Assembly (NCBI GenBank): GCA_015065105.1
Contig: SVQZ01000001.1
Coordinates: forward strand, 40,996 to 104,995
DNA from: Oscillospiraceae bacterium
GTDB lineage: Bacteria; Bacillota; Clostridia; Oscillospirales; CAG-272
DNA: 64,000 nt
Direction of reading: 5' to 3'
Shown: positions 1 through 64,000 of the stretch, in pieces
How the letters are laid out: each line of letters starts with the position of its first letter
Numbering within the stretch: position 1 is the stretch's first letter
Position numbers and translations under genes: made by a program
The notes under the pieces: model-generated
What the model was told of the DNA's origin: nothing
Seen by the model: only the letters and a program-made list of their open reading frames with translations
The model's database searches: none

Positions 1-2
1 CA

Positions 3-506
3 GAATGGTGGAAGCAGCTTTACGGTGAAAGCGAAGGTAAGGATGGCAAGGGTATTCTTCCCGATTCTGTTATCTATTCAACAGATCTTCATTCACTCGG
101 TCAGATAGTACAGGAGGGCGAAAGAAACATCTTTGAAACGGTTGTTGATATCAAGTCATCCAAGAACGAGGTGATCATACCCTTCGATGCAGAGGATCTT
201 GATGAGCTAAACTATATTGCGGGTAAGACAATGCATGAGGTCAACCGTACCGCCACCGAGGCTACCGTTCTTGCTCATACCAGCGGTCTCGTTCCCAATA
301 TCGTTTTAGAGCTTGACGGCAGAAGCGAAGCTGACTTCGGTTATATGGTTTACTTCTTCGAGCTTGCTTGTGCTGTTTCCGGATATACTCTCGGAATCAA
401 TCCCTTCGACCAGCCCGGTGTTGAGGCATACAAAAATAATATGTTTGCACTTTTGGGTAAGAAGGGTGAAAAGTTCGACGAGATTCGTGCACAGTTGAAA
501 AAGTAA
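3..506 (+). CDS. pgi: glucose-6-phosphate isomerase, C-terminal part (5'-truncated by window)
   Basis: Frame open from window start: [17 protein letters not shown]...STDLHSLGQ...[13 protein letters not shown], the PGI signature motifs. Confidence 0.96.
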
Positions 507-542
507 TAATTTAAATAATATAAATATACGGAGGTATAAAAA

Positions 543-953
543 ATGTTAAAATTTATTGTTGGCTTAAAGGGCGCAGGAAAAACAAAGGAAATCGTTGCAT
601 TGGCAAACGAGGCTTGTGAGGTTTCCAACGGTTCTGTAGTTTTCATCGAAAAGGGCAACAAGCTTATGCATGAGGTTACCCATAAGGTGCGTCTTGTAGA
701 TACAAAGGAATTCGATATCAATGATGCTGCTTGTCTTTACGGTATGGTTGCCGGTATGCTCGCAAGTAACCGTGATATCACTCATATATATATTGACTCC
801 GCTCTTAAGATCTGTAACAATGACGTTGAGATGCTTACTGTATTGGCTGAAAAGCTCAATGATCTCAGCGAAAAGCACAATATCACAATAGTTGCTACAA
901 ATTCTATCGATAAGGCAGATCTTCCCGAAGCAACTCAAAAATACGTTTATTAA
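543..953 (+). CDS. small conserved clostridial protein with N-terminal P-loop-like motif
   Basis: GGAGG RBS; GLKGAGKT Walker-A-like motif and IYIDS strand; only 136 aa. Confidence 0.75.
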   Translation: MLKFIVGLKGAGKTKEIVALANEACEVSNGSVVFIEKGNKLMHEVTHKVRLVDTKEFDINDAACLYGMVAGMLASNRDITHIYIDSALKICNNDVEMLTVLAEKLNDLSEKHNITIVATNSIDKADLPEATQKYVY

Positions 954-964
954 TAATCAAGTAA

Positions 965-986
965 AAGCCGTCCTTCGGGACGGCTT
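965..986. terminator. hairpin after the pgi-orf543 unit; copy 1 of the duplicated target
   Basis: AAGCCGTCC-TTCG-GGACGGCTT perfect stem with UUCG loop. Confidence 0.75.
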
Positions 987-1260
987 CAGACTGTCGAAAA
1001 AGTCGGTCGGACGTGTGAAAGTAATTATTAATTAAGTACCACTCTCCGTCATACCGATATAAGATATTAAGAATTACCACTCCCAATAAAGCGCAATAAG
1101 CATTCAAACGCGGTGTAAACATTGAGTTTACACCGCGTTTTCACACTTTTCCGCGAAAAGCCTCTCTACCTTACATAGTAAGCCTACGGAGACTTTTCAC
1201 GAAAACCTAAGCTTTCTTTTTCGAAGTCAGCAGCTTGTCGATAATTTTATCGACAAGCTG
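987..1260. mobile_element. MITE-like non-autonomous element inserted at a terminator (IS1182-like behaviour), flanked by a 22-bp direct repeat
   Basis: AAGCCGTCCTTCGGGACGGCTT at 965-986 and 1261-1282; ends CAGACTGTCGAAAAA / TTTTATCGACAAGCTG form imperfect terminal inverted repeats; no transposase ORF. Confidence 0.7.
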
Positions 1261-1284
1261 AAGCCGTCCTTCGGGACGGCTTTT
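1261..1284 (+). terminator. intrinsic terminator; copy 2 of the duplicated target
   Basis: Identical hairpin followed by a T-run. Confidence 0.75.
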
Positions 1285-1285
1285 A

Positions 1286-1311
1286 ACCTTTTAATCTTCT
1301 TTGCATATTAT
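1286..1311 (+). promoter_or_regulatory. putative sigma-K (mother-cell) promoter
   Basis: AC(1286)-N16-CATATTAT(1304) fits the AC-N16-CATA---T consensus, upstream of a Cys-rich gene. Confidence 0.4.
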
Positions 1312-1354
1312 GTTACAGAAGACAAATGTCTTATTAACATGAGGAGGAATAGCC

Positions 1355-2188
1355 ATGGCTGAAAATAGAAATACCGGTACCTCTCACGGTAATTGTAACG
1401 AAAACGTTTGTATCGACTGTAACAGAATACTTGACAGCTGCCGTGATAAGGACTGCTTTGAAAACGTCAGAGTATATCTGAGCACCTTCGGACAGGATAT
1501 TATTGAAAAAACGTCAAATATAAGAGTTAAAAAAACTAAGGTAGTATGGACATATCTCGGTTTGGAGCCTGTACAGTTCAACAGAGGGTTCTATTCGATA
1601 AACGTACGGTTTTATACGAAGATCACCTTCGAAGCTTGTATTGCACCCGGTAAGGTACAGGAATTCGAAGGTATTTGCGTTACCGAAAAACGCGTTATCC
1701 TTTACGGAAGTGAGGGCAACGTTAACATATTTAAATGTGAATCGGGCGAGCAGTGCTTCTGTAAATGTCCCGGAAGCGATATGCAATACACAAACGCACC
1801 AACCGTTGTATGTGAGGTTACCGATCCCATTGCTCTCGGTGTAAAGGTAGCAAAGGATGAGATAAACTGCTGTAACTGCTGTTGTTCTGTTGAGGATATA
1901 CCCAAAAGAGTTTGCGATTGTCTTGACTGCAGTCTCTGTGAGGACGATTTTGACATGAAGAAGCTTTATATTTCTCTTGGATTTTTCTCTGTTATAAGAA
2001 TAGAAAGACCTGCCCAGTATATGATCAGCGCAAGAGAATATACCGTACCCGAAAAGGTATGTGTTGAAACAAACGAAGAGGATCCGTGCTCTACCTTTGC
2101 AAAGATGAGTTTTCCGATAAATGAATTTTATCCGCCCTCCTACCGTGACCTTAGCGGCGGTATAGGATGCGGTTGTACAAACAAATAA
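1355..2188 (+). CDS. cysteine-rich protein, probable spore coat/exosporium component
   Basis: GAGGAGG RBS; many Cys clusters (CIDCNRILDSCRDKDC, CCNCCC); sigK-like promoter. Confidence 0.6.
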   Translation: MAENRNTGTSHGNCNENVCIDCNRILDSCRDKDCFENVRVYLSTFGQDIIEKTSNIRVKKTKVVWTYLGLEPVQFNRGFYSINVRFYTKITFEACIAPGKVQEFEGICVTEKRVILYGSEGNVNIFKCESGEQCFCKCPGSDMQYTNAPTVVCEVTDPIALGVKVAKDEINCCNCCCSVEDIPKRVCDCLDCSLCEDDFDMKKLYISLGFFSVIRIERPAQYMISAREYTVPEKVCVETNEEDPCSTFAKMSFPINEFYPPSYRDLSGGIGCGCTNK

Positions 2189-2260
2189 CGCGATTCAATA
2201 TTAGCTTTGACGGCGCAAGCGGTTCGTATAAAACGGTAAATAAAGCCTTATAGTACGATA

Positions 2261-2290
2261 AAAACGGTGTGATTTATATTCACACCGTTT
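2261..2290. terminator. bidirectional intrinsic terminator
   Basis: AAACGGTGTGA...TCACACCGTTT stem between convergent genes. Confidence 0.75.
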
Positions 2291-2298
2291 GTTTATTT

Positions 2299-2377
2299 AT
2301 AGGAAACAGCTCCACTTCATGTGAGCTGTTTACATCAAGGAACGGAGCGTGATTCGACTCGCCCGGCGTCGCATTTT
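2299..2377 (+). repeat. divergent member of the terminator-docked repeat family
   Basis: Starts ATAGGAAACAGCTCCACTTC (cf. ATAGGAAATTGCTCCACTTC at 33226); ends GCCCGGCGTCGCATTTT. Confidence 0.55.
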
Positions 2378-2394
2378 AACACTGTAATATACTG

Positions 2395-3171
2395 TTATTT
2401 AAGGTTTTGACGCATTATTTCAAAGGCAAGGATCGATGCTGCGCTCGCGGCGGAAAGTGCATTGTTAAATTCACCCTTATAGTCGAGACGAACGATTTTA
2501 TCGGCTTTTGAAAGCAGAGCGGACGTAATACCTCTTTTTTCACCGCCGACAATGAGAAATAACGGATATTTAAGCTCTGTCTCATATACGGAAACGGAGT
2601 TTTTTATATCCGAGCAAATTACCGAATAGCCTTTATTTCTAAATATGTTAACGGCATTTGAACCGTCGCAGATATAGATATCGGTTACTTCACTTGCGCC
2701 TGCGGATGCTCTGCAAACCACACCTGCGGCACTCATCCAGTTACGGGGTGATAAAATTATACCGTCTGCACCTGCGGCATAAAGACTTCTGAGAGCATAA
2801 CCGAAGTTATAGGGGTCCTCGATTCCCTCGATCATCACGTAGAAGCCGTTTTCTTTGAGCTTTGTTTCGTTTGTAAGCTGTGGTATGGTGCGTTCGCTTG
2901 CTTCACATATAAGTCCGCCGTGGCTGTTTCCTAAGGTGAGGGAATCGAGCTCTTCGTCGGGTATTACTTCAATGGTGTAGCCTAAATCATAGGAGCGGGC
3001 TTTGATATAAGAAAGCTCCTTTCCTCTTTTTGAGGTTTTACTTTCGCTTACATATACCTTTGTTATCTTTCTGTCCGAAACAGCTTTATCCTGTGCGTTT
3101 ATAAGGGATCTTATAGATACCATTCCCTCGAATATATTGCTTTTTATAAATTTACTTTCTTCTTTTTTCAT
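2395..3171 (-). CDS. TrmH/SpoU family RNA 2'-O-methyltransferase
   Basis: IEDPYNFG..LRS, GGEKRGI and LSAASAASI SPOUT motifs; likely ATG at 3171 overlapping the ppx stop (ATGA). Confidence 0.9.
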   Translation of the reverse strand: MKKEESKFIKSNIFEGMVSIRSLINAQDKAVSDRKITKVYVSESKTSKRGKELSYIKARSYDLGYTIEVIPDEELDSLTLGNSHGGLICEASERTIPQLTNETKLKENGFYVMIEGIEDPYNFGYALRSLYAAGADGIILSPRNWMSAAGVVCRASAGASEVTDIYICDGSNAVNIFRNKGYSVICSDIKNSVSVYETELKYPLFLIVGGEKRGITSALLSKADKIVRLDYKGEFNNALSAASAASILAFEIMRQNLK

Positions 3172-4064
3172 CTTTCTTCCTCTTTTTCGAGTATGCGGTA
3201 GATATAACCCGAACGTATTCCGTCCTTTGATATATATATCTTTTCGGGACTGACTATATCTGCTACGGTCAACAGCGCACACATACCCGGCAGTATCGTT
3301 TCTACTCTTGCGGGAATATGCTCCTCCAGGAGCCTTATCTTATCCTCTGAAGGATCTCTGAAGAATTCGTAAAGACTGCGAAAGCCTTCCTTGGTGAAAT
3401 GGCCGTTATATTCAAAGCCGCATTTCAAAGCAAGCTTTTCTATTGCCGTTCCCGTTCCGCCGATAATGCATAGCGTATCGGACGATCTTATCCAAGGATA
3501 AGCTCCAAGCTCTTTTCTGATAAAGCTGTCGATCTTGTTTTCCTCTGATAAAGAAGGGAATCTACTCTTAACAAATTTCTTTTTCAACCAAAGACACCCG
3601 AATTTAAAGGAATTGAGCTCAATGGGATGAGAATCTTCATAGGATAGAATTTCGGTACTGCCGCCGCCCATATCAGCCATAATACCTTGAGTATAAGAAG
3701 AGGTATTTTTGATGAATCCTTTAAAGCTTAGGAGCGCTTCATCCCTGCCCGGGATAAGATCGATATATATATCCGTTAATTGCTTTACATTTTCTTTTAT
3801 TTCATCGAGATTAGACGCCTTACGAAGGCTTTCTGTGGCAAAGCAGAAGGGAAGAGTGTTGTATGCTTTGCATTCCGATTTAAAGTGACTGAGGGTTTCA
3901 CAGAGCAGAATGATATCCTCCTTTGGTAATACCCCCTCCTTTATTCTCGCTATTATACCTAATTGTCTTGAAACAAAGCCTTTTGAGACAAGCTTATTTT
4001 CGATATATTCGAATATTTCACATTTTACGGTATTTGAGCCTATATCTATTACCGAATAATACAT
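3168..4064 (-). CDS. ppx: Ppx/GppA family exopolyphosphatase
   Basis: IDIGSNTVK, ATESLRKA, DMGGGSTE and GIRSG motifs of the ASKHA Ppx/GppA family. Confidence 0.88.
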   Translation of the reverse strand: MYYSVIDIGSNTVKCEIFEYIENKLVSKGFVSRQLGIIARIKEGVLPKEDIILLCETLSHFKSECKAYNTLPFCFATESLRKASNLDEIKENVKQLTDIYIDLIPGRDEALLSFKGFIKNTSSYTQGIMADMGGGSTEILSYEDSHPIELNSFKFGCLWLKKKFVKSRFPSLSEENKIDSFIRKELGAYPWIRSSDTLCIIGGTGTAIEKLALKCGFEYNGHFTKEGFRSLYEFFRDPSEDKIRLLEEHIPARVETILPGMCALLTVADIVSPEKIYISKDGIRSGYIYRILEKEEER

Positions 4065-4089
4065 AATATTTATTACCTTTACATATATT
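4062..4089 (+). promoter_or_regulatory. putative sigma-E promoter of sigK
   Basis: CATAAT(4062)...CATATATT(4082) resembles sigE -35/-10; overlaps the ppx start codon on the opposite strand. Confidence 0.5.
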
Positions 4090-4102
4090 TATAAAAATTC
4101 GT

Positions 4103-4795
4103 ATGGAGTTGATTGTTTTGTTTGATGCCGTGTTTAATGCGATATTGAATTTCGTCGGACTTTTTCTGCGTGTTTCCCATAGCGACAGCTTTCCTCCCCC
4201 TTTGTCAGCAGAAGAGGAAAAGAGATATTTTGAACTATCTGCCTCAGGGGACAATAAGGCGCGTGAGAAACTTATTGAGCATAATCTCCGTCTTGTTGCA
4301 CATATAGTGAAGAAATATTATACTACAGTAAAAAATCCCGAGGATATTATGTCCATAGGAACGATAGGTCTTATAAAGGCTATTGATTCCTTTAATCCGA
4401 AAAACGGAGCAAGATTTGCTACGTATGCGGGAAAATGTGTTCAGAACGAGATATTGATGCATTTCAGAAGCCGTAAGAAGCTGCAGAACGAGGTATCCAT
4501 AAACGAGGCTATCGATATGGATAAGGACGGAAATCCCCTGACATATATAGACGTTATATCCTGCGAGGATACGATAGCCGATGATATTCATAATAAAATG
4601 TATTGCGAAAAGGCTTTACATATTTTAAATGAAAAGCTGACCGAAAGGGAAAAGCAGATAATTGTTTTAAGGTACGGTCTTTCAAATACAAGCGCCAAGA
4701 CGCAAAGAGAAATAGGAAAAATGCTCGGCATATCGCGTTCCTACGTTTCGCGTATAGAAAAGGCGGCGCTTGAAAAGATAAGAGAAAGCTTATAG
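4103..4795 (+). CDS. sigK: sporulation sigma factor SigK (pro-form, uninterrupted)
   Basis: Hydrophobic pro-sequence then SFPPPLS; LIEHNLRLVAHIVKKY; SIGTIGLIKAI; DKDGN; TQREI..LGISRSYVSRIEK. True start may be TTG 4118 after GGAG. Confidence 0.93.
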   Translation: MELIVLFDAVFNAILNFVGLFLRVSHSDSFPPPLSAEEEKRYFELSASGDNKAREKLIEHNLRLVAHIVKKYYTTVKNPEDIMSIGTIGLIKAIDSFNPKNGARFATYAGKCVQNEILMHFRSRKKLQNEVSINEAIDMDKDGNPLTYIDVISCEDTIADDIHNKMYCEKALHILNEKLTEREKQIIVLRYGLSNTSAKTQREIGKMLGISRSYVSRIEKAALEKIRESL

Positions 4796-6127
4796 GATAT
4801 CCTTAAGCTCAAGGGCTCTTTTTATAAGAGCCTCTCTTTCGTTTTCCAAGCTTTTATCAACTACCTCCTCAAGAAGCTTGTTTAATATCTTACCTATGAT
4901 CTTATTGCGCGGTAAGCCGAGAGCCAAAAGGTCATTTCCGTTAATTTTCAGCTTGTTTAAATGAAAGCATTCGTTTTGTCCGTTTATTTTAACGGCAAGA
5001 CGCTCAAGCTCGGATATTCTTTCCAATCTTTGCTCTATCTGCCCGGGCGCCTGTGCCAATGCGTCGGCTCTGTTGATCTTAAATAAAAGTCTTGCTCTCG
5101 GATAGCCGATTTTAAAGATAAGCCTTCGGACCGATTTTTCGGTCGTCGGTATTACCGAATCGTGATGATACACGAGGGTCGATACCTCATCTGTGAAGCT
5201 GTTACTCGCTTTAAGACGCTTTAATACCTTTTTGGCTATATCCGAGCTTATTTTATAATGTCCGTAGAAGTGTCCTCCTTTTTCGTCCTCTGTGTAGCAA
5301 TGAGGCTTTCCCGTATCGTGTAAAAACATTACCCAGCGCAGTATCGGCTCCGCTTCAATTGCACCGAGAGAAACGCAGGTGTGCTTATAAACGTCATAAA
5401 TATGGTGGGGGTTGTTTTGTTCAAAGCCTATCATGGGGACAAGCTCGGGAATGAATACCTCAAACACCTCGTGAAATTCTTCAAGAACGTATTTTGCGTT
5501 TTTGCCGCATAAAAGCTTTGTGAATTCGGTAAATATACGCTCGGCACTTATATTATTAAGAAGATGCTTCAGTGTGCGTATAGCCTTTTCTGTGCTTTCC
5601 TCGATATCAAATCCGAGTACAGAAGCGAAACGCAGAGCTCTTAATATTCGTAATGCATCCTCCGAAAAACGCTCTTCTGCATCGCCTACAGTTCTTATTA
5701 CTTTGTTTTTTATATCAGATATACCGTTGTGATGATCTATATATCCCTCCTTTGGGCTGTAAGCAATAGCGTTGATGGTAAAATCACGGCGGCAGGTATC
5801 CTCGAAAAGCGAATCGGTGAAGGAAACCGAATCGGGATGTCGGTTATCCTTATATTCACTGTCGATACGGAAGGTGGTTATTTCAACCTTTTCCTCCATT
5901 ATAACCGTTATTGTTCCGTGCTTCATTCCGAAATCAAGACAAGTATGATCCTTAAAGCATTCGGCTATTTCGACGGGGAGCGCGTTTGTTGTAACGTCAT
6001 AGTCATTTGCATCTTTTCCCATCAAAGAATCGCGCACACAGCCTCCGACCGCGTACGCCTTATATCCCTTTGAATTTAATATATCTATAGTTTTTCTGAT
6101 ATAATCAGGCAGGAACAACGTTATCAC
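4790..6127 (-). CDS. cca: CCA tRNA nucleotidyltransferase with HD domain
   Basis: AVGGCVRD..DYDVTT, RRDFTINA, EDALRILRALRF, LHDTGKP. Confidence 0.92.
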   Translation of the reverse strand: MITLFLPDYIRKTIDILNSKGYKAYAVGGCVRDSLMGKDANDYDVTTNALPVEIAECFKDHTCLDFGMKHGTITVIMEEKVEITTFRIDSEYKDNRHPDSVSFTDSLFEDTCRRDFTINAIAYSPKEGYIDHHNGISDIKNKVIRTVGDAEERFSEDALRILRALRFASVLGFDIEESTEKAIRTLKHLLNNISAERIFTEFTKLLCGKNAKYVLEEFHEVFEVFIPELVPMIGFEQNNPHHIYDVYKHTCVSLGAIEAEPILRWVMFLHDTGKPHCYTEDEKGGHFYGHYKISSDIAKKVLKRLKASNSFTDEVSTLVYHHDSVIPTTEKSVRRLIFKIGYPRARLLFKINRADALAQAPGQIEQRLERISELERLAVKINGQNECFHLNKLKINGNDLLALGLPRNKIIGKILNKLLEEVVDKSLENEREALIKRALELKDIL

Positions 6128-6139
6128 CTCGTTTTATTG

Positions 6140-6168
6140 ATTATATCATAAATCAGCCCAAGCTTCAA
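6140..6168 (-). promoter_or_regulatory. sigma-A promoter of cca
   Basis: Minus strand TTGAAG-N17-TATAAT with extended TG. Confidence 0.7.
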
Positions 6169-6249
6169 TACTTCAAATTAATAAATTGTATTGATTATTC
6201 TGTTTTTCTGTGGTAATATAATAATATAAACAATTTTAAGGAGATCTGT

Positions 6250-6420
6250 ATGAAAAAGATAATATCACTCATTCTCTGCGCTTTATTGCTTTTTCTTACC
6301 GTATTATTTGCAGTTTCCTGCGGTGATGACGGAAATGACAGTGCCTCGGGAGATGCGCTTGATTATGAATATGACGAAGAAGCAAGCGCTTCAGGTGACG
6401 TTTCAGGTAATGCAGAATAA
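6250..6420 (+). CDS. small acidic lipoprotein (56 aa; absent from the ORF track)
   Basis: AAGGAG RBS; MKKIISLILCALLLFLTVLFAVSC lipoprotein signal, then GDDGNDSASGDALDYEYDEEASASGDVSGNAE; own terminator at ~6419-6443. Confidence 0.75.
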   Translation: MKKIISLILCALLLFLTVLFAVSCGDDGNDSASGDALDYEYDEEASASGDVSGNAE

Positions 6421-6453
6421 GGCGGAGAAATATCTCCGCTTTATATTTTTGTC

Positions 6454-6482
6454 TTGAAATTTATATTATTTTGTGTTATAAT
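6454..6482 (+). promoter_or_regulatory. sigma-A promoter for the riboswitch leader
   Basis: TTGAAA-N17-TATAAT with TG extension. Confidence 0.7.
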
Positions 6483-6487
6483 CGCTA

Positions 6488-6660
6488 ACGTACCGTAATG
6501 GAAGCAGGTGAGAATCCTGCACGGGCACGCCGCCGTGAGGTGCGGGGTAAATTACCTAATATATATTTCTTCTATCCGATGCCGCAGTTCGGAGAAATGC
6601 CATTGTTTTTAATAATGAGAAGGCGGAGGAATATGCACCGAGTCGAAATACTTTACGCTA
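6488..6660 (+). ncRNA. cobalamin riboswitch
   Basis: GGAAGCAGGTGAGAATCCTGCACGG..CGCCGCCGTGA core; GCCCATTG...GAGAAGGC; GAGTCGAAATAC B12-box-like; upstream of ECF-type transporter genes. Confidence 0.85.
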
Positions 6661-6725
6661 CAAAAGCTTACATATGTCTGCGAGCGCCTGACGTAAGAAA
6701 TTTAATTATACAGGAGAAAACAAAA

Positions 6726-7208
6726 ATGAATAAGACAATGCTTCAAAAGCTTTTGTCCTGCATTCTTTGTATCGTGCTTATTGCGGCTATGGCACTTGTT
6801 ACAAGCTCATGTACGGGCAATACAGAAAAGAAGAACGGGGATAAAGACAACGTTGAGAGCCCCGAGCTTTCGTTACCCTCGGGCGAAGGTGATTTCGATG
6901 ACAATATCATCGGTGAGGGTGAAAAGGATTTCAAGTTTTCCGCAACTGACCTTAAAGGCAACGTGTTCAGATATCATATCTATACAGATGCTGAAACCGT
7001 AGGCGAAGCTCTGCAGGATGCAGGTCTTGTCGAAGGCGAAGAGGGAGCTTACGGGCTTTACGTAAAGACCGTTTGCGGAATCACCGCAGATTATGATAAG
7101 ACCAAGACCTATTGGAAATTCTGTATAGCCGGAGAGGAATCGCTAACCGGGGTCGATTCTACTGATATCGAATCGGGTCAGACATATAATTTCGTAGAAA
7201 GTAAATAG
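6726..7208 (+). CDS. DUF4430-type (transcobalamin-like) lipoprotein, probable B12-binding
   Basis: AGGAG RBS before ATG 6726; lipobox VTSSC; YGLYVKTVCG..YWKF....E.SLTGVD motif; under a B12 riboswitch. Confidence 0.78.
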   Translation: MNKTMLQKLLSCILCIVLIAAMALVTSSCTGNTEKKNGDKDNVESPELSLPSGEGDFDDNIIGEGEKDFKFSATDLKGNVFRYHIYTDAETVGEALQDAGLVEGEEGAYGLYVKTVCGITADYDKTKTYWKFCIAGEESLTGVDSTDIESGQTYNFVESK

Positions 7209-7210
7209 CT

Positions 7211-7723
7211 TTGAAAAGAAGAATTAAGGACATAACGGTGTTCGGTATGCTCGGAGCTTTAATGTACGTCTCCCAGCTCATTCTTTCCGCATTACCGAAC
7301 ATTCATTTAACAGGTGTACTTATTGTTGCTGCAACCGTGGTTTACCGTAAAAAAGCACTATACCCCATATACGTTTACGTATTTATAATGGGGCTTTTCA
7401 ACGGCTTTGCGCTTTGGTGGCTTCCGTATCTTTATATATGGACGGTTTTATGGGCATTTGCAATGCTGATCCCGAAAAGAATACCCGATAAAGCGGCGCC
7501 CTTTGTATATATGGCGGTCTGCTCGCTTCACGGATTCCTTTACGGAACTCTCTACGCACCTTCCCATGCACTTATATACGGCCTTGATTTTAACGGTATG
7601 CTTTCATACATAGCATTGGGGATACCTTATGACGTAATACACGGTATAAGTAATCTTTTATGCGGAATACTTATTTATCCGATAGTAAAAATACTTCTTA
7701 AATGCGAGGAGTTGTCGGCATAA
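7211..7723 (+). CDS. ECF transporter S component, CbrT-like (cobalamin)
   Basis: Hydrophobic 170 aa; LPNIHLT and GIPYDVIHGISN motifs; riboswitch context. Confidence 0.78.
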   Translation: MKRRIKDITVFGMLGALMYVSQLILSALPNIHLTGVLIVAATVVYRKKALYPIYVYVFIMGLFNGFALWWLPYLYIWTVLWAFAMLIPKRIPDKAAPFVYMAVCSLHGFLYGTLYAPSHALIYGLDFNGMLSYIALGIPYDVIHGISNLLCGILIYPIVKILLKCEELSA

Positions 7724-7727
7724 CCTT

Positions 7728-7767
7728 AGGACAAAAGCGAAATTTATCGCTTTTGTCCTTGTTTTTT
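7728..7767 (+). terminator. intrinsic terminator
   Basis: AGGACAAAAGCGA...TCGCTTTTGTCCT plus T-tract. Confidence 0.8.
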
Positions 7768-7848
7768 GTTTAAAGACTATTGACAAACTGTTAACAATGT
7801 AGTATCATATAATATATATTTTTATTTTTTAACGAAGGGAAATTTTTT

Positions 7849-9075
7849 ATGTTAAAAGGTAATGCAATTGTTGGTCAGTCGGGCGGTCCTACCGCTGCGA
7901 TCAACGCTACCCTTGCAGGTGTTATCAAGGGTGCATTTGAATGTGAAGCTATCGGTACCGTTTACGGTGCATTGAACGGTGTTGAAGGAATCCTGAAGGG
8001 AACTATATGCAACCTTTCGGAGATAATAAAGGGCGAAGAGGATCTTGAGCTTCTTTCCAACACCCCTGCGGCTGCTTTAGGCTCCTGCCGTCTTAAGCTC
8101 CCTAAGATGGATGAAAAGCCTGAGACCTATGAGCAGATAATAGATTTCTTTAAATCGCACGATATCCGTTATTTCTTCTATATAGGCGGTAACGATTCGA
8201 TGGATACCGTTGCCAAGCTTTCCGCATATTGCGAAAAGAATGATTATGAAATGAGGATCATGGGCGTTCCCAAGACCATCGATAATGACGTAATGGGTAC
8301 CGACCATACTCCCGGTTACGGCTCTGCGGCTAAGTATATTGCGGCATCCATGCAGGAGATCCTGCGTGATACAGCTGTTTATAAGGTAAAGGCTGTTACA
8401 ATAGTTGAGATCATGGGACGTGACGCAGGCTGGCTTACCTGTGCGGCGGCGCTTCCCCGTCTCTACAGCGACGTTGCTCCCGATCTTGTATATCTTCCCG
8501 AGGTCGATTTCGATATGGATAACTTCATGGAGGACGTACGTGCGGCCCTTGAGGTGCATCCCAACGTTGTTGTTGCGGTTTCAGAGGGTGCGAGATTTGC
8601 TGACGGAACCTATGTCGGTGCCAGCGCTCAGTCCGGTGTGACCGATGCTTTCGGTCATGCGTATCTTTCCGGTACAGGTAAGGCTCTCGAGCTTGCCGTT
8701 AAGGACAGGATCGGCTGTAAGGTTCGTTCTGTAGAACTCAATATTCTTCAGAGATGCGCTTCTCATATTGCAAGCAAGACCGACCTTGATGAATCACGTA
8801 TGGTTGGCGCGGCTGCGGTAAAGGCTGCTTCACAAGGAACGACCGGCAAGATGATGACCTACGTTCGTACCTCGAACGATCCTTACAAGGTTGAGACCGG
8901 AAGCGAAGATATTCATAAGATAGCAAATATGGTACGTGAGGTGCCCCGTGAGTTTATTAATGAGCGCGGCAATAACGTTACGGATGAATGTCTTAAGTAT
9001 ATTGCTCCTCTTACTTTCGGTGAGCCTGCCGTTAAATACGAAAACGGCTTACCCAAGCATTTCGTTATCAAGTAA
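7849..9075 (+). CDS. pfp: phosphofructokinase, probably PPi-dependent
   Basis: GQSGGPT, GGNDSMD (Asp typical of PPi-PFK), PKTIDND, EIMGRDAGW. Confidence 0.88.
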   Translation: MLKGNAIVGQSGGPTAAINATLAGVIKGAFECEAIGTVYGALNGVEGILKGTICNLSEIIKGEEDLELLSNTPAAALGSCRLKLPKMDEKPETYEQIIDFFKSHDIRYFFYIGGNDSMDTVAKLSAYCEKNDYEMRIMGVPKTIDNDVMGTDHTPGYGSAAKYIAASMQEILRDTAVYKVKAVTIVEIMGRDAGWLTCAAALPRLYSDVAPDLVYLPEVDFDMDNFMEDVRAALEVHPNVVVAVSEGARFADGTYVGASAQSGVTDAFGHAYLSGTGKALELAVKDRIGCKVRSVELNILQRCASHIASKTDLDESRMVGAAAVKAASQGTTGKMMTYVRTSNDPYKVETGSEDIHKIANMVREVPREFINERGNNVTDECLKYIAPLTFGEPAVKYENGLPKHFVIK

Positions 9076-9650
9076 TGATAAGCGAGCTTTTAATAAAGGC
9101 GAGGTCTATACGAAGCTTTGATATGTCAAGGCGAATTAACGAAAATGACCTTCTTGAATTCGTTGAGAATCTTCGTTTCATACCCTCGAGCTGTAATTTT
9201 CAAGCTTTGAAATATCTACTCGTTACAGACGAAGAGGAATGCTCCTTTATGCGTTCAAAGACCCGATGGGCAGGATTTCTTGAGAATTACAACGGTCCCG
9301 ATGAAGACAGATCACCCACGGCATATATGGTGATTTGTCAGGATCTCGACTGTTGTGAGAATGAGACCTTATATCTCAAGGACGTTGGAATAGCGGCGCA
9401 AACCGTTAATTTTATGGCTTGCGAAAAGGGTATCGGAATTTGCATGATAGGAAGCTTCAATGCCGAGGCGGTTTCTCAATACTTCAAATTAAGCGAACGT
9501 ATCAAGCCTAAATTGGTGCTTGCCATGGGCTATCCCGCTGAATCTCCCGTTCTGGAGGATGAAAAGGGAAGCGTTAAATATTACAGAGATGAAAATAATA
9601 TCCACCACGTTCCGAAAAGACTTGCGAAGGATATATTAATTAATAAATAA
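9075..9650 (+). CDS. nitroreductase family protein
   Basis: RSIRSF, PSSCNFQ, DVGIAAQ, GIGICMIG, VPKR motifs. Confidence 0.88.
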   Translation: MISELLIKARSIRSFDMSRRINENDLLEFVENLRFIPSSCNFQALKYLLVTDEEECSFMRSKTRWAGFLENYNGPDEDRSPTAYMVICQDLDCCENETLYLKDVGIAAQTVNFMACEKGIGICMIGSFNAEAVSQYFKLSERIKPKLVLAMGYPAESPVLEDEKGSVKYYRDENNIHHVPKRLAKDILINK

Positions 9651-9671
9651 TTTTACAGGAGATAAATTACA

Positions 9672-10760
9672 ATGAACAGAGTTTATAATTTTTCAGCAGG
9701 ACCCTCCATGCTCCCCATGGAAGTTCTTGAAAAGGCACAGAAGGATCTTGTCTGCTACGGCGACAGCGGTATGTCCGTTATGGAAATGAGCCACCGTTCC
9801 AAGGATTACGAAGCAATTATTCAGGAGGCTGAGGCTCTTCTTCGTAAGCTTATGAACATTCCCGATAACTATAAGGTTCTTTTCGTTCAGGGCGGTGCAT
9901 CCACACAGTTCTCCGCAGTGCCTCTTAACCTTATGAACAAGAACAAGAAGGCTGACTACGTTGTTACCGGTCAGTTCTCGAAGAAGGCATACAAGGAAGC
10001 TCAGAAGTACGGTGACGTTAAGCTTGTTGCTTCAAGCGAGGATAAGAATAACACCTATATTCCCAAGCTTACCAAGGAAGATTTCCGTCCCGATGCAGAC
10101 TACGTACATATCTGCTTTAATAATACCATTTACGGAACCAAGTGGAACTACATCCCCGACACAGGAGATATTCCCCTTGTTGCAGACATGAGCTCCTGCA
10201 TTATTTCCGAGCCTGTTGACGTTTCGAAGTTCGGCGTTATTTATGCCGGCGCGCAGAAGAATATGGCTCCCGCAGGTCTTACCATCGTTATCATCCGCGA
10301 GGATCTTATGGGTAACTCCCGCGAGGATATCCCCGTAATGCTTGATTACAAGACTATCGCCGATGCCGATTCAATGTACAATACACCTCCTTGCTGGTGT
10401 ATCTATATCGCAAAGCTCGTTTACGAATGGATCCTTTCCGTAGGCGGTCTTGACGGCATGAAGGCTATCAACGAAAAGAAGTGTGCGGTCCTTTATGATT
10501 ATCTCGATAATCAGAATTACTATATCGCTCCCGTAGAAAAGGAAGCTCGTTCCATGATGAACGTTACCTTCGTTACCGGTGATGCAGAGCTTGACAAGAA
10601 ATTTGCATCGGAAGCAGGTGCGGCAGGCTTCAAAAACATCAAGGGCCACAGAAGTGTAGGCGGTATGAGAGCTTCTATCTACAATGCAATGCCCACAGAG
10701 GGTGTTGAAGCGCTCGTTAAGTTTATGGACGAGTTTGCAAAGAATAATCCTAAAGCATAA
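9672..10760 (+). CDS. serC: phosphoserine aminotransferase
   Basis: NFSAGPS, EMSHRS, YAGAQKN, YNTPP, KGHRSVGGMRASIYNA. Confidence 0.97.
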   Translation: MNRVYNFSAGPSMLPMEVLEKAQKDLVCYGDSGMSVMEMSHRSKDYEAIIQEAEALLRKLMNIPDNYKVLFVQGGASTQFSAVPLNLMNKNKKADYVVTGQFSKKAYKEAQKYGDVKLVASSEDKNNTYIPKLTKEDFRPDADYVHICFNNTIYGTKWNYIPDTGDIPLVADMSSCIISEPVDVSKFGVIYAGAQKNMAPAGLTIVIIREDLMGNSREDIPVMLDYKTIADADSMYNTPPCWCIYIAKLVYEWILSVGGLDGMKAINEKKCAVLYDYLDNQNYYIAPVEKEARSMMNVTFVTGDAELDKKFASEAGAAGFKNIKGHRSVGGMRASIYNAMPTEGVEALVKFMDEFAKNNPKA

Positions 10761-10774
10761 TTGGAGTTGTAATT

Positions 10775-11938
10775 ATGAAAAACGTTAAGTTATTAAATAA
10801 GATCGCCAAGGTTGGCACAGATATTTTTGATAAAACACAGTACAACGTAGCAGATGACATCGAAAATCCCGATGCTATCATGGTACGCTCCGCCGCTATG
10901 CATGATATGAGCTTCGGTCCCGAGCTTAAGGCTATCGCACGCTGCGGTGCAGGTGTAAACAATATTCCCGTTGATAAGTGTGCAGAGCAGGGTATAGTTG
11001 TTTTTAACACTCCCGGCGCAAATGCAAACGGTGTTAAGGAGCTTGCTATATGTGCATTGCTTCTTGCAGCACGTGACGTTGTAGGCGGTGTAAACTGGGC
11101 TAACACCCTTGCAGGTCAGGAAAACGTAGCAAAGCTTGTTGAAAAGGGTAAGTCTCAGTTCGCAGGTAATGAGCTCGCCGGCAAGACACTTGGTGTTATC
11201 GGCCTCGGCGCTATCGGCGGTATGGTTGCCAATGCCGCTCATAACCTCGGTATGAAGGTTATCGGTTACGACCCTTACGTTACCGTTGAGGGTGCCTGGA
11301 GACTTTCCAGAGCTGTTCGCAAGGCTTCCAGCTATGACGAGGTTTATGCTCATGCAGACTACATTTCCGTTCACGTTCCTTCTACTCCCGAAACAAAGGG
11401 TATGTTCTGCGAAGAGAACTTTGCAAAGATGAACGACGGTGTTCGTATCATCAACCTCTCCAGAGCTGATCTTGTTAACGCGGCTGATATGAAAGCTGCT
11501 CTTATGTCCGGCAAGGTAAAGAGATACGTTGTTGACTTCCCCACAGAGGAAACCATAAACGTTCCCGGAATCGTTGCTATTCCTCACCTTGGCGCATCCA
11601 CCGCTGAGTCCGAGGATAACTGTGCTGTTATGGCGGCTCATCAGCTTATTGAGTATCTTGAGAGCGGTAACATCAAGAATTCTGTAAACTTCCCCAATGC
11701 TTCAATGCCTCACGACGGTGATGCGAGAATCTGTATCATGCATAAAAACGTTCAGAATATGCTTGCTAAGATATCTGCCATCGTTTCCGAGGAAGGTCTT
11801 AATATTGAAAATATGCTTAACCGTTCAAAGGGCGACTATGCATATACGATTATTGAAATAATAGGCGAAATTCCGGCAACAGTTCTCGACAAGTTAGGAG
11901 CACTTGACTCAATTATTAAAATAAATGTAATAAAATAA
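10775..11938 (+). CDS. serA: D-3-phosphoglycerate dehydrogenase with C-terminal ACT domain
   Basis: GAGVNNIP, NTPGANANGVKE, GLGAIG, PHLGAST; follows serC. Confidence 0.93.
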   Translation: MKNVKLLNKIAKVGTDIFDKTQYNVADDIENPDAIMVRSAAMHDMSFGPELKAIARCGAGVNNIPVDKCAEQGIVVFNTPGANANGVKELAICALLLAARDVVGGVNWANTLAGQENVAKLVEKGKSQFAGNELAGKTLGVIGLGAIGGMVANAAHNLGMKVIGYDPYVTVEGAWRLSRAVRKASSYDEVYAHADYISVHVPSTPETKGMFCEENFAKMNDGVRIINLSRADLVNAADMKAALMSGKVKRYVVDFPTEETINVPGIVAIPHLGASTAESEDNCAVMAAHQLIEYLESGNIKNSVNFPNASMPHDGDARICIMHKNVQNMLAKISAIVSEEGLNIENMLNRSKGDYAYTIIEIIGEIPATVLDKLGALDSIIKINVIK

Positions 11939-11982
11939 ACTATATTTCTACAAGAATATACGTTATAATAGTAACATAATAA

Positions 11983-12065
11983 TCTTATCAAGAGCGGCGG
12001 AGGGACTGGCCCTGTGAAGCCCGGCAACCTGCATATGTAAGGTGCTAAATCCTGAGAGATGAGAG
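11983..12065 (+). ncRNA. SAM-I riboswitch (S-box), P4 apparently reduced
   Basis: CTTATCAAGAG.GG.GGAGGGACTGGCCC..TGAA.CCCGGCAACC...AAGGTGCTAAATCC...GATGAG upstream of metK. Confidence 0.95.
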
Positions 12066-12080
12066 CAAAATGTTCTTTAT

Positions 12081-12111
12081 GCACCTCGGGATTCCCGAGG
12101 TGCTCTTAATT
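12081..12111 (+). terminator. riboswitch expression-platform hairpin
   Basis: GCACCTCGGGA-T-TCCCGAGGTGC then CTCTTAATTT. Confidence 0.7.
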
Positions 12112-12126
12112 TACGCGAGGTGTATA

Positions 12127-13311
12127 ATGAAAGATATTATTACTTATTTCACATCCGAATCTGTTACAGAAGGACATCCCGATAAGATGTGCGATTGTAT
12201 TTCCGATGCTATTCTCGACGAAATGCTCCGTCAGGATCCCATGTCCCGTGTTGCCTGTGAAACAACAACAACCACGGGTGTAGTAAGCATCATGGGTGAG
12301 ATCACAACTACCGCTACCGTTGATTTTCAGTCAATTGTACGTGAGGTCGTAGATTCTATAGGCTATAACCGTGCAAAATACGGCTTTGATGCAGAGACCT
12401 GTGCTGTTATCAATATGGTACATAAGCAGTCTCCCGATATTGCTATGGGAGTTGATAAGTCACTTGAGGCAAAAAGCGGAGAGCTTACAGACAAGTATGA
12501 TACAGGCGCAGGCGACCAGGGAATGATGTTCGGCTTTGCCGCTAACGAGACTCCTGAGCTTATGCCTATGCCTATATCTCTTGCACACAAGCTTGCAAGA
12601 AGACTTACCGAGGTAAGAAAGAACGGTATGCTTAAATATCTTCGTCCCGACGGTAAATCTCAGGTAACTATCGAATACCGCAACGGTATTCCTGCAAGAG
12701 TTGATACTGTTGTTCTTTCCACACAGCATGATGACGACGTTACCCTTGAAACTATCCGAAAGGATCTCATAGAGAACGTTATTAAGTTTGTTATTCCCGC
12801 AGACTTTATGGATGATGAAACTAAGATTTACGTTAACCCCACAGGAAGATTCGTTATCGGCGGTCCTATGGGAGACAGCGGTTTGACAGGCAGAAAGATA
12901 ATAGTCGATACATACGGCGGTTATTCCCGTCACGGCGGCGGCGCTTTCTCGGGCAAGGATCCCACAAAGGTTGACCGCAGTGCCGCTTATGCCGCAAGAT
13001 ATATTGCAAAGAACGTTGTTAAAGCAGGTCTTGCTGACAAGTGTGAGGTACAGATAGCATACGCTATAGGTGTGGCACATCCCGTTTCTCTTCTTGTAGA
13101 GACCTTCGGTACGGCAAAAGAGGATGAGGTAAAGATCGCAGAGGCTGTAAAGAAGTCGATAGATCTTCGTCCTGCGGCAATTATCGAACGCTTTGACCTG
13201 CGCCGTCCTATATACCGTCAGACAGCGGCATACGGCCATATGGGCAGAGAAGATCTCGATCTCCCCTGGGAAAAGACCGATCTTGCCGATGAGCTTTTGA
13301 AGAATATCTGA
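12127..13311 (+). CDS. metK: S-adenosylmethionine synthetase
   Basis: [28 protein letters not shown]; ATG 12127 after GAGGTG. Confidence 0.98.
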
Positions 13312-13329
13312 TAGGGGTTCATAAATTTA

Positions 13330-15564
13330 ATGCTTGATATGCAAAAGGATTACGATGCACAATACGTTGAAATAGAAGGTACTGTTGAGCATATCGTCTA
13401 TACCAACGAGGAAACGGGTTATACCGTTTGCGATATTGCCATCGGAGAAGCCGAGCTTTATACAATAGTGGGCATTATGCCATATTTAGCCGAGGGTGAA
13501 ATTATAAAGGCTCTCGGCAATTGGCAATTGCATCAGAATTTCGGCAAGCAGTTTAAGGTTGAATATTATGAAAAGCAGCTTCCCTCTACAGCACAGGCTA
13601 TTTACAGATATCTTGCTTCAAGGACCGTTAAGGGTATCGGAGCTGTCATGGCACGGCGCATCGTTGACAAGTTCGGAGAGGACACCTTTGACGTATTGGA
13701 GCATCATCCCGATTGGCTTTCTGAGATAAACGGCATATCGGAAAAAAAGGCAAAAGAGATCGGTGAAAATTTTAAAACTCAATTCGGTATAAGAACCGTA
13801 ATGATGTTTTGCCGTGAATTCTTCGGGCCTATGATTTCTGTTAGAATATATCAGCGCTGGGGAGTTGAAGCAATTGATAAAATTAAAGAAAACCCGTATA
13901 TTTTATGCGAGGAGATATACGGTGTAAGCTTTTCCAAAGCGGACGCTGTTGCAAAAAGCCTGAATATACCAAACAATTCCGAAGGCAGGATCAGAAGCGG
14001 TATAAAGTATTTTATAAACCTTAACGGTATTCAGAACGGGCATTGCTATATACCTTTTACAAAGCTTATACCCGCCGTTGCCGACGTTTTAAAGGTTGAA
14101 GAAGCGGATATAGAACTTCAGGTATCTGCTTTGCGTGAATCCGGCGACCTTGTATTTGTTGAGACAAATTCAGGCACAAGAGTATATTTAAAAAAGTATT
14201 ATGAAGCAGAGACCTATTGCACAAGAAAGCTTATGGCTCTTGACAGACTATGTCCTAAAATACAGCTTTCCGATATTGACAGATTTATTTTACGTATTGA
14301 GGAAGCAGAGGATATAGAATATGCTTCAATGCAGAGAAAGGCAATAATTAGCGCTGTAAATAACGGCGTTATGATACTCACGGGCGGTCCCGGTACAGGT
14401 AAGACCACGATCATAAAGGGTGTTTTACAGATACTCGGCGATCTTAGCTATAATATCGCTCTATGCGCTCCTACCGGCAGAGCGGCTAAAAGAATGTCGG
14501 AGGCAACTCAATGCGAGGCAAAGACGATACACCGTCTTCTCGAAATGGAGTATTCCAAGGAAAACGAGCCTGTTTTCATCCGCGACGAGCATAATCTGCT
14601 TGAAGAGGACGTTGTGATCGTTGACGAGGCTTCGATGGTGGATATTTTTCTTCTTGAATCATTGTTAAAGGCCATGAAGCCTGCATCAAGGCTTATTCTT
14701 ATAGGTGATGCAGATCAGCTTCCCTCGGTCGGAGCGGGTAACGTTCTGAACGATCTTATCGAATCCTGCGTTTTTTCAACGGTTAAATTAAAGGAGATCT
14801 TCCGACAGGCAAAGGAAAGTCTTATTATAACCAATGCACATCTCATAAATTCAGGTGAATATCCTGATATAGAAACAAAAAGCAGCGACTTTTTCTTTAT
14901 GCCGCGGGAGGATAACGAAATAGCCGATACCATCGCTCAGCTATGTAAAACAAGACTTCCGAAGGCATATAACCTAAATTCCTTTGAGGATATACAGGTA
15001 ATAACACCTTCCCATAAGGGAAATGCGGGCACCTCTGTCATGAATGAGGTGCTTCAGGCAGTTCTTAATCCTCCGCAAAAGGGTAAGGCTCAGAAAAACG
15101 TACGTAACGTGATCTTCCGCGAGGGAGATAAGATAATGCAGATACGCAACAATTATGATATCGAATGGTCGAAAAACAGCGGTGTTAAGGGTACGGGTAT
15201 CTTTAACGGGGATATCGGTATCATAAGAAAGATAGATCAGAGCGCTGAGAGCGTTGAAGTAGATTTTGACGGCAGGATAGCCTATTACGATTTTACACAG
15301 CTTGATGAATTGGAGCACGCATATGCAATTACAATTCATAAAAGTCAGGGAAGCGAATATCCCTTTGTTATAATCCCTGCATATAATTATTCCCCGAAGC
15401 TTTTGACAAGAAACCTTCTATATACCGCGGTAACAAGGGCTCAGAAGATGGTAATTATAGTCGGCAGCGGTAACGTTATATACGGAATGGTAGATAATAA
15501 CAGAAGAGTACTTAGATATACAGGTCTGAAAAGCTGGCTTATAAAGGCGTATGATGAACAATGA
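13330..15564 (+). CDS. recD2: RecD2 family ATP-dependent DNA helicase
   Basis: N-terminal OB/HhH region; GGPGTGKT, APTGRAAKR, DEASM, GDADQLPSV, AITIHKSQGSE. Confidence 0.93.
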   Translation: MLDMQKDYDAQYVEIEGTVEHIVYTNEETGYTVCDIAIGEAELYTIVGIMPYLAEGEIIKALGNWQLHQNFGKQFKVEYYEKQLPSTAQAIYRYLASRTVKGIGAVMARRIVDKFGEDTFDVLEHHPDWLSEINGISEKKAKEIGENFKTQFGIRTVMMFCREFFGPMISVRIYQRWGVEAIDKIKENPYILCEEIYGVSFSKADAVAKSLNIPNNSEGRIRSGIKYFINLNGIQNGHCYIPFTKLIPAVADVLKVEEADIELQVSALRESGDLVFVETNSGTRVYLKKYYEAETYCTRKLMALDRLCPKIQLSDIDRFILRIEEAEDIEYASMQRKAIISAVNNGVMILTGGPGTGKTTIIKGVLQILGDLSYNIALCAPTGRAAKRMSEATQCEAKTIHRLLEMEYSKENEPVFIRDEHNLLEEDVVIVDEASMVDIFLLESLLKAMKPASRLILIGDADQLPSVGAGNVLNDLIESCVFSTVKLKEIFRQAKESLIITNAHLINSGEYPDIETKSSDFFFMPREDNEIADTIAQLCKTRLPKAYNLNSFEDIQVITPSHKGNAGTSVMNEVLQAVLNPPQKGKAQKNVRNVIFREGDKIMQIRNNYDIEWSKNSGVKGTGIFNGDIGIIRKIDQSAESVEVDFDGRIAYYDFTQLDELEHAYAITIHKSQGSEYPFVIIPAYNYSPKLLTRNLLYTAVTRAQKMVIIVGSGNVIYGMVDNNRRVLRYTGLKSWLIKAYDEQ

Positions 15565-16280
15565 GGACCATTGATAAATTATTGAATCTTATATTCGTTC
15601 CTAAATGTATATGCTGTGATGAGCCTTTGCCTTACAACTGTGAAGAAGTTTTCTGTGATGAATGCAGAGCAGAATGGGAAAATGCGAAAAATGAGCGTTG
15701 CCGTACCTGTAATCAGAGCATCAAGGACTGCTATTGCGGTATCCGTGATAACAAGGATGCTATAGTAGATAAGGAGATACATCTCGTCCAATATGACAAA
15801 TCGGTACGTAATGCGGCAAATAAGCTTATATATTCCTGCAAGGATAAAAACGTCGGTGCATATTTCAGAGCGATAGCTCTTGAAATGTACAAAGAGCTTT
15901 ATCCGAGGCTCGAAAAGAAGGATTATATTGTATGCTCGGTCCCGAGAACCGTGGAAGCCGTCCGCCGTAAGGGTCACGACCAGAGCAGGGAAATCGCTCT
16001 TGAATTTTGTGCTTTATCAGGTCTTCGATGTTCAGATCTTCTCTACAACAAGGGTACAAATGCACAGAAATCCCACAGGACTCTGAAAAACAGAACAGAA
16101 AATGCCTCAAAGAGTTATATGATAAACAGTGATGTCAATAAAACTCTCAAAGGCAGGTACGTAATACTTATCGATGATATTGTTACCACCGGTGCAAGTA
16201 CAGTGCGGTGTGCAAAGCTTTTAAAAAGCAAGGGCGCAAAGAAGGTTTACGTTATGACCATCGCAAAAACCGTCAGATAA
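15561..16280 (+). CDS. comF: ComF family protein (double zinc ribbon + PRTase)
   Basis: Multiple CxxC; LIDDIVTTGAS PRPP-binding motif; follows recD2. Confidence 0.85.
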   Translation: MRTIDKLLNLIFVPKCICCDEPLPYNCEEVFCDECRAEWENAKNERCRTCNQSIKDCYCGIRDNKDAIVDKEIHLVQYDKSVRNAANKLIYSCKDKNVGAYFRAIALEMYKELYPRLEKKDYIVCSVPRTVEAVRRKGHDQSREIALEFCALSGLRCSDLLYNKGTNAQKSHRTLKNRTENASKSYMINSDVNKTLKGRYVILIDDIVTTGASTVRCAKLLKSKGAKKVYVMTIAKTVR

Positions 16281-16372
16281 CGAACGGATAATGAAAAGCA
16301 GAGAACGAAATATCGGATATGACATTTCGTTCTCTGCTGATTTTATATTATATGAATTTATTCAATAGCTTA

Positions 16373-17308
16373 TCAGGGAAGTGTGTGTCCTGCGGCACGG
16401 TAAAGTGAATACCAATCCTCGCGTGAAAGCTCAACCTTTTCGTATCCGAGGATATCTCTTAAATGTCTTACGTTGGTAGTACCGACAAGAACCTGCATCC
16501 TTGCGGGGTGGCGGAGTATCCATGCGGTTGCAACCGCTGTTTTGGAAACGTTATATCTTCCGCCTATCTCCTCGAGCTTATCATTCAAGGTCTTATACTC
16601 GGGATCATCAATAAAGCTTCCTTCAAAAAATCCCTTCTGGAAGGGAGACCATGCCTGAATGGTCATGCCGTTGATTCTTGAATAATCAAGAACTCCCGCA
16701 TCATGCATATATGAAAGCTTGTTTGACATATTTGTATTGAGTCCTTGTGCTATCATGCCGCATTCAACGATGCTTAACTGCATCTGATTCATTGTAAGAG
16801 GCTGTTTTACACAGGTCTTTAAGAGTTCTATCTGACCGGGATTCTGGTTCGAAACACCGAAATTTAAAACCATACCCTTATCATAGAGATATTCAAAGGC
16901 TTCGGCGACCTCCTCAGGCTCCATAAGGGTGTCGGGACGGTGAAGAAGAAGGGAATCGATACGGTCGGTATTCATTCTGCGAAGAGACTGCTCCACAGAT
17001 TCGATTATATGCTTTTTTGAAAAATCAAAGGCTGCTATAGTTCCTTTTGAATCGTGTACTATTCCGCATTTTGTCTGTATCTTTATTTTATCTCTGAATC
17101 CGGGAAGCTCGTTTAAGGCTCTGCCGAAAAGCTCCTCGCATATACCGCCCGCATATATATCGGAATGATCGAAAATATCTATCCCGCGGTCGTTTGCGAA
17201 GGTGAGAAGGTGTTTTACCTCGTCAACGTTGAGCTTGTTTATACGCATACAGCCTAATATTATCTCGCTTGCCGAAAAGCCGTTTTTACCTATTTCTGTC
17301 TGTTTCAT
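16373..17308 (-). CDS. aldo/keto reductase (YdhF/YcsN-like)
   Basis: LGCMRI, DHSDIY, IQTKCGI, LLHRPD, FGVSN; start 17308 after AAGGAG. Confidence 0.9.
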   Translation of the reverse strand: MKQTEIGKNGFSASEIILGCMRINKLNVDEVKHLLTFANDRGIDIFDHSDIYAGGICEELFGRALNELPGFRDKIKIQTKCGIVHDSKGTIAAFDFSKKHIIESVEQSLRRMNTDRIDSLLLHRPDTLMEPEEVAEAFEYLYDKGMVLNFGVSNQNPGQIELLKTCVKQPLTMNQMQLSIVECGMIAQGLNTNMSNKLSYMHDAGVLDYSRINGMTIQAWSPFQKGFFEGSFIDDPEYKTLNDKLEEIGGRYNVSKTAVATAWILRHPARMQVLVGTTNVRHLRDILGYEKVELSREDWYSLYRAAGHTLP

Positions 17309-17430
17309 AGCTATACTCCTTTCGAATAAAATTATTATAACATATTTTTTTGAAAATTGCAATTATTTATTGACAAAATTCGAGCCCTTTGATATCATTA
17401 ATTTAACGAATTATTTAAAGAGGAATTTAC

Positions 17431-19173
17431 ATGAACGATAATTATTCTGATTTCAATATAAATAATCTTCCCGATAAGGAAAGCGCAAGAAAAATATATA
17501 AAGAACAGCGGAACAACAATAAGCCTCTTATATATAAGCTCCTTATATTCGCAGGGGTTTTCCTGCTTCTGGCAGTCCTTTGCTTTGCAGGACTGTTTTC
17601 CGCCTGTTCGAAAACGAATATGTCATATTCTTCAACCGCAAAGTCGCTTTATAAGAGAAGCATGAAGAGTGATGAAATAGAGCTGACGTCAAAGGAAAAG
17701 GCTCTTGACAGCCATTGGAAGGACGCTGAAAAAGCGGTTACAAAGTATATTGATAAGGGCGTTTCAAAGTATTGCGAGGGTGATCTTGCATATAAAGATA
17801 CTGTAAATATGCTTAACGCGTTTTCTCAGCTTAAAAACGCAAAAGATATATGTGAAACAAAGCTTGCTGCCGTTGAAAAGATAGAAAAGGGAAGAGACGG
17901 ACTTTCAAAAGCAAAGGATCATAAGATCCACGGTGATTATATTTCCGCGATAGAGGCTTATATGAGCGTTCCGAAGGAGGATAAGCTTAATTATAAGGAA
18001 GCCAACAAAAAGGCAAAAGAGCTTATCAAAACAAACCGTGATGCCATCAGCTATGAGATCAACGGATATCTCGCAAAATATGACATTCAAGGTGCTTTCG
18101 ATTACGTTGGCCGTTTCACCGAAAGCTTTGGCGATAGCGATTTCTTTAAATCCGAGGTAAAAAGGATAGAGGAATACGAAAAGTTCCAGACAGAGCTTGT
18201 GACCTACAAGGGAAGTGTTGAGCACGTTTTCACCCATTGTCTTATTGCCTTTCCCGAGCTTTGCTATTCGAGTCCTTCTATGACCGCAAGTCTTGACGAG
18301 GACTGTATTACTCCCTATGAGTTTATAAAGATATTTGAAGCCCTTTATGAAAAGGATTATATTCTTATAGATATTAATATCCTTGTTAATGAACAGCCTG
18401 ACGGCAGTGTAAAGCTCGCCGAGCTGAAGATTCCTAAGGGTAAAAAACCTCTTGTATTCTCTATTGATGACGTTACCTACGATTCAAGAAAGATGCATAC
18501 AGGTATGGTTGACAAGCTTATCGTTGATGAAAAGGGAATGGTTTGTACATATACTCTTCAGGACGGCAAGGAGATCATCTCGTATGAGAATGAAATATTC
18601 CCGATCATAAACGATTTTGTACGAAAGCATCCCGATTTCACCTTCCAAGGAGCGAGGGGCACACTTTGTCATACAGGCTTTGACGGACTTTACGGTTACA
18701 GAACCCAGTCAACTCCTCTTGACGGAGAAAACGTTAACAGAGAAGAAGAGATAGAACAGGCTAAAAAGGTCGCTGAAGCCTTACGCAATGAGGGCTGGAC
18801 TTTTGCCAGCCACAGCTACGGCCACTCACAGATGGGTGATATGTCTGTTAATTATATTAAAGAGGATACCGACAATTGGATAGACGAGGTTACTCCGATC
18901 ATTGGTGATACCAAGGTCATGGTATGGCCCTACGGTAACAAGATAAGAGAGGGAGTTGCCCACGATTATTTATATAATAACGGCTTCAGAATATTCTGCG
19001 GTGTCGGCGTTGCGCCCTTCCTTGCATATGAGCCCGACGGTAAAAGTGTATTTATGGACAGAAAATCGCTTGACGGCTTTGCTTTACGTAACAGAAGAGA
19101 AAAATATTTATATTTATTTGATACCGAAGAGGTTTGGGACCCTGTACGTCCCAAGGAGGAGACCTGGAAATGA
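17431..19173 (+). CDS. membrane-anchored polysaccharide deacetylase family protein
   Basis: N-terminal TM/lipobox, helical linker, HVFTH, FSIDD, ASHSYGH, WPYG (CE4/NodB motifs). Confidence 0.8.
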   Translation: MNDNYSDFNINNLPDKESARKIYKEQRNNNKPLIYKLLIFAGVFLLLAVLCFAGLFSACSKTNMSYSSTAKSLYKRSMKSDEIELTSKEKALDSHWKDAEKAVTKYIDKGVSKYCEGDLAYKDTVNMLNAFSQLKNAKDICETKLAAVEKIEKGRDGLSKAKDHKIHGDYISAIEAYMSVPKEDKLNYKEANKKAKELIKTNRDAISYEINGYLAKYDIQGAFDYVGRFTESFGDSDFFKSEVKRIEEYEKFQTELVTYKGSVEHVFTHCLIAFPELCYSSPSMTASLDEDCITPYEFIKIFEALYEKDYILIDINILVNEQPDGSVKLAELKIPKGKKPLVFSIDDVTYDSRKMHTGMVDKLIVDEKGMVCTYTLQDGKEIISYENEIFPIINDFVRKHPDFTFQGARGTLCHTGFDGLYGYRTQSTPLDGENVNREEEIEQAKKVAEALRNEGWTFASHSYGHSQMGDMSVNYIKEDTDNWIDEVTPIIGDTKVMVWPYGNKIREGVAHDYLYNNGFRIFCGVGVAPFLAYEPDGKSVFMDRKSLDGFALRNRREKYLYLFDTEEVWDPVRPKEETWK

Positions 19174-20048
19174 AAAAAATAATTACAGCAATACTTTGCT
19201 TTATACTGATGCTTGATCTTACGTCCTGTATCACTATTGTAAAAAAGGATAAAACGATTCCTCTTGATCTCAAAGATGCAAAAAAGGTTGACGAAACCGT
19301 AAATGAAGACGATATGGATACCGACAACCAAACGGAAGAGAAAAAGGACGATAAAAAGGAAGAGGCATCACAGTCCGATGAAAAGGACGAAACTCCTTCC
19401 GCGGAAGTTAAGAACGGAAAGCTTGCAGGACTCAAGATCTGCGTTGACCCGGGACACGGTGATTTTACAGAAAGCATAAAGGAGCCTATCGCTCCCGGCT
19501 CGTCACAGATGAAAGCGGCTTTTGTAAGCGGTACTTCAGGTTCTTATCAGACCGAAGCCGAATTTAACCTTAAGGTAGGTCTTCTTTTAAAGGAAATGCT
19601 TGAAGCCGAGGGCGCTATAGTTTATATGACACGTACCGGCTCAAAGGCGGAGCTCAGTAATGTTGGCAGAGCAGAGCTTGCAAATGATAACGGCTGTGAT
19701 CTTGCTGTCAGAATACACGCTGACGGGTCGGAAAACACCTCTGTTTCCGGTATAAGCATGCTTGTTCCCGGCGCAGGACTTTATATTACCGATACTCTTT
19801 TAATATCTGAATCCACAGCGATAGGCCAGGCTGTTCTCAATGCTGTGCTTGAAAAGACGGGAGCAGAAAACCGCGGTATCATACCGAGGACTGACCTTAC
19901 AGGCTTTAACTGGTCAACCGTTCCTTCGATCCTTATCGAATGCGGATTTATGTCTAACCCTTCTGATGATGCCAAGCTTGCCGATCCCGAATATCAAAAA
20001 AAGATAGCCGAGGGTATTCTCGAAGGCTTGATCGAATATTATAATTAA
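19170..20048 (+). CDS. N-acetylmuramoyl-L-alanine amidase (Amidase_3), lipoprotein
   Basis: Lipobox LTSC; acidic linker; VDPGHG, EAEFN, RIHAD, LIECGFMSN. Confidence 0.9.
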   Translation: MKKIITAILCFILMLDLTSCITIVKKDKTIPLDLKDAKKVDETVNEDDMDTDNQTEEKKDDKKEEASQSDEKDETPSAEVKNGKLAGLKICVDPGHGDFTESIKEPIAPGSSQMKAAFVSGTSGSYQTEAEFNLKVGLLLKEMLEAEGAIVYMTRTGSKAELSNVGRAELANDNGCDLAVRIHADGSENTSVSGISMLVPGAGLYITDTLLISESTAIGQAVLNAVLEKTGAENRGIIPRTDLTGFNWSTVPSILIECGFMSNPSDDAKLADPEYQKKIAEGILEGLIEYYN

Positions 20049-20127
20049 TATAACAGCAAATGCTGTTATATTTTTTTATTATTTTTAATATAATGATATA
20101 CAATTTATTTTTAAAGGGGAAGCAGAT

Positions 20128-20385
20128 ATGGGTTGTTGTATAAACGATCTTCGTGATAAAGAAGTTATTAACGTTAATGACGGCAGAAAGTTCGGCTGTG
20201 TTATCGACGTTGAGATAGATACCTGCAGCGGAAGGCTTCTGGCGATAATCGTTCCCGGGGAATCTAAAGGTCTATTCTTTTCAAGAGCGGACGATATCAG
20301 GATACCATGGGATAAGATAGTGCGTATAGGAGACGATACAATACTTATTAACGTACAATGCAGGCTGACAAAAGAGGGCGGATAA
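20128..20385 (+). CDS. ylmC: YlmC/YmxH family sporulation PRC-barrel protein
   Basis: DLRDKEVINVNDG..G.V.DVEID...IPWDKIVRIGDDTILI. Confidence 0.9.
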   Translation: MGCCINDLRDKEVINVNDGRKFGCVIDVEIDTCSGRLLAIIVPGESKGLFFSRADDIRIPWDKIVRIGDDTILINVQCRLTKEGG

Positions 20386-20473
20386 TGTAAATATTTTGTG
20401 AATATCTCTCTTTTGTGAAAAAAGTTCTTGAAATATTATTTTAAATGTGATATTATATTTGGGCTTATGAATT

Positions 20474-20545
20474 CACACACAGAATTGACTTTCGGTGTAC
20501 CTATGGTATTACGGCATTCTGTGGTGGAAATAACCGAAGGAGGAC
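20474..20545 (+). promoter_or_regulatory. rpsB 5' leader (probable S2 autoregulatory RNA)
   Basis: CACACACAGAAT...ATTCTGTG and TTCGGT...ACCGAA pairings between a TTGAAA-N17-TATTAT promoter (20428-20456) and the rpsB RBS. Confidence 0.6.
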
Positions 20546-20552
20546 ATTAAAA

Positions 20553-21290
20553 ATGTCAGTAATTACTATTAAGCAACTGCTTGAAGCAGGCGTCCATTTC
20601 GGACATCACACAAGAAGATGGAACCCCAAGATGGCAGAGTACATCTTCACAGAAAGAAACGGCATCTACATCATCGACCTTCAGAAGACTGTTAAGAAGT
20701 TTGAAGAAGCTTACATGTTTGTACGTGACCTCTCCGTTCAGGGCGGTAATATGCTCTTCGTTGGTACAAAGAAGCAGGCAGCTGACGCTATTAAGGAAGA
20801 AGCTACCAGATGCGGTATGTACTATGTAAACGAAAGATGGCCCGGCGGTATGCTCACCAACTACAAGACCATTAAGAAGAGCATCGCTCGTCTTAACGAC
20901 CTTGAAAAGATGGCTGAGGACGGCACTCTTGATCTTCTCACCAAGAAGGAAGCTGCAAAGCTCATGAAGGAAAAGGCTGACCTCGAGAGAAACTACGGCG
21001 GTATCAAGGAAATGCCCGGTCTTCCCGATGCTATCTTTATAGTTGACCCCCGCAAGGAAAGAAACGCAGTTTTAGAAGCTAAGAAGCTCGGTATTCCCGT
21101 TGTTGCAATCATCGACACAAACTGTGACCCCGATGATGCTGACTATGTTATCCCCGGTAACGATGACGCTATCCGCGCTATCAAGCTCATCTCCTCCGTT
21201 CTTGCTGATGCAATGATCGAGGGTAAGCAGGGTGAAGCTTTCGCTGCAGAGGAAGATGCTGCAGTTGAGGCTGAAGAAGCTGCTGAATAA
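20553..21290 (+). CDS. rpsB: 30S ribosomal protein S2
   Basis: [28 protein letters not shown]. Confidence 0.98.
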
Positions 21291-21334
21291 TTTAAATTGA
21301 ATTTGAAATTAACCAAATACAGGAGGACATAAAA

Positions 21335-22264
21335 ATGGCTGCTATTACAGCAAAAGACGTAGCTGCTCTCAGAGCTCAGACAGGCTGCGGTATGATGGAT
21401 TGTAAGAAGGCTCTCGTTGAGACCGACGGTAACTTCGACGAGGCCGTAAAGGTTCTTCGTGAGAAGGGTCTTGCAAAGGCTGATGCTAAGCAGAGCAGAA
21501 TTGCTGCTGAAGGTATCGTTGATATTTATTCCTGCGATTGCTGCGGTCTCACCGCAATGATCGAGGTTAACACCGAGACAGACTTCGTTGCAAAGAACGA
21601 CGGCTTCAAGGCTTTCGTTAAGAATCTTCTTAAGACTATCCTTAAGAATAAGCCCGCTGATGTTGAAGCACTCCTCGCTTGCAATTGTGAGGGTGTTGAC
21701 ACCACCGTTGAGGCTGAGCTTAAGAATCAGACCTTCGTTATCGGTGAGAAGATCAGCATCCGCCGTTTCGTAATCGTTGAGGGTACAGTTGCTACCTACA
21801 TTCACGGTGCAGGCGCTGCAGGTGTTATCGTTAAGTTCGAGGCTGATGACGCTGTTAAGGCTCACGCAAACTTCGCAGAAGTAACAAAGAACATCGCTCT
21901 TCAGGCTGCTGCTATGAACTGCCTCTACACCACACGTGAGGACGTTCCCCAGAGCGTACTTGATGAAGAGAAGGCTATTCTTCTTGCTCAGATCGCAAAC
22001 GATCCCAAGAACGCTAACAAGCCCGACGCAATCAAGGAAAAGATGGTTCTCGGTAGAATCAATAAGTACTACGAGACCAACTGTCTCGCTGAGCAGACCT
22101 ACGTTAAGGATGAAGACCTCACCGTAACCAAGTATCTCGCTAACGAGGCTAAGGTTATGGGCGGCGAGCTCAAGCTCGTTTCCTTCGTACGTTACGAAAA
22201 GGGCGAAGGCCTTGAAAAGAGAGAAGACAATTTCGCTGAAGAAATTGCAAACATGATCAAGTAA
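21335..22264 (+). CDS. tsf: elongation factor Ts
   Basis: LRAQTGCGMMDCKKAL, EVNTETDFVAKN. Confidence 0.98.
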   Translation: MAAITAKDVAALRAQTGCGMMDCKKALVETDGNFDEAVKVLREKGLAKADAKQSRIAAEGIVDIYSCDCCGLTAMIEVNTETDFVAKNDGFKAFVKNLLKTILKNKPADVEALLACNCEGVDTTVEAELKNQTFVIGEKISIRRFVIVEGTVATYIHGAGAAGVIVKFEADDAVKAHANFAEVTKNIALQAAAMNCLYTTREDVPQSVLDEEKAILLAQIANDPKNANKPDAIKEKMVLGRINKYYETNCLAEQTYVKDEDLTVTKYLANEAKVMGGELKLVSFVRYEKGEGLEKREDNFAEEIANMIK

Positions 22265-22274
22265 TAAATCTTTT

Positions 22275-22308
22275 ATAACTGCTGTTGAAAAACAGCAGTT
22301 ATTTTTTT
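22275..22308 (+). terminator. intrinsic terminator after tsf
   Basis: ATAACTGCTGTT-GAAA-AACAGCAGTTAT plus T-tract. Confidence 0.85.
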
Positions 22309-22393
22309 ATAAAATTTGTATTTCCTATTTACAAAACTGATATTTTATAGTAAAATATATGATGAAATATATTTAACCGGAGGAGATCTTAAA

Positions 22394-23122
22394 ATGAGTG
22401 ATACTTTTAATAAACCGGTATATAAGAGAATACTTTTAAAGCTTTCCGGAGAGGCATTGGCAGCAGGCTCTGACGGTATTCTGAACTTCGATTTCGTAAA
22501 CGAGGTATGTGCTACCGTTAAGGAATGTGTTGAGGCAGGAACAGAGGTTGCTATCGTAGTAGGCGCGGGTAATATCTGGCGCGGCAGACAGGGCGGATAT
22601 ATGGACCGTAACCGTGCAGACCATATGGGTATGCTTGCTACAACGATCAACTCCCTTGCACTTCAGGATACACTTATTAATTTGGGTGTTGATGCACGAG
22701 TTCTTACCGCTGTCGAGATGAAGCAGTTTGCAGAGGTATATACCAATGCTTCCGCTCGCCGTCACCTTGCCAAGGGCAGAGTGGTTATATTCGGATGCGG
22801 TATAGGAAGTCCCTTCTTCTCTACCGATACTACAGCAGCTCTTCGTGCGGCTGAGATCGGTGCAGACGTTATCCTTATGGCAAAGAATATCGACGGTGTT
22901 TATACCGCAGACCCCAAGGTCGATCCCAGCGCAGTTCGTCTTGACGAGATAACATATTCTGAGATCCTTGCAAAGGGCTTAAAGGTTATCGACACAACAG
23001 CGGCAAGCTTCTGCATGGAAAATAACATCCCCTTGTTTGTGTTCGGTCTTGACAAAGCTGAAAATATTAAAAGAGCCGTTATGGGCGAAAATATAGGAAC
23101 TATTGTAAAGGCAGGTAAATAA
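22394..23122 (+). CDS. pyrH: UMP kinase
   Basis: RILLKLSGEAL, GAGNIWRG, DHMGMLAT, PFFSTDT; ATG after GGAGGAG. Confidence 0.97.
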   Translation: MSDTFNKPVYKRILLKLSGEALAAGSDGILNFDFVNEVCATVKECVEAGTEVAIVVGAGNIWRGRQGGYMDRNRADHMGMLATTINSLALQDTLINLGVDARVLTAVEMKQFAEVYTNASARRHLAKGRVVIFGCGIGSPFFSTDTTAALRAAEIGADVILMAKNIDGVYTADPKVDPSAVRLDEITYSEILAKGLKVIDTTAASFCMENNIPLFVFGLDKAENIKRAVMGENIGTIVKAGK

Positions 23123-23123
23123 A

Positions 23124-23678
23124 ATGAAACTCGACGTTAAGGTTTATGAAGAAAAGATGAAAAAGAGTGTAGCAGGCTTTGAGCATGAGCTTACTACTAT
23201 CCGTGCAGGAAGAGCTAATGCGGCTGTTCTTGACAAGATCACCGTTGACTATTACGGCGCACCCACCCAGATCAACGCTATAGCAGAGGTTAAGGCTTCT
23301 GATGCGAGAACCCTCGTTATAAGCCCTTGGGACGCTTCCACTCTTAAGAATATCGAAAGGGCTATTTTAGCTTCCGATCTCGGACTTCAGCCTGTAAATG
23401 ACGGTAAGCTTATAAGACTTGCATTCCCTCAGCCTACAGAAGAAAAGAGAAAGCAGCTCACCAAGGATGTTTCAAGGATGACTGAGGACGCAAAGGTTGC
23501 TATCCGTAATATCCGCCGCGATGCTAACGATAAGTGCAAGGATATGAAGAAGGCGGGCGAAATGACCGAGGATGAGCAGAAGTCATCCGAAAAGACAGTT
23601 CAGGAGCTCACCGATAAGTATATCAAGGCTCTTGACGCTGTTGCTGATGCAAAGAACAAGGAGATCATGTCTATCTGA
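23124..23678 (+). CDS. frr: ribosome recycling factor
   Basis: IRAGRAN, VDYYG, AIRNIRRDAN. Confidence 0.97.
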   Translation: MKLDVKVYEEKMKKSVAGFEHELTTIRAGRANAAVLDKITVDYYGAPTQINAIAEVKASDARTLVISPWDASTLKNIERAILASDLGLQPVNDGKLIRLAFPQPTEEKRKQLTKDVSRMTEDAKVAIRNIRRDANDKCKDMKKAGEMTEDEQKSSEKTVQELTDKYIKALDAVADAKNKEIMSI

Positions 23679-23749
23679 CAAGAATAACAAGCTTACACAG
23701 TCACGCTCGAAAGGGCGTGGCTTTGTGAGCATTTATGGAGTTTTGAATT

Positions 23750-24475
23750 ATGGCATTGTTTAACAAGAAAAGTAAAGAAAATACCGAAGTCAAGGTTGAC
23801 GAGCGTCTTCAACATATCGCATTTATCATGGACGGTAACGGAAGATGGGCGAAGAAAAGAGGTATGCCCAGGGAATACGGTCATACCCAGGGTGCAAAGG
23901 TATTTAAGGAAATAACCGAATATTGCGGTGATATAGGAATCAACACAGTAACCGTTTATGCCTTTTCCACCGAAAACTGGAAGAGACCTAAGGCAGAGGT
24001 CGATGCTATTATGAAGCTTTTTATCGACTATATCTACGAGGCTCTTAACGTAATGATGAAGAAGGATATCTGTATAAAGTTTCTCGGCGACAAATCACCT
24101 CTTCCCGATAAAATGAAGGAGCTCATGACAGAGGTCGAGGAAGGATCAAAGAATAACAAAAAGCACCTTAATATTGCCATAAATTACGGCGGTAAGGACG
24201 AAATAGTTCATGCTGTTAATACCGCAATAGCTGAAGGTATTACAGAGATCACCGAAAAGGATATTGAGGACCGTTTATATACAAAAGGACAGATGATGCC
24301 CGATCTTATTTTTAGAACGGCAGGGGAACAGCGTCTTTCAAACTTCCTTATGTGGCAGAGTGCTTATTCAGAATTCTATTTCACCGATACTCTCTGGCCC
24401 GACCTTAAGCCCGAGCACATCGATGCCGCAGTTGAAAACTTCTATCAAAGACAGAGAAGATACGGAGGACTCTAA
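23750..24475 (+). CDS. uppS: undecaprenyl diphosphate synthase
   Basis: IMDGNGRWA, YAFSTENWKRP, RTAGEQRLSNFLMWQ. Confidence 0.97.
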   Translation: MALFNKKSKENTEVKVDERLQHIAFIMDGNGRWAKKRGMPREYGHTQGAKVFKEITEYCGDIGINTVTVYAFSTENWKRPKAEVDAIMKLFIDYIYEALNVMMKKDICIKFLGDKSPLPDKMKELMTEVEEGSKNNKKHLNIAINYGGKDEIVHAVNTAIAEGITEITEKDIEDRLYTKGQMMPDLIFRTAGEQRLSNFLMWQSAYSEFYFTDTLWPDLKPEHIDAAVENFYQRQRRYGGL

Positions 24476-24477
24476 TA

Positions 24478-25314
24478 ATGCTGACACGTACAATAAGCGG
24501 TGCCGTTATGGTAGCCTTGCTTATACCTTGCTTTATTTTTTCACATCTTATACTGCTTGAAGTAATTTTTGCTCTGCTTTGTCTTGCTGCTTGCTATGAA
24601 ATGCTCGGCTGTCTGGGCAAAGGTAACGCATGGTTTATCAGCATTCCCACATATGTTATCGCTTTGGGCTTACCCTTCTTTGTTCGTCAGATAGATACGG
24701 GAATTCCGATAAGCGAGCTTATTCTTGTTGTATTTATTGTATATATGTTCTACGTTCTGGGTGTTGCGGTATTCTCTCACGGCAAGCATACTCCCTCTGA
24801 TATAGGACTTCTTTTTACGATGATATTCTATATCATTTTCGGATTTACGTCATTTATTGCCATCAGATCGATAGACTCTAAGGGCGCCTTTCTTTATATT
24901 CTCGTTTTCATTTCCGCATGGATATCTGATACGGGTGCATATTTCACGGGTGTTCTTTTCGGCAAGCATAAGCTTATTCCCGACGTCAGCCCGAAAAAGA
25001 CTGTAGAGGGTGCTGTCGGAGGTCTATTCTTCTGTGTATTGGCGTTTTTACTTTACGGATTTATCCTCGGTAAATACTTTGATAGATCCCCCGACTACAT
25101 TATATTAGGTATCATGGGCTTCTTCCTTTCGCTTGTTTCGATGTGCGGTGACCTTATTGCATCCCTTATAAAGCGTCAGTTTAAAGTTAAGGATTACGGT
25201 AATCTTATTCCGGGACACGGCGGTATAATGGACAGATTCGATTCAACAATTGCCACCTCCTCGGTATTATTCGTTCTTTTAAACATACCCTATATCGTAC
25301 AGAATATAATTTAA
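24478..25314 (+). CDS. cdsA: phosphatidate cytidylyltransferase
   Basis: SDTGAYF, SPKKTVEG, KDYGNLIPGHGGIMDRFDS. Confidence 0.96.
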   Translation: MLTRTISGAVMVALLIPCFIFSHLILLEVIFALLCLAACYEMLGCLGKGNAWFISIPTYVIALGLPFFVRQIDTGIPISELILVVFIVYMFYVLGVAVFSHGKHTPSDIGLLFTMIFYIIFGFTSFIAIRSIDSKGAFLYILVFISAWISDTGAYFTGVLFGKHKLIPDVSPKKTVEGAVGGLFFCVLAFLLYGFILGKYFDRSPDYIILGIMGFFLSLVSMCGDLIASLIKRQFKVKDYGNLIPGHGGIMDRFDSTIATSSVLFVLLNIPYIVQNII

Positions 25315-25323
25315 GGTAACTAT

Positions 25324-26484
25324 ATGAAAACAATATACGAAAAATCTATTACGGTGCTTGGCTCAACGGGTTCTGTAGGAACTCAGGCACTTGACGTTGC
25401 AAGAAGTCACAATATTAAGGTTGATGCAATCAGCGGTGCAAGAAGCGTTTCAAAGCTTGAAGAGCAAATAAGAGAATTTAAGCCAAATGTATGTGCGGTT
25501 CTGTTTGAGGATGCCGCAAAGGATCTTAAGTTAAGAGTTGCAGATACAGGCTGTAAGGTGATCTCAGGCAAGGATGCTATTGTAGATACAGCAGGTGCAG
25601 GGAAGAGCGACAGCGTTATAAATTCAATTACCGGTGAGGCAGGACTTGCTCCTTCCATAGCAGTAATCGAATCGGGCGTCACACTATCCCTTGCCAATAA
25701 GGAGACTATTGTTTGTGCAGGCGAGATAGTAAATAGACTTGCGAAGAAAAACAAAGTAAGGATCCTTCCTGTTGACAGCGAGCATTCCGCCATTTTCCAA
25801 TGTATCGCAAACAGCCGTCATGAGGATATAAAATCTCTATGGCTGACTGCATCCGGCGGCCCCTTCTACGGTAAAACAAGAGAGGATCTTTCGGGTATTA
25901 CCCCTGAAATGGCATTAGCTCATCCCACATGGAAGATGGGTCCCAAGATAACCGTTGACAGCGCAACTCTGATGAACAAAGGCTTTGAGGTTATAGAGGC
26001 GAGGTATCTATTTGACGTTACCGGTGACAAGATAAAGGTTGTTGTGCATCCTGAAAGCATAGTTCATTCTATGGTAGAATATATTGATAATGCGGTCATT
26101 GCACAGCTTAGCTGTCCCGATATGCGTTTATGCGTTCAGTATGCGCTTTCATATCCCAACCGCTGTGAGGGTACCCTCAAGCCTCTTGATCTTACCGAAA
26201 TATCGGCTCTTACATTCAAAAAGCCCGATTATGACACCTTCAAATTATTAAAATTAGCGTATCGTGTTCTTGAAAAGGGCGGTAATTTAGGTGCAGCTCT
26301 CAACGGCGCCAACGAAAGAGCCGTTGCACTATTCTTTGAAAAAAAGATCTCCTTTACCGATATCATGGACCTTGTATGGGAGGCTGTTGACAAAACAGAA
26401 TACATAAAGGATCCCGATCTTGAGGATATTTATAATACCGATATTCAAAGCCGCAGCATGGTTGACAGGCTTTTAAGGAGCTGA
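25324..26484 (+). CDS. dxr: 1-deoxy-D-xylulose-5-phosphate reductoisomerase
   Basis: LGSTGSVG, LANKE, LPVDSEHSAIFQ, HPTWKMGPKITVDSATLMNKG. Confidence 0.97.
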   Translation: MKTIYEKSITVLGSTGSVGTQALDVARSHNIKVDAISGARSVSKLEEQIREFKPNVCAVLFEDAAKDLKLRVADTGCKVISGKDAIVDTAGAGKSDSVINSITGEAGLAPSIAVIESGVTLSLANKETIVCAGEIVNRLAKKNKVRILPVDSEHSAIFQCIANSRHEDIKSLWLTASGGPFYGKTREDLSGITPEMALAHPTWKMGPKITVDSATLMNKGFEVIEARYLFDVTGDKIKVVVHPESIVHSMVEYIDNAVIAQLSCPDMRLCVQYALSYPNRCEGTLKPLDLTEISALTFKKPDYDTFKLLKLAYRVLEKGGNLGAALNGANERAVALFFEKKISFTDIMDLVWEAVDKTEYIKDPDLEDIYNTDIQSRSMVDRLLRS

Positions 26485-26489
26485 TATTA

Positions 26490-27512
26490 ATTTATATTCT
26501 TATAGCGATACTCATTTTTTGTACTCTTATTCTTTTGCATGAGCTCGGCCATTATATATTTGCAAGAATATTTAAGGTCGAAATTAAGGAATTTTCTGTT
26601 GGAATGGGGCCGAAGCTTGTTTCCAAAAGGTCAGAAAAAACAGGAATTCTCTATTCACTGAGGCTTTTGCCTATCGGCGGTTACGTTGCAATGGTGGGAG
26701 AGGACGAAGAATCGGATAATCCCAATGCTTTTTGTAACAAAAAGGTATGGCAAAGAATAATAATTTCCGCGGCAGGCTCTGCTGTTAATATTGCTGCGGG
26801 TGTAATACTTATGCTTTGCTTTATTCTTGCATCGAGCGCCATAGGTTCTACCGTGATAGCCGAGTTCAACGAAAATGCTATATCATCTTCCTGCGGTCTT
26901 GAGCTCGGAGACAGAATTATTGAGATCAACGGTAAAAAAACACCTATTTGGAATAACGTAATTTACGAGATCAGCCGTGACGGAACAGAACCGATGGACT
27001 TTTTGGTTGTCCGTGACGGTGAGAAAACATTTATAGAGGACGTCAGATTCGGAATTGAGTCGGAGGACGGTATCGACTACGGTGAGCTTGATTTCAAAGT
27101 GAAAAGGGAAGAGAAAAGCTTTGTAAACGTTATAAAGCACACCCTTCACGGCTCACTTTTAACTGTAAGAATGATATGGGAATCGCTTTTCGATCTTATA
27201 AGCGGCAGAATAGGATTCGAATCGGTAAGCGGACCTGTAGGAGTAACTACTACTATCGGAAACGCCGCAAAAACGGGACTTTACTCTCTGTTATATCTTT
27301 GCTCTATAATCGCGATGAATTTAGGTATATTTAATCTTTTACCCCTTCCCGCCCTTGACGGCGGACGTATATTCTTCCAGCTTATTGAGCTTATCAGAGG
27401 AAGACCCGTCAACAGAAAATACGAAGGCATGATACACCTTGCAGGTATATTGTTACTGCTTTTGTTTATGCTTTTAATAACAATCAAAGATATAAACGGT
27501 TTAATTAATTAA
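26490..27512 (+). CDS. rseP: RIP metalloprotease RseP (start probably non-canonical, ~26484-26490)
   Basis: HELGH, PDZ domain, NLLPLPALDGG; the frame upstream of TTG 26535 encodes the first TM helix IYILIAILIFCTLILL behind AAGGAG at 26475. Confidence 0.92.
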   Translation: MYILIAILIFCTLILLHELGHYIFARIFKVEIKEFSVGMGPKLVSKRSEKTGILYSLRLLPIGGYVAMVGEDEESDNPNAFCNKKVWQRIIISAAGSAVNIAAGVILMLCFILASSAIGSTVIAEFNENAISSSCGLELGDRIIEINGKKTPIWNNVIYEISRDGTEPMDFLVVRDGEKTFIEDVRFGIESEDGIDYGELDFKVKREEKSFVNVIKHTLHGSLLTVRMIWESLFDLISGRIGFESVSGPVGVTTTIGNAAKTGLYSLLYLCSIIAMNLGIFNLLPLPALDGGRIFFQLIELIRGRPVNRKYEGMIHLAGILLLLLFMLLITIKDINGLIN

Positions 27513-28585
27513 TGATCATGAATAATAAAAGAGTTTCAAGAAAAATAAAAATAGGAAATACGTTCATCGGCGCAGATGCACCGGTTTCGGTTCAGTCGAT
27601 GACAAATACCGACACCTGTGATATAGACGCAACATATAAGCAGGTTAAGGCTCTGCAGGACAGAGGCTGTGATATCGTTAGACTTACCGTTCCGACTCCT
27701 GAGGCGGCAAGGACCTTTTATAAGCTTAAGGAAATGGGTATAACTATCCCCATGGTAGCCGATATCCATTTTAATTATAAATGTGCCGTTGCAGCAGCGG
27801 AAAACGGAGCAGATAAAATAAGAATAAACCCCGGCAACATCGGTACTGACGATAAGATCAAAGAAGTAGTAAGAGCTTGTAATCTTAAGAACATTCCTAT
27901 AAGAGTAGGCGTAAATTCCGGTTCTCTCGATAAGGAGATATTGAAGAAATACGGCCATGTATGCGCTGAAGCTCTTTCCGAAAGCCTTCTTAAGTCTGCG
28001 GCAATACTTGAAAGATTTGATTTTAACAACATTGTGCTTGCTATAAAGTCTTCAGACCCCCGAATCATGATAGATGCAAACCGCAAGGTATCAACAATGT
28101 GCGACTATCCTCTCCATCTCGGTGTAACAGAAGCGGGCAGTATGAGAATGGGAGTAATGAAATCCGCTCTCGGCATAGGTACTCTTTTGACCGAAGGTAT
28201 CGGTGATACGATCAGAGTTTCTCTTACCGCCGATCCCGTTTATGAGATAGATTGGGGTATCGAAATACTTGAAGCCGCAGGACTACGTGAAAAAAGCGGT
28301 ATTGAAATAGTTTCCTGTCCTACCTGCGGAAGAACAAAGATAGATCTTATCGGTCTTGTAAACGAGTTTGAGGACAGAATGACAAAGGAAATAAAGGTAA
28401 CAAAGCCTATCAAGGTTGCCATCATGGGATGTGTGGTAAACGGTCCCGGCGAAGCAAAAGAGGCTGATATCGGTATTGCAGGCGGTATCGGTGAGGCTTT
28501 GCTTTTCAAAAAGGGCGAGATCGTAAAGAAATTGCCTGAAGAGGGTATTATCAGCGCGCTGATAGACGAAATTAACAGAATGTAG
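27512..28585 (+). CDS. ispG: 4-hydroxy-3-methylbut-2-en-1-yl diphosphate synthase
   Basis: VQSMTNT, ADIHF, RINPGNIG, SCPTCGR, MGCVVNGPGEA. Confidence 0.97.
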   Translation: MIMNNKRVSRKIKIGNTFIGADAPVSVQSMTNTDTCDIDATYKQVKALQDRGCDIVRLTVPTPEAARTFYKLKEMGITIPMVADIHFNYKCAVAAAENGADKIRINPGNIGTDDKIKEVVRACNLKNIPIRVGVNSGSLDKEILKKYGHVCAEALSESLLKSAAILERFDFNNIVLAIKSSDPRIMIDANRKVSTMCDYPLHLGVTEAGSMRMGVMKSALGIGTLLTEGIGDTIRVSLTADPVYEIDWGIEILEAAGLREKSGIEIVSCPTCGRTKIDLIGLVNEFEDRMTKEIKVTKPIKVAIMGCVVNGPGEAKEADIGIAGGIGEALLFKKGEIVKKLPEEGIISALIDEINRM

Positions 28586-28597
28586 AAGGAAAATAAA

Positions 28598-31500
28598 TTG
28601 GCTAAAACTTTTTTAGAGGTATTTTCAAAATATAGACCCGATGACGTAACGGCAGGGCTTCTCAATTCATCCGAGATCAAGGGCAGGCGGGCTGACGTTG
28701 AAAAAAGGATGCTTGAGGTTGACGTTGCCTTTTCACAGATAATTTCAAAGAATATTCTTTACCGTATCGAGGAAGAAATAGCGAAGGCATACGATCTTCG
28801 TATGATGCGTATCTGTCCTAAATATAATGAAGAGCTGTTCTACGTTGACTATATAAAGGAGATTCTTAAAGAGGCGTCGAGAAGCGCCTCTGTTTCTCGC
28901 GGATTTTTTAACGATTATCAATACAGGATCGACGGTAACGAAATAATTATAGACCTTGATTTCACAAACGGCGGTATAGAGCTTTTATATTCCGCCCAAA
29001 CAAATAAAGAGATCGAAAAGATCATTTTCAACGAGTTTGGTCTCCATTATGACGTTACATTAAGAAGGAGCGATGATGCAACCTTCGATTATGAAAGCTA
29101 CAGCCGCCGACAGATGGAGGAGCTTTCTAAATACATTCAGGAGATAGAGGCTGAACGTGAAAGAATACTTAATGCCCCTCCCGAGCTTACGGATACAGAG
29201 GATAAGGAGCCCGTATATACGGTAAACTCTACAGAGCTTGAAGAACCTGTACTCGAAAATCTTGAAAACGGACACATAAGAATAGGTCATATTACCGTTG
29301 ACATTTCAGAACCCGAATATTTCATGGGTGATCATATTCCCTTTGATATTATTCCTACTCCCATATCTTCCCTTACCGGCAATATGCGTAATATCTGCAC
29401 CATTGGGCGAATAGTTAACTTTGAGGCTAAACCGACGAGAAAAAACGACAAGCAGATAATCTCCTTTGGTATCACCGACGAGCAGGGCTCGATAACGGTA
29501 AAAGCAGTACTGCCCAATGAAGAGGCTGAGCCTCTTATGAAAGCTATATCAAAAACAAAATATAAGGAAAAACGCGGTACGATAAAGGTTGAGCTTTATT
29601 CAGGCGTTCTATGTGTTGTCGGAAACGTTAAGCAGGATTCCTTTGACGGTGAATTTACTCTCAATTTCTCCGATGCCTGTTCGGTCAAAGAGATAAAGAG
29701 AAGCGATGATGCCGAGGTAAAAAGAGTTGAACTGCACTGTCATACAAATATGTCAGCCATGGATGCTACCATCCCTCCGGGAACTCTTGTTGAGCTGGCG
29801 GCCTCCTGGGGACACAGAGCTATTGCGGTAACAGATCACGGTAATGTTCAGGGATTTCCCGAGGCAATGCTTGCCGCTGACGGACTCGCAAAAAAGGGTA
29901 TAGATTTCAAGGTAATCTACGGCATGGAGGCATATTACGTGGATGATACAGCGAGAGCGGTTTACGGTGATGCGAAGGCATCCCTTGACGATGAATTCGT
30001 TGTATTCGACCTTGAAACCACAGGTCTTTCCGCGACCTATAATAAGATAACCGAAATCGGCGCAGTAAAGGTAAAAAACGGCGGAGTCATTGACACCTTC
30101 AATACCTTGGTCGATCCCGAGGTTCCGATACCCGCTGATATCGTTGAATTAACAGGTATTACGGATGAAATGGTTAAGGGCGCTCCGAAATGTAAGGAAG
30201 CCTTGGTAAGCTTTCTTGAATTTTGCGGAGATGATATACTTATAGCTCACAACGCAACCTTTGACACCTCATTTATCCGTGCGGCTGCAAAGGAATATAA
30301 GCTTGAATTTAACAACACATATCTCGATACAGTACCGCTTTCGATGTACGTTAATCCTGAGCTTAAAAAGCATAAGCTGAATGTACTTGCAGATTATTTC
30401 AAGCTTCCGGAGTTCAATCATCACAGAGCCTGCGATGATGCTGAGATGCTTGCCAAAATATTCTTCTGTATGTGTAACAAGCTCAAATTAGAAGGTATTA
30501 CCGATTTTGATGCCATGAACAGAGCCATGGCAGACAGAGCCGATCCAAAAAAGCAGAGATCCTACCATATGATAATTCTCGCAAAAAATATGGTTGGATT
30601 AAAGAATCTTTATCATCTTATATCAAAGAGCTATCTTGATTATTATTATAAGAATCCCCGAATTCCCAAAACGCTTCTTGAGGAATACCGCGAAGGTCTT
30701 ATCATAGGCTCCGCCTGTGAATCCGGAGAACTCTATTCCGCAATTTTAAAGAATAAGAGTCACGAAGAACTTCTTGAAATCGCTGATTTTTACGATTATC
30801 TTGAAATTCAGCCCCTTTGTAATAATATGTTTATGCTTGATAAGGGTCTTGTGCCCGATATTGATGCTTTAAAGGCCATAAACAGACAGATAATAGATCT
30901 CGGCAAAGAGCTTGGTAAGCCTACCGTAGCTACCTGTGACGCGCATTTTGCGGACAAGCACCATGAGATCTACCGTAAGATACTCCTTAAATCAATGAAA
31001 TTTAAGGACGGTGACAGGGATACGGGCATATATCTGCGTACGACAGAGGAAATGCTGAAGGAATTTGACTATCTCGGAGAAGAATTAGCGTATGAGGTGG
31101 TTGTTGAAAATCCTAATAAGATAGCTGACATGACAGAAAAGATCAGAGCTATCCCCGAGGGTACATATACTCCCGAAATGGAGGGCGCTGAAGAGGATCT
31201 CCAGCGTATCTGCTGGGAAAGAGCAAAGAGTATGTACGGAGATCCCTTGCCCGAAATAGTAAGCGAAAGACTCGACAGAGAGCTTACTTCAATCATCAAA
31301 AACGGCTTTGCAGTGCTTTACATGATAGCACAAAAGCTTGTATGGTATTCGGAGGAGAACGGCTATCTTGTTGGTTCACGAGGCTCGGTTGGTTCGTCAT
31401 TCGTTGCAACAATGGCGGGTATAAGCGAGGTTAATCCGCTTGTGCCCCATTACAGATGTCCTAACTGTAAGCATTCTGAATTCTATACCGACGGTTCTAT

Positions 31501-33187
31501 AGGTTCAGGCTATGACTTACCCGATAAAGACTGCCCTCATTGCGGCACGCATATGATCGGAGACGGCCATGATATCCCCTTTGAAACGTTCCTCGGCTTC
31601 TACGGTGATAAATCCCCCGATATCGACCTTAATTTCTCGGGAGATGTTCAGGGTAAGGTTCATAAATATACCGAGGAACTTTTCGGGTCCGAAAACGTGT
31701 TCAGAGCCGGAACTATTTCCGCTCTTGCAGAAAAAACCGCCTTTGGTCTTGTAAAGAAATATGCGGAGGAAAAGGCTATCCCCCTCAACCGTTCCGAGGT
31801 AGAGCGTCTCAAAAACGGATGTGTCGGTGTTAAAAAAACTACCGGTCAGCATCCCGGCGGTATTATCGTTGTACCGAGAAAATACGACGTTACCGACTTT
31901 ACTCCGGTTCAGCATCCTGCAGACGATGCCAATTCAAGTATAATAACAACACACTTTGCATTCTCATATCTTCACGATACCATCCTTAAGCTTGATGAGC
32001 TCGGACACGATATGCCGACAAAGTATAAAATGCTCGAGGAATATTCGGGCTTAAGCGTTCTCGACGTTCCTATGAACGATAAAAAGGTCATGAGTCTATT
32101 CCTTAACACCGAGGCATTAGGTATTACTGCAGAGGAATGCGGAGCTCCCGTAGGAAGCTTCGGTCTCCCTGAATTCGGTACACGATTTGTTCAGCAGGTT
32201 ATAGTTGACACAAAGCCTAAATCATTCTCCGATCTTTTACAGCTCTCCGGTCTTACTCACGGTACAGACGTTTGGGCAGGTAACGGTGATGAGCTTATTA
32301 AAAACGGTACCTGTACGATATCAGAGCTTATCGGAACCCGTGACTCGATCATGACCTATCTTATCTACCACGGTGTAGAAAAGAGTATGTCCTTTAAGAT
32401 AATGGAGGACGTACGAAAGGGTAAGGGCTTAAAGCCTGAATACGAGGAGGCTATGAGAGCGCAGGAAATTCCCGACTGGTATATCGCTTCCTGTAAAAAG
32501 ATCAAATATATGTTCCCTAAGGCACATGCCGCGGCTTACGTTACTTCGGCAATACGCCTTGCATGGTTCAAGGTCTATTATCCTGTTGTGTTCTATGCGG
32601 CATTCTTTACCGTTGCGCCCTCCGGATTCGATGCTGAGATAGTCGGAAATGGAAGAGCTAACGTTGCATTCACCTTAAAGGATATAGACGAAAGAAGAAA
32701 GAAAAAACAGACCGAAAAGAAGGAAGAGGATATGATTCCTGCACTTCAGCTTGCAAACGAAGCAATGGCGCGAGGTGTAAAATTCCTGCCGATAGACCTA
32801 TATAAGTCTCACGCATTTAAATTTCTGCCCGAAGGAGAGGACGGAATACGTATGCCCTTTAATGCTTTACCCGGCTTAGGTGATGCCGCGGCTGAAAAGA
32901 TCATGGAGGTATGTGTATCGGGTGATCTTCTTTCTATCGAGGATCTTCGCCAGAGAGCGGGTCTTTCAAAATCCATAATAGAGATTTTAAGACGAAATAA
33001 AGCCTTTACAGGGCTTTCCGAGACCAACCAGGTATCTTTGCTTGATAACCCGGGTATCGGCTCAAACGAGCACGAAAATGAGCTTGAACGCAAGCGTAAC
33101 GAGCTCTTAAAAAATACCGAATCACAGCTGCAAAAAAACTATGACTATGATGCAGTTGACGATGATTCGCAGATCTCATTATTCTAA
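28598..33187 (+). CDS. polC: DNA polymerase III PolC-type
   Basis: RVELHCHT PHP, DLETTG exonuclease, GSRGSVGSS, PDIDLNF, YMFPKAHA; C-terminal QISLF. Confidence 0.97.
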   Translation: MAKTFLEVFSKYRPDDVTAGLLNSSEIKGRRADVEKRMLEVDVAFSQIISKNILYRIEEEIAKAYDLRMMRICPKYNEELFYVDYIKEILKEASRSASVSRGFFNDYQYRIDGNEIIIDLDFTNGGIELLYSAQTNKEIEKIIFNEFGLHYDVTLRRSDDATFDYESYSRRQMEELSKYIQEIEAERERILNAPPELTDTEDKEPVYTVNSTELEEPVLENLENGHIRIGHITVDISEPEYFMGDHIPFDIIPTPISSLTGNMRNICTIGRIVNFEAKPTRKNDKQIISFGITDEQGSITVKAVLPNEEAEPLMKAISKTKYKEKRGTIKVELYSGVLCVVGNVKQDSFDGEFTLNFSDACSVKEIKRSDDAEVKRVELHCHTNMSAMDATIPPGTLVELAASWGHRAIAVTDHGNVQGFPEAMLAADGLAKKGIDFKVIYGMEAYYVDDTARAVYGDAKASLDDEFVVFDLETTGLSATYNKITEIGAVKVKNGGVIDTFNTLVDPEVPIPADIVELTGITDEMVKGAPKCKEALVSFLEFCGDDILIAHNATFDTSFIRAAAKEYKLEFNNTYLDTVPLSMYVNPELKKHKLNVLADYFKLPEFNHHRACDDAEMLAKIFFCMCNKLKLEGITDFDAMNRAMADRADPKKQRSYHMIILAKNMVGLKNLYHLISKSYLDYYYKNPRIPKTLLEEYREGLIIGSACESGELYSAILKNKSHEELLEIADFYDYLEIQPLCNNMFMLDKGLVPDIDALKAINRQIIDLGKELGKPTVATCDAHFADKHHEIYRKILLKSMKFKDGDRDTGIYLRTTEEMLKEFDYLGEELAYEVVVENPNKIADMTEKIRAIPEGTYTPEMEGAEEDLQRICWERAKSMYGDPLPEIVSERLDRELTSIIKNGFAVLYMIAQKLVWYSEENGYLVGSRGSVGSSFVATMAGISEVNPLVPHYRCPNCKHSEFYTDGSIGSGYDLPDKDCPHCGTHMIGDGHDIPFETFLGFYGDKSPDIDLNFSGDVQGKVHKYTEELFGSENVFRAGTISALAEKTAFGLVKKYAEEKAIPLNRSEVERLKNGCVGVKKTTGQHPGGIIVVPRKYDVTDFTPVQHPADDANSSIITTHFAFSYLHDTILKLDELGHDMPTKYKMLEEYSGLSVLDVPMNDKKVMSLFLNTEALGITAEECGAPVGSFGLPEFGTRFVQQVIVDTKPKSFSDLLQLSGLTHGTDVWAGNGDELIKNGTCTISELIGTRDSIMTYLIYHGVEKSMSFKIMEDVRKGKGLKPEYEEAMRAQEIPDWYIASCKKIKYMFPKAHAAAYVTSAIRLAWFKVYYPVVFYAAFFTVAPSGFDAEIVGNGRANVAFTLKDIDERRKKKQTEKKEEDMIPALQLANEAMARGVKFLPIDLYKSHAFKFLPEGEDGIRMPFNALPGLGDAAAEKIMEVCVSGDLLSIEDLRQRAGLSKSIIEILRRNKAFTGLSETNQVSLLDNPGIGSNEHENELERKRNELLKNTESQLQKNYDYDAVDDDSQISLF

Positions 33188-33225
33188 ATAAAAAAAGTAC
33201 GGAGTGATCCGTACTTTTTTTATTT
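33187..33225. terminator. bidirectional terminator polC/ybaK
   Basis: AAATAAAAAAAGTACGGA-GTGA-TCCGTACTTTTTTTATTT perfect inverted repeat. Confidence 0.9.
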
Positions 33226-33314
33226 ATAGGAAATTGCTCCACTTCGGGTACTGAAGAAACAAGCCTATGTAAGGTTCACGCCCGATCATCGGTGCGGGCC
33301 GGCGCCCGCTTTTT
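33226..33314 (+). repeat. terminator-docked dispersed repeat, full copy A
   Basis: Aligns end to end with the reverse complement of 47841-47926 (about a dozen differences in ~88 nt, counted by eye). Confidence 0.85.
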
Positions 33315-33315
33315 G

Positions 33316-33786
33316 TTATTCTATCGGTTTTGAAACGTCTATCCATTCCTTGGCATTTGAATAGCTTTCAAGCTCGTCGATAGTAAGCTCGATTGCGCTG
33401 TTCGAACTGCCTGCGGCAGGGAATACAGTCTCGAAACGTTTCATAGATATATCAAGGTAAACCTTTATACCTTCGTTGATGCCAAAGGGACAAACACCGC
33501 CGACTCCGTGGCCTATATTAGGCTCTACCTCGTCAAAGGAAAGCATTTTCGCCTTTGTATGGAACTGTGCCTTATATTTTGAGTTATCTATCTTTGCGTC
33601 TCCTGCTAAAAGGATAAGTATTACTGCATCGTCAACCCAAAAGGACATAGTTTTTGCTATTCTTGCAGGCTCTGTGCCTGCCGCCTTTGCCGCAAGCTCA
33701 ACAGTTGCGCTCGATTCTTCAAATTCAAGAATCCTTGTTTCGATATTAAACTGTGAAAAATATGATCTGACTCTTTCGATAGACAT
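33316..33786 (-). CDS. YbaK/EbsC family aminoacyl-tRNA deacylase-like protein
   Basis: SSATVELAA, IAKTM, GGVCPFG, AAGSSNSAI. Confidence 0.9.
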   Translation of the reverse strand: MSIERVRSYFSQFNIETRILEFEESSATVELAAKAAGTEPARIAKTMSFWVDDAVILILLAGDAKIDNSKYKAQFHTKAKMLSFDEVEPNIGHGVGGVCPFGINEGIKVYLDISMKRFETVFPAAGSSNSAIELTIDELESYSNAKEWIDVSKPIE

Positions 33787-33795
33787 ATAAGATCC

Positions 33796-35580
33796 TTATC
33801 TGAGCTTGTACTGAACAGAAAGCTCTTTATACTTTTCGCTGAATTCTTCGTTTTCGATAGATTTGAGAGCGTTGAGATATTCGTGGGTATCGTAAGCGTT
33901 CTGTACTACCTCTATCATTGTAACCGCGATATTAGAGCAATGGTCGGAAACTCTTTCGAAATTCGTGAGTATATCGTTCAAAACAAAGCCGTGCTCTATC
34001 GTACATTCTCCGACCTTAAGACGGGTTATATGTCTTGATTTTATGGAAGCAAGAATTGTATCGATAACCTGTTCGAGAGGCTCTACCTCTTTCGCAAGGG
34101 AAAGGTCGTTTTTAATGTAAGCTTCCGTTGTAAGCTTTACAATATCGGTCAATGCTCTGTGAGCAACCTTGAGATCTGCCATTGCATCATCGGTAAACTT
34201 AAGGTTCTTTTCATGCATTTCACGGGCAGCCTTGATAAGATTAACCGCATGGTCGCCGAGACGCTCAAAATCACCGATAGAGTGAAGCATACGCGATACC
34301 TCTGCGTTATCCTTATCGGAAAGCTCATTTCTTGAAAGCTTTACAAGGAAGGTGCCGAGCTTGTCCTCGTATTTATCAATATCACTTTCTATAGTCATTA
34401 CGTCGTTAGCTCTGCGTTCATCGTAATTACCGCACAAATTGATTGCAGAAATAATGGCGGTCTCTGCTTTACTTGCCATTTCAATGCAACGGTTTTTACA
34501 TTCTGAGATGGCGAATGCGGGTGTGTTAAGAAGTCTGTCGTCGATAAACGTATATTTTTCTTCCTTACCGGGCTTATCCTTGATAATGATATTTGCAATT
34601 TTAACAAGAGCTTTCTGGAAGGGAAGAAGAAGTACCGTTGTAAAAAAGTTAAATATAGAGTGGGCAACTGCAATCTTAAACGGAGTCACGTTTGAGGCTA
34701 AGAAATCGATTATTACTTCACTTCTAAAGATATAATAAACGGGAATGTATATAAGCAATACTATCGATGTACCGATAAGATTGAACAAGATATGTATTAC
34801 TGCAACTCGCTTTGCGTTCTTATTAACTCCGATACTGGAAATAAGAGACGTTACACAGGTACCGATATTCTGACCCATTATGATCGGAATAGCCATACCA
34901 AAGGATACCATACCCGTCGTGTTTGCCAGATTCTGTAAAATAGCAACAGAAGCAGCAGAGCTCTGAATGATACCGGTGAATACGGCACCAACCAAAACAC
35001 CGATCAAGGGGTTACTGAATACAGAGATTATTGTTTCGAACTTTTCGGGATTCGATTCTGCAAAGGCTGCAATAGGCTCCATTGCGTCCCCCATAAGCTC
35101 CATACCGAACATCAAAACGGCAAATCCGATTAAAATATTACCTGTATCCTTCTTCTTAGTTGTTTTACCAAGCATTATAAGAGCAATACCGATAAATGCA
35201 ACAAGAGGAGAAAAGTTTGCGGGCTTCAAAAGGGCTATCCATCCGTCCGACTCAATACCCGAAAGAGAAAGGATCCATGCAGTAAGAGTAGTACCTATAT
35301 TGGAACCCATGATTACACCAACGGTACTGCCAAGAGACATAATACCCGAGTTTACAAGACCAACAAGCATTACTGTAAGTGCTGAGGATGACTGTATTGC
35401 AATCGTAATACCTGCACCGAGAACCAAGCTCTTTAACCAATGGGATGTTGCACTCTGAAGGGCATTCTGAAGCTTACCGCCGGAAAGCTTTTCGAGACCC
35501 GAGGACATTACATTCATACCAAAGAGGAAGAAACCAAGGCCACCTAACAACATAAATGCCTGAATGAAAATTTGTACCAT
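33796..35580 (-). CDS. Na+/Pi cotransporter with PhoU domains
   Basis: Two QSSS/QSSA repeats, GSNIGTT/GQNIGT, C-terminal PhoU (DFERLGDHAVN, NFERVSDHCSNIA); start uncertain. Confidence 0.9.
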   Translation of the reverse strand: MVQIFIQAFMLLGGLGFFLFGMNVMSSGLEKLSGGKLQNALQSATSHWLKSLVLGAGITIAIQSSSALTVMLVGLVNSGIMSLGSTVGVIMGSNIGTTLTAWILSLSGIESDGWIALLKPANFSPLVAFIGIALIMLGKTTKKKDTGNILIGFAVLMFGMELMGDAMEPIAAFAESNPEKFETIISVFSNPLIGVLVGAVFTGIIQSSAASVAILQNLANTTGMVSFGMAIPIIMGQNIGTCVTSLISSIGVNKNAKRVAVIHILFNLIGTSIVLLIYIPVYYIFRSEVIIDFLASNVTPFKIAVAHSIFNFFTTVLLLPFQKALVKIANIIIKDKPGKEEKYTFIDDRLLNTPAFAISECKNRCIEMASKAETAIISAINLCGNYDERRANDVMTIESDIDKYEDKLGTFLVKLSRNELSDKDNAEVSRMLHSIGDFERLGDHAVNLIKAAREMHEKNLKFTDDAMADLKVAHRALTDIVKLTTEAYIKNDLSLAKEVEPLEQVIDTILASIKSRHITRLKVGECTIEHGFVLNDILTNFERVSDHCSNIAVTMIEVVQNAYDTHEYLNALKSIENEEFSEKYKELSVQYKLR

Positions 35581-35687
35581 TTCATGTTCGACGAATATCG
35601 TCTTTACCTCACTTGAATTTTGTATTGTCGCATACGCTTTAATTATACAATATTTTAGTTGTTTTGGCAATAGAAAACAAAAGAATT

Positions 35688-36212
35688 TTATTTATTTACA
35701 ACTGATTTAATTTTTGTACCAATTAGTGAAACAACGGTTATCTTTATAATATCTCCGGGGATAAAGGGAAGGATCATCAATATTACGGCATTGATATCGC
35801 CGCTCTTAAGCCATAACAGATACCAAAACGCTCCGACTGCATATAAAACAAAGGTTGAGATAAGCATTATAATAAATTTCAGCAAGCTATTAATCGTTTT
35901 TTTAAAGCCTGCGGTAAGTATTATAACAAAAGGTATATATCCTAAAATAAAACCGCCTGAAGGGGATAAGAGCTGTGTTATCCCGCCCGTGAATGACGAA
36001 AACACGGGAAGTCCCGTAAATCCGCAGGCAACGTATATTATTACCGAGAATACAGCAACCTTCGGGGTATGTATGTAAGCGTACAGATAAATAAGAAGAG
36101 TGCACAGGGTTATCGGAACAACACCAAAGGGAAGGGCTATGGGTGACAATACGCACAATAGTCCTGCCGATAATGCAGTATATACAAGATTTTTAAGTTT
36201 AGTTCTTTTCAT
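35688..36212 (-). CDS. bioY: biotin transporter BioY
   Basis: [30 protein letters not shown]. Confidence 0.88.
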
Positions 36213-37704
36213 TTGTAAGCGTACGGGAAACGGCATCTCTCCAGCCCTTTAAGTATTTATCTTTTAATTCACTATCCATAACGGGTGTAAATTTCTTTGC
36301 TATAGATTTAAGAGCTTTGATCTCGTCGGTATTCTTATAATAGCCTGTAGCAAGTCCTGCAAGGTATGCCGCGCCTAATGCCGTTGATTCGATGCACGCG
36401 GGACGGTTGATCTCAACACCAAGAATATCCGCCTGGAACTGCATCAAAAGATCGTTTGCACAGGCTCCTCCGTCAACGTTCAGGCTTTGCATTCTTATAC
36501 CTGCCGATCTTTCCATAGCTCTCAAAATATCATGACTTTGGTAGGCTATGCTCTCAAGACCCGCACGTACAATATGGCTTTTATTTGTACCTCTTGTAAG
36601 GCCCGTTACAGTACCCTTTGCGTATTGATCCCAGTAGGGCGCGCCAAGTCCTGTAAAGGCAGGAACTATATAAACTCCTGCGTTATCCTGAACCTTTGAA
36701 GCCTCAAGCTCAGAATCCGCCGCAGAGCTGATGAATTGCATCTGATCGCGAAGCCATTGTATTACTGCGCCTCCGACAAATACAGAGCCTTCAAGAGCAT
36801 AGGTTACTTTACCGTCAATACCCCATGCAATTGTTGAAACAAGACCGTCATTGTTGATATGAGGCTTACCGGCTGTGTTGAGTAAAAGAAAGCAACCTGT
36901 TCCGTAAGTATTTTTGGCTTGTCCCTCATCAAAGCAGGTCTGACCGAAAAGTGCTGCCTGCTGGTCGCCTGCTATACCCGATATAGGTATATCTGTTGTA
37001 AGTCCGAAGAGTGAAGTGGTACCGAAAATGCCGCTTGACGGACAAACTGCCGGAAGCATAGATTCGGGTATATCGAGCAATTCGAGAAGCTCCTTGTCCC
37101 AAGCAAGCTCGTTAATATTATAAAGCATCGTTCTCGAAGCATTTGAATAGTCTGTTGCATGAACTCTGCCTTCTGTAAGATTCCAGAGAAGCCATGTATC
37201 GACTGTACCGAAAAGAAGCTCTCCCTTTTCCGCCTTCTCACGGGCGCCCTTTACAGAATCGAGTATCCATTTGATTTTAGTACCTGAAAAGTACGCATCG
37301 ATCACAAGTCCCGTTTTATTCTTTATTATATCGGTATAGCCTTCCTGCTTTAGTCTGTCGCAATATTCAGCGGTTCTTCTGCATTGCCATACGATAGCGT
37401 TATATATAGGTCTGCCTGTGTATTTGTCCCATACTACCGTTGTTTCTCTTTGGTTTGTTATTCCGATCGAATCTATCTCATTTGCTCCGATACCGCTTTT
37501 CTCAAGAGCTTCCTTGGCTACTGTCAACTGAGTTTGCCAGATCTCTAAGGGATCGTGCTCTACATAGGAGGGAAGAGGGAATATCTGTTTGTACTCCTTT
37601 TGTGCAAGGCTGATGATATTTCCGTTTTTATCAAATATTATACATCTTGAGCTTGTAGTACCCTGATCGAGTGCCATTATATATTTTTTGTTCATTTTAA
37701 ACAC
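36199..37704 (-). CDS. glpK: glycerol kinase
   Basis: [46 protein letters not shown]. Confidence 0.96.
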
Positions 37705-38577
37705 CTAATTTATGTATGTTACAGCATTGGGATAGACCGATATTTCTATCTTGTCGGTTTCTTCTATCTCACCGTCGGCGCATATCGTTTTTGTATTTTC
37801 GACGGTAACGTTTTTACATTTAAAATATTTAACGATATCCTTGAATTTAGGATCAAGCTCTTCTGTTTTACTGTCTATATAGCTTCCCTTACGGTATGCT
37901 GAAACAAGGGAAGCAAATTTAACTCTTGAGATTTTTGATACTATAAGCATATCAAGAAGCCCGTCATCAGAAACGGCAAGAGGTAATGCCTTAAAACCTC
38001 CGCCGCAGTAGGGAAGATTACCTACACAGCAAAGAAGACATTTTTCGTAAACTATATGCTTCTTATCATTCCTATCTATAATAGTTATCTTAAAATCCTG
38101 GCCTAACTTGTGAGAAAGTACGTTCAATACTCCTAAAATATAAGCAGAGCTTCCAGAAATAAGCTTTTTGTTCTTATAAAGTCCCGTTTTCTCGGCAACA
38201 TCGCAGTCGAAGCCGATATTTATCATATTAACAGCGTAGGTTCCGTTATACTTTATAAGATCTATCTTTCGTTCTCCCTTTTCATTTTCAAAAGCACGTC
38301 TGAAATCATTACCGCTGCCTGTAGGCATTACGCTGAACGCGGCTCTGTCCTGTGCATTTGCTTCCATGATTCCGTTTACGACCTCGTTTATCGTACCGTC
38401 GCCGCCGCATACGATAAAACGAAGACGGCCTTCGTTATTCTCACAGCATTCCTTAACGTAGCGTGTTGCGTCCCCTACAGCCTTTGTGGTATATACAATA
38501 GCATTCGTCTTTTTAAGCTCCGCTTTTACAGCATCGCCGTGTCCTGCTTTGGGATTGATTATCTGAAATATTTTCAT
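37705..38577 (-). CDS. YegS/DAGK family lipid kinase
   Basis: NPKAG, GGDGTINEV, PTGSGNDF, DGE. Confidence 0.88.
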   Translation of the reverse strand: MKIFQIINPKAGHGDAVKAELKKTNAIVYTTKAVGDATRYVKECCENNEGRLRFIVCGGDGTINEVVNGIMEANAQDRAAFSVMPTGSGNDFRRAFENEKGERKIDLIKYNGTYAVNMINIGFDCDVAEKTGLYKNKKLISGSSAYILGVLNVLSHKLGQDFKITIIDRNDKKHIVYEKCLLCCVGNLPYCGGGFKALPLAVSDDGLLDMLIVSKISRVKFASLVSAYRKGSYIDSKTEELDPKFKDIVKYFKCKNVTVENTKTICADGEIEETDKIEISVYPNAVTYIN

Positions 38578-38695
38578 TGTGAAACTCCTTGTGGTTATTT
38601 CGATTTTATTATACAACATTTATTTTAATTTATCAAGATTATCCGATATATTTGATATCGCAAAAAATTTCATAAAAAATTCATAGGTAAATATG

Positions 38696-38724
38696 TTGAC
38701 TTAAAAATAAAACTGATATATAAT
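38696..38724 (+). promoter_or_regulatory. sigma-A promoter of guaB
   Basis: TTGACT-N17-TATAAT. Confidence 0.7.
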
Positions 38725-38730
38725 AATTAA

Positions 38731-40227
<1,497 letters not shown>

Positions 40228-40313
40228 TCAAAAGCTCTCAAACGAGAGCTTTTCTATTTTACTGCATTTAGAAGAAATAAAGAACGAAGGCTCCTTGTGG
40301 AGCCTTCTGTTAA

Positions 40314-41798
40314 TTATGCAAAGGGATTTTCGGTCTTATAAGGAAGTGAAGCAGGCTGATTATATGCTATATCCTTAACTCCGAGAAGCTTAACAACCTC
40401 AAAGAGGGTCTTGCCGCAGTTAGCAAATCCGACACCGGAATGGTGAGGATAGTTCTTTTCAATAAGAACGTGACGGTAGAAACGAGGCATTTCGGGAATA
40501 GCGATAATACCTATAGTCCCGAAGGAATGGGTGGGCATATCAAGGGTCTCACCTTGAGCAATATAAGAGGTAAGCCTACAGTCTGCAGTACCCTGAAGTC
40601 TGAAGATGGTAACGGGAGAGGTGATAAGATCTCCTTCTGCTGTACCTCTTGTGATAAAGGGCTCGCCTTCGGGCTCAAGGTCACGCTTCATGATCCTCTG
40701 ATAACCCATGGTAGGCTTCTTTAAGAAGCAGATAGAACCGTTACCGCAATGGAATCCCATAAACATTTCGTTAGGCTTATATCCGTTAGCCTTATCCTTG
40801 TATGCTTCATAAAGATCCTTGGGAACTGTGTTGTTGATATCGAGAAGGGCAGGAGCCTTACCTGTAGCAAGGTAGAGCATATACTCGGTAAGAGTACCGT
40901 AGATATCAACCTCGCAGGAAACGGTGATACCCTTAGCCGAGAGTCTGCCGTTTACGTAGCAGGGAACTATCTTGAATGCAGTCTGGAAGGAGGGCCAGCA
41001 CTTATTGGCAAAGATAACGTGCTCACAAGCACCTCTGTTGGCTTCAGCCCAGTCAAGAAGGGTAACCTCATACTGTGCAAGTCTTGCAAGTGCATCGGGA
41101 TATGTAACACAACCGCCGTAATCTGCAAGCATTTCTTCAACTATTGCAGGAATTCTTTCGTCATTTTCATGCTCATTAAAGGAACAGAAAAGGTCAAGCT
41201 CGCTGTTTTCCTGAATTTCCACACCGAGATCGTAAAGAGGCTTGATGGGAGCATTACAAGCAACAAAATCCATAGGTCTGGGACCGAAGGAAATGATCTT
41301 AAGAGAAGAAAGGCCTATAATAACTCTTGCGATAGGCTCGAACTCTGCGATAGAAGCTGCAGTTTCGTCTGCTGTACCAACAGGCTCTTCGGGGATGAAT
41401 ACCTTGAGACCGCGCATATTGAGGTTATAGGACGCGTTGAGCATACCGCAGTATGCGTCGCCTCTGCCGTCGAAGAGATCATTCATAGATTCCTCGGCTG
41501 CAGCACAGAACATTCTGGGACCCCAGAATTTCTGAGCCATCATAGTTTCGGGGGTTTCGGGACCGAAATTTCCGAGGTAAACTATAAGAGCGTTTACGTC
41601 ATTTGCCTTGAGGTCATCCAGAGCCTTCAATGCGTCATTTTCGTTTTCAACGAGTACAGGGCAGTTGTAAAGCTCTAAACCAAGCTTATCGCATTCAGCC
41701 TTAACAGCATTTCTTCTGTTTGTACTGAGCTCCTTGGAAAAACAGCTTCTGCTTACCGCAACAATACCCATTTTAACTTTTACGTCGTTAGTAAACAT
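40314..41798 (-). CDS. L-fucose/L-arabinose isomerase family protein
   Basis: GNFGPE, RGDAYCG, CEVDIYG, GFHCGN, YPHH; 4 bp downstream of ribulokinase. Confidence 0.8.
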   Translation of the reverse strand: MFTNDVKVKMGIVAVSRSCFSKELSTNRRNAVKAECDKLGLELYNCPVLVENENDALKALDDLKANDVNALIVYLGNFGPETPETMMAQKFWGPRMFCAAAEESMNDLFDGRGDAYCGMLNASYNLNMRGLKVFIPEEPVGTADETAASIAEFEPIARVIIGLSSLKIISFGPRPMDFVACNAPIKPLYDLGVEIQENSELDLFCSFNEHENDERIPAIVEEMLADYGGCVTYPDALARLAQYEVTLLDWAEANRGACEHVIFANKCWPSFQTAFKIVPCYVNGRLSAKGITVSCEVDIYGTLTEYMLYLATGKAPALLDINNTVPKDLYEAYKDKANGYKPNEMFMGFHCGNGSICFLKKPTMGYQRIMKRDLEPEGEPFITRGTAEGDLITSPVTIFRLQGTADCRLTSYIAQGETLDMPTHSFGTIGIIAIPEMPRFYRHVLIEKNYPHHSGVGFANCGKTLFEVVKLLGVKDIAYNQPASLPYKTENPFA

Positions 41799-41802
41799 AG
41801 TT

Positions 41803-43461
41803 TTACTCCTTTATATTCTTAATATTTTTCATTATTTTATTTTTACCTCTGCCGAAATAATCAAACAGAGTGCAAAATTCATCATAAAGCTTATCGTAGA
41901 TCAGTTTATTTTTGAGATCAGGCTTATATACGACATCCTTTAATTTGCCCATTTTTTGCGCGGCTTGAGCAACCGTATCATATCCGCCGGATCCCTTACC
42001 TGCGGCAACTGCACCGAATATCGCCGCTCCGAGCGCCGCCGCCTGAGGCGAGCCCGAAACCTTAATATCACAGCCTATAACGTCGCAATATAATTGCATT
42101 ACAAAAGGGTTCTTTTCTGCAATTCCTCCCGCGGCATGAATTATATCTATATTCAGACCGTATTTACGGAAATTTTCGATTATCATTCTTGCTCCGTAGG
42201 CTGTTGCTTCTACCAAGGCTCTGAAGATATCCTCAGGTTTTGTTGAAAGATCCATACCTACTATCGTACCCGAAAGATCGGCTCCGCCTTCAAGAGCTCT
42301 GTTGCCGTTCCACCAATCAAGAGCTATAAGATGATTTTCTCCCGGCTCAAGCCTTGATGCAAGATCGAATATATACTGCATTTCTGAAATTCCAAGTTCA
42401 TCGGCTTTTTTCTTATACGAATAGGGAAGCATATTTTCAAGATACCATGCGAAGTGATCTCCCATGCAAGCTTGACCTGCCTCATAGCCGAAATATCCCG
42501 GTATCATACCGTCTTTAACGTAACCTGCAATTTCTTTTACATCAAGCTCTCTTTCGTCAAGAGTCATAAAGCAGGCTGATGTTCCTAATATTAACAGCAT
42601 TTCACCCGGTTTTGTAACCTTTGCAGCGGGAACTGTGCAATGGCCGTCGATATTACCTACAGCAACCGCTGTTCCTTCCTGCAGACCTAATCTTTGTGCC
42701 ATTTCCTTGGTTAACGATCCGGCTTTAGTACCAATAGATTGTACCGGAGCGTTGAGTTTTTCCTGAACAAGATTCTTTAACCGTACGTCAAGCTCTTCAA
42801 AAAACAAGGGATCGGGATACCCGTCGTCCGAATGCCATAATGCCTTATAGCCTGAGGTACAGGAGCTTCTGACCTGCTTTCCCGTTAACTGCCATACTAT
42901 CCAATCAGCCGCTTCTATAAAATAATCTGCGCTGTTATAGACCTCAGGAGCGTTATTCAGAATATGCATCACCTTAGGAACAAGCCATTCGGGGGAAATA
43001 TTGCCGCCGTAACGCTCTATAAATGCCATACCCTTGCTTCTCGCGTGGTTGGTTAATAAAGCCGCTTCCTCAACCGATGAATGATCCTTCCATAATTTAA
43101 CGTAAGAGCAGGGAAGAGATGAAAATCTTTCATCAAAACAAAGAGGAGTACCGTCTGAATAAACAGGAATCAGCGTACATGACGTAAAATCAATGCCTAT
43201 TCCAATTATGTCCGATTTATGAACGCCCGATCTCTTAATAATTTCAGGAACGCAATGCTCAAGGACGTCTATGTAATCATGGGGATGCTGTAAAGCATAA
43301 TCACGAGGTAACTTAATGTCCGAATTATATAAAACTTTATCCATTACTCCGTGTTTATACTCAAGAACCTCTGTAGCAATCTCGGCACCGTTTGCAATAT
43401 CAACCAAAACAGCCCGTCCTGATAAGGTTCCGTAATCGATTCCAATTGTATATTTAGACAT
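41803..43461 (-). CDS. araB: ribulokinase (FGGY family)
   Basis: GIDYGTLSGRAVL, GIDFTSCT, KLWKDH, LDWWNGNR, EATAYG. Confidence 0.88.
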   Translation of the reverse strand: MSKYTIGIDYGTLSGRAVLVDIANGAEIATEVLEYKHGVMDKVLYNSDIKLPRDYALQHPHDYIDVLEHCVPEIIKRSGVHKSDIIGIGIDFTSCTLIPVYSDGTPLCFDERFSSLPCSYVKLWKDHSSVEEAALLTNHARSKGMAFIERYGGNISPEWLVPKVMHILNNAPEVYNSADYFIEAADWIVWQLTGKQVRSSCTSGYKALWHSDDGYPDPLFFEELDVRLKNLVQEKLNAPVQSIGTKAGSLTKEMAQRLGLQEGTAVAVGNIDGHCTVPAAKVTKPGEMLLILGTSACFMTLDERELDVKEIAGYVKDGMIPGYFGYEAGQACMGDHFAWYLENMLPYSYKKKADELGISEMQYIFDLASRLEPGENHLIALDWWNGNRALEGGADLSGTIVGMDLSTKPEDIFRALVEATAYGARMIIENFRKYGLNIDIIHAAGGIAEKNPFVMQLYCDVIGCDIKVSGSPQAAALGAAIFGAVAAGKGSGGYDTVAQAAQKMGKLKDVVYKPDLKNKLIYDKLYDEFCTLFDYFGRGKNKIMKNIKNIKE

Positions 43462-43486
43462 AACATTCTCCTTGATTATTTATATA

Positions 43487-43515
43487 ATTATATCATAAGG
43501 AATTTTATTTTACAA
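43487..43515 (-). promoter_or_regulatory. sigma-A promoter of the araB-isomerase operon
   Basis: Minus strand TTGTAA-N17-TATAAT with TG extension. Confidence 0.65.
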
Positions 43516-43553
43516 GAAGATTTTCATTATTTATATAAAAAAGATGAAAACAG

Positions 43554-43717
43554 AATCGAAAGGAATTTTTTTGATGAGTATATATACGTCTGACAGATTT
43601 AAAATCAAAAGGATTTTTTTGTGACATATAAAGTATCGTTAAATAAAAATAAAATCGAAAGGATTTTTTTAAACGTATCGATCATAGCTGATAAGTATTT
43701 AAATCGAAACGTATTTT
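43554..43717. repeat. four degenerate ~20-bp repeats (AAAATCGAAAGGATTTTTTT) at 49-50 bp period
   Basis: ATC cores at 43555, 43604, 43654, 43703; AAAATC/GATTTT internal dyad. Confidence 0.7.
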
Positions 43718-43904
43718 ATAAAACGTCAGTAAATAATTAAATTCTGATATAAGAATTGTAATTTAATATAGTTTAACATTCCGCTTTTTAAGCTTCAAAT
43801 CATAACAGATACCCAAAATTATATCTCGTCCTTATTTTAATAAATTCTTTCACTTCCCTCAATTATATAAAATTTGCATTTTATATAATTTGATATTAAA
43901 TTTT

Positions 43905-43928
43905 ACAGGGCAGTTTCAACTGCCCCGT
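43905..43928 (-). terminator. terminator of the phosphatase cluster
   Basis: GGGCAGTT-TC-AACTGCCC hairpin right after the stop. Confidence 0.65.
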
Positions 43929-43930
43929 TA

Positions 43931-44710
43931 TTAATATAATGCTTTTCCTTCCCATGCTTCATCGGGTACAAGGTCAAGTATCTTTAATATTGTAGGAGCA
44001 ACATCCTTGATGCTGACGTCCTTGAGTACCGTACCCGCTTTAAAATCCTTACCTCTTATCATTAGCGGTATCGTAACATCCCGTTCGTCGCAATGATCGT
44101 GGTCATGACCGCTATGGTCTGATACAATGATAACCGTAGTATTTTCATCTGCTGCAGCATCAACAAGACGGTAAATTTCATCCCAAACGAAATTGCATGC
44201 TTCGATGTATTTTTCGCTCATCCATCCAAAGCCATGACCGTGGGAGTCTATCAGATCGTGATGAAAGAACGTAAAGCTGGTAAAATTATTATTGAGATAA
44301 TCGATAGCTTTATCGGTAAGCTCCTTTGTTGCTTTCTCAATGCCGTTATAATAACCGCTTACAAAGCAATCGTATGCCATAGATCCGGGTTTTGCAAGAT
44401 CTCTTAATTCACCCCAGGTATAAAACATCGCACTTCGTCTGTCTCTGCGATGAAAAATATCGGTCATTGCTTTAACCTTGTTATAATAACCGGGGTCATA
44501 GTTATCAAAGCAACCGTGCTTTTCCGGATCTACAGATTTAAAAAGCGACACGTGACAAGGCATGGTTATTGCAGGTATTACTGTTTTTGCATCAAGAGCA
44601 TATGCACAGTCCTTCATAAATTCCTTAGCTTTCGGTACGTGTTCGATCGCCGCAGGATCCATTCCGTCCGTAACAATAAGAATTACTTTCTGATCATTTA
44701 CTATATTCAT
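43931..44710 (-). CDS. alkaline phosphatase superfamily (nucleotide pyrophosphatase/phosphodiesterase-like), paralog 2
   Basis: TDG, P.ITMPCH (Thr nucleophile), D.HGH..GW, SDHSGHD.DH; ATG 44710 after GGAGG. Confidence 0.85.
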   Translation of the reverse strand: MNIVNDQKVILIVTDGMDPAAIEHVPKAKEFMKDCAYALDAKTVIPAITMPCHVSLFKSVDPEKHGCFDNYDPGYYNKVKAMTDIFHRRDRRSAMFYTWGELRDLAKPGSMAYDCFVSGYYNGIEKATKELTDKAIDYLNNNFTSFTFFHHDLIDSHGHGFGWMSEKYIEACNFVWDEIYRLVDAAADENTTVIIVSDHSGHDHDHCDERDVTIPLMIRGKDFKAGTVLKDVSIKDVAPTILKILDLVPDEAWEGKALY

Positions 44711-44729
44711 TTTTACCTCCGTTAAATAA

Positions 44730-45506
44730 TTATAAAATCGATCTGCCGTCCCATTCCTCATCGGGAGCTATACCTAAAAGAGTTGTTACGGTTGGTGCTA
44801 TATCCAAAATTGATATATTTTCAAGAGCACTTCCCTTTTCAAAGCGTTTTCCCTTTATTATAACGGGTATCCTTGTATCACATTCGCTTCCGTGATCATT
44901 GTCATGTCCCGAATGATCGGATATAACGATAATAGTGGTTTCATCGTCTGCGGCATCAGCCACTTTATATATTTCGTCCCAAACGAAACGTACCGCATCA
45001 ATATATTTTTTACTCATCCAGCCATATCCGTGTCCTACGTCATCGATCAGGTCATAGTGCAGGAAGATGAACGACGCTTCATCATTGCTCATAAAATCAA
45101 TAACACTATTTGTAAGCTTTTTTACTGTTTCCCTGTTACCGTAAAAATCCTTGTTAATATAACAGGAATAAGCAATATCATTAGGTCTTGTAAGATATTT
45201 CAGCTGTTCCCATGCATAGAACATGGCGGATTTACGGTCGTTAAGACGTAAAACATCGCAGATAGTACGGTAATCCTTATCAGGCTTTCTATATCCGTTT
45301 GTGGTTATGGTATGCTTTGACGGTTCAACAGACTTAAAGAGAGAAAAGTGACAAGGCAACGTATCCGAAGGCATTACCGAGCGTGCATTCATGCAGGAAG
45401 CGGAACCCTTTAAAAATTCTTTTGCTTTCGGTATATACTCAACAGCATCGGGATGCATTCCGTCAGTTAATATTAAAATAATCTTATCGTTGATCGCTGA
45501 AGCCAT
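44730..45506 (-). CDS. alkaline phosphatase superfamily protein, paralog 1
   Basis: TDG, PSDTLPCH, DDVGHGYGW, SDHSGHD.DH. Confidence 0.85.
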   Translation of the reverse strand: MASAINDKIILILTDGMHPDAVEYIPKAKEFLKGSASCMNARSVMPSDTLPCHFSLFKSVEPSKHTITTNGYRKPDKDYRTICDVLRLNDRKSAMFYAWEQLKYLTRPNDIAYSCYINKDFYGNRETVKKLTNSVIDFMSNDEASFIFLHYDLIDDVGHGYGWMSKKYIDAVRFVWDEIYKVADAADDETTIIVISDHSGHDNDHGSECDTRIPVIIKGKRFEKGSALENISILDIAPTVTTLLGIAPDEEWDGRSIL

Positions 45507-45517
45507 ATTTTACCTCA

Positions 45518-46216
45518 TTAAACATAATATTCCTCAAGAGTATCAAGGCATATACAGGAAAGGGGATTTCCGAAGACAGCACCGCAGTCGATAGCTATAT
45601 GGAAATTCTTTCGGTATATCCTGCCTTTATTGGAAGGATCTATATAAAAAGTAGGAGTATGTCCCGTTACAAGATATTTATCCTCAAAATACACTCTGTT
45701 ATAATTACAGCGGTACCATACAAGCTCCTTTATGCTGTAATCCTCAAGCGGCTTTCCCTGTGAAAAATTATCAAGGCCTGCATGAACCAAAAGGAAATCT
45801 CTTCCGTTCACCGTAAGCTCCTTATATACAATAAAATCGTTAATGTAATCAAGAATACGCTTTCTTTTAACATAGTTAAGGGCGGTGAATGCCTTATATG
45901 TCGGATATCCTCCGTTATCCGTCCAATGCGTAAGGCTTCTGTAAACCTTATCGCTGATCTGAGAAGAGTAGTTTTCTTCGGTTATCTCAACGTTAAGCGC
46001 TTCAAGGACTGTAAATGCCATAAGCTCATGATTACCGAGCATGGGTATCACATTTCGCCGCTTCATCATATCAAGCAGTATATCTATTCCGTTATCTCCC
46101 CTGTCGATAACGTCGCCTAAAATATATAAAGTATCCTCGGAGCTGAAATCGATCTTTTCAAGCATAGCAAGATATTTATCATAACATCCGTGAATATCAC
46201 TCATAACGTAATTCAT
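45518..46216 (-). CDS. calcineurin-like metallophosphoesterase (PPP/PrpA-like)
   Basis: SDIHG, GDVIDRG, GNHE, HAG, GHTP, IDCG. Confidence 0.9.
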   Translation of the reverse strand: MNYVMSDIHGCYDKYLAMLEKIDFSSEDTLYILGDVIDRGDNGIDILLDMMKRRNVIPMLGNHELMAFTVLEALNVEITEENYSSQISDKVYRSLTHWTDNGGYPTYKAFTALNYVKRKRILDYINDFIVYKELTVNGRDFLLVHAGLDNFSQGKPLEDYSIKELVWYRCNYNRVYFEDKYLVTGHTPTFYIDPSNKGRIYRKNFHIAIDCGAVFGNPLSCICLDTLEEYYV

Positions 46217-46431
46217 ATATCTACTCCTTTCTTAATTAATATTATAACAATTTTACTTCCTTATGTCAATATTTATATAAAGTACCGCAGACCCCAGCGA
46301 ATTTCTACATTTTTTTGATAACGTAGGAGTAGATTTTTCTTATAATATAAAAAATTGTATTTTATTATTTACTTTGAAAAAATTTTGTGTTATAATAAGA
46401 TGATTATGAAAATATTCGGAGGTCTTACACA

Positions 46432-47178
46432 ATGAAAGCAATAATTATGGCTGCCGGCAAAGGCACAAGATTACAGGAGCCCGGCAATCCTAAGCCCAAG
46501 GTACTTCGCGAAGCAAACGGACGTCCCCTTTTAGACTACGTTTTCGATGCAATGCCTATGATAGAAAAAAAGGATATTACTGTTGTAACAGGCTTCATGA
46601 GCGAGCTTGTTGAGGACGCATTCAAGGATTACGGATGCTCCTTCCAGCGTCAGGGCGACGATGCATACGGCACAGGATATGCCGTTATGTGCGGTATAGA
46701 AAATGCTAATTTCAATGATTATCACGGAGATATCCTTATCGTTAACGGAGATGCTCCCCTTACCGCTCTCGAAACTGTTAAAGGTATCATAGCACAGCAC
46801 GAAGCAGAAGGCAACCTTGCAACCCTTCTTTCTGCTGACACACAGTTAAAGCTTCCCTACGGAAGAATCATCCGTGACGAAAACGGCAACGTTATTGATA
46901 TCCGCGAGGAAAAGGATTGCACAGAGGAAGAAAAGGCTATCACCGAGCTCAACGTTGGTATGTACGTATTCAATGCCGATGCTCTCCGAGAGGCTCTTAA
47001 GGTTATCGACTGCAATAATGCCGCAGGAGAATATTACATAACCGACGTTCCTCCCGCTATTGCAAGAATGGGTAAAAAGGTCAACGCTTATATTACTACT
47101 GATGACGATGAGCTTATCGGCGTAAATACACCCGAGGATCTCGCGACTGTTGAAAAGATCCTTAATTCAAGGAAATAA
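46432..47178 (+). CDS. GlmU-like sugar-phosphate nucleotidyltransferase (N-terminal domain only)
   Basis: MAAGKGTR..PKVL, GTGYAV, NGDAP, YGRIIR, NAAGEYYITD; no left-handed beta-helix domain. Confidence 0.85.
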   Translation: MKAIIMAAGKGTRLQEPGNPKPKVLREANGRPLLDYVFDAMPMIEKKDITVVTGFMSELVEDAFKDYGCSFQRQGDDAYGTGYAVMCGIENANFNDYHGDILIVNGDAPLTALETVKGIIAQHEAEGNLATLLSADTQLKLPYGRIIRDENGNVIDIREEKDCTEEEKAITELNVGMYVFNADALREALKVIDCNNAAGEYYITDVPPAIARMGKKVNAYITTDDDELIGVNTPEDLATVEKILNSRK

Positions 47179-47199
47179 TTATAATATTTAGGGGATATT

Positions 47200-47817
47200 A
47201 TGGATAAGAATATAGAATTCCGCAAGCAGATGCGCGGATACAATACCGAAGACGTTAACCGCTTTATATCTGAAGAAAACGTTCGCTTCAATAAGATCGA
47301 GGAACGCTATAAAAAAGATGCCGACGAAATGAGCGTACGTATCAAAGAATTGGAGTATAAATTGGAGGAATCAAAAAAAAGTGATGCTGAGATACGCGAT
47401 CTTATGATCAAAAATGAGCTTCTCACATCAGAGCTTGAATCTCTTAAGACTTCCCTTTCCGAAAAGGACGTTCTCATTGAATCCATGAAGGAAGAGCTCG
47501 AAAAGGCAGATGAAAAAATGTCAGAGCTTAAAAGAATCCCCGACTCAAGAATAATCAGCACAGTTACTCCCGATATGGAATTATGCCGTGAGAAGGCTGA
47601 AAAGTATGACGCAATTTGTGACAGAGTCGATGAGATCCTCAATTTCGCAAAGGAAGAGGCTGAAAAGATCATCAAGGAGGCTTCTGACTATAAGATAGCG
47701 GCACAGCGTAATGCCAAAAGAGAATCAGATGCATTCAAAAGCTCCATCAACAACCGCTCCGATTCTATCATCGAGGATCTCAAGAAAACTATCCGCAAGC
47801 AGATATTAGGTAAATAA
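47200..47817 (+). CDS. DivIVA-domain coiled-coil protein
   Basis: FRKQMRGYNTEDVNRFI DivIVA head, long coiled coil, AKEEAEKII. Confidence 0.7.
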   Translation: MDKNIEFRKQMRGYNTEDVNRFISEENVRFNKIEERYKKDADEMSVRIKELEYKLEESKKSDAEIRDLMIKNELLTSELESLKTSLSEKDVLIESMKEELEKADEKMSELKRIPDSRIISTVTPDMELCREKAEKYDAICDRVDEILNFAKEEAEKIIKEASDYKIAAQRNAKRESDAFKSSINNRSDSIIEDLKKTIRKQILGK

Positions 47818-47840
47818 TCCATCTTCCCTTTGATCCACTG

Positions 47841-47926
47841 AAGAGCTGGTGCAGGCCCGTACCGATTATCGGGTTGAACCTTACACAAGCTTGTTTTTCA
47901 GTACCCGAAGTACACCAATTTCCTAT
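47841..47926 (-). repeat. terminator-docked dispersed repeat, full copy B
   Basis: Reverse complement ATAGGAAATTGGTGTACTTCGGGTACTGAAAAACAAGC... matches 33226-33314. Confidence 0.85.
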
Positions 47927-47931
47927 ACATC

Positions 47932-47960
47932 AAAAAAGACGGTACAAAACGTACCGTCTT
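47932..47960. terminator. bidirectional terminator
   Basis: AAGACGGTAC-AAAAC-GTACCGTCTT with flanking A-tract. Confidence 0.8.
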
Positions 47961-48393
47961 AATTTTTTCTTATTATATACTCTAAAAATCTTATTAACCA
48001 AGGTATATTTCTTACAGCTATAAACATCAAAAATGTCCCTACCCATATAAGTAAAGAAGGAATACTGTACATATATTTTAATATTCGTTTGAATATTCCA
48101 ACTTTAAATACAAAGGCAAGATTAAGAAAGATCAAAGTAAGTATAAGATATATGATTCCGAAAAATACTACGGGATTATACTTAAATGCTTCGATAAAAT
48201 TAAAAAGCAGAAAATTCTTTACACACCTTGTTCCTCCGCAGGTAGCACATTGCAATCCGAAAAGAGTCCATGTACAGGGTCTTTGTGTTGAAAGCATTTT
48301 TAAGCTGAGCCATCTTAAAAGGATCCATGCGGGAATCGTGAGAATATCACAGATAAAAACAAGGAGTCTCGCGTTTTTATTTAAAAATTTCAA
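47959..48393 (-). CDS. DUF2752 family membrane protein
   Basis: PC.....G.QCATCGGTR.......F..AF.YNP motif. Confidence 0.8.
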   Translation of the reverse strand: MKFLNKNARLLVFICDILTIPAWILLRWLSLKMLSTQRPCTWTLFGLQCATCGGTRCVKNFLLFNFIEAFKYNPVVFFGIIYLILTLIFLNLAFVFKVGIFKRILKYMYSIPSLLIWVGTFLMFIAVRNIPWLIRFLEYIIRKN

Positions 48394-48518
48394 AATTACA
48401 CCTCAAGCTTGTGTTTTATTAAGTATAACATATCAAAAGCTGAAATTCAATAAGAATATGAATAATAAACCTTCTGTTGCTAACAATAATATTAAGAACT
48501 TAAAAGGAGGTTTGAAAA

Positions 48519-48698
48519 ATGAATTGCTGTAATAACAATAAAGCAAACAGTTCCATCGAATGTACTGTTACTCAATGTAAGTATCACTGCATGAACGAAA
48601 ACTACTGTTCTCTTAATAAGATCAAGGTAGGAAGCCATGAGTCCGACCCCAAGATGTGCGAATGCACAGATTGCCAGAGCTTTGAAGCAAAAGCGTAA
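48519..48698 (+). CDS. DUF1540 family small Cys-rich protein (59 aa; absent from the ORF track)
   Basis: AAAGGAGG RBS; IECTVTQCKYH...YCSLNKIKVG...TDCQSF; terminator at ~48702-48733. Confidence 0.85.
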   Translation: MNCCNNNKANSSIECTVTQCKYHCMNENYCSLNKIKVGSHESDPKMCECTDCQSFEAKA

Positions 48699-48761
48699 TG
48701 TAAAAAGCAAGTTGGAAAACCAACTTGCTTTTTGTTTATGGGAATTTACTAAGCGCTTTAA

Positions 48762-49226
48762 TTAATAACTCATAAAGCTTGACATAAAACCTAATCCTGC
48801 GCCTAAAGCAAGACCTGCAACAGTTAAAATGATATTTACTATAAAGAGAAGCACAGTAATAATTGACAAAATGATACCGACAAGAGCCTTGCTGTTCTTA
48901 AAGCCCGCTTCCTTTGATTTTTTGTTGCCTAAAAAACCTAACACAAAACCTGCAATACCCGCAAGAAAGCAAAAGCCCTGACCGATAAGACCGTATGTAC
49001 CGCAGCAACAACAGCCTAATTCGATAACAGTTCCCGCAATGCCGATGATCATTGAAATAAGACCGAAGGTATTACCGGGATCGTCAGCAGATGAAGGCGC
49101 ACTGTTTTCGGTTTCAGGTATTATTTCGGGGGTATAGAGATTATCTTCTTTAGTTAAGTTTTCTCCGCAACCCGAACAGAATGTAGCGTTGTCCTCGTTA
49201 TATGCACCGCATTTTTTACAAAACAT
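48762..49226 (-). CDS. zinc-ribbon + transmembrane (DUF4190-like) protein
   Basis: MFCKKCG...FCSGCG, followed by three hydrophobic segments. Confidence 0.75.
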   Translation of the reverse strand: MFCKKCGAYNEDNATFCSGCGENLTKEDNLYTPEIIPETENSAPSSADDPGNTFGLISMIIGIAGTVIELGCCCCGTYGLIGQGFCFLAGIAGFVLGFLGNKKSKEAGFKNSKALVGIILSIITVLLFIVNIILTVAGLALGAGLGFMSSFMSY

Positions 49227-49312
49227 TTATGAAAACCTCCAAAACAATAATATAATAATTATACCATAAAAAACAAATATTGCAATAAGATTCCGCAAAA
49301 AATCCAATATAT

Positions 49313-50221
49313 TTACTTATTTATGGCAAGAGAAGCCGCGCCTAAAAGTCCCGCTTCGTATTTTAATGCGGTCAGCACTATTTCAGCGTTTTTATTAGGC
49401 GAGGAAAACGCCTCGTTTCTGAATGCTTTGTGTATATCCTCTTCCATAAGATCAAAGCTCTGCATAACTCCGCCGCCCAAAACATAACGTCGGAGATTCA
49501 ACAAACTTGCGGCACTTCCTAAGCCCTTTCCTATGTATTCGCCTGTCTTTTTAAATACTTCAACGGCAAGCTTTTCGCCGTTACGGGCACGCTTTGATAT
49601 TTCAAGCGCAGATATATTTTCTCCTGTAACAGCTTCATATCTGCGGGAAATAGCAGGGCCTGCCGCTACCCCCTCGACACAGCCTTTATGACCGCACGGG
49701 CACAAAGGACCGTTATCCTCTACTATAATATGACCTATTTCGCCTGCACCGCCGAATGCTCCGGAATAGACCTGTCCGTTAAGAACAAGTCCGCCGCCGA
49801 CACCGTTAGATACGGTTACCCACAAATAATCACTACAATCCTTACATATACCGAAAACACTTTCCGCATACGCGCAGGCATTAACGTCATTTTCAATATA
49901 TACCGAAAGACCAAGCTTTTCGGACATCCTCTCTGCTATAGGAAAATTACTTATACCGGAAAAGCAGGCATATACCCATATTCCGTTTTTCGGATCTGCA
50001 AGACCGGGTATAGTCATACCGCAGGAAACTGCTTTACATTCAGGATTTCTTTCTTTTAACAGAGTATATAGTTCAAGAATATACGATTCTATCGTTTCCT
50101 CTGTAAATTCCAAAGGAAAAATAAGCTTTTCCTTATCAATAATACTTCCCTTTTCATCAATAAAACCGCAAAGAAGCTTACTTCCTCCGATGTCACAGGC
50201 AAATATTACATCTTTTTTCAT
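49313..50221 (-). CDS. ROK family sugar kinase
   Basis: DIGGSK, ENDVNA, GVGGG, GEIGH, CPCGHKGCVE; no HTH. Confidence 0.9.
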   Translation of the reverse strand: MKKDVIFACDIGGSKLLCGFIDEKGSIIDKEKLIFPLEFTEETIESYILELYTLLKERNPECKAVSCGMTIPGLADPKNGIWVYACFSGISNFPIAERMSEKLGLSVYIENDVNACAYAESVFGICKDCSDYLWVTVSNGVGGGLVLNGQVYSGAFGGAGEIGHIIVEDNGPLCPCGHKGCVEGVAAGPAISRRYEAVTGENISALEISKRARNGEKLAVEVFKKTGEYIGKGLGSAASLLNLRRYVLGGGVMQSFDLMEEDIHKAFRNEAFSSPNKNAEIVLTALKYEAGLLGAASLAINK

Positions 50222-50378
50222 TTTATCACCGCCTTGGATCAATTATAGCATATATTAAAGCATTATGCAACATATTCCTTTCATATTACATTTTGAACAA
50301 AGCTGTAGGTGATTTAAGGTATAATATTTACATATGATGAAAAATCGAAAAATAAATAAAAAAAGTAAAAAAAAAGAC

Positions 50379-50407
50379 TTGACAAAATGATTTCTTTTTG
50401 GTATTAT
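50379..50407 (+). promoter_or_regulatory. strong sigma-A promoter of the tRNA, with A-rich UP element
   Basis: TTGACA-N17-TATTAT, TG extension, upstream A-tracts. Confidence 0.85.
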
Positions 50408-50422
50408 ATACGGGTAGTTGAT

Positions 50423-50498
<76 letters not shown>

Positions 50499-50499
50499 G

Positions 50500-50534
50500 A
50501 AAAAAGAGCAAGTTGAAAGACTTGCTCTTTTTTT
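50500..50534 (+). terminator. tRNA terminator
   Basis: AAAAAAGAGCAAGT...ACTTGCTCTTTTTTT. Confidence 0.9.
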
Positions 50535-50537
50535 GAC

Positions 50538-50709
50538 TAAGTTTGCCCTTACGGGCAAGTGAAGTTGACTTCGGCAGTGAAGTTACTGCGTAGTGAAGTT
50601 TGCTTCGCAAGTGTTTTTTTGGCAAACTTAACTTCACTTTGCGGTAAAACCGCAAAACTTCACTATGGCGTAAGCCATAACTTCACATCGGCTTTGCCGA
50701 TACTTCACT
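50538..50709. repeat. mirror-symmetric array of 9-bp repeats interspaced with mini-hairpins
   Basis: AGTGAAGTT at 50558, 50576, 50592; (A)ACTTCAC(T) at 50630, 50656, 50679, 50702; each spacer self-complementary. Confidence 0.9.
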
Positions 50710-50787
50710 TTTAATTTGTGATTGTGCTTGTTTGCATATAAGTACAATAAAGACAAAAAAGGACTTCATTTGAAGTCCTTTTGATTT

Positions 50788-50807
50788 ATAGAAATTGCTC
50801 CGCTTTT
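50788..50807 (+). repeat. minimal (ends-only) member of the terminator-docked repeat
   Basis: ATAGAAATTGCTCCGCTTTT directly after hairpin 50757-50782; resembles the left and right ends of copy A fused. Confidence 0.55.
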
Positions 50808-50808
50808 C

Positions 50809-52242
50809 TTATACTGATTTTATAATAGAACAAAGCAAACGGTAGGTCCGTTCTACCGAAGCTATCTCCATTCTTTCGTCGGGTGAATGAATATCAAGAA
50901 TATTCGGGCCTATCGAAATAATGTCGATGCCGGGGATTCTTGAGGATATAAGTCCACATTCGAGTCCTGCATGAAGTGCTTCGATCTTCGGCTTATATCC
51001 ATACTGTTCCTCAAATTTCTCGATATACAAATCTCGGAGCTTTGAATCTGCCTTATAGTCCCAGCCCGGATATCTGTCACAGGTAACGTATTCGCAATTT
51101 AAAAGCTTTGCTATACGGGAGAACTCAAGAACAGTTGAATCAATTTCGTATTCATTATTTGAACGAATAAGATGAACCGCCTTGAAGCAACCGTTTTCAG
51201 CCTTTACAATACCGAGATTGGAGGATGTTTGCACAAGACCCTCGATATGTCTTGACATTCTTAAAACACCGTTAGGCGCAATAAGGATCTCATTAATGAT
51301 TCTTGTGGTATCAGCAAAGCTGAACATATTGCCGATATGCTTGTTTTTTGATGTATAAAGCTTAAAAATCTTTTCGTCATTCGAGAAGATTTTTTTCTTT
51401 TCGCGGATATATTCGGTTATGATATCGTTATAAAGCTCGGTATCTGTTACTGAAATAACAGCACTTGTCTCTCTCGGGATAGCATTATCCTTTGTACCGC
51501 CTTCAAGAGTAACAAGATTAAAGGGTTCACGCTCATACATTTTAGCAAGAAGCTGCGCCATAATAACTATAGCGTTCTCCTTGCCGGTATTGATCTCAAC
51601 GCCCGAATGACCGCCCGAAAGACCCTTGATATCGATTCGCATAAGCTTATTCTTCTCGGATATTGCATCCGAGCTGAAGCTCATTTCAAGACGTACACCG
51701 CCCGCGCAGGAAACGAAGCTTATTCCCTCCTCTTCCGAATCGATATTGATCATAAGACGTGATTCTATATCCGAATAATCAAAGCCTATAGCACCTGTCA
51801 TTCCTACCTCTTCACCTGAGGTAAACAGACATTCAAGGTTAGGAAGTTCTTTATCATCGCTTGTAAGTAATGCAAGCATATAAGCCACGGCAACGCCGTC
51901 GTCGCCGCCGAGTGTTGTTCCCTTTGCCTTTATATAACCGTCCTCGGTATAAAGCTCGATTCCATCCTTTTCAAAATCGTGCTCTGTTCCGTTATTAGCC
52001 TGACATACCATATCTGTATGTCCCTGTAAAAGCAGAGTGGAAGCATCGCTTCTCACCGAGGGCTTTTTAACTAAAATATTATTATACCCGTCTCTTCTGT
52101 ATTTAAGGCCGTAATAATCAGCAACAGCGGCAATATAATCTACTACCGCTGTTTCGTTACCCGATCCACGGGGGATCGCTGATATTTCCTCAAAATACTT
52201 AAAGACTTGCTTGGGTTCGATATCCTTAAGTATATATTCCAT
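50809..52242 (-). CDS. pepD: aminoacyl-histidine dipeptidase (M20C)
   Basis: IPRGSGNE, LQGHTDMV, GTTLGGDDG, EEVGM, GGHSG, HAGLECG, IHSPDE. Confidence 0.92.
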   Translation of the reverse strand: MEYILKDIEPKQVFKYFEEISAIPRGSGNETAVVDYIAAVADYYGLKYRRDGYNNILVKKPSVRSDASTLLLQGHTDMVCQANNGTEHDFEKDGIELYTEDGYIKAKGTTLGGDDGVAVAYMLALLTSDDKELPNLECLFTSGEEVGMTGAIGFDYSDIESRLMINIDSEEEGISFVSCAGGVRLEMSFSSDAISEKNKLMRIDIKGLSGGHSGVEINTGKENAIVIMAQLLAKMYEREPFNLVTLEGGTKDNAIPRETSAVISVTDTELYNDIITEYIREKKKIFSNDEKIFKLYTSKNKHIGNMFSFADTTRIINEILIAPNGVLRMSRHIEGLVQTSSNLGIVKAENGCFKAVHLIRSNNEYEIDSTVLEFSRIAKLLNCEYVTCDRYPGWDYKADSKLRDLYIEKFEEQYGYKPKIEALHAGLECGLISSRIPGIDIISIGPNILDIHSPDERMEIASVERTYRLLCSIIKSV

Positions 52243-52244
52243 AA

Positions 52245-52883
52245 TTACTCCTGACAGAATTTAAGTGCTGCGTCTGCTGCAGTAGCCGCATCGGGAGTAA
52301 AGCAGTCTGCGCCGATCTCATCACAGAACGCCTGTGTTACGGGAGCACCGCCGACCATGATCTTCACCTTATCGCGGATGCCTGCTTCTTCGCAAGCGGT
52401 AACAACGTCCTTCATAACACCCATGGTAGTTGTGAGAAGCGCGGAAAGACATATAACCTTACAGTCCTCCTCGATCGCTGTCTTAACGAAATCCTCAACG
52501 GAAACGTCAACACCAAGGTCGATAACCTCAAGTCCCTTACCCTCAAGCATCATGCCGACGAGATTCTTTCCGATATCGTGCATATCACCTGCAACGGTAC
52601 CTAATACGACCTTACCTGAAGGCTTTACGTCATCGGAAACCAACAGGGGCTTGATAACCTCGACACCCTTCTTCATTGCTCTTGCTGCAACGAGAACCTC
52701 GGGTACGTAAACCTCATTATTCTTAAACTTTTCACCTACAACATTCATACCGGCAAGAAGCGCATCATCAAGGATCTCCTTAGCGCTGTGACCCTCTTCG
52801 AGCGCCTGTGCAACCAAAAGCTTAACGTCCTTTGCTTTACCTGCCTGCATTTTTTCAGAAATTTCACAAATTATAGACATCAA
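52245..52883 (-). CDS. stand-alone corrinoid (B12-binding) methyltransferase cognate protein
   Basis: Cap domain, GDMHDIGKNLV (DxHxxG), SALLTTTM, VGGAPV. Confidence 0.9.
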   Translation of the reverse strand: MMSIICEISEKMQAGKAKDVKLLVAQALEEGHSAKEILDDALLAGMNVVGEKFKNNEVYVPEVLVAARAMKKGVEVIKPLLVSDDVKPSGKVVLGTVAGDMHDIGKNLVGMMLEGKGLEVIDLGVDVSVEDFVKTAIEEDCKVICLSALLTTTMGVMKDVVTACEEAGIRDKVKIMVGGAPVTQAFCDEIGADCFTPDAATAADAALKFCQE

Positions 52884-53097
52884 AATGACCTCCGTATTTA
52901 AAATAACTCATTTATATTCGATTAAGTATAACATATTTTTATATTTATTACATCTATAATTTTGTAAATTTTTATTATACGCAAAACAATAATTGTTATT
53001 CATATTTAAAAAATTAAGGAGCAAATTATATACAGACCATAATTTCATCGATTATAAATTTGAGGTTGGGTCAATAATCAGGAAAAGGAGTGAAAAA

Positions 53098-54264
53098 ATG
53101 AAAAGGAAAATATTAGTAAGAAGTACCTTCATATTACTGTCTTTATTTCTAATTTGTTCGGTAGTGATTACAGGCTATAACCATTCTATCCCCGACAGTA
53201 TTTCTGTTTTTGCCGTTGAAGACGTCTCCTCGAAGGATATAGCGCCCTTCGTAAGTATTTCAACCGTGAAAAACGACGTTGCCGAAGCAAAGCTGTTCGG
53301 TGTGGTAAAATTAAAAAGCATTGACGTAAAGCTTCTTTGCGATAAAGAGGTTTACGTCGGCGGTATGCCTGTGGGCATAAAGCTATATACTGACGGAATT
53401 CTCATATCGGGGACCTCAGAGGTCGATACGAAGAGCAGAAACGTCAATCCGGGAGAGCTTGCAGGCTTAAAAGCAGGAGATATTATCAAAAAGATAAACG
53501 GTAATGAGGTCGGCAGTATTTCTGACGTTCTGAATGCCGCAAAGGACAGCGGCGGCAAGGAAATACCGATTAAATATGAGCGTAACGGAAAGCTTTATGA
53601 AACAAAATTGATTCCTGTTAAATCTGTAAGCGAAGGGGTCTATAAATTAGGCTTATGGGTCAGAGACGGTACGGCAGGTATAGGAACTGTAACCTATATC
53701 GACCCTGAAAACAATGCTTTCGGAGGACTTGGACACGGTGTGTGCGATTCAGACACCGCAAGATTGCTTCCAATGAACCGAGGTGTTCTGTGCGACGTGA
53801 CGATAAATAATGTTGATAAGGGCAAAAAGGGTGATCCGGGTGAATTACAGGGTTATTTTTCCGGTGAAGATAAAGGAGTTCTTATAAGCAATACAGACTT
53901 TGGTGTATTCGGTGCTTTTAACAGTATTGAAACAAAAAAACTCAAAAAGATAAAGATAGGGTTAAAGGATGAGTTAAAGCCGGGGCCTGCAACTATATTA
54001 TGCACACTTTCAGACAACAATATTTGTGAATATGATATAGAAATTGAAAAGATTAATAATAATTCTAATCCGACTAAAAATTTTAATATTAAAGTAACGG
54101 ACAAGGAGCTTATATCAAAAGCAGGCGGAATAGTACAGGGTATGTCGGGTTCCCCGATAATACAAAACGGAAAGCTTGTGGGCGCTGTTACGCACGTGCT
54201 TGTGGATGACCCTACGAGAGGTTACGGTATTTATATTGAGAATATGCTCTCAAACTCAAATTGA
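53098..54264 (+). CDS. spoIVB: SpoIVB peptidase
   Basis: PDZ domain, GLWVRDGTAGIGTVT, GLGHG, GIVQGMSGSPIIQNGKLVGAVTHVL. Confidence 0.95.
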   Translation: MKRKILVRSTFILLSLFLICSVVITGYNHSIPDSISVFAVEDVSSKDIAPFVSISTVKNDVAEAKLFGVVKLKSIDVKLLCDKEVYVGGMPVGIKLYTDGILISGTSEVDTKSRNVNPGELAGLKAGDIIKKINGNEVGSISDVLNAAKDSGGKEIPIKYERNGKLYETKLIPVKSVSEGVYKLGLWVRDGTAGIGTVTYIDPENNAFGGLGHGVCDSDTARLLPMNRGVLCDVTINNVDKGKKGDPGELQGYFSGEDKGVLISNTDFGVFGAFNSIETKKLKKIKIGLKDELKPGPATILCTLSDNNICEYDIEIEKINNNSNPTKNFNIKVTDKELISKAGGIVQGMSGSPIIQNGKLVGAVTHVLVDDPTRGYGIYIENMLSNSN

Positions 54265-54266
54265 AT

Positions 54267-54306
54267 AAATATCCCGGCTTTAATTATAATTAAAGCCGGG
54301 ATATTT
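54267..54306 (+). terminator. terminator after spoIVB
   Basis: AAATATCCCGGCTTTAATT...AATTAAAGCCGGGATATTT perfect inverted repeat. Confidence 0.8.
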
Positions 54307-54423
54307 AATTTTATTTTGTAACACAAACTAATGAAATAATATTCGTATTTTAATCAATTTTTACTCACAATATATTGACAAGAATCTTCGATAGGTGTAA
54401 AATAAATACATCTTTTTTAAGGA

Positions 54424-55740
54424 GTGATCAAATTGGCAAATTATTATCAGCCCGAGATAGAGACCGCCTCGGTTGAAGAAATCAAAGCTCTTCAGAGTGA
54501 AAAGCTTGTAAAGCAGGTCAAACGCGTTTATGAGAACGTTAAATATTACCGTGACCTCATGGATGAAAAGGGTGTTACACCCGATGACATAAAAGGTATA
54601 GAGGATCTTCACAAGCTTCCCTTTCTCACAAAAGCTGATTTACGTAACGCATATCCTTACGGTCTTTTGGGAGCAGATCTTAAAGACTGTGTACGAATTC
54701 ATTCAACAAGCGGAACAACAGGTAAAAGAGTTATTGCTTTCTACACACAGAAAGATATAGATCTTTGGGACGATTGCTGTGCAAGAGCCATTGTTGCGGC
54801 AGGCGGAACAAATGAGGATATTTGCCAGATAGCGTACGGCTACGGTCTTTTCACAGGAGGTCTCGGACTTCACGGAGGAGCGCACAAGGTAGGCTGTCTC
54901 ACACTTCCCATGTCCTCAGGTAACACAGAAAGACAGATAGAATTTATGCAGGACCTTAACTCAACTATTATCTGCTGTACCCCCTCATACGCGGCATACA
55001 TAGGCGAGACCTTAAAGGAAATGGGTCTTTCTCCCGATGATATAAACCTCAAAGCAGGTATTTTCGGAGCAGAACCATGGACAGAGGAAATGAGACGCGA
55101 TATCGAAAAATCTCTCGGTATCAAGGCATATGATATCTACGGTCTCACCGAATCCACCGGCCCCGGCGTTGCTTTTGAATGCGAGGAGCAGACAGGTATG
55201 CATATAAATGAGGACCATTTCCTTGCAGAGATAATCGATCCCGAAACAGGAGAGGTTCTTCCCGAAGGCTCCAAGGGTGAATTGGTATTCACAAATCTCG
55301 ACAAAGAAGGCTTCCCTCTTCTCCGCTACAGAACCCGTGATATCTGTGTTCTTTCAAGAAAGCCTTGCTCCTGCGGACGTACCTTTATCAAGATGGCTAA
55401 GCCTATGGGCAGAAGCGATGATATGCTTATTATACGCGGTGTTAACGTATTCCCCTCACAGATAGAGACCGTACTTATCAAGGAAGGTTATTCCCCCAAC
55501 TATCTTATCGAGGTTGACCGTGTCAAGAATAACGATACTCTTGACGTTTACGTTGAGCTCTCTCCCGAGCAGTTCTCTGATACAGTAAAGGATCTCCATG
55601 CAAACGAAAAGTCTCTTGCCGATGCTATGATACAGATGCTTGGTATAAAGCCTAAGGTACATCTCGTTGCACCGAAGACCATTAAAAGAAGTGAAGGCAA
55701 GGCGGTTCGTGTAATCGACAAGAGAAAGCTTCACGATTAA
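54424..55740 (+). CDS. paaK: phenylacetate--CoA ligase family protein
   Basis: HSTSGTTG, YGYGLFTGG, GAEPW, YRTRD, GRSDDMLIIRGVNVFPSQIE; promoter TTGACA-N17-TAAAAT at 54375. Confidence 0.9.
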   Translation: MIKLANYYQPEIETASVEEIKALQSEKLVKQVKRVYENVKYYRDLMDEKGVTPDDIKGIEDLHKLPFLTKADLRNAYPYGLLGADLKDCVRIHSTSGTTGKRVIAFYTQKDIDLWDDCCARAIVAAGGTNEDICQIAYGYGLFTGGLGLHGGAHKVGCLTLPMSSGNTERQIEFMQDLNSTIICCTPSYAAYIGETLKEMGLSPDDINLKAGIFGAEPWTEEMRRDIEKSLGIKAYDIYGLTESTGPGVAFECEEQTGMHINEDHFLAEIIDPETGEVLPEGSKGELVFTNLDKEGFPLLRYRTRDICVLSRKPCSCGRTFIKMAKPMGRSDDMLIIRGVNVFPSQIETVLIKEGYSPNYLIEVDRVKNNDTLDVYVELSPEQFSDTVKDLHANEKSLADAMIQMLGIKPKVHLVAPKTIKRSEGKAVRVIDKRKLHD

Positions 55741-55755
55741 GAAAGGAAAATTATA

Positions 55756-56178
55756 ATGAGTGTTAAACAAATTTCTGTATTCATTGAAAATAAAACAGGT
55801 AAATTAGCAGAGGCAACAAGATTTATTGCAGACCACAATATCAATCTTCGTGCCCTTTCTATAGCTGATACACAGGATTTCGGTATTCTCCGTATCATCT
55901 GTGACGATCCTGATGCCGCCAATAAGGCATTACAGGACGGCGGTTATATTACCACGACCACCGAAGTTCTGGCGGCTTCTATAAGCGATAAGCCCGGCAG
56001 TCTTGCAACTATACTTGAAGTTCTGTCCGAAGCCAAGGTAGTTGTTGAATATACCTATGCATTCCTTTCCTCAAAGACCGGCGCATACATGATCTTCCGC
56101 GTTGACGACAATCAGTGTGCTGCTGCAGCCCTTGCAGGTGCAGGAATCAAGACAGCAAACCAGAACGATCTCTTCTAA
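55756..56178 (+). CDS. double ACT domain protein
   Basis: QISVFIENKTGKL, NLRALSIADT.DFGILR, DKPGSLA; usual partner of paaK. Confidence 0.88.
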   Translation: MSVKQISVFIENKTGKLAEATRFIADHNINLRALSIADTQDFGILRIICDDPDAANKALQDGGYITTTTEVLAASISDKPGSLATILEVLSEAKVVVEYTYAFLSSKTGAYMIFRVDDNQCAAAALAGAGIKTANQNDLF

Positions 56179-56227
56179 TCAAAAAATGGGCTTTACCTTA
56201 CAAGTAAGCCCATTTATGCTTATAATT

Positions 56228-56911
56228 ATGAAAAAAACTTTAAAAATATTATTAATTGTAATTACAACTCTTTTTCTTTTATGTGTAACAGTTGTTCTCT
56301 GCATAAATCTTCACATTAAAAACAGTGTTAAGGATAATATCGTTGATCCAAAAGATGCAGAAACTATAGAAAACGCTGACTGCATACTAATATTAGGCTG
56401 CGGTGTCAGAGAGGACGGTACTCCGAGTCATATGCTTCATGACAGACTTGAGCGCGGTATCGAGCTTTACAAGCAGGGTGTTGCACCGAAGATTCTTATG
56501 AGCGGTGATCACGGAACAGCAGAATACGATGAGGTCAACACAATGAAGCAGTATGCCATAGATGCGGGTGTACCTTCAGAGGATATCTTCATGGATCATG
56601 CCGGCTTTAATACATATGATTCTATGTACCGCGCAAGAGAAATTTTCAAGGTAAAAAGACTTGTTATCGTTACACAAAAATACCATCTATACAGGGCGCT
56701 CTACGTTGCCGATTCGCTCGGTCTGGAGGCTTTCGGGATAAACGCGGATCTGCGTGAATACGTCGGCCAATGGACGAGGGATATCCGCGAGGTTGCCGCA
56801 AGAATTAAGGATTTTGTAATTACTCTTTACAAGCCATTACCCGTTTGTCTCGGTGAAGAGATCCCTATATCGGGTGACGGAAACAAAACAAACGATAAGG
56901 AATTCAATTAA
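56228..56911 (+). CDS. SanA/YdcF (DUF218) family protein
   Basis: N-terminal TM; LILGCG, MSGDHG...YDEV..M, DHAGFNTYDSM, TQKYHLYRA; start uncertain. Confidence 0.85.
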   Translation: MKKTLKILLIVITTLFLLCVTVVLCINLHIKNSVKDNIVDPKDAETIENADCILILGCGVREDGTPSHMLHDRLERGIELYKQGVAPKILMSGDHGTAEYDEVNTMKQYAIDAGVPSEDIFMDHAGFNTYDSMYRAREIFKVKRLVIVTQKYHLYRALYVADSLGLEAFGINADLREYVGQWTRDIREVAARIKDFVITLYKPLPVCLGEEIPISGDGNKTNDKEFN

Positions 56912-56928
56912 ACGTTATATCTCGCTGC

Positions 56929-58452
56929 CTACGGTATTAAAAGTACCTTTACGGCAGCGAGATCTTCATTTTGCAATGAATTGACCTCAATAATATCCTC
57001 ACATCTGCATTTATACCTTTTTGCAACCTCCCATAGCGTTTCTCCCTTTACAGGATAATATAAAGTCATTACAGAGGATCTGTTATTCTCTTTTTCGCTG
57101 ACCGTACAGTTTACAGCTCTGCAGTGCTTTTCCTTTGCGCCGAGTACGGCATTTATATAGAGCTCTGCGTTCAGAGAAGTCTTTGAGCCGTTGATCTCGG
57201 CATTGCATTTAATAATATCGCATTTATGCTCTTCAAATAAATCAAATTTATAACCGCATCCTTCTCTTTCATATTTAAAGGGTGCCGTTTGTTTTATAAC
57301 GGTATATCTCTCTTCACCCTCGCAAATACAAAGAAGTGTCCATTCTATCTCTCCGTGTAATACAAATTTATTTCTTTCGGCATCATAGAAAAGTTCATGT
57401 GAATCTACATTTGCATTTACTTCAACAGCGTGCTTCGGTATTATATCACCTTCAACGGAAAGCTCCATGATCTCATTCACGCTCAAAGGCGATGAAAACG
57501 CTTCGTAAGGTCTTATATATTCAATTTCTTCTTTTGAAAAGCAAAACTCCTTTTTTGTTGAATAGGCATCGCATACAGCCTCGCATCTTACTCCGTAATA
57601 ATGCTTATGGCAAAGATCGTAGCCGTAATCAAGCTCAATTATACGCATTTCTCCAAAGCTGTTATTCTGTACAGATACCTTGATATCCTTTATCCTAACC
57701 TCACAGATGCAGGCATCATCGTCGGTATATTCGTTTGCTATATATTCGTTAAATCCCACTGTCTCGCTTATCTTATGGTAGTTGGAATCATTGCCGAGAT
57801 ATAGGATGTTTATATAGCTTTCACCGCGGATCGAAGCCTGAGTATCTGTTTTTTTAATTTCATTTACTACTGTATTAACCTTGCAATATACAATTGCAGA
57901 TACTTCGGGAAGAGCCGATGATATCTCTATATCATGGCTTGCATGAAGATTCGCTTCGCACTCTGACGAGATCATCATAGACCTTATCTTTTCGGTTTTC
58001 TTTTGCAGGCATATATCCTCGTTACAGGATATCTCAGGCTCGGTATCAACGCTTTCGTTTTTCTGCATAAATATATTAAGACGGGCTCTGAAGCTTATCC
58101 TTCTCGGGTTTACAAGTCTTGCATTCGGATTCTCTGTTTTACAAAAATAGCTCACCGATTCCACGTTATCATCCTTTACGGGTATATTTAGGGTAAACGT
58201 GTCGGAATATATAATACTCTGAAGACTGTCATCCTCACATATGCATAAAACGTTATATACTATCTCGCCCTCGCACAATAGATTATTACCGTTATTGAAT
58301 ACGTTATGTAAAACGGCTTCGCTGTCACATTGCACGAGTTTCTTTATATCGGCAATATAATCAGGCAGAATATAATCCTCATTTCTTTCGTTTGTATCGC
58401 AGAGCTTTGTAATATTTACGTTTATACAACGATTCATATCTCTTTCATCCAT
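56929..58452 (-). CDS. SPOCS/DUF3794 + LysM spore coat assembly protein (SipL-like)
   Basis: LPDY..DI N-terminus, repeated beta domains, C-terminal GETLWEVAKRY LysM; sigE-like CATATATT upstream (~58560, minus strand). Confidence 0.75.
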   Translation of the reverse strand: MDERDMNRCINVNITKLCDTNERNEDYILPDYIADIKKLVQCDSEAVLHNVFNNGNNLLCEGEIVYNVLCICEDDSLQSIIYSDTFTLNIPVKDDNVESVSYFCKTENPNARLVNPRRISFRARLNIFMQKNESVDTEPEISCNEDICLQKKTEKIRSMMISSECEANLHASHDIEISSALPEVSAIVYCKVNTVVNEIKKTDTQASIRGESYINILYLGNDSNYHKISETVGFNEYIANEYTDDDACICEVRIKDIKVSVQNNSFGEMRIIELDYGYDLCHKHYYGVRCEAVCDAYSTKKEFCFSKEEIEYIRPYEAFSSPLSVNEIMELSVEGDIIPKHAVEVNANVDSHELFYDAERNKFVLHGEIEWTLLCICEGEERYTVIKQTAPFKYEREGCGYKFDLFEEHKCDIIKCNAEINGSKTSLNAELYINAVLGAKEKHCRAVNCTVSEKENNRSSVMTLYYPVKGETLWEVAKRYKCRCEDIIEVNSLQNEDLAAVKVLLIP

Positions 58453-58624
58453 AATAAATCTCCTTTTTCTTTATAGGATAATTCTCCGCCTCAACAGTAA
58501 TTTAAAGTTTAAGAAAAGCTTGGGCGTATCATACGAGGGTCTTCCCCTCTTTTTTATACCAATATATGAACCTAAAAAAGAAAAAATGCATCCGAAGATG
58601 CATCTTTCAAATAATTATAAATTA

Positions 58625-59638
58625 TCAATAGCCTTTAGGATTATTCTTCTGCCAATTCCATGAATCCCGGCACATATCCTCGAGAGTATGTACTGCCTTC
58701 CAGCCAAGCTTATTAAGAGCCTTGGAGGCATCGGCATAGCATTCCGCAACGTCACCGGGACGGCGGGGTGCGATTACGTAAGGAACCTTGATACCGTTCA
58801 CCTTTTCAAAGGCATTTACTATATCAAGAACACTGTAGCCGGTTCCTGTACCGAGGTTGAACACCTCAACGCCCTTTTCCTTAAAGGAATAACGAAGAGC
58901 TGCAAGATGACCGAGGGCGAGGTCAACAACGTGAAGAAAATCGCGGACACCTGTACCGTCATGAGTAGGATAATCATTACCGAGTACATTTAAACGTTCG
59001 AGCTTTCCTACAGCTACCTGTGTGATATAAGGCATAAGATTATTTGGAATACCGTTGGGGTTTTCACCGATCCTGCCGCTCTTGTGCGCCCCTATGGGGT
59101 TGAAGTAACGAAGAAGAACAACGGACATATCGGGATTTGCCTTTGCAACGTCAGTTAAGATCTGTTCATTCATGAGCTTAGTCCATCCGTAGGGATTTGT
59201 ACATCCTGTGGGCATGGTCTCAACAAGCGGAACTGTTTCGGGAATACCGTAAACGGTTGCGGAAGAGCTGAATACAAGATTGTAACAGCCGTATTTCTTC
59301 ATAACACGAAGGAGTACAAGGGTGGAATTAATGTTATTATCATAGTACATTTCGGGCTTTGCAACAGATTCGCCTACAGCCTTATAGCCTGCAAAATGTA
59401 CAACAGCGTCTATCTTTTCTGCATCGAAGAGCTTTTCAAGGGACGCTTCGTCACAAACGTCTATTTCATAAAATACAGGTCTTTTCCCGCCGAGCTCCTC
59501 TATACGGTTAAGAACCTCAGGGCAGCTGTTGCTGAAATTATCGGCAATAACGACTTCCCATCCGTCATTCAAAAGCTCTACTGCGGTATGTGAGCCGATA
59601 TATCCGGCACCGCCTGTTAAAAGTATTTTCTTATTCAT
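58625..59638 (-). CDS. galE: UDP-glucose 4-epimerase
   Basis: TGGAGYIGSH, KAVGES, SSSATVYG, YGWTK, RYFNP, PNNLMPY. Confidence 0.96.
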   Translation of the reverse strand: MNKKILLTGGAGYIGSHTAVELLNDGWEVVIADNFSNSCPEVLNRIEELGGKRPVFYEIDVCDEASLEKLFDAEKIDAVVHFAGYKAVGESVAKPEMYYDNNINSTLVLLRVMKKYGCYNLVFSSSATVYGIPETVPLVETMPTGCTNPYGWTKLMNEQILTDVAKANPDMSVVLLRYFNPIGAHKSGRIGENPNGIPNNLMPYITQVAVGKLERLNVLGNDYPTHDGTGVRDFLHVVDLALGHLAALRYSFKEKGVEVFNLGTGTGYSVLDIVNAFEKVNGIKVPYVIAPRRPGDVAECYADASKALNKLGWKAVHTLEDMCRDSWNWQKNNPKGY

Positions 59639-59649
59639 AATGACCTCCG

Positions 59650-61236
59650 CTAAAATGCCAACGAGCCTGCGACAGGAATATAGACCTGTGCGCCCATAGG
59701 CAAGGATTTTTTATCATAATAATATTTTTTTAATTGATTTAAAAGATGCTCGGTTGATTCCTTTTTTACAAGTATAATTATACATCCACCGAGGCCTGCG
59801 CCCGAAAGCTCCGCTCCAAGAACACCGTCTATAGACATTGCAAAGTCAACCAAGGCGTCGATTGTAACCGTTGAACAGCCGTAGCCTCCCGGCTGACAGT
59901 AAAGCTTCGCCGTAGGATCACCCATATGATAGTCCTCGATAAGGGTCTTAAGATAATCATCCGAAACAGAATAATCATAGGCCTTTTTGCCCTTTGCCAC
60001 TCTGTCACCGTCATGGCTGATGCTCATAAGTCTGCCTAATGCTTCATACTCTTTCTTTTCAAGAAGTTCAAGACATACGTTTGCACGAAGGCACTCTGTG
60101 ATTCCGTACATAAGAGTACTTCTTATCTCGTATTTATCCGGTGCATTGTGGGTCTTTAGTATTCTGTCGATCTCCTTTTTATGCTCGGGAAGCTCTGAAT
60201 ACACCTCGTCAAGCGTCATATATTCGGGCACCCTCAAAAGCATTCTGTATATCTCGGCATCATCAATACCGAGATGACCGGGGTTTATATGCTTAAGATA
60301 TTGCAGTTTATCCGCATATTCGGGATTATTCTTTCTGAACATCCAAAAGCCGAATTCGTAGCAGGCGACCTTTTGGTTAAATTTGTCTCGTGCTCCCTCG
60401 CTTTTTTTGGCTTCAACAAAGCTGTTGGCAACAACAACGTTATAGTCGGTGGGAAAATCCACGCTCTTTCCTATCTTAAAGGGGCAGAAATCGAGATGGG
60501 TTATCATATCACGGTTTCCGCATTTCATAGCCGCATGATCTCCCGCTCCGCCTCGTGAGCCGACAAACCATTCACCCTCGCCGCAAAGATGAACGAAATC
60601 ATTGGCCCGTATATTTAACTCGTTTAACGCAACGAGAGCTTCTGTTGTTGCAACAACTATGCTCGAAGAGGAGGAAAGCCCTGCCGCCATGGGAATATTA
60701 CCGCAAAAAAGCATATCCATGCCGTAGAAATTATTATCCTTATATTCAAGGGCAAGGCGTAATACGGATGCTTTAACGTAATTACCCCATTCACCCTTCG
60801 TTTCCATTACAAGCTTCAATATCTCGTCGCTTTCAATATAATCTATCCAATTTTCATTTTCGCTCTTATGAAGAGTTTCTGCAATAGAAAACGAGCTTGA
60901 AGCAAACTTGGGATCGACGTTAGACATATTAACAATGTCATCATCACGTTTTCCGCATATAAGCAGAGTCTCACGGTCGATGCTCATTACGTTGATCGAG
61001 CCGCCGCGATGCTCAATATGTCTGCCTAATATATTTACTCTGCCCGGCGAACGGGTTATAACAGTATCTTTATCTCCGTATCGTTCGATAAATACGTCTA
61101 TCATCGAGATAAGGGTCATTCTTCTTTCAGCTATCAGAGCACCCTGATCGGGACCGTATATAAGCTCAAAAAACTCTTTTATATGAGGATCCCAATCTAA
61201 AAACAGCTTTTTCCATTCAGAGGCAAGACGTATCAT
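59650..61236 (-). CDS. galactokinase-like GHMP sugar-1-kinase with atypical substrate motif
   Basis: PGRVNILGRHIEHRGG, PMAAGLSSSS, GAGLGGC; 528 aa. Confidence 0.85.
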   Translation of the reverse strand: MIRLASEWKKLFLDWDPHIKEFFELIYGPDQGALIAERRMTLISMIDVFIERYGDKDTVITRSPGRVNILGRHIEHRGGSINVMSIDRETLLICGKRDDDIVNMSNVDPKFASSSFSIAETLHKSENENWIDYIESDEILKLVMETKGEWGNYVKASVLRLALEYKDNNFYGMDMLFCGNIPMAAGLSSSSSIVVATTEALVALNELNIRANDFVHLCGEGEWFVGSRGGAGDHAAMKCGNRDMITHLDFCPFKIGKSVDFPTDYNVVVANSFVEAKKSEGARDKFNQKVACYEFGFWMFRKNNPEYADKLQYLKHINPGHLGIDDAEIYRMLLRVPEYMTLDEVYSELPEHKKEIDRILKTHNAPDKYEIRSTLMYGITECLRANVCLELLEKKEYEALGRLMSISHDGDRVAKGKKAYDYSVSDDYLKTLIEDYHMGDPTAKLYCQPGGYGCSTVTIDALVDFAMSIDGVLGAELSGAGLGGCIIILVKKESTEHLLNQLKKYYYDKKSLPMGAQVYIPVAGSLAF

Positions 61237-62159
61237 ATATTCTCCTGTTCCTTTTCAATAGAGGCGAAATAATCGCTTACTTCCTTAAGCTCCTCTTGTG
61301 TGGCAAATGTAAGCATATCTTCTTTTTTCTCAATAGGAATAACACTTGCACCGAAGCGCTCGGTGAGTGCGTTTACAGCGTCGGTGAGATATACCTCACC
61401 CTGGGCATTATCCGAGCCTAATTTTTTGATCTCCCTTATAGCTTCTGTTGTATCTACAATATAGGTGGCGGTATTAACATAGGGCATAGACTCAATTTGT
61501 TCACCGCTGAATCTCTCTCCGGCAAGCACAACACTGCTTTTAAGAGAATCACCTGCCTCCAAACAATAATCAAGAATCTTTTTCTTCTTTTTTTCGTTTA
61601 TATCATATTCAGCAAGCTTATCTTCAAAGCTTTCTTTTGTTTTATTATCAAGAGAGCCCAATATCAGCGAATACGAATCGGTCATTTCATAGATTCCGCA
61701 TACCTTGCCGTCTCTTTGGGCTATTCTTCCGCCTCCGGGATTAAAGGGCTTTTTCTGCACAGCAAATACAGCCTTAACATCCGATCCTTCATATTCTTCG
61801 GTAAGCTTTTCAATAACATCTGAAGAAATTATCTTGTCGCCCATTGCAATAAAGGCCGCACCTTTACAGCCAAGCTTTTTAAGGGCGCTAAGTCCTACAA
61901 GAGCGGCATTTCCCGTTCCCTTCTGCTCGGCCTGATAGGCATAGGCAATGCCTTCAATGTCACAAAGCGACTCCATCACCTTCTCGGCGCGGTGGCCGAC
62001 AACACATAAAAAACGATCGATTCCTGCTTTTTTCATATTAAGTATTGATCTTTTAACTGCAGGAATACCGTTGACCTCCATACAAACCTTGTTTGTTGAA
62101 TCGTCATTCATACGGCTTCCTTTGCCCGCGCATAAAAGAACGGCAACGATTTCCTTCAT
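61233..62159 (-). CDS. GlmU-N-like sugar-phosphate nucleotidyltransferase
   Basis: LCAGKGSRM..NKV, Q.EQKGTG, GD, NAQGEVYLTD; internal insertion; ATGA-coupled to the kinase. Confidence 0.82.
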   Translation of the reverse strand: MKEIVAVLLCAGKGSRMNDDSTNKVCMEVNGIPAVKRSILNMKKAGIDRFLCVVGHRAEKVMESLCDIEGIAYAYQAEQKGTGNAALVGLSALKKLGCKGAAFIAMGDKIISSDVIEKLTEEYEGSDVKAVFAVQKKPFNPGGGRIAQRDGKVCGIYEMTDSYSLILGSLDNKTKESFEDKLAEYDINEKKKKKILDYCLEAGDSLKSSVVLAGERFSGEQIESMPYVNTATYIVDTTEAIREIKKLGSDNAQGEVYLTDAVNALTERFGASVIPIEKKEDMLTFATQEELKEVSDYFASIEKEQENI

Positions 62160-62219
62160 CTGACTTACCTCATAAGTGTATTCAAATTATTATATTATAA
62201 AATTTCTTATATGTCAAGT

Positions 62220-62594
62220 TTATTCTTCAATAGGATAAGCCATTGTTGTCATGAGCGCCAGCTCTCTTCTTGACGTGTCAAGACGTGAGTACTGAACCAC
62301 GATGGGAGTATTCGATTCAATAAGCAAGGCATAAGGAACGTCCCGCATCAAGAGTTCGCCTTTTGAATCTCTTATTTTATCCATTCTTATGTGATGAGTT
62401 CTTCCTGCCTTACATAAGGATACAACGTCATTCTTTGCATCCATATCCTCGTAGAAAAGAGTCATCTTGATTTCGGCATCCACCTCGGATGTATTGAGAA
62501 CACAAACCGCCTCGTGGCTGTTCCAATCGTTGAGTGATTTAGAATTTAAATAATTGTCGGCGATAAGCCAAGTCTTTTTACCATATGCTTTCAT
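62220..62594 (-). CDS. Anabaena sensory rhodopsin transducer (ASRT) family protein
   Basis: GKKTWLIAD.Y...SHEAVCVLNT...RTHHIR...PYA..IES..PIVVQYSRLDT...ALMTTMAY matches my recollection of the ASRT family. Confidence 0.8.
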   Translation of the reverse strand: MKAYGKKTWLIADNYLNSKSLNDWNSHEAVCVLNTSEVDAEIKMTLFYEDMDAKNDVVSLCKAGRTHHIRMDKIRDSKGELLMRDVPYALLIESNTPIVVQYSRLDTSRRELALMTTMAYPIEE

Positions 62595-62623
62595 TATTAA
62601 AACCTCGCAATTAATATGATATA

Positions 62624-64000
62624 TTATTCAACATTAACAACATAATAGTTATAGCTTTCATCGTTATACTGTACGCAGAAAGTATATCTTCCTTTATCAA
62701 GTGTGAATGATACGGAATCTGCGTTAATTTTAGATGATGAAACAGAAATGCTTCCTTCGGCGTTCTTTATCTGACTTGAAGTTTGATATTCACCCATTGC
62801 ATATCTTATTACTTTAAGATCATCAAGTTTTTCGAAAGAAACAGTGTTATTGGTTTGTTTCATAATGGGGCTCTTTTTAACAACTTCATACTTATAAATA
62901 ACAGAATAACCGTTTTCATAACAAACAGCAACAGAAACGAGACCTTCATTTCTATACTGAACAGTATATTCTGTTACGTTTGCCAAAACGTCTTTTGAAG
63001 TAAAAGCTCGTGCTGACTCTCCCCTTTTAATTTCGGCTACTGTATTATAATCACCGTAAGCAGTACGGATAACCTTAACACCTTCAAGATTACCTACTTT
63101 TAGTTGCATGCCGTTTGGGGTAAATGTAGGTTCATTTGCATCAACAGAAGCAAAGAATAATTTAGCCCGTCCGTCATTATATCTTATAAGTACTGAATAT
63201 GCCCCTATTTTAGTGGCATTATATGAATAATAATTGTTATCACCAAGTTTAGCCGAAGTAAGACCATATTCAAGATTGTTTTTTATATCACGGTAGCTGT
63301 AATAATAACCGTGAGCAAAAAATATATCTTTCACATTGTAAATATTATTCAATGCAATAGTCATTTCATCAACTGTTATCTGATCAAAGTATTCTACAAC
63401 GAAATTTTTATTTTTGTAAAATGTGTCTGCCGCGGATTTTTTATTGCATATGATCTTTTTATCTTCACTGTACAGTTGATTCGGAGACGGGAAAGAATTG
63501 TCAAACAACTCAATGTCATCATTATAAATAACAAACTCGGATAAATAATAGAAATTACAGAATACTTTGTCATTAACCTTGGTTATCTCTTTCGGCAGCA
63601 CCAATTCGGTTATCATTTCATTGTTCAAATATAAACGTGCATCGTATTCTCTGTTAAATAATATACCCGACATTTCAATTTCACAATAAGATTTCAGGTC
63701 AGAAATATAAACGTCAAGATCTCCATAGGCATTGCCGAAAGCATAACTGCCGATTTTTTTAAGACTTGGCGGAATAACCAACTTTGTTATCTTTTCGCTT
63801 AATCCTTCAAAAACGTGAGATTTAATTTCAGTTACGTCATCCGGTATAACAAGTTCCGTAACCATATTTCCGTTTAAATAGAGGTCGTTATTTCTTATCA
63901 AAGAATTGTTACCGTAAACATGAACGTTGCACCATGAAGCCAGGTCTCTTATATGCAATTCGTTAATTCCGCAACCGCCTTTGAATGAATTCCAGCCAAG
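62624..64000 (-). CDS. BspA-type leucine-rich repeat surface protein (5'-truncated by window) with a repeated C-terminal module
   Basis: LVIPDDVTEIKSHVF / LVIPPSLKKIGSYAF LRR_5 units; frame open to the window end. Confidence 0.8.
   Translation of the reverse strand, partial: LGWNSFKGGCGINELHIRDLASWCNVHVYGNNSLIRNNDLYLNGNMVTELVIPDDVTEIKSHVFEGLSEKITKLVIPPSLKKIGSYAFGNAYGDLDVYISDLKSYCEIEMSGILFNREYDARLYLNNEMITELVLPKEITKVNDKVFCNFYYLSEFVIYNDDIELFDNSFPSPNQLYSEDKKIICNKKSAADTFYKNKNFVVEYFDQITVDEMTIALNNIYNVKDIFFAHGYYYSYRDIKNNLEYGLTSAKLGDNNYYSYNATKIGAYSVLIRYNDGRAKLFFASVDANEPTFTPNGMQLKVGNLEGVKVIRTAYGDYNTVAEIKRGESARAFTSKDVLANVTEYTVQYRNEGLVSVAVCYENGYSVIYKYEVVKKSPIMKQTNNTVSFEKLDDLKVIRYAMGEYQTSSQIKNAEGSISVSSSKINADSVSFTLDKGRYTFCVQYNDESYNYYVVNVE

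Follow-up and report, generated by a model that had tools for sequence, protein, structure and literature searches.

What is the compact repeat that stands, in one Oscillospiraceae genome, between the terminator of one gene and the stop codon of the gene converging on it? The question arises from a 64,000-nucleotide stretch of DNA (the window, on contig C39) in which an earlier note had described four such sites, reading them as undescribed terminator-associated mobile DNA, perhaps carried by an HUH/Y1 enzyme or another recombinase, or as a 3′-UTR RNA family. By surveying the source genome (G000; a 97.7% complete metagenome-assembled genome (MAG) of 64 contigs, 2.47 Mb and 42.8% G+C) together with its relatives, we found that the repeat is a previously undescribed, genus-restricted, terminator-docked non-autonomous element. 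As to how it spreads, we give about even odds that it is a transposase-less mobile element working like IS200/IS605.

We began from the copies in the window (Table 1). In copy 1, ATAGG begins at 33226, 4 nt past the 7-T run of the GTACGG/CCGTAC hairpin, a terminator that looks bidirectional because an A run precedes its hairpin. The unit comprises a 5′ module, ATAGGAAATTGCTCC (33226-33240), hairpin I (~33244-33285, UCGGGU...GCCCGA), the linker CATCGGT, hairpin II (33294-33309, GCGGGC-CGGC-GCCCGC) and a closing TTTTT (33310-33314), and the stop codon at 33316-33318, 2 nt beyond its end, belongs to the convergent YbaK-like gene. Copy 2, whose hairpin II has decayed to ACGGGCCTGCACCAGC, sits between the terminator of a DUF2752 gene (47959-48393, minus strand; Pfam), which overlaps the stop region of that gene, and the stop of a DivIVA-like gene (47200-47817; an assignment at 27.2 bits, just below the cut-off of 28). 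The near-identity reported for these two copies amounts to 84.1% over 88 nt (E 1.7e-19, BLASTN against the 2.47-Mb genome). The divergent copy reported at 2299 was likewise recovered by profile search: its ATAGG is followed by a GCTCC...GGAGC hairpin and a degenerate hairpin II (CTCGCCCGGCGTCGC), hairpin ACGGTGTGA/TCACACCGT (2264-2288) with a T-rich run precedes it, 2395 is the end of the convergent SpoU methylase gene, and by its sequence the unit resembles subfamily 1, described below.

Table 1 Element copies in the window and the host features that adjoin them
Feature	Position	Strand	Description	Basis
Divergent unit	2292..2377	+	Matches model positions 5-99	Second-round profile, 24 bits
DNA polymerase III alpha gene	28598-33187		ORF; upstream gene of copy 1	Pfam
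DNA polymerase III alpha terminator	33197..33221	+	GTACGG/CCGTAC hairpin + 7 T	Direct reading
Copy 1	33226..33314	+	Full subfamily 0 unit	Second-round profile, 104 bits
Copy 2	47841..47926	-	Subfamily 0 unit	Second-round profile, 68 bits
Host terminator upstream of copy 2	47932..47958	-	Hairpin GACGGTAC/GTACCGTC + 6 T	
5′ module fragment	50788..50805	+	~18 nt, ATAGAAATTGCTCCGCTT	Direct reading

The fourth site, earlier taken for a copy that keeps both ends, turned out to hold a 5′ fragment only. It lies behind hairpin AGGACTT/AAGTCCT (50760-50779) and TTTGATTT and went undetected by nhmmer with either profile (first or second round); because the open reading frame (ORF) of an M20 peptidase ends just past it at 50809 (stop 50809-50811), the supposed 3′ end is coding sequence. 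The shared placement stood at all four sites: ATAGG or ATAGA starts 4-5 nt after a T-rich run behind a hairpin, and every junction is convergent, with incoming genes identified by Pfam as SpoU methylase, YbaK-type tRNA_edit, DivIVA-like and M20 peptidase. In an independent sequencing run (X8), contigs stop inside copy 1 and one contig spans copy 2 with two base changes. The contigs of four DNA runs showed no empty allele across window positions 31001-51000, and the two flanks of copy 1 lie apart in all relatives examined.

The expectation that four sites in one window imply many in the genome was right. BLASTN across the source genome returned 48 matches of at least 80 nt, a first profile built from these found 120 and a second-round profile found 206 matches at 146 loci (E up to 0.01), 161 of which span at least 75 of the 102 profile positions. 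The loci divide into 106 single units, 28 doublets, 8 triplets, one array of four, two of five and one of six; arrays run head to tail with a period of ~95 nt and mix subfamilies. Single-linkage clustering of 144 near-full-length units at 75% identity defined these subfamilies, with clusters of 64, 33, 21 and 5 units, two pairs and 17 singletons.

All units share one order of parts: a T-run, AAT(T/G)T, the near-invariant ATAGGAAATTGCTCC, a long imperfect hairpin, a linker whose last bases are GGTGC, and then a GC-rich hairpin with a second T-run behind it. Each carries the conserved 5′ leader (K)TATAGGAAATT before the long hairpin; a unit is marked at its left by (K)TATAGGAAATTGCTCC and at its right by GGTGC, the GC hairpin and the T-run. 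At 45-55 nt the left hairpin is long, and its sequence differs by subfamily (UCGGGC...GCCCGA in 0, GCUCCAUU...AAUGGAGC in 1 and UCCGCC...GGCGGA in 2), and the terminal hairpin occurs as GCGGGC-CGGC-GCCCGC, GCGCC-CGGC-GGCGC, GCGGCA-ACU-UGCCGC or GCGGGC-GCU-GCCCGC; despite these differing sequences, each of the three main subfamilies places hairpins close to both of its ends, on the same strand. The earlier statement that the element has neither terminal inverted repeats nor a target duplication held. In an alignment of 96 units inspected by eye, ATAGGAAATTGCTCC has no reverse-complement partner at the 3′ end, and flanks show no locus-specific duplication (6.49 versus 6.39 +/- 0.13, p 0.24; 51 loci, 2000 permutations), in a test that is weak, both flanks being T-rich. 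A 21-codon reverse-strand ORF in subfamily 0 was set aside on reading the consensus sequences, being absent from subfamilies 1 and 2. Separately, units of subfamily 0 that are otherwise near-identical carry a hypervariable tetranucleotide at positions 14-17 from ATAGG (for example window 33239-33242), with states including CCAC, GTGC, TCGA, CTGA, TTGC and ACAC; we found no covarying partner for it in the unit or the flank.

Genome-wide, element loci are enriched behind terminators, as the window had suggested. A T-run precedes 118 of the 119 loci at which the 5′ end of the first unit is intact, and at 87 of these 119 a hairpin of at least 5 bp abuts the T-run, compared with 315 of 2000 random intergenic positions. 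The upstream hairpins are host sequence, because they differ between loci; the exception is the last hairpin of a preceding unit. A stricter scan found 620 terminator-like sites in the genome, 97 at element loci and 340 free in intergenic DNA. When non-coding sites were sorted by the approximate pattern T4+(A/G)AT, 29 of 125 with a hairpin were occupied versus 18 of 572 without one. Directly after the T-run, the left flank of the element reads A (70%), A (53%) and T (69%), against 39, 26 and 49% at free terminators. The enrichment at terminators could stem from tolerance, through selection, instead of targeting.

Gene context bears on whether the element instead serves its host. We called genes with a crude home-made ORF caller that misses small genes (such as the DUF2752 gene by copy 2), and by these calls the 132 loci with two neighbours comprise 47 convergent, 40 co-oriented tandem, 34 antisense to both neighbours and 11 divergent. 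Convergent junctions are thereby enriched (47 of 132, against 204 of 1813 junctions genome-wide), and at them the median distance from element to incoming stop is 10 nt. Such placement favours a structured RNA with a host function, either a 3′-UTR or read-through RNA or a back-up terminator that insulates convergent genes, with copies retained for their usefulness, an explanation that we nonetheless consider unlikely. It would account for the canonical GC hairpin and T-run that close each unit in the same sense as the upstream terminator, and for an architecture kept by three subfamilies with unrelated hairpins, in which pairing is possible between two conserved stretches, the 5′ UUGCUCC and the linker GGUGC. 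The 34 antisense loci count against it. There the unit lies between a gene stop and a hairpin flanked by A and T runs, so unit polarity tracks the hairpin and T-run, not the direction of transcription.

Folding gave a similarly divided picture. Of 144 units, 97 have a more stable fold on the top strand than on the bottom under RNA parameters and 109 under DNA parameters, and the top strand is the more stable in 32 of the 33 units of subfamily 1; the fold is strand-specific in subfamilies 1 and 2, as a functional RNA would have it. Against an RNA, the mean fold z-score relative to shuffles is only -1.4, and there is next to no covariation within subfamilies (compensatory cells 0, 1 and 6; broken cells 21, 25 and 15). 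What a mutual-information scan picked up was mainly subfamily structure. Nor do the units have a visible conserved -35/-10 promoter in front of them, since each locus has its own hairpin upstream. Truncation or decay affects many units, and the element is confined to one genus. The search for a catalogued family agreed with the earlier view of the element as undescribed: no Rfam family reached its gathering score on it in the window or in 101 kb holding ~25 units, and matches around copy 1 were at chance level (E at least 0.097). Elsewhere in the window, Rfam models marked riboswitches of the SAM-I (73.3 bits) and cobalamin (37.2 bits) classes and a tRNA (at 11982-12065, 6500-6651 and 50423-50495), and in contig C28 a T-box leader (L060 7389-7621).

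A mobile element is better supported by the comparison of copies and of orthologous junctions. One pair of 85-nt cores on different contigs is identical, and subfamily 0 includes 14 pairs from separate loci with identities of at least 97%. Orthologous junctions, whose comparison the earlier note had proposed, differ in presence and absence among related species at four sites, two of which are not at terminators. At C28:50490 the source genome carries a unit where its relative G001 has 19 nt and G003 has a unit of another subfamily; units in L019, L025 and L003, from related genomes, match empty source-genome sites at C47:17426, C28:55020 and C37:7820. The filled and empty members of each pair are ~80% diverged and either T-run may belong to the element, so the exact ends are not fixed. 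Three pairs fit insertion after TTAAT or TTATT, and on that reading the unit runs from (K)TATAGG through the T-run behind the last hairpin; they also permit boundaries that assign the 5′ T-run to the unit. Two further 20-kb synteny stretches offered no usable empty sites, because the contigs of relatives break at those junctions. Also in contig C28, a 1.8-kb stretch between two element loci of the same orientation (C28:52689-54742; L060 7689-9742) holds a 552-aa ORF (L060 7811-9469, minus strand), and G001 has ~300 unrelated bases in its place.

The same comparisons leave very little room for a history without transposition, in which old intergenic sequence spread through tandem duplication, recombination between terminators and gene conversion. 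The common tandem arrays and mosaic subfamilies would suit such a history, as would insertion boundaries that cannot be placed exactly. Opposed to it are the 146 separate loci with unique flanks, the identical or at least 97% identical cores on different contigs and the sites that are filled in one species and empty in another.

Which known mobile elements behave in this way? We examined the left ends of IS200-like elements in the same bacterial family, where TnpA was found in 23 of 121 genomes surveyed: one in G001 (L074), a remnant in the source genome and 19 loci from other genera (L092-L119, 19 used). Read by eye, they start directly behind a host hairpin and T-run, clearly in 20 of the 21 cases and weakly in the remaining one. 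Their left-end plan is a T-run, the 12-nt leader GTATAACGAAAA and a hairpin CCACGCG...CGCGTGG; at the right end a GC hairpin (CCACCCG...CGGGTGG or CCACCGG...CCGGTGG) is followed by an 8-9-nt T-rich tail such as ATATTTATT or TTTTGATT. Their left ends are of at least two types, one with GTATAACGAAAA and the CCACGCG hairpin and another with GGAAATAAA and a CCCCCGG hairpin. Similarly, subfamilies 1 and 2 of the element place a 12-nt leader, GTATAGGAAATT, before the foot of the left hairpin and end in a GC hairpin and T-run, and GTATAGGAAATT matches the leader of the G001 element, GTATAGTAAAAC, at 9 of 12 positions. One terminator is occupied in both genomes, by an IS200-like element in G001 and, at the orthologous place in the source genome, by a decayed unit of the 95-nt family. 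A 2026 survey reports terminator-like sequences as over-represented immediately upstream of insertion sequences, most strongly for IS200/IS605 (PMC13548323). The remnant in the source genome (C45:25283-25700) has an internally deleted tnpA, a terminator at its left and a tRNA gene abutting its right.

Transposase-less derivatives of IS200/IS605 are known in haloarchaea, where they are called PATEs. The element and IS200/IS605 both lack inverted ends and target duplications and carry, on one strand, a hairpin near each end, the left one preceded by a conserved short leader and the right one followed by a short tail. Like IS200/IS605, the element would insert in a single orientation 3′ of a short T-rich target. 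The element differs in its own hairpin sequences, its long left hairpin, a right end that recreates the target, arrays of up to six units and the absence of a tnpA with these ends. Because its hairpins are unlike the CCACGCG and CCACCCG hairpins of the resident IS200-like elements, the resident TnpAs need not recognize it. Orientation agrees with the sign of local GC skew at 93 of 138 loci in this fragmented assembly, no higher than the agreement of genes (1288 of 1899, 68%), so the lagging-strand bias expected for IS200/IS605 was not seen. Of the mechanisms that the earlier note had offered, mobilization by an HUH/Y1 enzyme fits best, given the copy number, single polarity, arrays, presence and absence between species, lack of inverted ends and duplications and the like-docked IS200-like elements. 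We therefore describe the element as working like an IS200/IS605 derivative and do not file it as a member, since no transposase with matching ends was found and the mobilizing enzyme is putative.

The putative cycle can be set out against IS608, for which one study describes top-strand cleavage with a target on the left side only and no DNA gained or lost, insertion 3′ of a tetranucleotide, cleavage sites 19 nt ahead of the left hairpin and 10 nt past the right one, and four guide bases before each hairpin that pair with the cleavage site (PMC3201880). By analogy, protein-less DNA units of ~95 nt would integrate, always in one polarity, immediately 3′ of a T-run that has A/G-A-T behind it, in practice mostly at the tail of an intrinsic terminator hairpin. 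They would probably move as single-stranded top-strand DNA with an HUH/Y1 transposase acting in trans ('peel and paste'). Because the unit ends in a GC-rich hairpin and a T-run of its own, each insertion would recreate the preferred target, and further insertions there may build the head-to-tail arrays with their 95-nt period. A side effect would be that occupied junctions carry at least two terminator-like hairpins in tandem. Following the IS608 rules, the bases before the left hairpin are predicted to select the target by pairing. In the resident IS200-like elements AAAA would pair with TTTT; in the element, AATT before the left hairpin possibly pairs with TTAA, a selection that fits the extra AA(T) in its left flank. 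A bolder form of this model would make the element a self-retargeted single-strand transposon, whose AATT guide shifted the target from TTTT to TTTTAA(T), and would make the host reliant on the arrays or their RNA as genome-wide transcription punctuation, with unit terminators that may insulate convergent genes or yield structured top-strand RNA. This we regard as a long shot.

We searched for the enzyme that such a cycle calls for, including the long copy enclosing TnpA(Y1), TnpB, IS110 or a reverse transcriptase that the earlier note had envisaged. The source genome holds no such copy: no element copy encloses a transposase, and its 5′-only modules are decayed units with no ORF behind them. 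No tnpA sharing the element's ends appeared in the source genome or in metagenome contigs, and the source genome has no intact IS200-type tnpA, only a RAYT-like gene besides the tnpA-deleted remnant. The RAYT-like gene (C1:15170-15724; locus L067 1135-1848) is the single Y1 gene of the genome and scores 26 bits with PF01797, above the cut-off. In G001, which is also element-rich, we found five Y1 matches, the best at 138.9 bits; there were none in G003, G004 and G009, and a weak one in G008. Among the seven incomplete genomes compared, clear Y1-family genes coincide with the element-rich ones, G000 and G001.

Could the RAYT-like protein itself be the mobilizer? In that case the element would be REP/BIME-like, maintained and spread by a domesticated Y1 host enzyme using the same chemistry, a possibility to which we assign a small share of the probability. 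REP/BIME elements are extragenic, high-copy and clustered at the 3′ ends of genes. The element shares these traits, bears hairpins as they do and resides in a genome with exactly one Y1-type gene; its 5′ (T)ATAGG also loosely resembles the GTAGG that opens the palindromes beside that gene. The gene, however, scores 56.5 bits with NF047646 (REP_Tyr_transpos), under the curated cut-off of 80, and its natural partner is a separate 28-nt palindrome, TGTAGGGAAGGCAGACCCTTGCCTTCC, which both flanks it and occurs within it. REP/BIME units (REPINs) are palindromes of 20-40 nt in inverted doublets, whereas the element has 95 nt, two different hairpins and direct order; in place of a 5′ GTAG palindrome flanking the RAYT gene, it starts with ATAGG and is absent beside that gene. 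RAYT-like genes are present in 20 of 41 sampled genomes of the bacterial family but the element in one genus only, and G007 has element copies with no match to the RAYT-like protein of the source genome. The TGTAGGGAAGGCAGACCCTTGCCTTCC palindrome forms REPIN-like inverted doublets in ~13 copies, with sites at C1:11932, 12774, 12960, 15295, 15490 and 15740, C52:12376 and 12493, and C57:93904-94219; two copies lie inside the RAYT-like open reading frame.

Still less probable is insertion at terminators by a retroelement or another recombinase, such as a class C group II intron derivative, target-primed reverse transcription or an IS110-type enzyme. The units do end in a T-run like the U-run of a terminated transcript, and class C group II introns are reported to target Rho-independent terminators, inserting just after them in sense orientation as the element does (PMC4748821). 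Yet the 97.7% complete source genome yielded no reverse transcriptase (PF00078), IS110 transposase (PF01548) or TnpB (PF07282), and group II intron RNA models stayed below threshold both in the window and in the 101 kb with ~25 units. The element has no ribozyme domains by Rfam and measures 95 nt against ~0.7-2 kb for such introns, and unit alignment shows 5′ ends that are sharply defined instead of variably truncated.

The range of the element is narrow. Among other members of the genus it was found in 6 of 9 genomes, and among other genera in none of 31; in a 401-genome sample of the family (97 genera), with two candidates scored per genome, it was present in the source genus only. A pattern scan of species genomes gave 29 stretches, 28 from one Oscillospiraceae bacterium MAG. 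Metagenome contigs contributed 14 loci, only one of them a weak near-full-length match (16.4 bits), and plasmid and phage collections contained no match.

Should the IS200/IS605-like account be correct, a tiny non-coding element would be living almost wholly behind terminators and rebuilding its own landing site, which would explain the origin of long terminator-like arrays. In one uncultured gut genus, the element occupies roughly one-fifth to one-quarter of terminator-like junctions. It offers a candidate guide/target pair for single-strand HUH transposition that is open to test. The element also breaks assemblies, as the contigs of the independent run show at copy 1, and is best masked when Oscillospiraceae MAGs are annotated; at its junctions, the counts of terminator predictors will be too high.

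The terminator habitat is shared by a second repeat of ~280-320 nt, with ~40 or more full or partial copies in the source genome, often at contig ends. Its ends, CAGCTTGTCGATAA and CGACAGTCTG, carry CAGnnTGTCGA in inverted orientation, and every insertion lies between two copies of a whole terminator hairpin; examples lie at window ~985-1262 (C39:41980-42257), C26:41560-41880, C57:86617-86895, C58:15520-15801 and C34:21207-21484. It is a different element from the 95-nt family, which has neither the inverted CAGnnTGTCGA ends nor the hairpin duplication. The two are often neighbours, as at C26:41451 and C57:86502, and the 95-nt element frequently stands directly behind the second of the hairpin copies.

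Follow-up and report, generated by a model that had tools for sequence, protein, structure and literature searches.

The array at 50538-50709 of the window (the whole 64-kb stretch of DNA that was analysed) is best explained as an orphan member, lacking a gene, of a two-armed hairpin repeat that is widespread in gut Clostridia, and we put the probability of this explanation as a whole at about 50%. Judged by matches to its covariance model, one arm of the repeat corresponds to the Gut-1 RNA motif of Rfam, and position together with co-occurrence across genomes indicates that the family is linked to TIGR02436 four-helix-bundle genes. The sequence statistics lead us to favour, with moderate confidence, a REP/BIME-like DNA element over a structured RNA. 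The window's copy is an ordinary orphan member, and the interest sits at the level of the family.

The two opposed arms of mini-hairpins, described in an earlier note on this DNA, were borne out by reading of the sequence (Table 1). The hairpins of the left (proximal) arm are joined by AGTGAAGTT and those of the right (distal) arm by the complement of AGTGAAGTT, and the complementarity of left and right repeats was recovered in the repeat list as three exact direct copies plus complementary copies. The word at 50538 was likewise found to pair with the word at 50621 (TAAGTTTGCC/GGCAAACTTA, 10 nt, 100% complementary). This outer arm, X, has the 3' arm of hairpin 1 or the centre (50621-50630) as alternative partners, and its word is the commonest closing repeat of the family among the sampled arrays. 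The claim that the spacers are hairpins held with the exception of hairpin 2 (GAC/GGC), which contains an A-G mismatch and pairs well only with linker bases included. On the minus strand the loops of the distal arm read TTTTA, TTAC and AAA, and hairpin 4 together with the T run makes up a terminator-like site (50593-50608 plus the T run; terminator scan).

Table 1. Positions in the window of the array components and of the flanking features.
Feature	Positions	Strand	Details
Sigma-70-type promoter of tRNA gene	50379-50407	+	TTGACA, 17 nt, TG-extended TATTAT
tRNA-Thr (GGT), CCA encoded	50423-50498	+	ARAGORN; Rfam tRNA 72.1 bits
Bidirectional terminator-type hairpin	50500-50534		A6, GAGCAAGT, loop, ACTTGCTC, T7
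Outer arm X, TAAGTTTGCC	50538-50547	+	Inverted-repeat list
Proximal arm	50538-50613	+	Four mini-hairpins, loops TTAC, TTC, TGC, TTC; three exact AGTGAAGTT linkers
Hairpin 1, TGCCC-TTAC-GGGCA	50544-50557		Left arm; preceded by TAAGT
Linker AGTGAAGTT	50558-50566		Left arm; then hairpin 2, GAC-TTC-GGC
Linker AGTGAAGTT	50576-50584		Left arm; then hairpin 3, AC-TGC-GT
Linker AGTGAAGTT	50592-50600		Left arm; then hairpin 4, TGC-TTC-GCA, and AGTG
Centre	50614-50630	+	T7 (50614-50620), then GGCAAACTTA, complement of X
Distal arm	50630-50709	-	Three mini-hairpins, four linkers; linkers on minus strand (A)GTGAAGT(T)
Linker AACTTCACT	50630-50638		Right arm; then TTGCGG-TAAAA-CCGCAA
Linker AACTTCACT	50656-50664		Right arm; then ATGGC-GTAA-GCCAT
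Linker AACTTCAC	50679-50686		Right arm; then ATCGGC-TTT-GCCGAT
Linker ACTTCACT	50702-50709		Right arm, last linker
Terminator of convergent M20 peptidase gene	50757-50782	-	11 pairs; intergenic boundary, outside repeat
M20 peptidase gene	50809-52242	-	Pfam

The word AGTGAAGTT occurs five times in the window, every time inside the same 107 nt. In 100 dinucleotide-preserving shuffles it was found 0.61 times on average and three times at most, and since none of the 100 reached five, chance clustering is excluded. The only call of Tandem Repeats Finder was a 16-nt period in the left arm, repeated 2.5 times, in agreement with the earlier view that the array is not a simple tandem repeat. Nor is it a CRISPR array, for which repeats of about 24-48 nt, foreign spacers and cas neighbours are expected: the repeats are 7-9 nt long, each spacer is a self-complementary hairpin, and the flanking genes are, by Pfam, those of ROK, M20 peptidase and B12-binding proteins instead of cas genes. 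A coding region was also considered for the array and rejected.

The array is placed directly behind tRNA-Thr and its terminator. The promoter of the tRNA gene agrees with the consensus at 11 of 12 positions and has a TG ahead of the second hexamer; the terminator hairpin has 14-nt arms that are 100% complementary, and the array begins 3 nt further on. That the element lies between two terminators was confirmed by consensus terminators at 50500-50533 and 50757-50782. In a promoter scan of 50250-50900 the sole hits were the promoter of the tRNA gene and a site within the peptidase gene; no promoter-like site was seen in the gap from the tRNA terminator to the array or directed at the right end of the array. 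There is no four-helix-bundle gene beside the window copy.

The left arm matched Rfam Gut-1 (RF01706) over model positions 1-77 of 77 (50534-50604, plus strand, 38.6 bits, E 5.2e-6), a score below the Gut-1 gathering score of 50 bits; hairpins 1-3 fall on model hairpins, and the GUGAAGU of the window linkers is aligned with GUGAAAU in the model. For the distal arm, the Gut-1 covariance model returned no match at E<=10. The word uncharacterised in the earlier note was too strong for an array with one arm that is a sub-threshold match to a described family, and because that note itself held that such a match removes the novelty, part of the novelty is gone. The scan of the genome and its relatives that the note had proposed found the element in multiple copies in its own genome, in related genomes and in wider gut Clostridia.

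The own genome holds 41 Gut-1 matches at E<=10, 16 of them above the cut-off, as compared with none in any of 14 control genomes. The own-genome matches come as plus/minus pairs with a spacing of about 100 nt, and the members above the cut-off share with the window copy its arrangement in two arms, its closing repeat and its position at a terminator. Gut-1 matches were present in 41 of 61 related genomes, including nine of the nine others of the genus. Three spaced copies of GTGAAGT, the linker type of the window, were found in 17 of 151 family genomes (2 hits for a reversed control pattern), and a stricter AGTGAAGTT-type pattern was estimated to hit 2200 stretches in the species-representative collection, for the most part in MAGs of Clostridia that came from the guts of animals. 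Four of the 127 loci found with the wide pattern (in Butyrivibrio, Oribacterium, a Prevotellaceae MAG and a Vicinamibacterales MAG) were GTGAAGT repeats without hairpins and were left out of the hairpin counts. The 6-mer and 7-mer array detectors also catch unrelated repeats (by a rough count about 11 of 26 regions in one sample), and three detector regions of the own genome were removed by hand.

From these copies an arm can be described as a polar string of units, each with a purine-rich 7-9-nt linker and a short, near-perfect Watson-Crick hairpin of free sequence. Conservation is limited to linkers and loop ends; the sampled arrays held 565 distinct spacers and 443 distinct hairpins, and the linker word varies between loci of one genome. 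Paired arms are usually turned towards each other: the sampled DNA held 96 convergent pairs and 11 with the order reversed, besides 108 distinct arms that stood singly.

The Gut-1 motif as published (PMC2864571) resembles the window copy in its approximately three short hairpins, its conserved (G)UGAAAU-type linker and its occurrence in gut Clostridia. The window copy differs in its linker, AGUGAAGUU, and in its score, and the Rfam model covers one arm only, whereas the element here has a second, opposed arm. The passages and tables of that paper that were consulted mention neither a second arm, a closing repeat or the tRNA-terminator position, nor a four-helix-bundle gene or the loop signature of DNA mini-hairpins. 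The authors may have noted some of these features in their supplementary notes on Gut-1. The publications found on Gut-1 RNA do not discuss its function, and those on four-helix-bundle and intervening-sequence proteins (PF05635), as judged by listing, held nothing on such arrays.

An association with tRNA 3' ends, also proposed in the earlier note, was observed in the own genome, where 11 of 33 cluster-terminal tRNA/tmRNA genes have an array within 100 nt behind them. In a sample made up of the best Rfam or pattern hits, a tRNA/tmRNA 3' end lay within 90 nt of 29 of 51 distinct two-armed elements, and 10 of them had, no more than 160 nt from their opposite end, a four-helix-bundle gene that points outward. 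In the wide pattern-based sample, a tRNA was present in the 300-400-nt flanks of 9 of 127 loci and a four-helix-bundle gene at 7 of 127. Copies of the repeat often follow immediately on a tRNA or tmRNA terminator; adjacency to tRNA genes is not general across the repeat. The same tRNA species (Trp, Tyr, Gln, Ser, Arg and tmRNA) bear arrays in different genera.

The more complete copies sit directly ahead of the promoter of a TIGR02436 four-helix-bundle (Avd-like) gene, and in complete copies the last linker overlaps, as judged by eye, the -35 hexamer (TTGAAA/TTGAAT) of this gene; contig C9 of the own genome carries one such complete copy. When the best hit per genome was taken from the protein side, a two-armed array was found within 320 nt upstream of 20 of 37 four-helix-bundle genes, and a co-oriented tRNA within 400 nt of 16 of the 37. 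By hand tally of 61 genomes, 37 contained both Gut-1 and PF05635, 4 only Gut-1, 3 only PF05635 and 17 neither; for 24 genomes, each from a different family, the corresponding split was 10, 2, 2 and 10.

The stems of the 443 hairpins comprise 2528 positions, with 2440 Watson-Crick pairs, 22 G-T, 33 A-C and 33 other, i.e. they are approximately 97% Watson-Crick with about 1% G-T on either strand. Since the asymmetry between G-T and A-C (22 versus 33) is not significant (p = 0.18), the stems do not single out a strand, and the strand signal comes from the loops only. Loops of 3 nt were found in 239 hairpins and loops of 4 nt in 139. On Rfam's strand the C-G-closed triloops have the form T.C in 108 cases and G.A in 4 (239 triloops), and the C-G-closed tetraloops the form T..C in 76 cases and G..A in none (139 tetraloops); the opposite strand therefore bears C-GNA-G and C-GNNA-G. 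For background hairpins of the own genome, the C-G-closed G.A/T.C form amounted to 139 of 3208 triloops (4.3%) and 120 of 3257 tetraloops (3.7%). Of the 443 hairpins, 82 contain the word GCGNAGC or GCGNNAGC when read on the opposite strand, compared with 6 when read on Rfam's. Those 108 triloops and 76 tetraloops have, on the opposite strand, the form that defines the mini-hairpin DNA motif (a 5'-C...G-3' pair closing a G-N-A or G-N-N-A loop, on one strand), as do five of the seven window hairpins. The DNA mini-hairpins GCGNAGC and GCGNNAGC are reported to be extraordinarily stable, to resist exonucleases and to bind SSB poorly (PMC13037366), and their stability is reported to depend on the C-G closing pair (PMC3201870).

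The DNA reading is favoured because the stems are nearly all Watson-Crick, the loops are mostly 3 nt and the C-GNA-G and C-GNNA-G caps are on the opposite strand. The scarcity of wobble pairs could also stem from gene conversion within palindromes, or from a constraint on transcripts of both strands. We give action at the DNA level slightly better than even odds, action at the RNA level a distinctly smaller chance, and regard action of any other kind as improbable. According to the favoured reading the element would work as folded DNA rather than as RNA. Given that most hairpins are capped in this way, an array in negatively supercoiled or transiently single-stranded DNA would be expected to snap into a block of very stable hairpins, which would be nuclease-resistant and bind single-strand-binding protein poorly. 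The array may be a REP/BIME-like structural or boundary element beside very highly transcribed stable-RNA genes, with the four-helix-bundle protein as its most likely protein partner. The job of the folded DNA (boundary, topology, priming or protein loading) we can only infer.

A tentative alternative, with an appreciable though minor chance of being right, is that terminator and array, with or without the four-helix-bundle gene, form a mobile or recombining selfish cassette, the targets of which, by insertion or by copying, are tRNA 3' ends and other hairpins. Its own hairpins would then be ends or footprints without host function, which is compatible with their reading as DNA hairpins. Behind the orthologous tRNA-Thr(GGT) of the genus there is a full array in one genome (G007), a stub in another (G003), nothing in a third (G009) and other sequence in two more (G008 and G004), with differing gene order and no clean empty-site alignment. 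As for terminal repeats of the MITE kind, an inverted repeat of 10-12 nt bounds the proximal arm only. Terminator and array are 98.5% identical behind tRNA-Ser-tga and tRNA-Arg-ccg, the identity beginning 4 nt before the tRNA 3' end. On contig C49 a decayed tRNA-Trp 3' half precedes each of the tandem cassettes, some copies are found at contig ends, and the 3' arm of hairpin 1 recurs at the centre in a manner resembling a target duplication. In gut metagenome contigs (run X1) the depth of the array was 3798 versus 17-21 in the flanking gene; four metagenome DNA contig sets over the region showed that the array is multi-copy in gut metagenomes and that contigs break at the array, and sequence variants in these contigs may derive from other loci. 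A search of sequencing runs for 50300-51300 listed no RNA run with this region, which has no bearing on expression.

On the other hand, no transposase or integrase was seen beside the inspected copies, and blastn of 50499-50715 at E<=1e-3 gave no match in 50,697 phage or 72,556 plasmid records. The presence of arrays behind the same tRNA species across genera fits long vertical retention. The association with RAYT/Y1 transposases that had been suggested failed as well: the whole genome gave one weak 26-bit hit to PF01797, on another contig (C1), and one hit below the cut-off, both away from arrays.

It is unlikely, but by no means far-fetched, that each arm is made as RNA, be it as an sRNA or as tRNA read-through or 3' trailer, and that, as part of the same joint reading, GUGAAGU linkers and hairpins bind protein or block exonucleases. 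The Gut-1 match of the left arm is full-length, though sub-threshold, and the motif was rated "RNA? Y" by its authors (Weinberg et al. 2010, PMC2864571, Table 1). Homologous copies (C50, C46 and C49) exhibit compensatory double changes (ATC/GAT versus ACC/GGT, and ATGCC/GGCAT versus AAGCC/GGCTT), the proximal arm, which begins 3 nt past a leaky-type terminator, has the same strand as the tRNA, and arms also exist singly, one of them (L104) behind a TTGACA-N17-TATACA-like site picked by eye. Both strands of the window element fold as RNA far better than shuffles (z -5.2 and -7.0), which speaks for the earlier suggestion of a structured ncRNA, whereas the stem and loop statistics speak against it. 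G-U makes up so small a part of the stem positions on Rfam's strand, 3-nt loops predominate, and a preference for UNCG or GNRA is absent; Rfam's strand has one UNCG and no GNRA tetraloop, and on the opposite strand the GNNA loops divide into 38 GNRA and 39 GNYA. Furthermore, no promoter-like site was found for either arm in the window, and, the window's T7 apart, a T run is missing from most centres of the printed copies inspected by eye. Two crude tests of the orientation of the arms relative to flanking open frames gave no usable bias (in one of them 24 on the same strand, tRNAs included, 28 opposite, 70 ambiguous).

The ladder of 9-bp inter-arm helices envisaged in the earlier note, in which left linkers of one strand (RNA or single-stranded DNA) pair with right linkers between four-way junctions, is partly formed in the minimum-energy fold of the minus strand, but the family does not require it, as arms also occur singly or in reverse order, and we consider it quite improbable. 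The second-arm heptamer is the reverse complement of the first-arm heptamer in all 10 two-armed elements detected in the own genome, which use four different heptamers, and at the orthologous locus of the relative G007 both arms have changed together (GTGAAGT/ACTTCAC to ATGATGT/ACATCAT), the closing pair likewise. Such complementarity between the linkers arises because the two arms are one polar unit in its two orientations. Through the conserved closing repeat, the proximal arm can pair by its outer end with the centre, over at least 8 nt, in 64 of 96 elements versus 80 of 474 mismatched controls; this pairing encloses one arm only and does not zip the two together. The polarity of the loops is also mirrored between the arms, as expected of two copies of one polar unit and not of one continuous fold. 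A double-stranded platform (iteron-, operator- or transposon-end-like), the linkers of which are read by a protein while the hairpins are incidental, has a similarly slim chance: words of 7-9 bp repeated directly and then inverted, and the overlap of the last linker with the -35 hexamer, agree with it, but the linker word is not constant between loci of one genome, the linker spacing of 16 to 26 bp puts the sites out of helical phase, and a protein reading the duplex leaves unexplained why the spacers are so strongly held to hairpins with polar loops.

The REP/BIME and REPIN sequences of enterobacteria and pseudomonads are extragenic, multi-copy hairpin units of alternating orientation at the 3' ends of transcription units; their hairpins, conserved in sequence and with a RAYT transposase to serve them, function as folded nucleic acid. 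The likeness to REP/BIME drawn in the earlier note stands as regards a non-coding, extragenic, multi-copy and dispersed element with opposed units at the 3' ends of transcription units, but not as regards the link to RAYT. Here, in contrast, RAYT is absent, the hairpin sequence is free, and the linker is conserved, albeit differing between loci. A four-helix-bundle ORF (PF05635/TIGR02436) is carried by 23S rRNA intervening sequences, and the accessory protein of diversity-generating retroelements is Avd. Like the intervening sequences, complete copies of the repeat put the same protein family beside a stable-RNA gene and a long palindromic structure, but here the gene follows tRNA genes and is no part of the palindrome, in contrast to an ORF within a 23S helix; unlike with Avd, no reverse transcriptase is nearby. 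To our knowledge the arrays have no enzyme partner. RSF1010 carries two mini-hairpin signals, on opposite strands. The mini-hairpins at the complementary-strand origin of phage G4, at the RSF1010 ssiA/ssiB priming sites and at the early promoters of phage N4 are capped by C-GNA-G or C-GNNA-G like the arrays, and they function in single-stranded or supercoiled DNA; they are single hairpins with a known partner (primase or N4 RNA polymerase) (PMC13037366), whereas the arrays have 3-4 hairpins per arm and tens of copies per chromosome.

Since 2010 Rfam has listed Gut-1 as a gut-only RNA whose function is unknown, and the TIGR02436/23S-IVS four-helix-bundle family is likewise unexplained outside diversity-generating retroelements. 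The analysis shows that Gut-1 is half of a dyad-organised element, that it is common behind stable-RNA genes, that it co-occurs with four-helix-bundle genes, by position and across genomes, and that the strand opposite the annotated one has the loops characteristic of extraordinarily stable DNA hairpins. The motif and the protein family thus become a testable pair, and the case is a caution that covariation in hairpins, taken by itself, may lead to DNA palindromes being wrongly classed as RNAs. A further step, which we regard as doubtful, would be that Gut-1 is no RNA at all but an arm of a new class of chromosomal DNA-structure elements. These would be polar arrays of C-GNA-G mini-hairpins, extruded or folded when the DNA is single-stranded; they would be targeted to the 3' flank of tRNA/tmRNA genes, and a pentameric Avd-like four-helix-bundle protein would read them. 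If this were true, both Gut-1 and the 23S-IVS protein family, long-standing orphans, would acquire a partner and a mechanism, such as SSB-free sites for priming or loading, or boundaries that sense supercoiling.

On direct reading, the sequence at 50538-50709 was exactly as the earlier note had described it, with two opposed arms built from the linker AGTGAAGTT and seven short spacers between linkers, each self-complementary. The exact 9-mer occurs five times within 107 nt, compared with a shuffle mean of 0.61 per whole window, and five or more copies were seen in 0 of 100 shuffles. The proposed complementarity of the left end to the centre was borne out by inverted-repeat listing, the 10-nt words TAAGTTTGCC and GGCAAACTTA being perfectly complementary, and the array is indeed no simple tandem repeat, Tandem Repeats Finder calling just one repeat there, of 16-nt period and 2.5 copies, within the left arm. 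It begins 3 nt past the tRNA-Thr hairpin and lies, as had been noticed, between two terminators, the one on the right belonging to a convergent M20 peptidase gene; a divergent ROK-family gene lies to the left. Elsewhere in the window, Rfam gathering scores are attained by a SAM riboswitch (73.3 bits) and, over the partial model 47-167, by a cobalamin riboswitch aptamer (37.2 bits).

Features of the array, its neighbourhood and the two riboswitch matches (window coordinates)
Feature	Position	Strand or context	Source
Linker, exact AGTGAAGTT, three copies	50558, 50576, 50592	plus	sequence and repeat listing
Linker, exact AGTGAAGTT, two copies	50630-50638, 50656-50664	minus	sequence and repeat listing
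Linker, two 8-nt copies	50679-50686, 50702-50709	after the two exact minus-strand copies	sequence and repeat listing
tRNA-Thr(GGT)	50423-50498	near-consensus promoter upstream	
Bidirectional terminator hairpin of tRNA-Thr	50500-50534		inverted-repeat listing
SAM riboswitch	11982-12065		Rfam
Cobalamin riboswitch aptamer	6500-6651		Rfam

The description of the element as uncharacterised stands in part. An Rfam E-value scan gave one relevant match, to the RNA motif Gut-1 (RF01706), which spans the whole model at 50534-50604 on the plus strand (38.6 bits, E 5.2e-6) and is below the gathering score of 50 bits; the model linker GUGAAAU is aligned with GUGAAGU of the window. The same genome holds 41 Gut-1 matches at E<=10, 16 of them above the cut-off compared with none above it in 14 control genomes, and the matches are paired, a plus match being followed by a minus match about 100 nt on. 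The Rfam model covers one arm only. At these loci, as in the window, a terminator hairpin and CAAY come first, followed by a closing word that doubles as the 5' arm of the first hairpin, three to four linker and hairpin units, the closing word's complement in the middle, and a second arm with complementary linker. Since the window grammar is found throughout these loci, we regard the window copy, by its architecture and its sub-threshold score, as a divergent member of the Gut-1 repeat population; its place in a multi-copy repeat that is polar and two-armed is established. Weinberg et al., in the paper as distinct from its supplementary notes, give Gut-1 as RNA 'Y', not cis-regulatory, with 43 representatives from human gut only (PMC2864571), and the one other paper that our literature search found to name the motif takes it as a folding benchmark. 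Outside those supplementary notes, our literature search found in print no second arm, closing repeat, locus-specific linkers, tRNA or four-helix-bundle context, or DNA-hairpin loop signature.

Across all DNA sampled, 96 distinct convergent pairs of arms, 11 reverse-order pairs and 108 single arms were counted, the last including some whose partner was lost to a contig end or has decayed. Outer flank and centre are linked by a perfect inverted repeat, 8 nt or longer, in 64/96 convergent elements vs 80/474 mismatched flank/centre controls, and the commonest closing word is the window's own, TAAGTTTGCC(C). The linker word varies by locus (GTGAAAT, ATGAAAT, ATGATAT, GTGAAGT, with further types upstream of four-helix-bundle genes), and the second-arm linker is the complement of the first in 10/10 elements detected in the window's genome. 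By eye, hairpin modules are shared between arrays of different genera with differing loops, and arrays vary by whole units. Such arrays can behave as variable-number repeats, as at L176, a wide-scan locus with an internal assembly gap of Ns, where a repeated two-unit block has extended the array to at least eight units. Reverse-order copies (C61:10440-10830 and C61:8445-8599 in the same genome; L060 in a related genome, G004) place the ACATCAT / ATATCAT / ACTTCAC-type arm first, and linker and loop polarity flip together; one lies downstream of tRNA-Cys and upstream of a four-helix-bundle gene.

A selected RNA would be expected to tolerate G-U pairs and to show a preference for UNCG or GNRA tetraloops. 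Among 565 distinct spacers parsed between linkers of eight heptamer types, 443 are hairpins with at least four Watson-Crick pairs, and their stems contain 2440 Watson-Crick, 22 G-T, 33 A-C and 33 other pairs, with wobble at about 1% whichever strand is read and no bias between the strands (p = 0.18). Loops are mostly of 3 nt (239) or 4 nt (139), and 368 of the 443 hairpins have a 5'-C...G-3' closing pair. In the orientation of the Rfam model the loops are strongly polar (C-G-closed triloops, T.C 108 vs G.A 4; tetraloops, T..C 76 vs G..A 0), which on the opposite strand corresponds to C-GNA-G (GAA 58, GCA 31, GTA 25, GGA 6) and C-GNNA-G loops. Rfam's strand holds one UNCG loop and no GNRA loop, and among opposite-strand tetraloops GNRA shows no excess over GNYA (38 vs 39). 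The words GCGNAGC or GCGNNAGC occur in 82/443 hairpins on the opposite strand vs 6/443 on Rfam's strand. This DNA mini-hairpin loop signature is established; the form is present in 5/7 hairpins of the window array, and the C-G-closed G.A/T.C form in 139/3208 triloops and 120/3257 tetraloops among background hairpins elsewhere in the genome. Judged from the sequences, stems and loops fit DNA rather than a selected RNA. Both strands of the window element fold well as RNA compared with shuffles (z -5.2 and -7.0), which does not discriminate between RNA and DNA, because any palindromic array must fold so. GCGNAGC-class words are described as the 'mini-hairpin DNA' of Hirao and colleagues, with extraordinary heat and nuclease stability and poor SSB binding, and with sites in the phage G4 origin, RSF1010 ssiA and N4 promoters (PMC13037366); their stability is stated to depend on the C-G closing pair (PMC3201870).

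Gut-1 matches were found in 41/61 related genomes (33 above the cut-off), the largest number in one genome being 51, and in 9/9 others within the genus. The window linker type, searched as three spaced GTGAAGT words, occurs in 17/151 family genomes and 13/97 genera, and a backward-read control pattern gave two matches. A stricter AGTGAAGTT-type pattern matched at least 127 stretches (about 2200 estimated) of a species-representative collection, four of which were left out as unrelated repeats without hairpins; the matches listed are mostly Clostridia MAGs from animal guts and include Oscillospiraceae, Acutalibacteraceae, Christensenellaceae, Ruminococcus and Candidatus Scatosoma. At L091 (Butyrivibrio sp.) and L157 (Oribacterium sp.), 4-8 GTGAAGT words at 3-15 nt spacing stand without hairpins directly upstream of homologous genes, and are probably an unrelated operator-like site distinct from the Gut-1-type repeat.

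A frequent place behind stable-RNA terminators is also established. In the window's genome an array lies within 100 nt downstream of 11/33 cluster-terminal tRNA/tmRNA genes. A biased sample of 51 distinct two-armed elements was drawn from that genome and from loci picked as best Rfam or pattern matches; in 29 of them a tRNA/tmRNA 3' end no more than 90 nt away is directed at the element, and in 10 a four-helix-bundle gene faces outwards no more than 160 nt from its other end. Most copies of the window subtype are dispersed orphans, since in the unselected wide sample only 9/127 loci have a flanking tRNA and 7/127 a four-helix-bundle gene. Terminator hairpins adjoining arrays are mutually related, and behind tRNA-Ser(tga) and tRNA-Arg(ccg) terminator and array are 98.5% identical, with the identity beginning inside the tRNA gene, 4 nt short of its 3' end. 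At C35:33060-33100 of the same genome an array is preceded by a tRNA/tmRNA-3'-end-like sequence (GGAGTTCGAATCTCC...ACCAG) and a terminator, with no ARAGORN gene call there.

Linkage to four-helix-bundle genes is likewise established. The neighbour of complete copies belongs to TIGR02436 / PF05635 (106 bits to TIGR02436; E 2e-30 to the uncharacterised protein of PDB 2RLD). The genome has nine PF05635 matches, seven adjoining arrays and two adjoining other long palindromes, each beside a tRNA or tRNA-like end; no such gene stands beside the window copy. Across 61 genomes Gut-1 and PF05635 occur together in 37, Gut-1 alone in 4, PF05635 alone in 3 and neither in 17; among 24 genomes, one per family, the corresponding counts are 10/2/2/10 (one-sided Fisher p ~0.002, by hand), a statistic that is indicative only because related genomes are not independent. 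Starting from the protein (37 genes, best match per genome), a two-armed array was found within 320 nt upstream of 20/37, a co-oriented tRNA within 400 nt of 16/37 and both at 11, and the same 6-mer array detection flagged only 26 regions over the whole 2.47-Mb genome of the window. The long polypurine/polypyrimidine inverted repeats that precede two four-helix-bundle genes (C49:32290-32500, C53:2600-2780) are not linker/hairpin arrays and adjoin tRNA-Leu or a 3' end resembling that of a tRNA; in a related genome, G008, tRNA-Thr is followed by a similar block.

At the orthologous tRNA-Thr(GGT), related genome G007 has a recognisable homologous array, with all linkers ATGATGT / ACATCAT and the closing pair GATGTTTGCC / GGCAAACATC; only a stub is present in G003, nothing in G009, and other sequence in G008 and G004. 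Behind tRNA-Trp at C49:102262-103420, four tandem arrays alternate GTGAAAT and ATGATAT linker types. In front of each stand a terminator of its own and a decayed copy of the 3' half of tRNA-Trp (AGAGTTCGAGT...GCCCATAGCCAG), an arrangement that resembles tandem accretion at a tRNA attachment site. Presence or absence between species, identical copies behind different tRNAs and these tandem cassettes suggest that the terminator and array block is, in addition, spreading or being copied from one site to another.

By gene order, the window locus has been rearranged at the distal end of the array. G003 has tRNA-Thr, the stub and then the ROK-family gene, which in the window's genome lies on the opposite flank of the tRNA and in reversed orientation; compared with L048 (G003), the tRNA-Thr and array block within 49313-50709 is inverted relative to that gene, and the breakpoint is at the -35 region, supplied in G003 by the stub. 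In 5/7 relatives another gene, YbaK-like by eye, converges on the M20 peptidase gene. A similar promoter stretch (TTTTATGCTATAAT...AGG.G.TGAT) occurs 3' of tRNA-Thr before different genes in G003, G007 and G008, behind array, stub or other sequence.

Among known systems REP/BIME elements are closest in working, and to this extent the REP/BIME-like reading of the earlier note holds. Membership failed: REP/BIME have a RAYT and sequence-conserved hairpins, whereas window-type arrays lack both. The suggested RAYT/Y1 association found no counterpart in a search of the window's genome, and neither that search nor blastn against phage and plasmid records yielded an enzyme for block spread. Arrays may fold in supercoiled or single-stranded DNA, and the folded form would serve as a REP/BIME-like boundary or protein-loading element, with the four-helix-bundle protein as its putative partner. 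The window array is real and, within its interesting and poorly understood family, an ordinary orphan copy.
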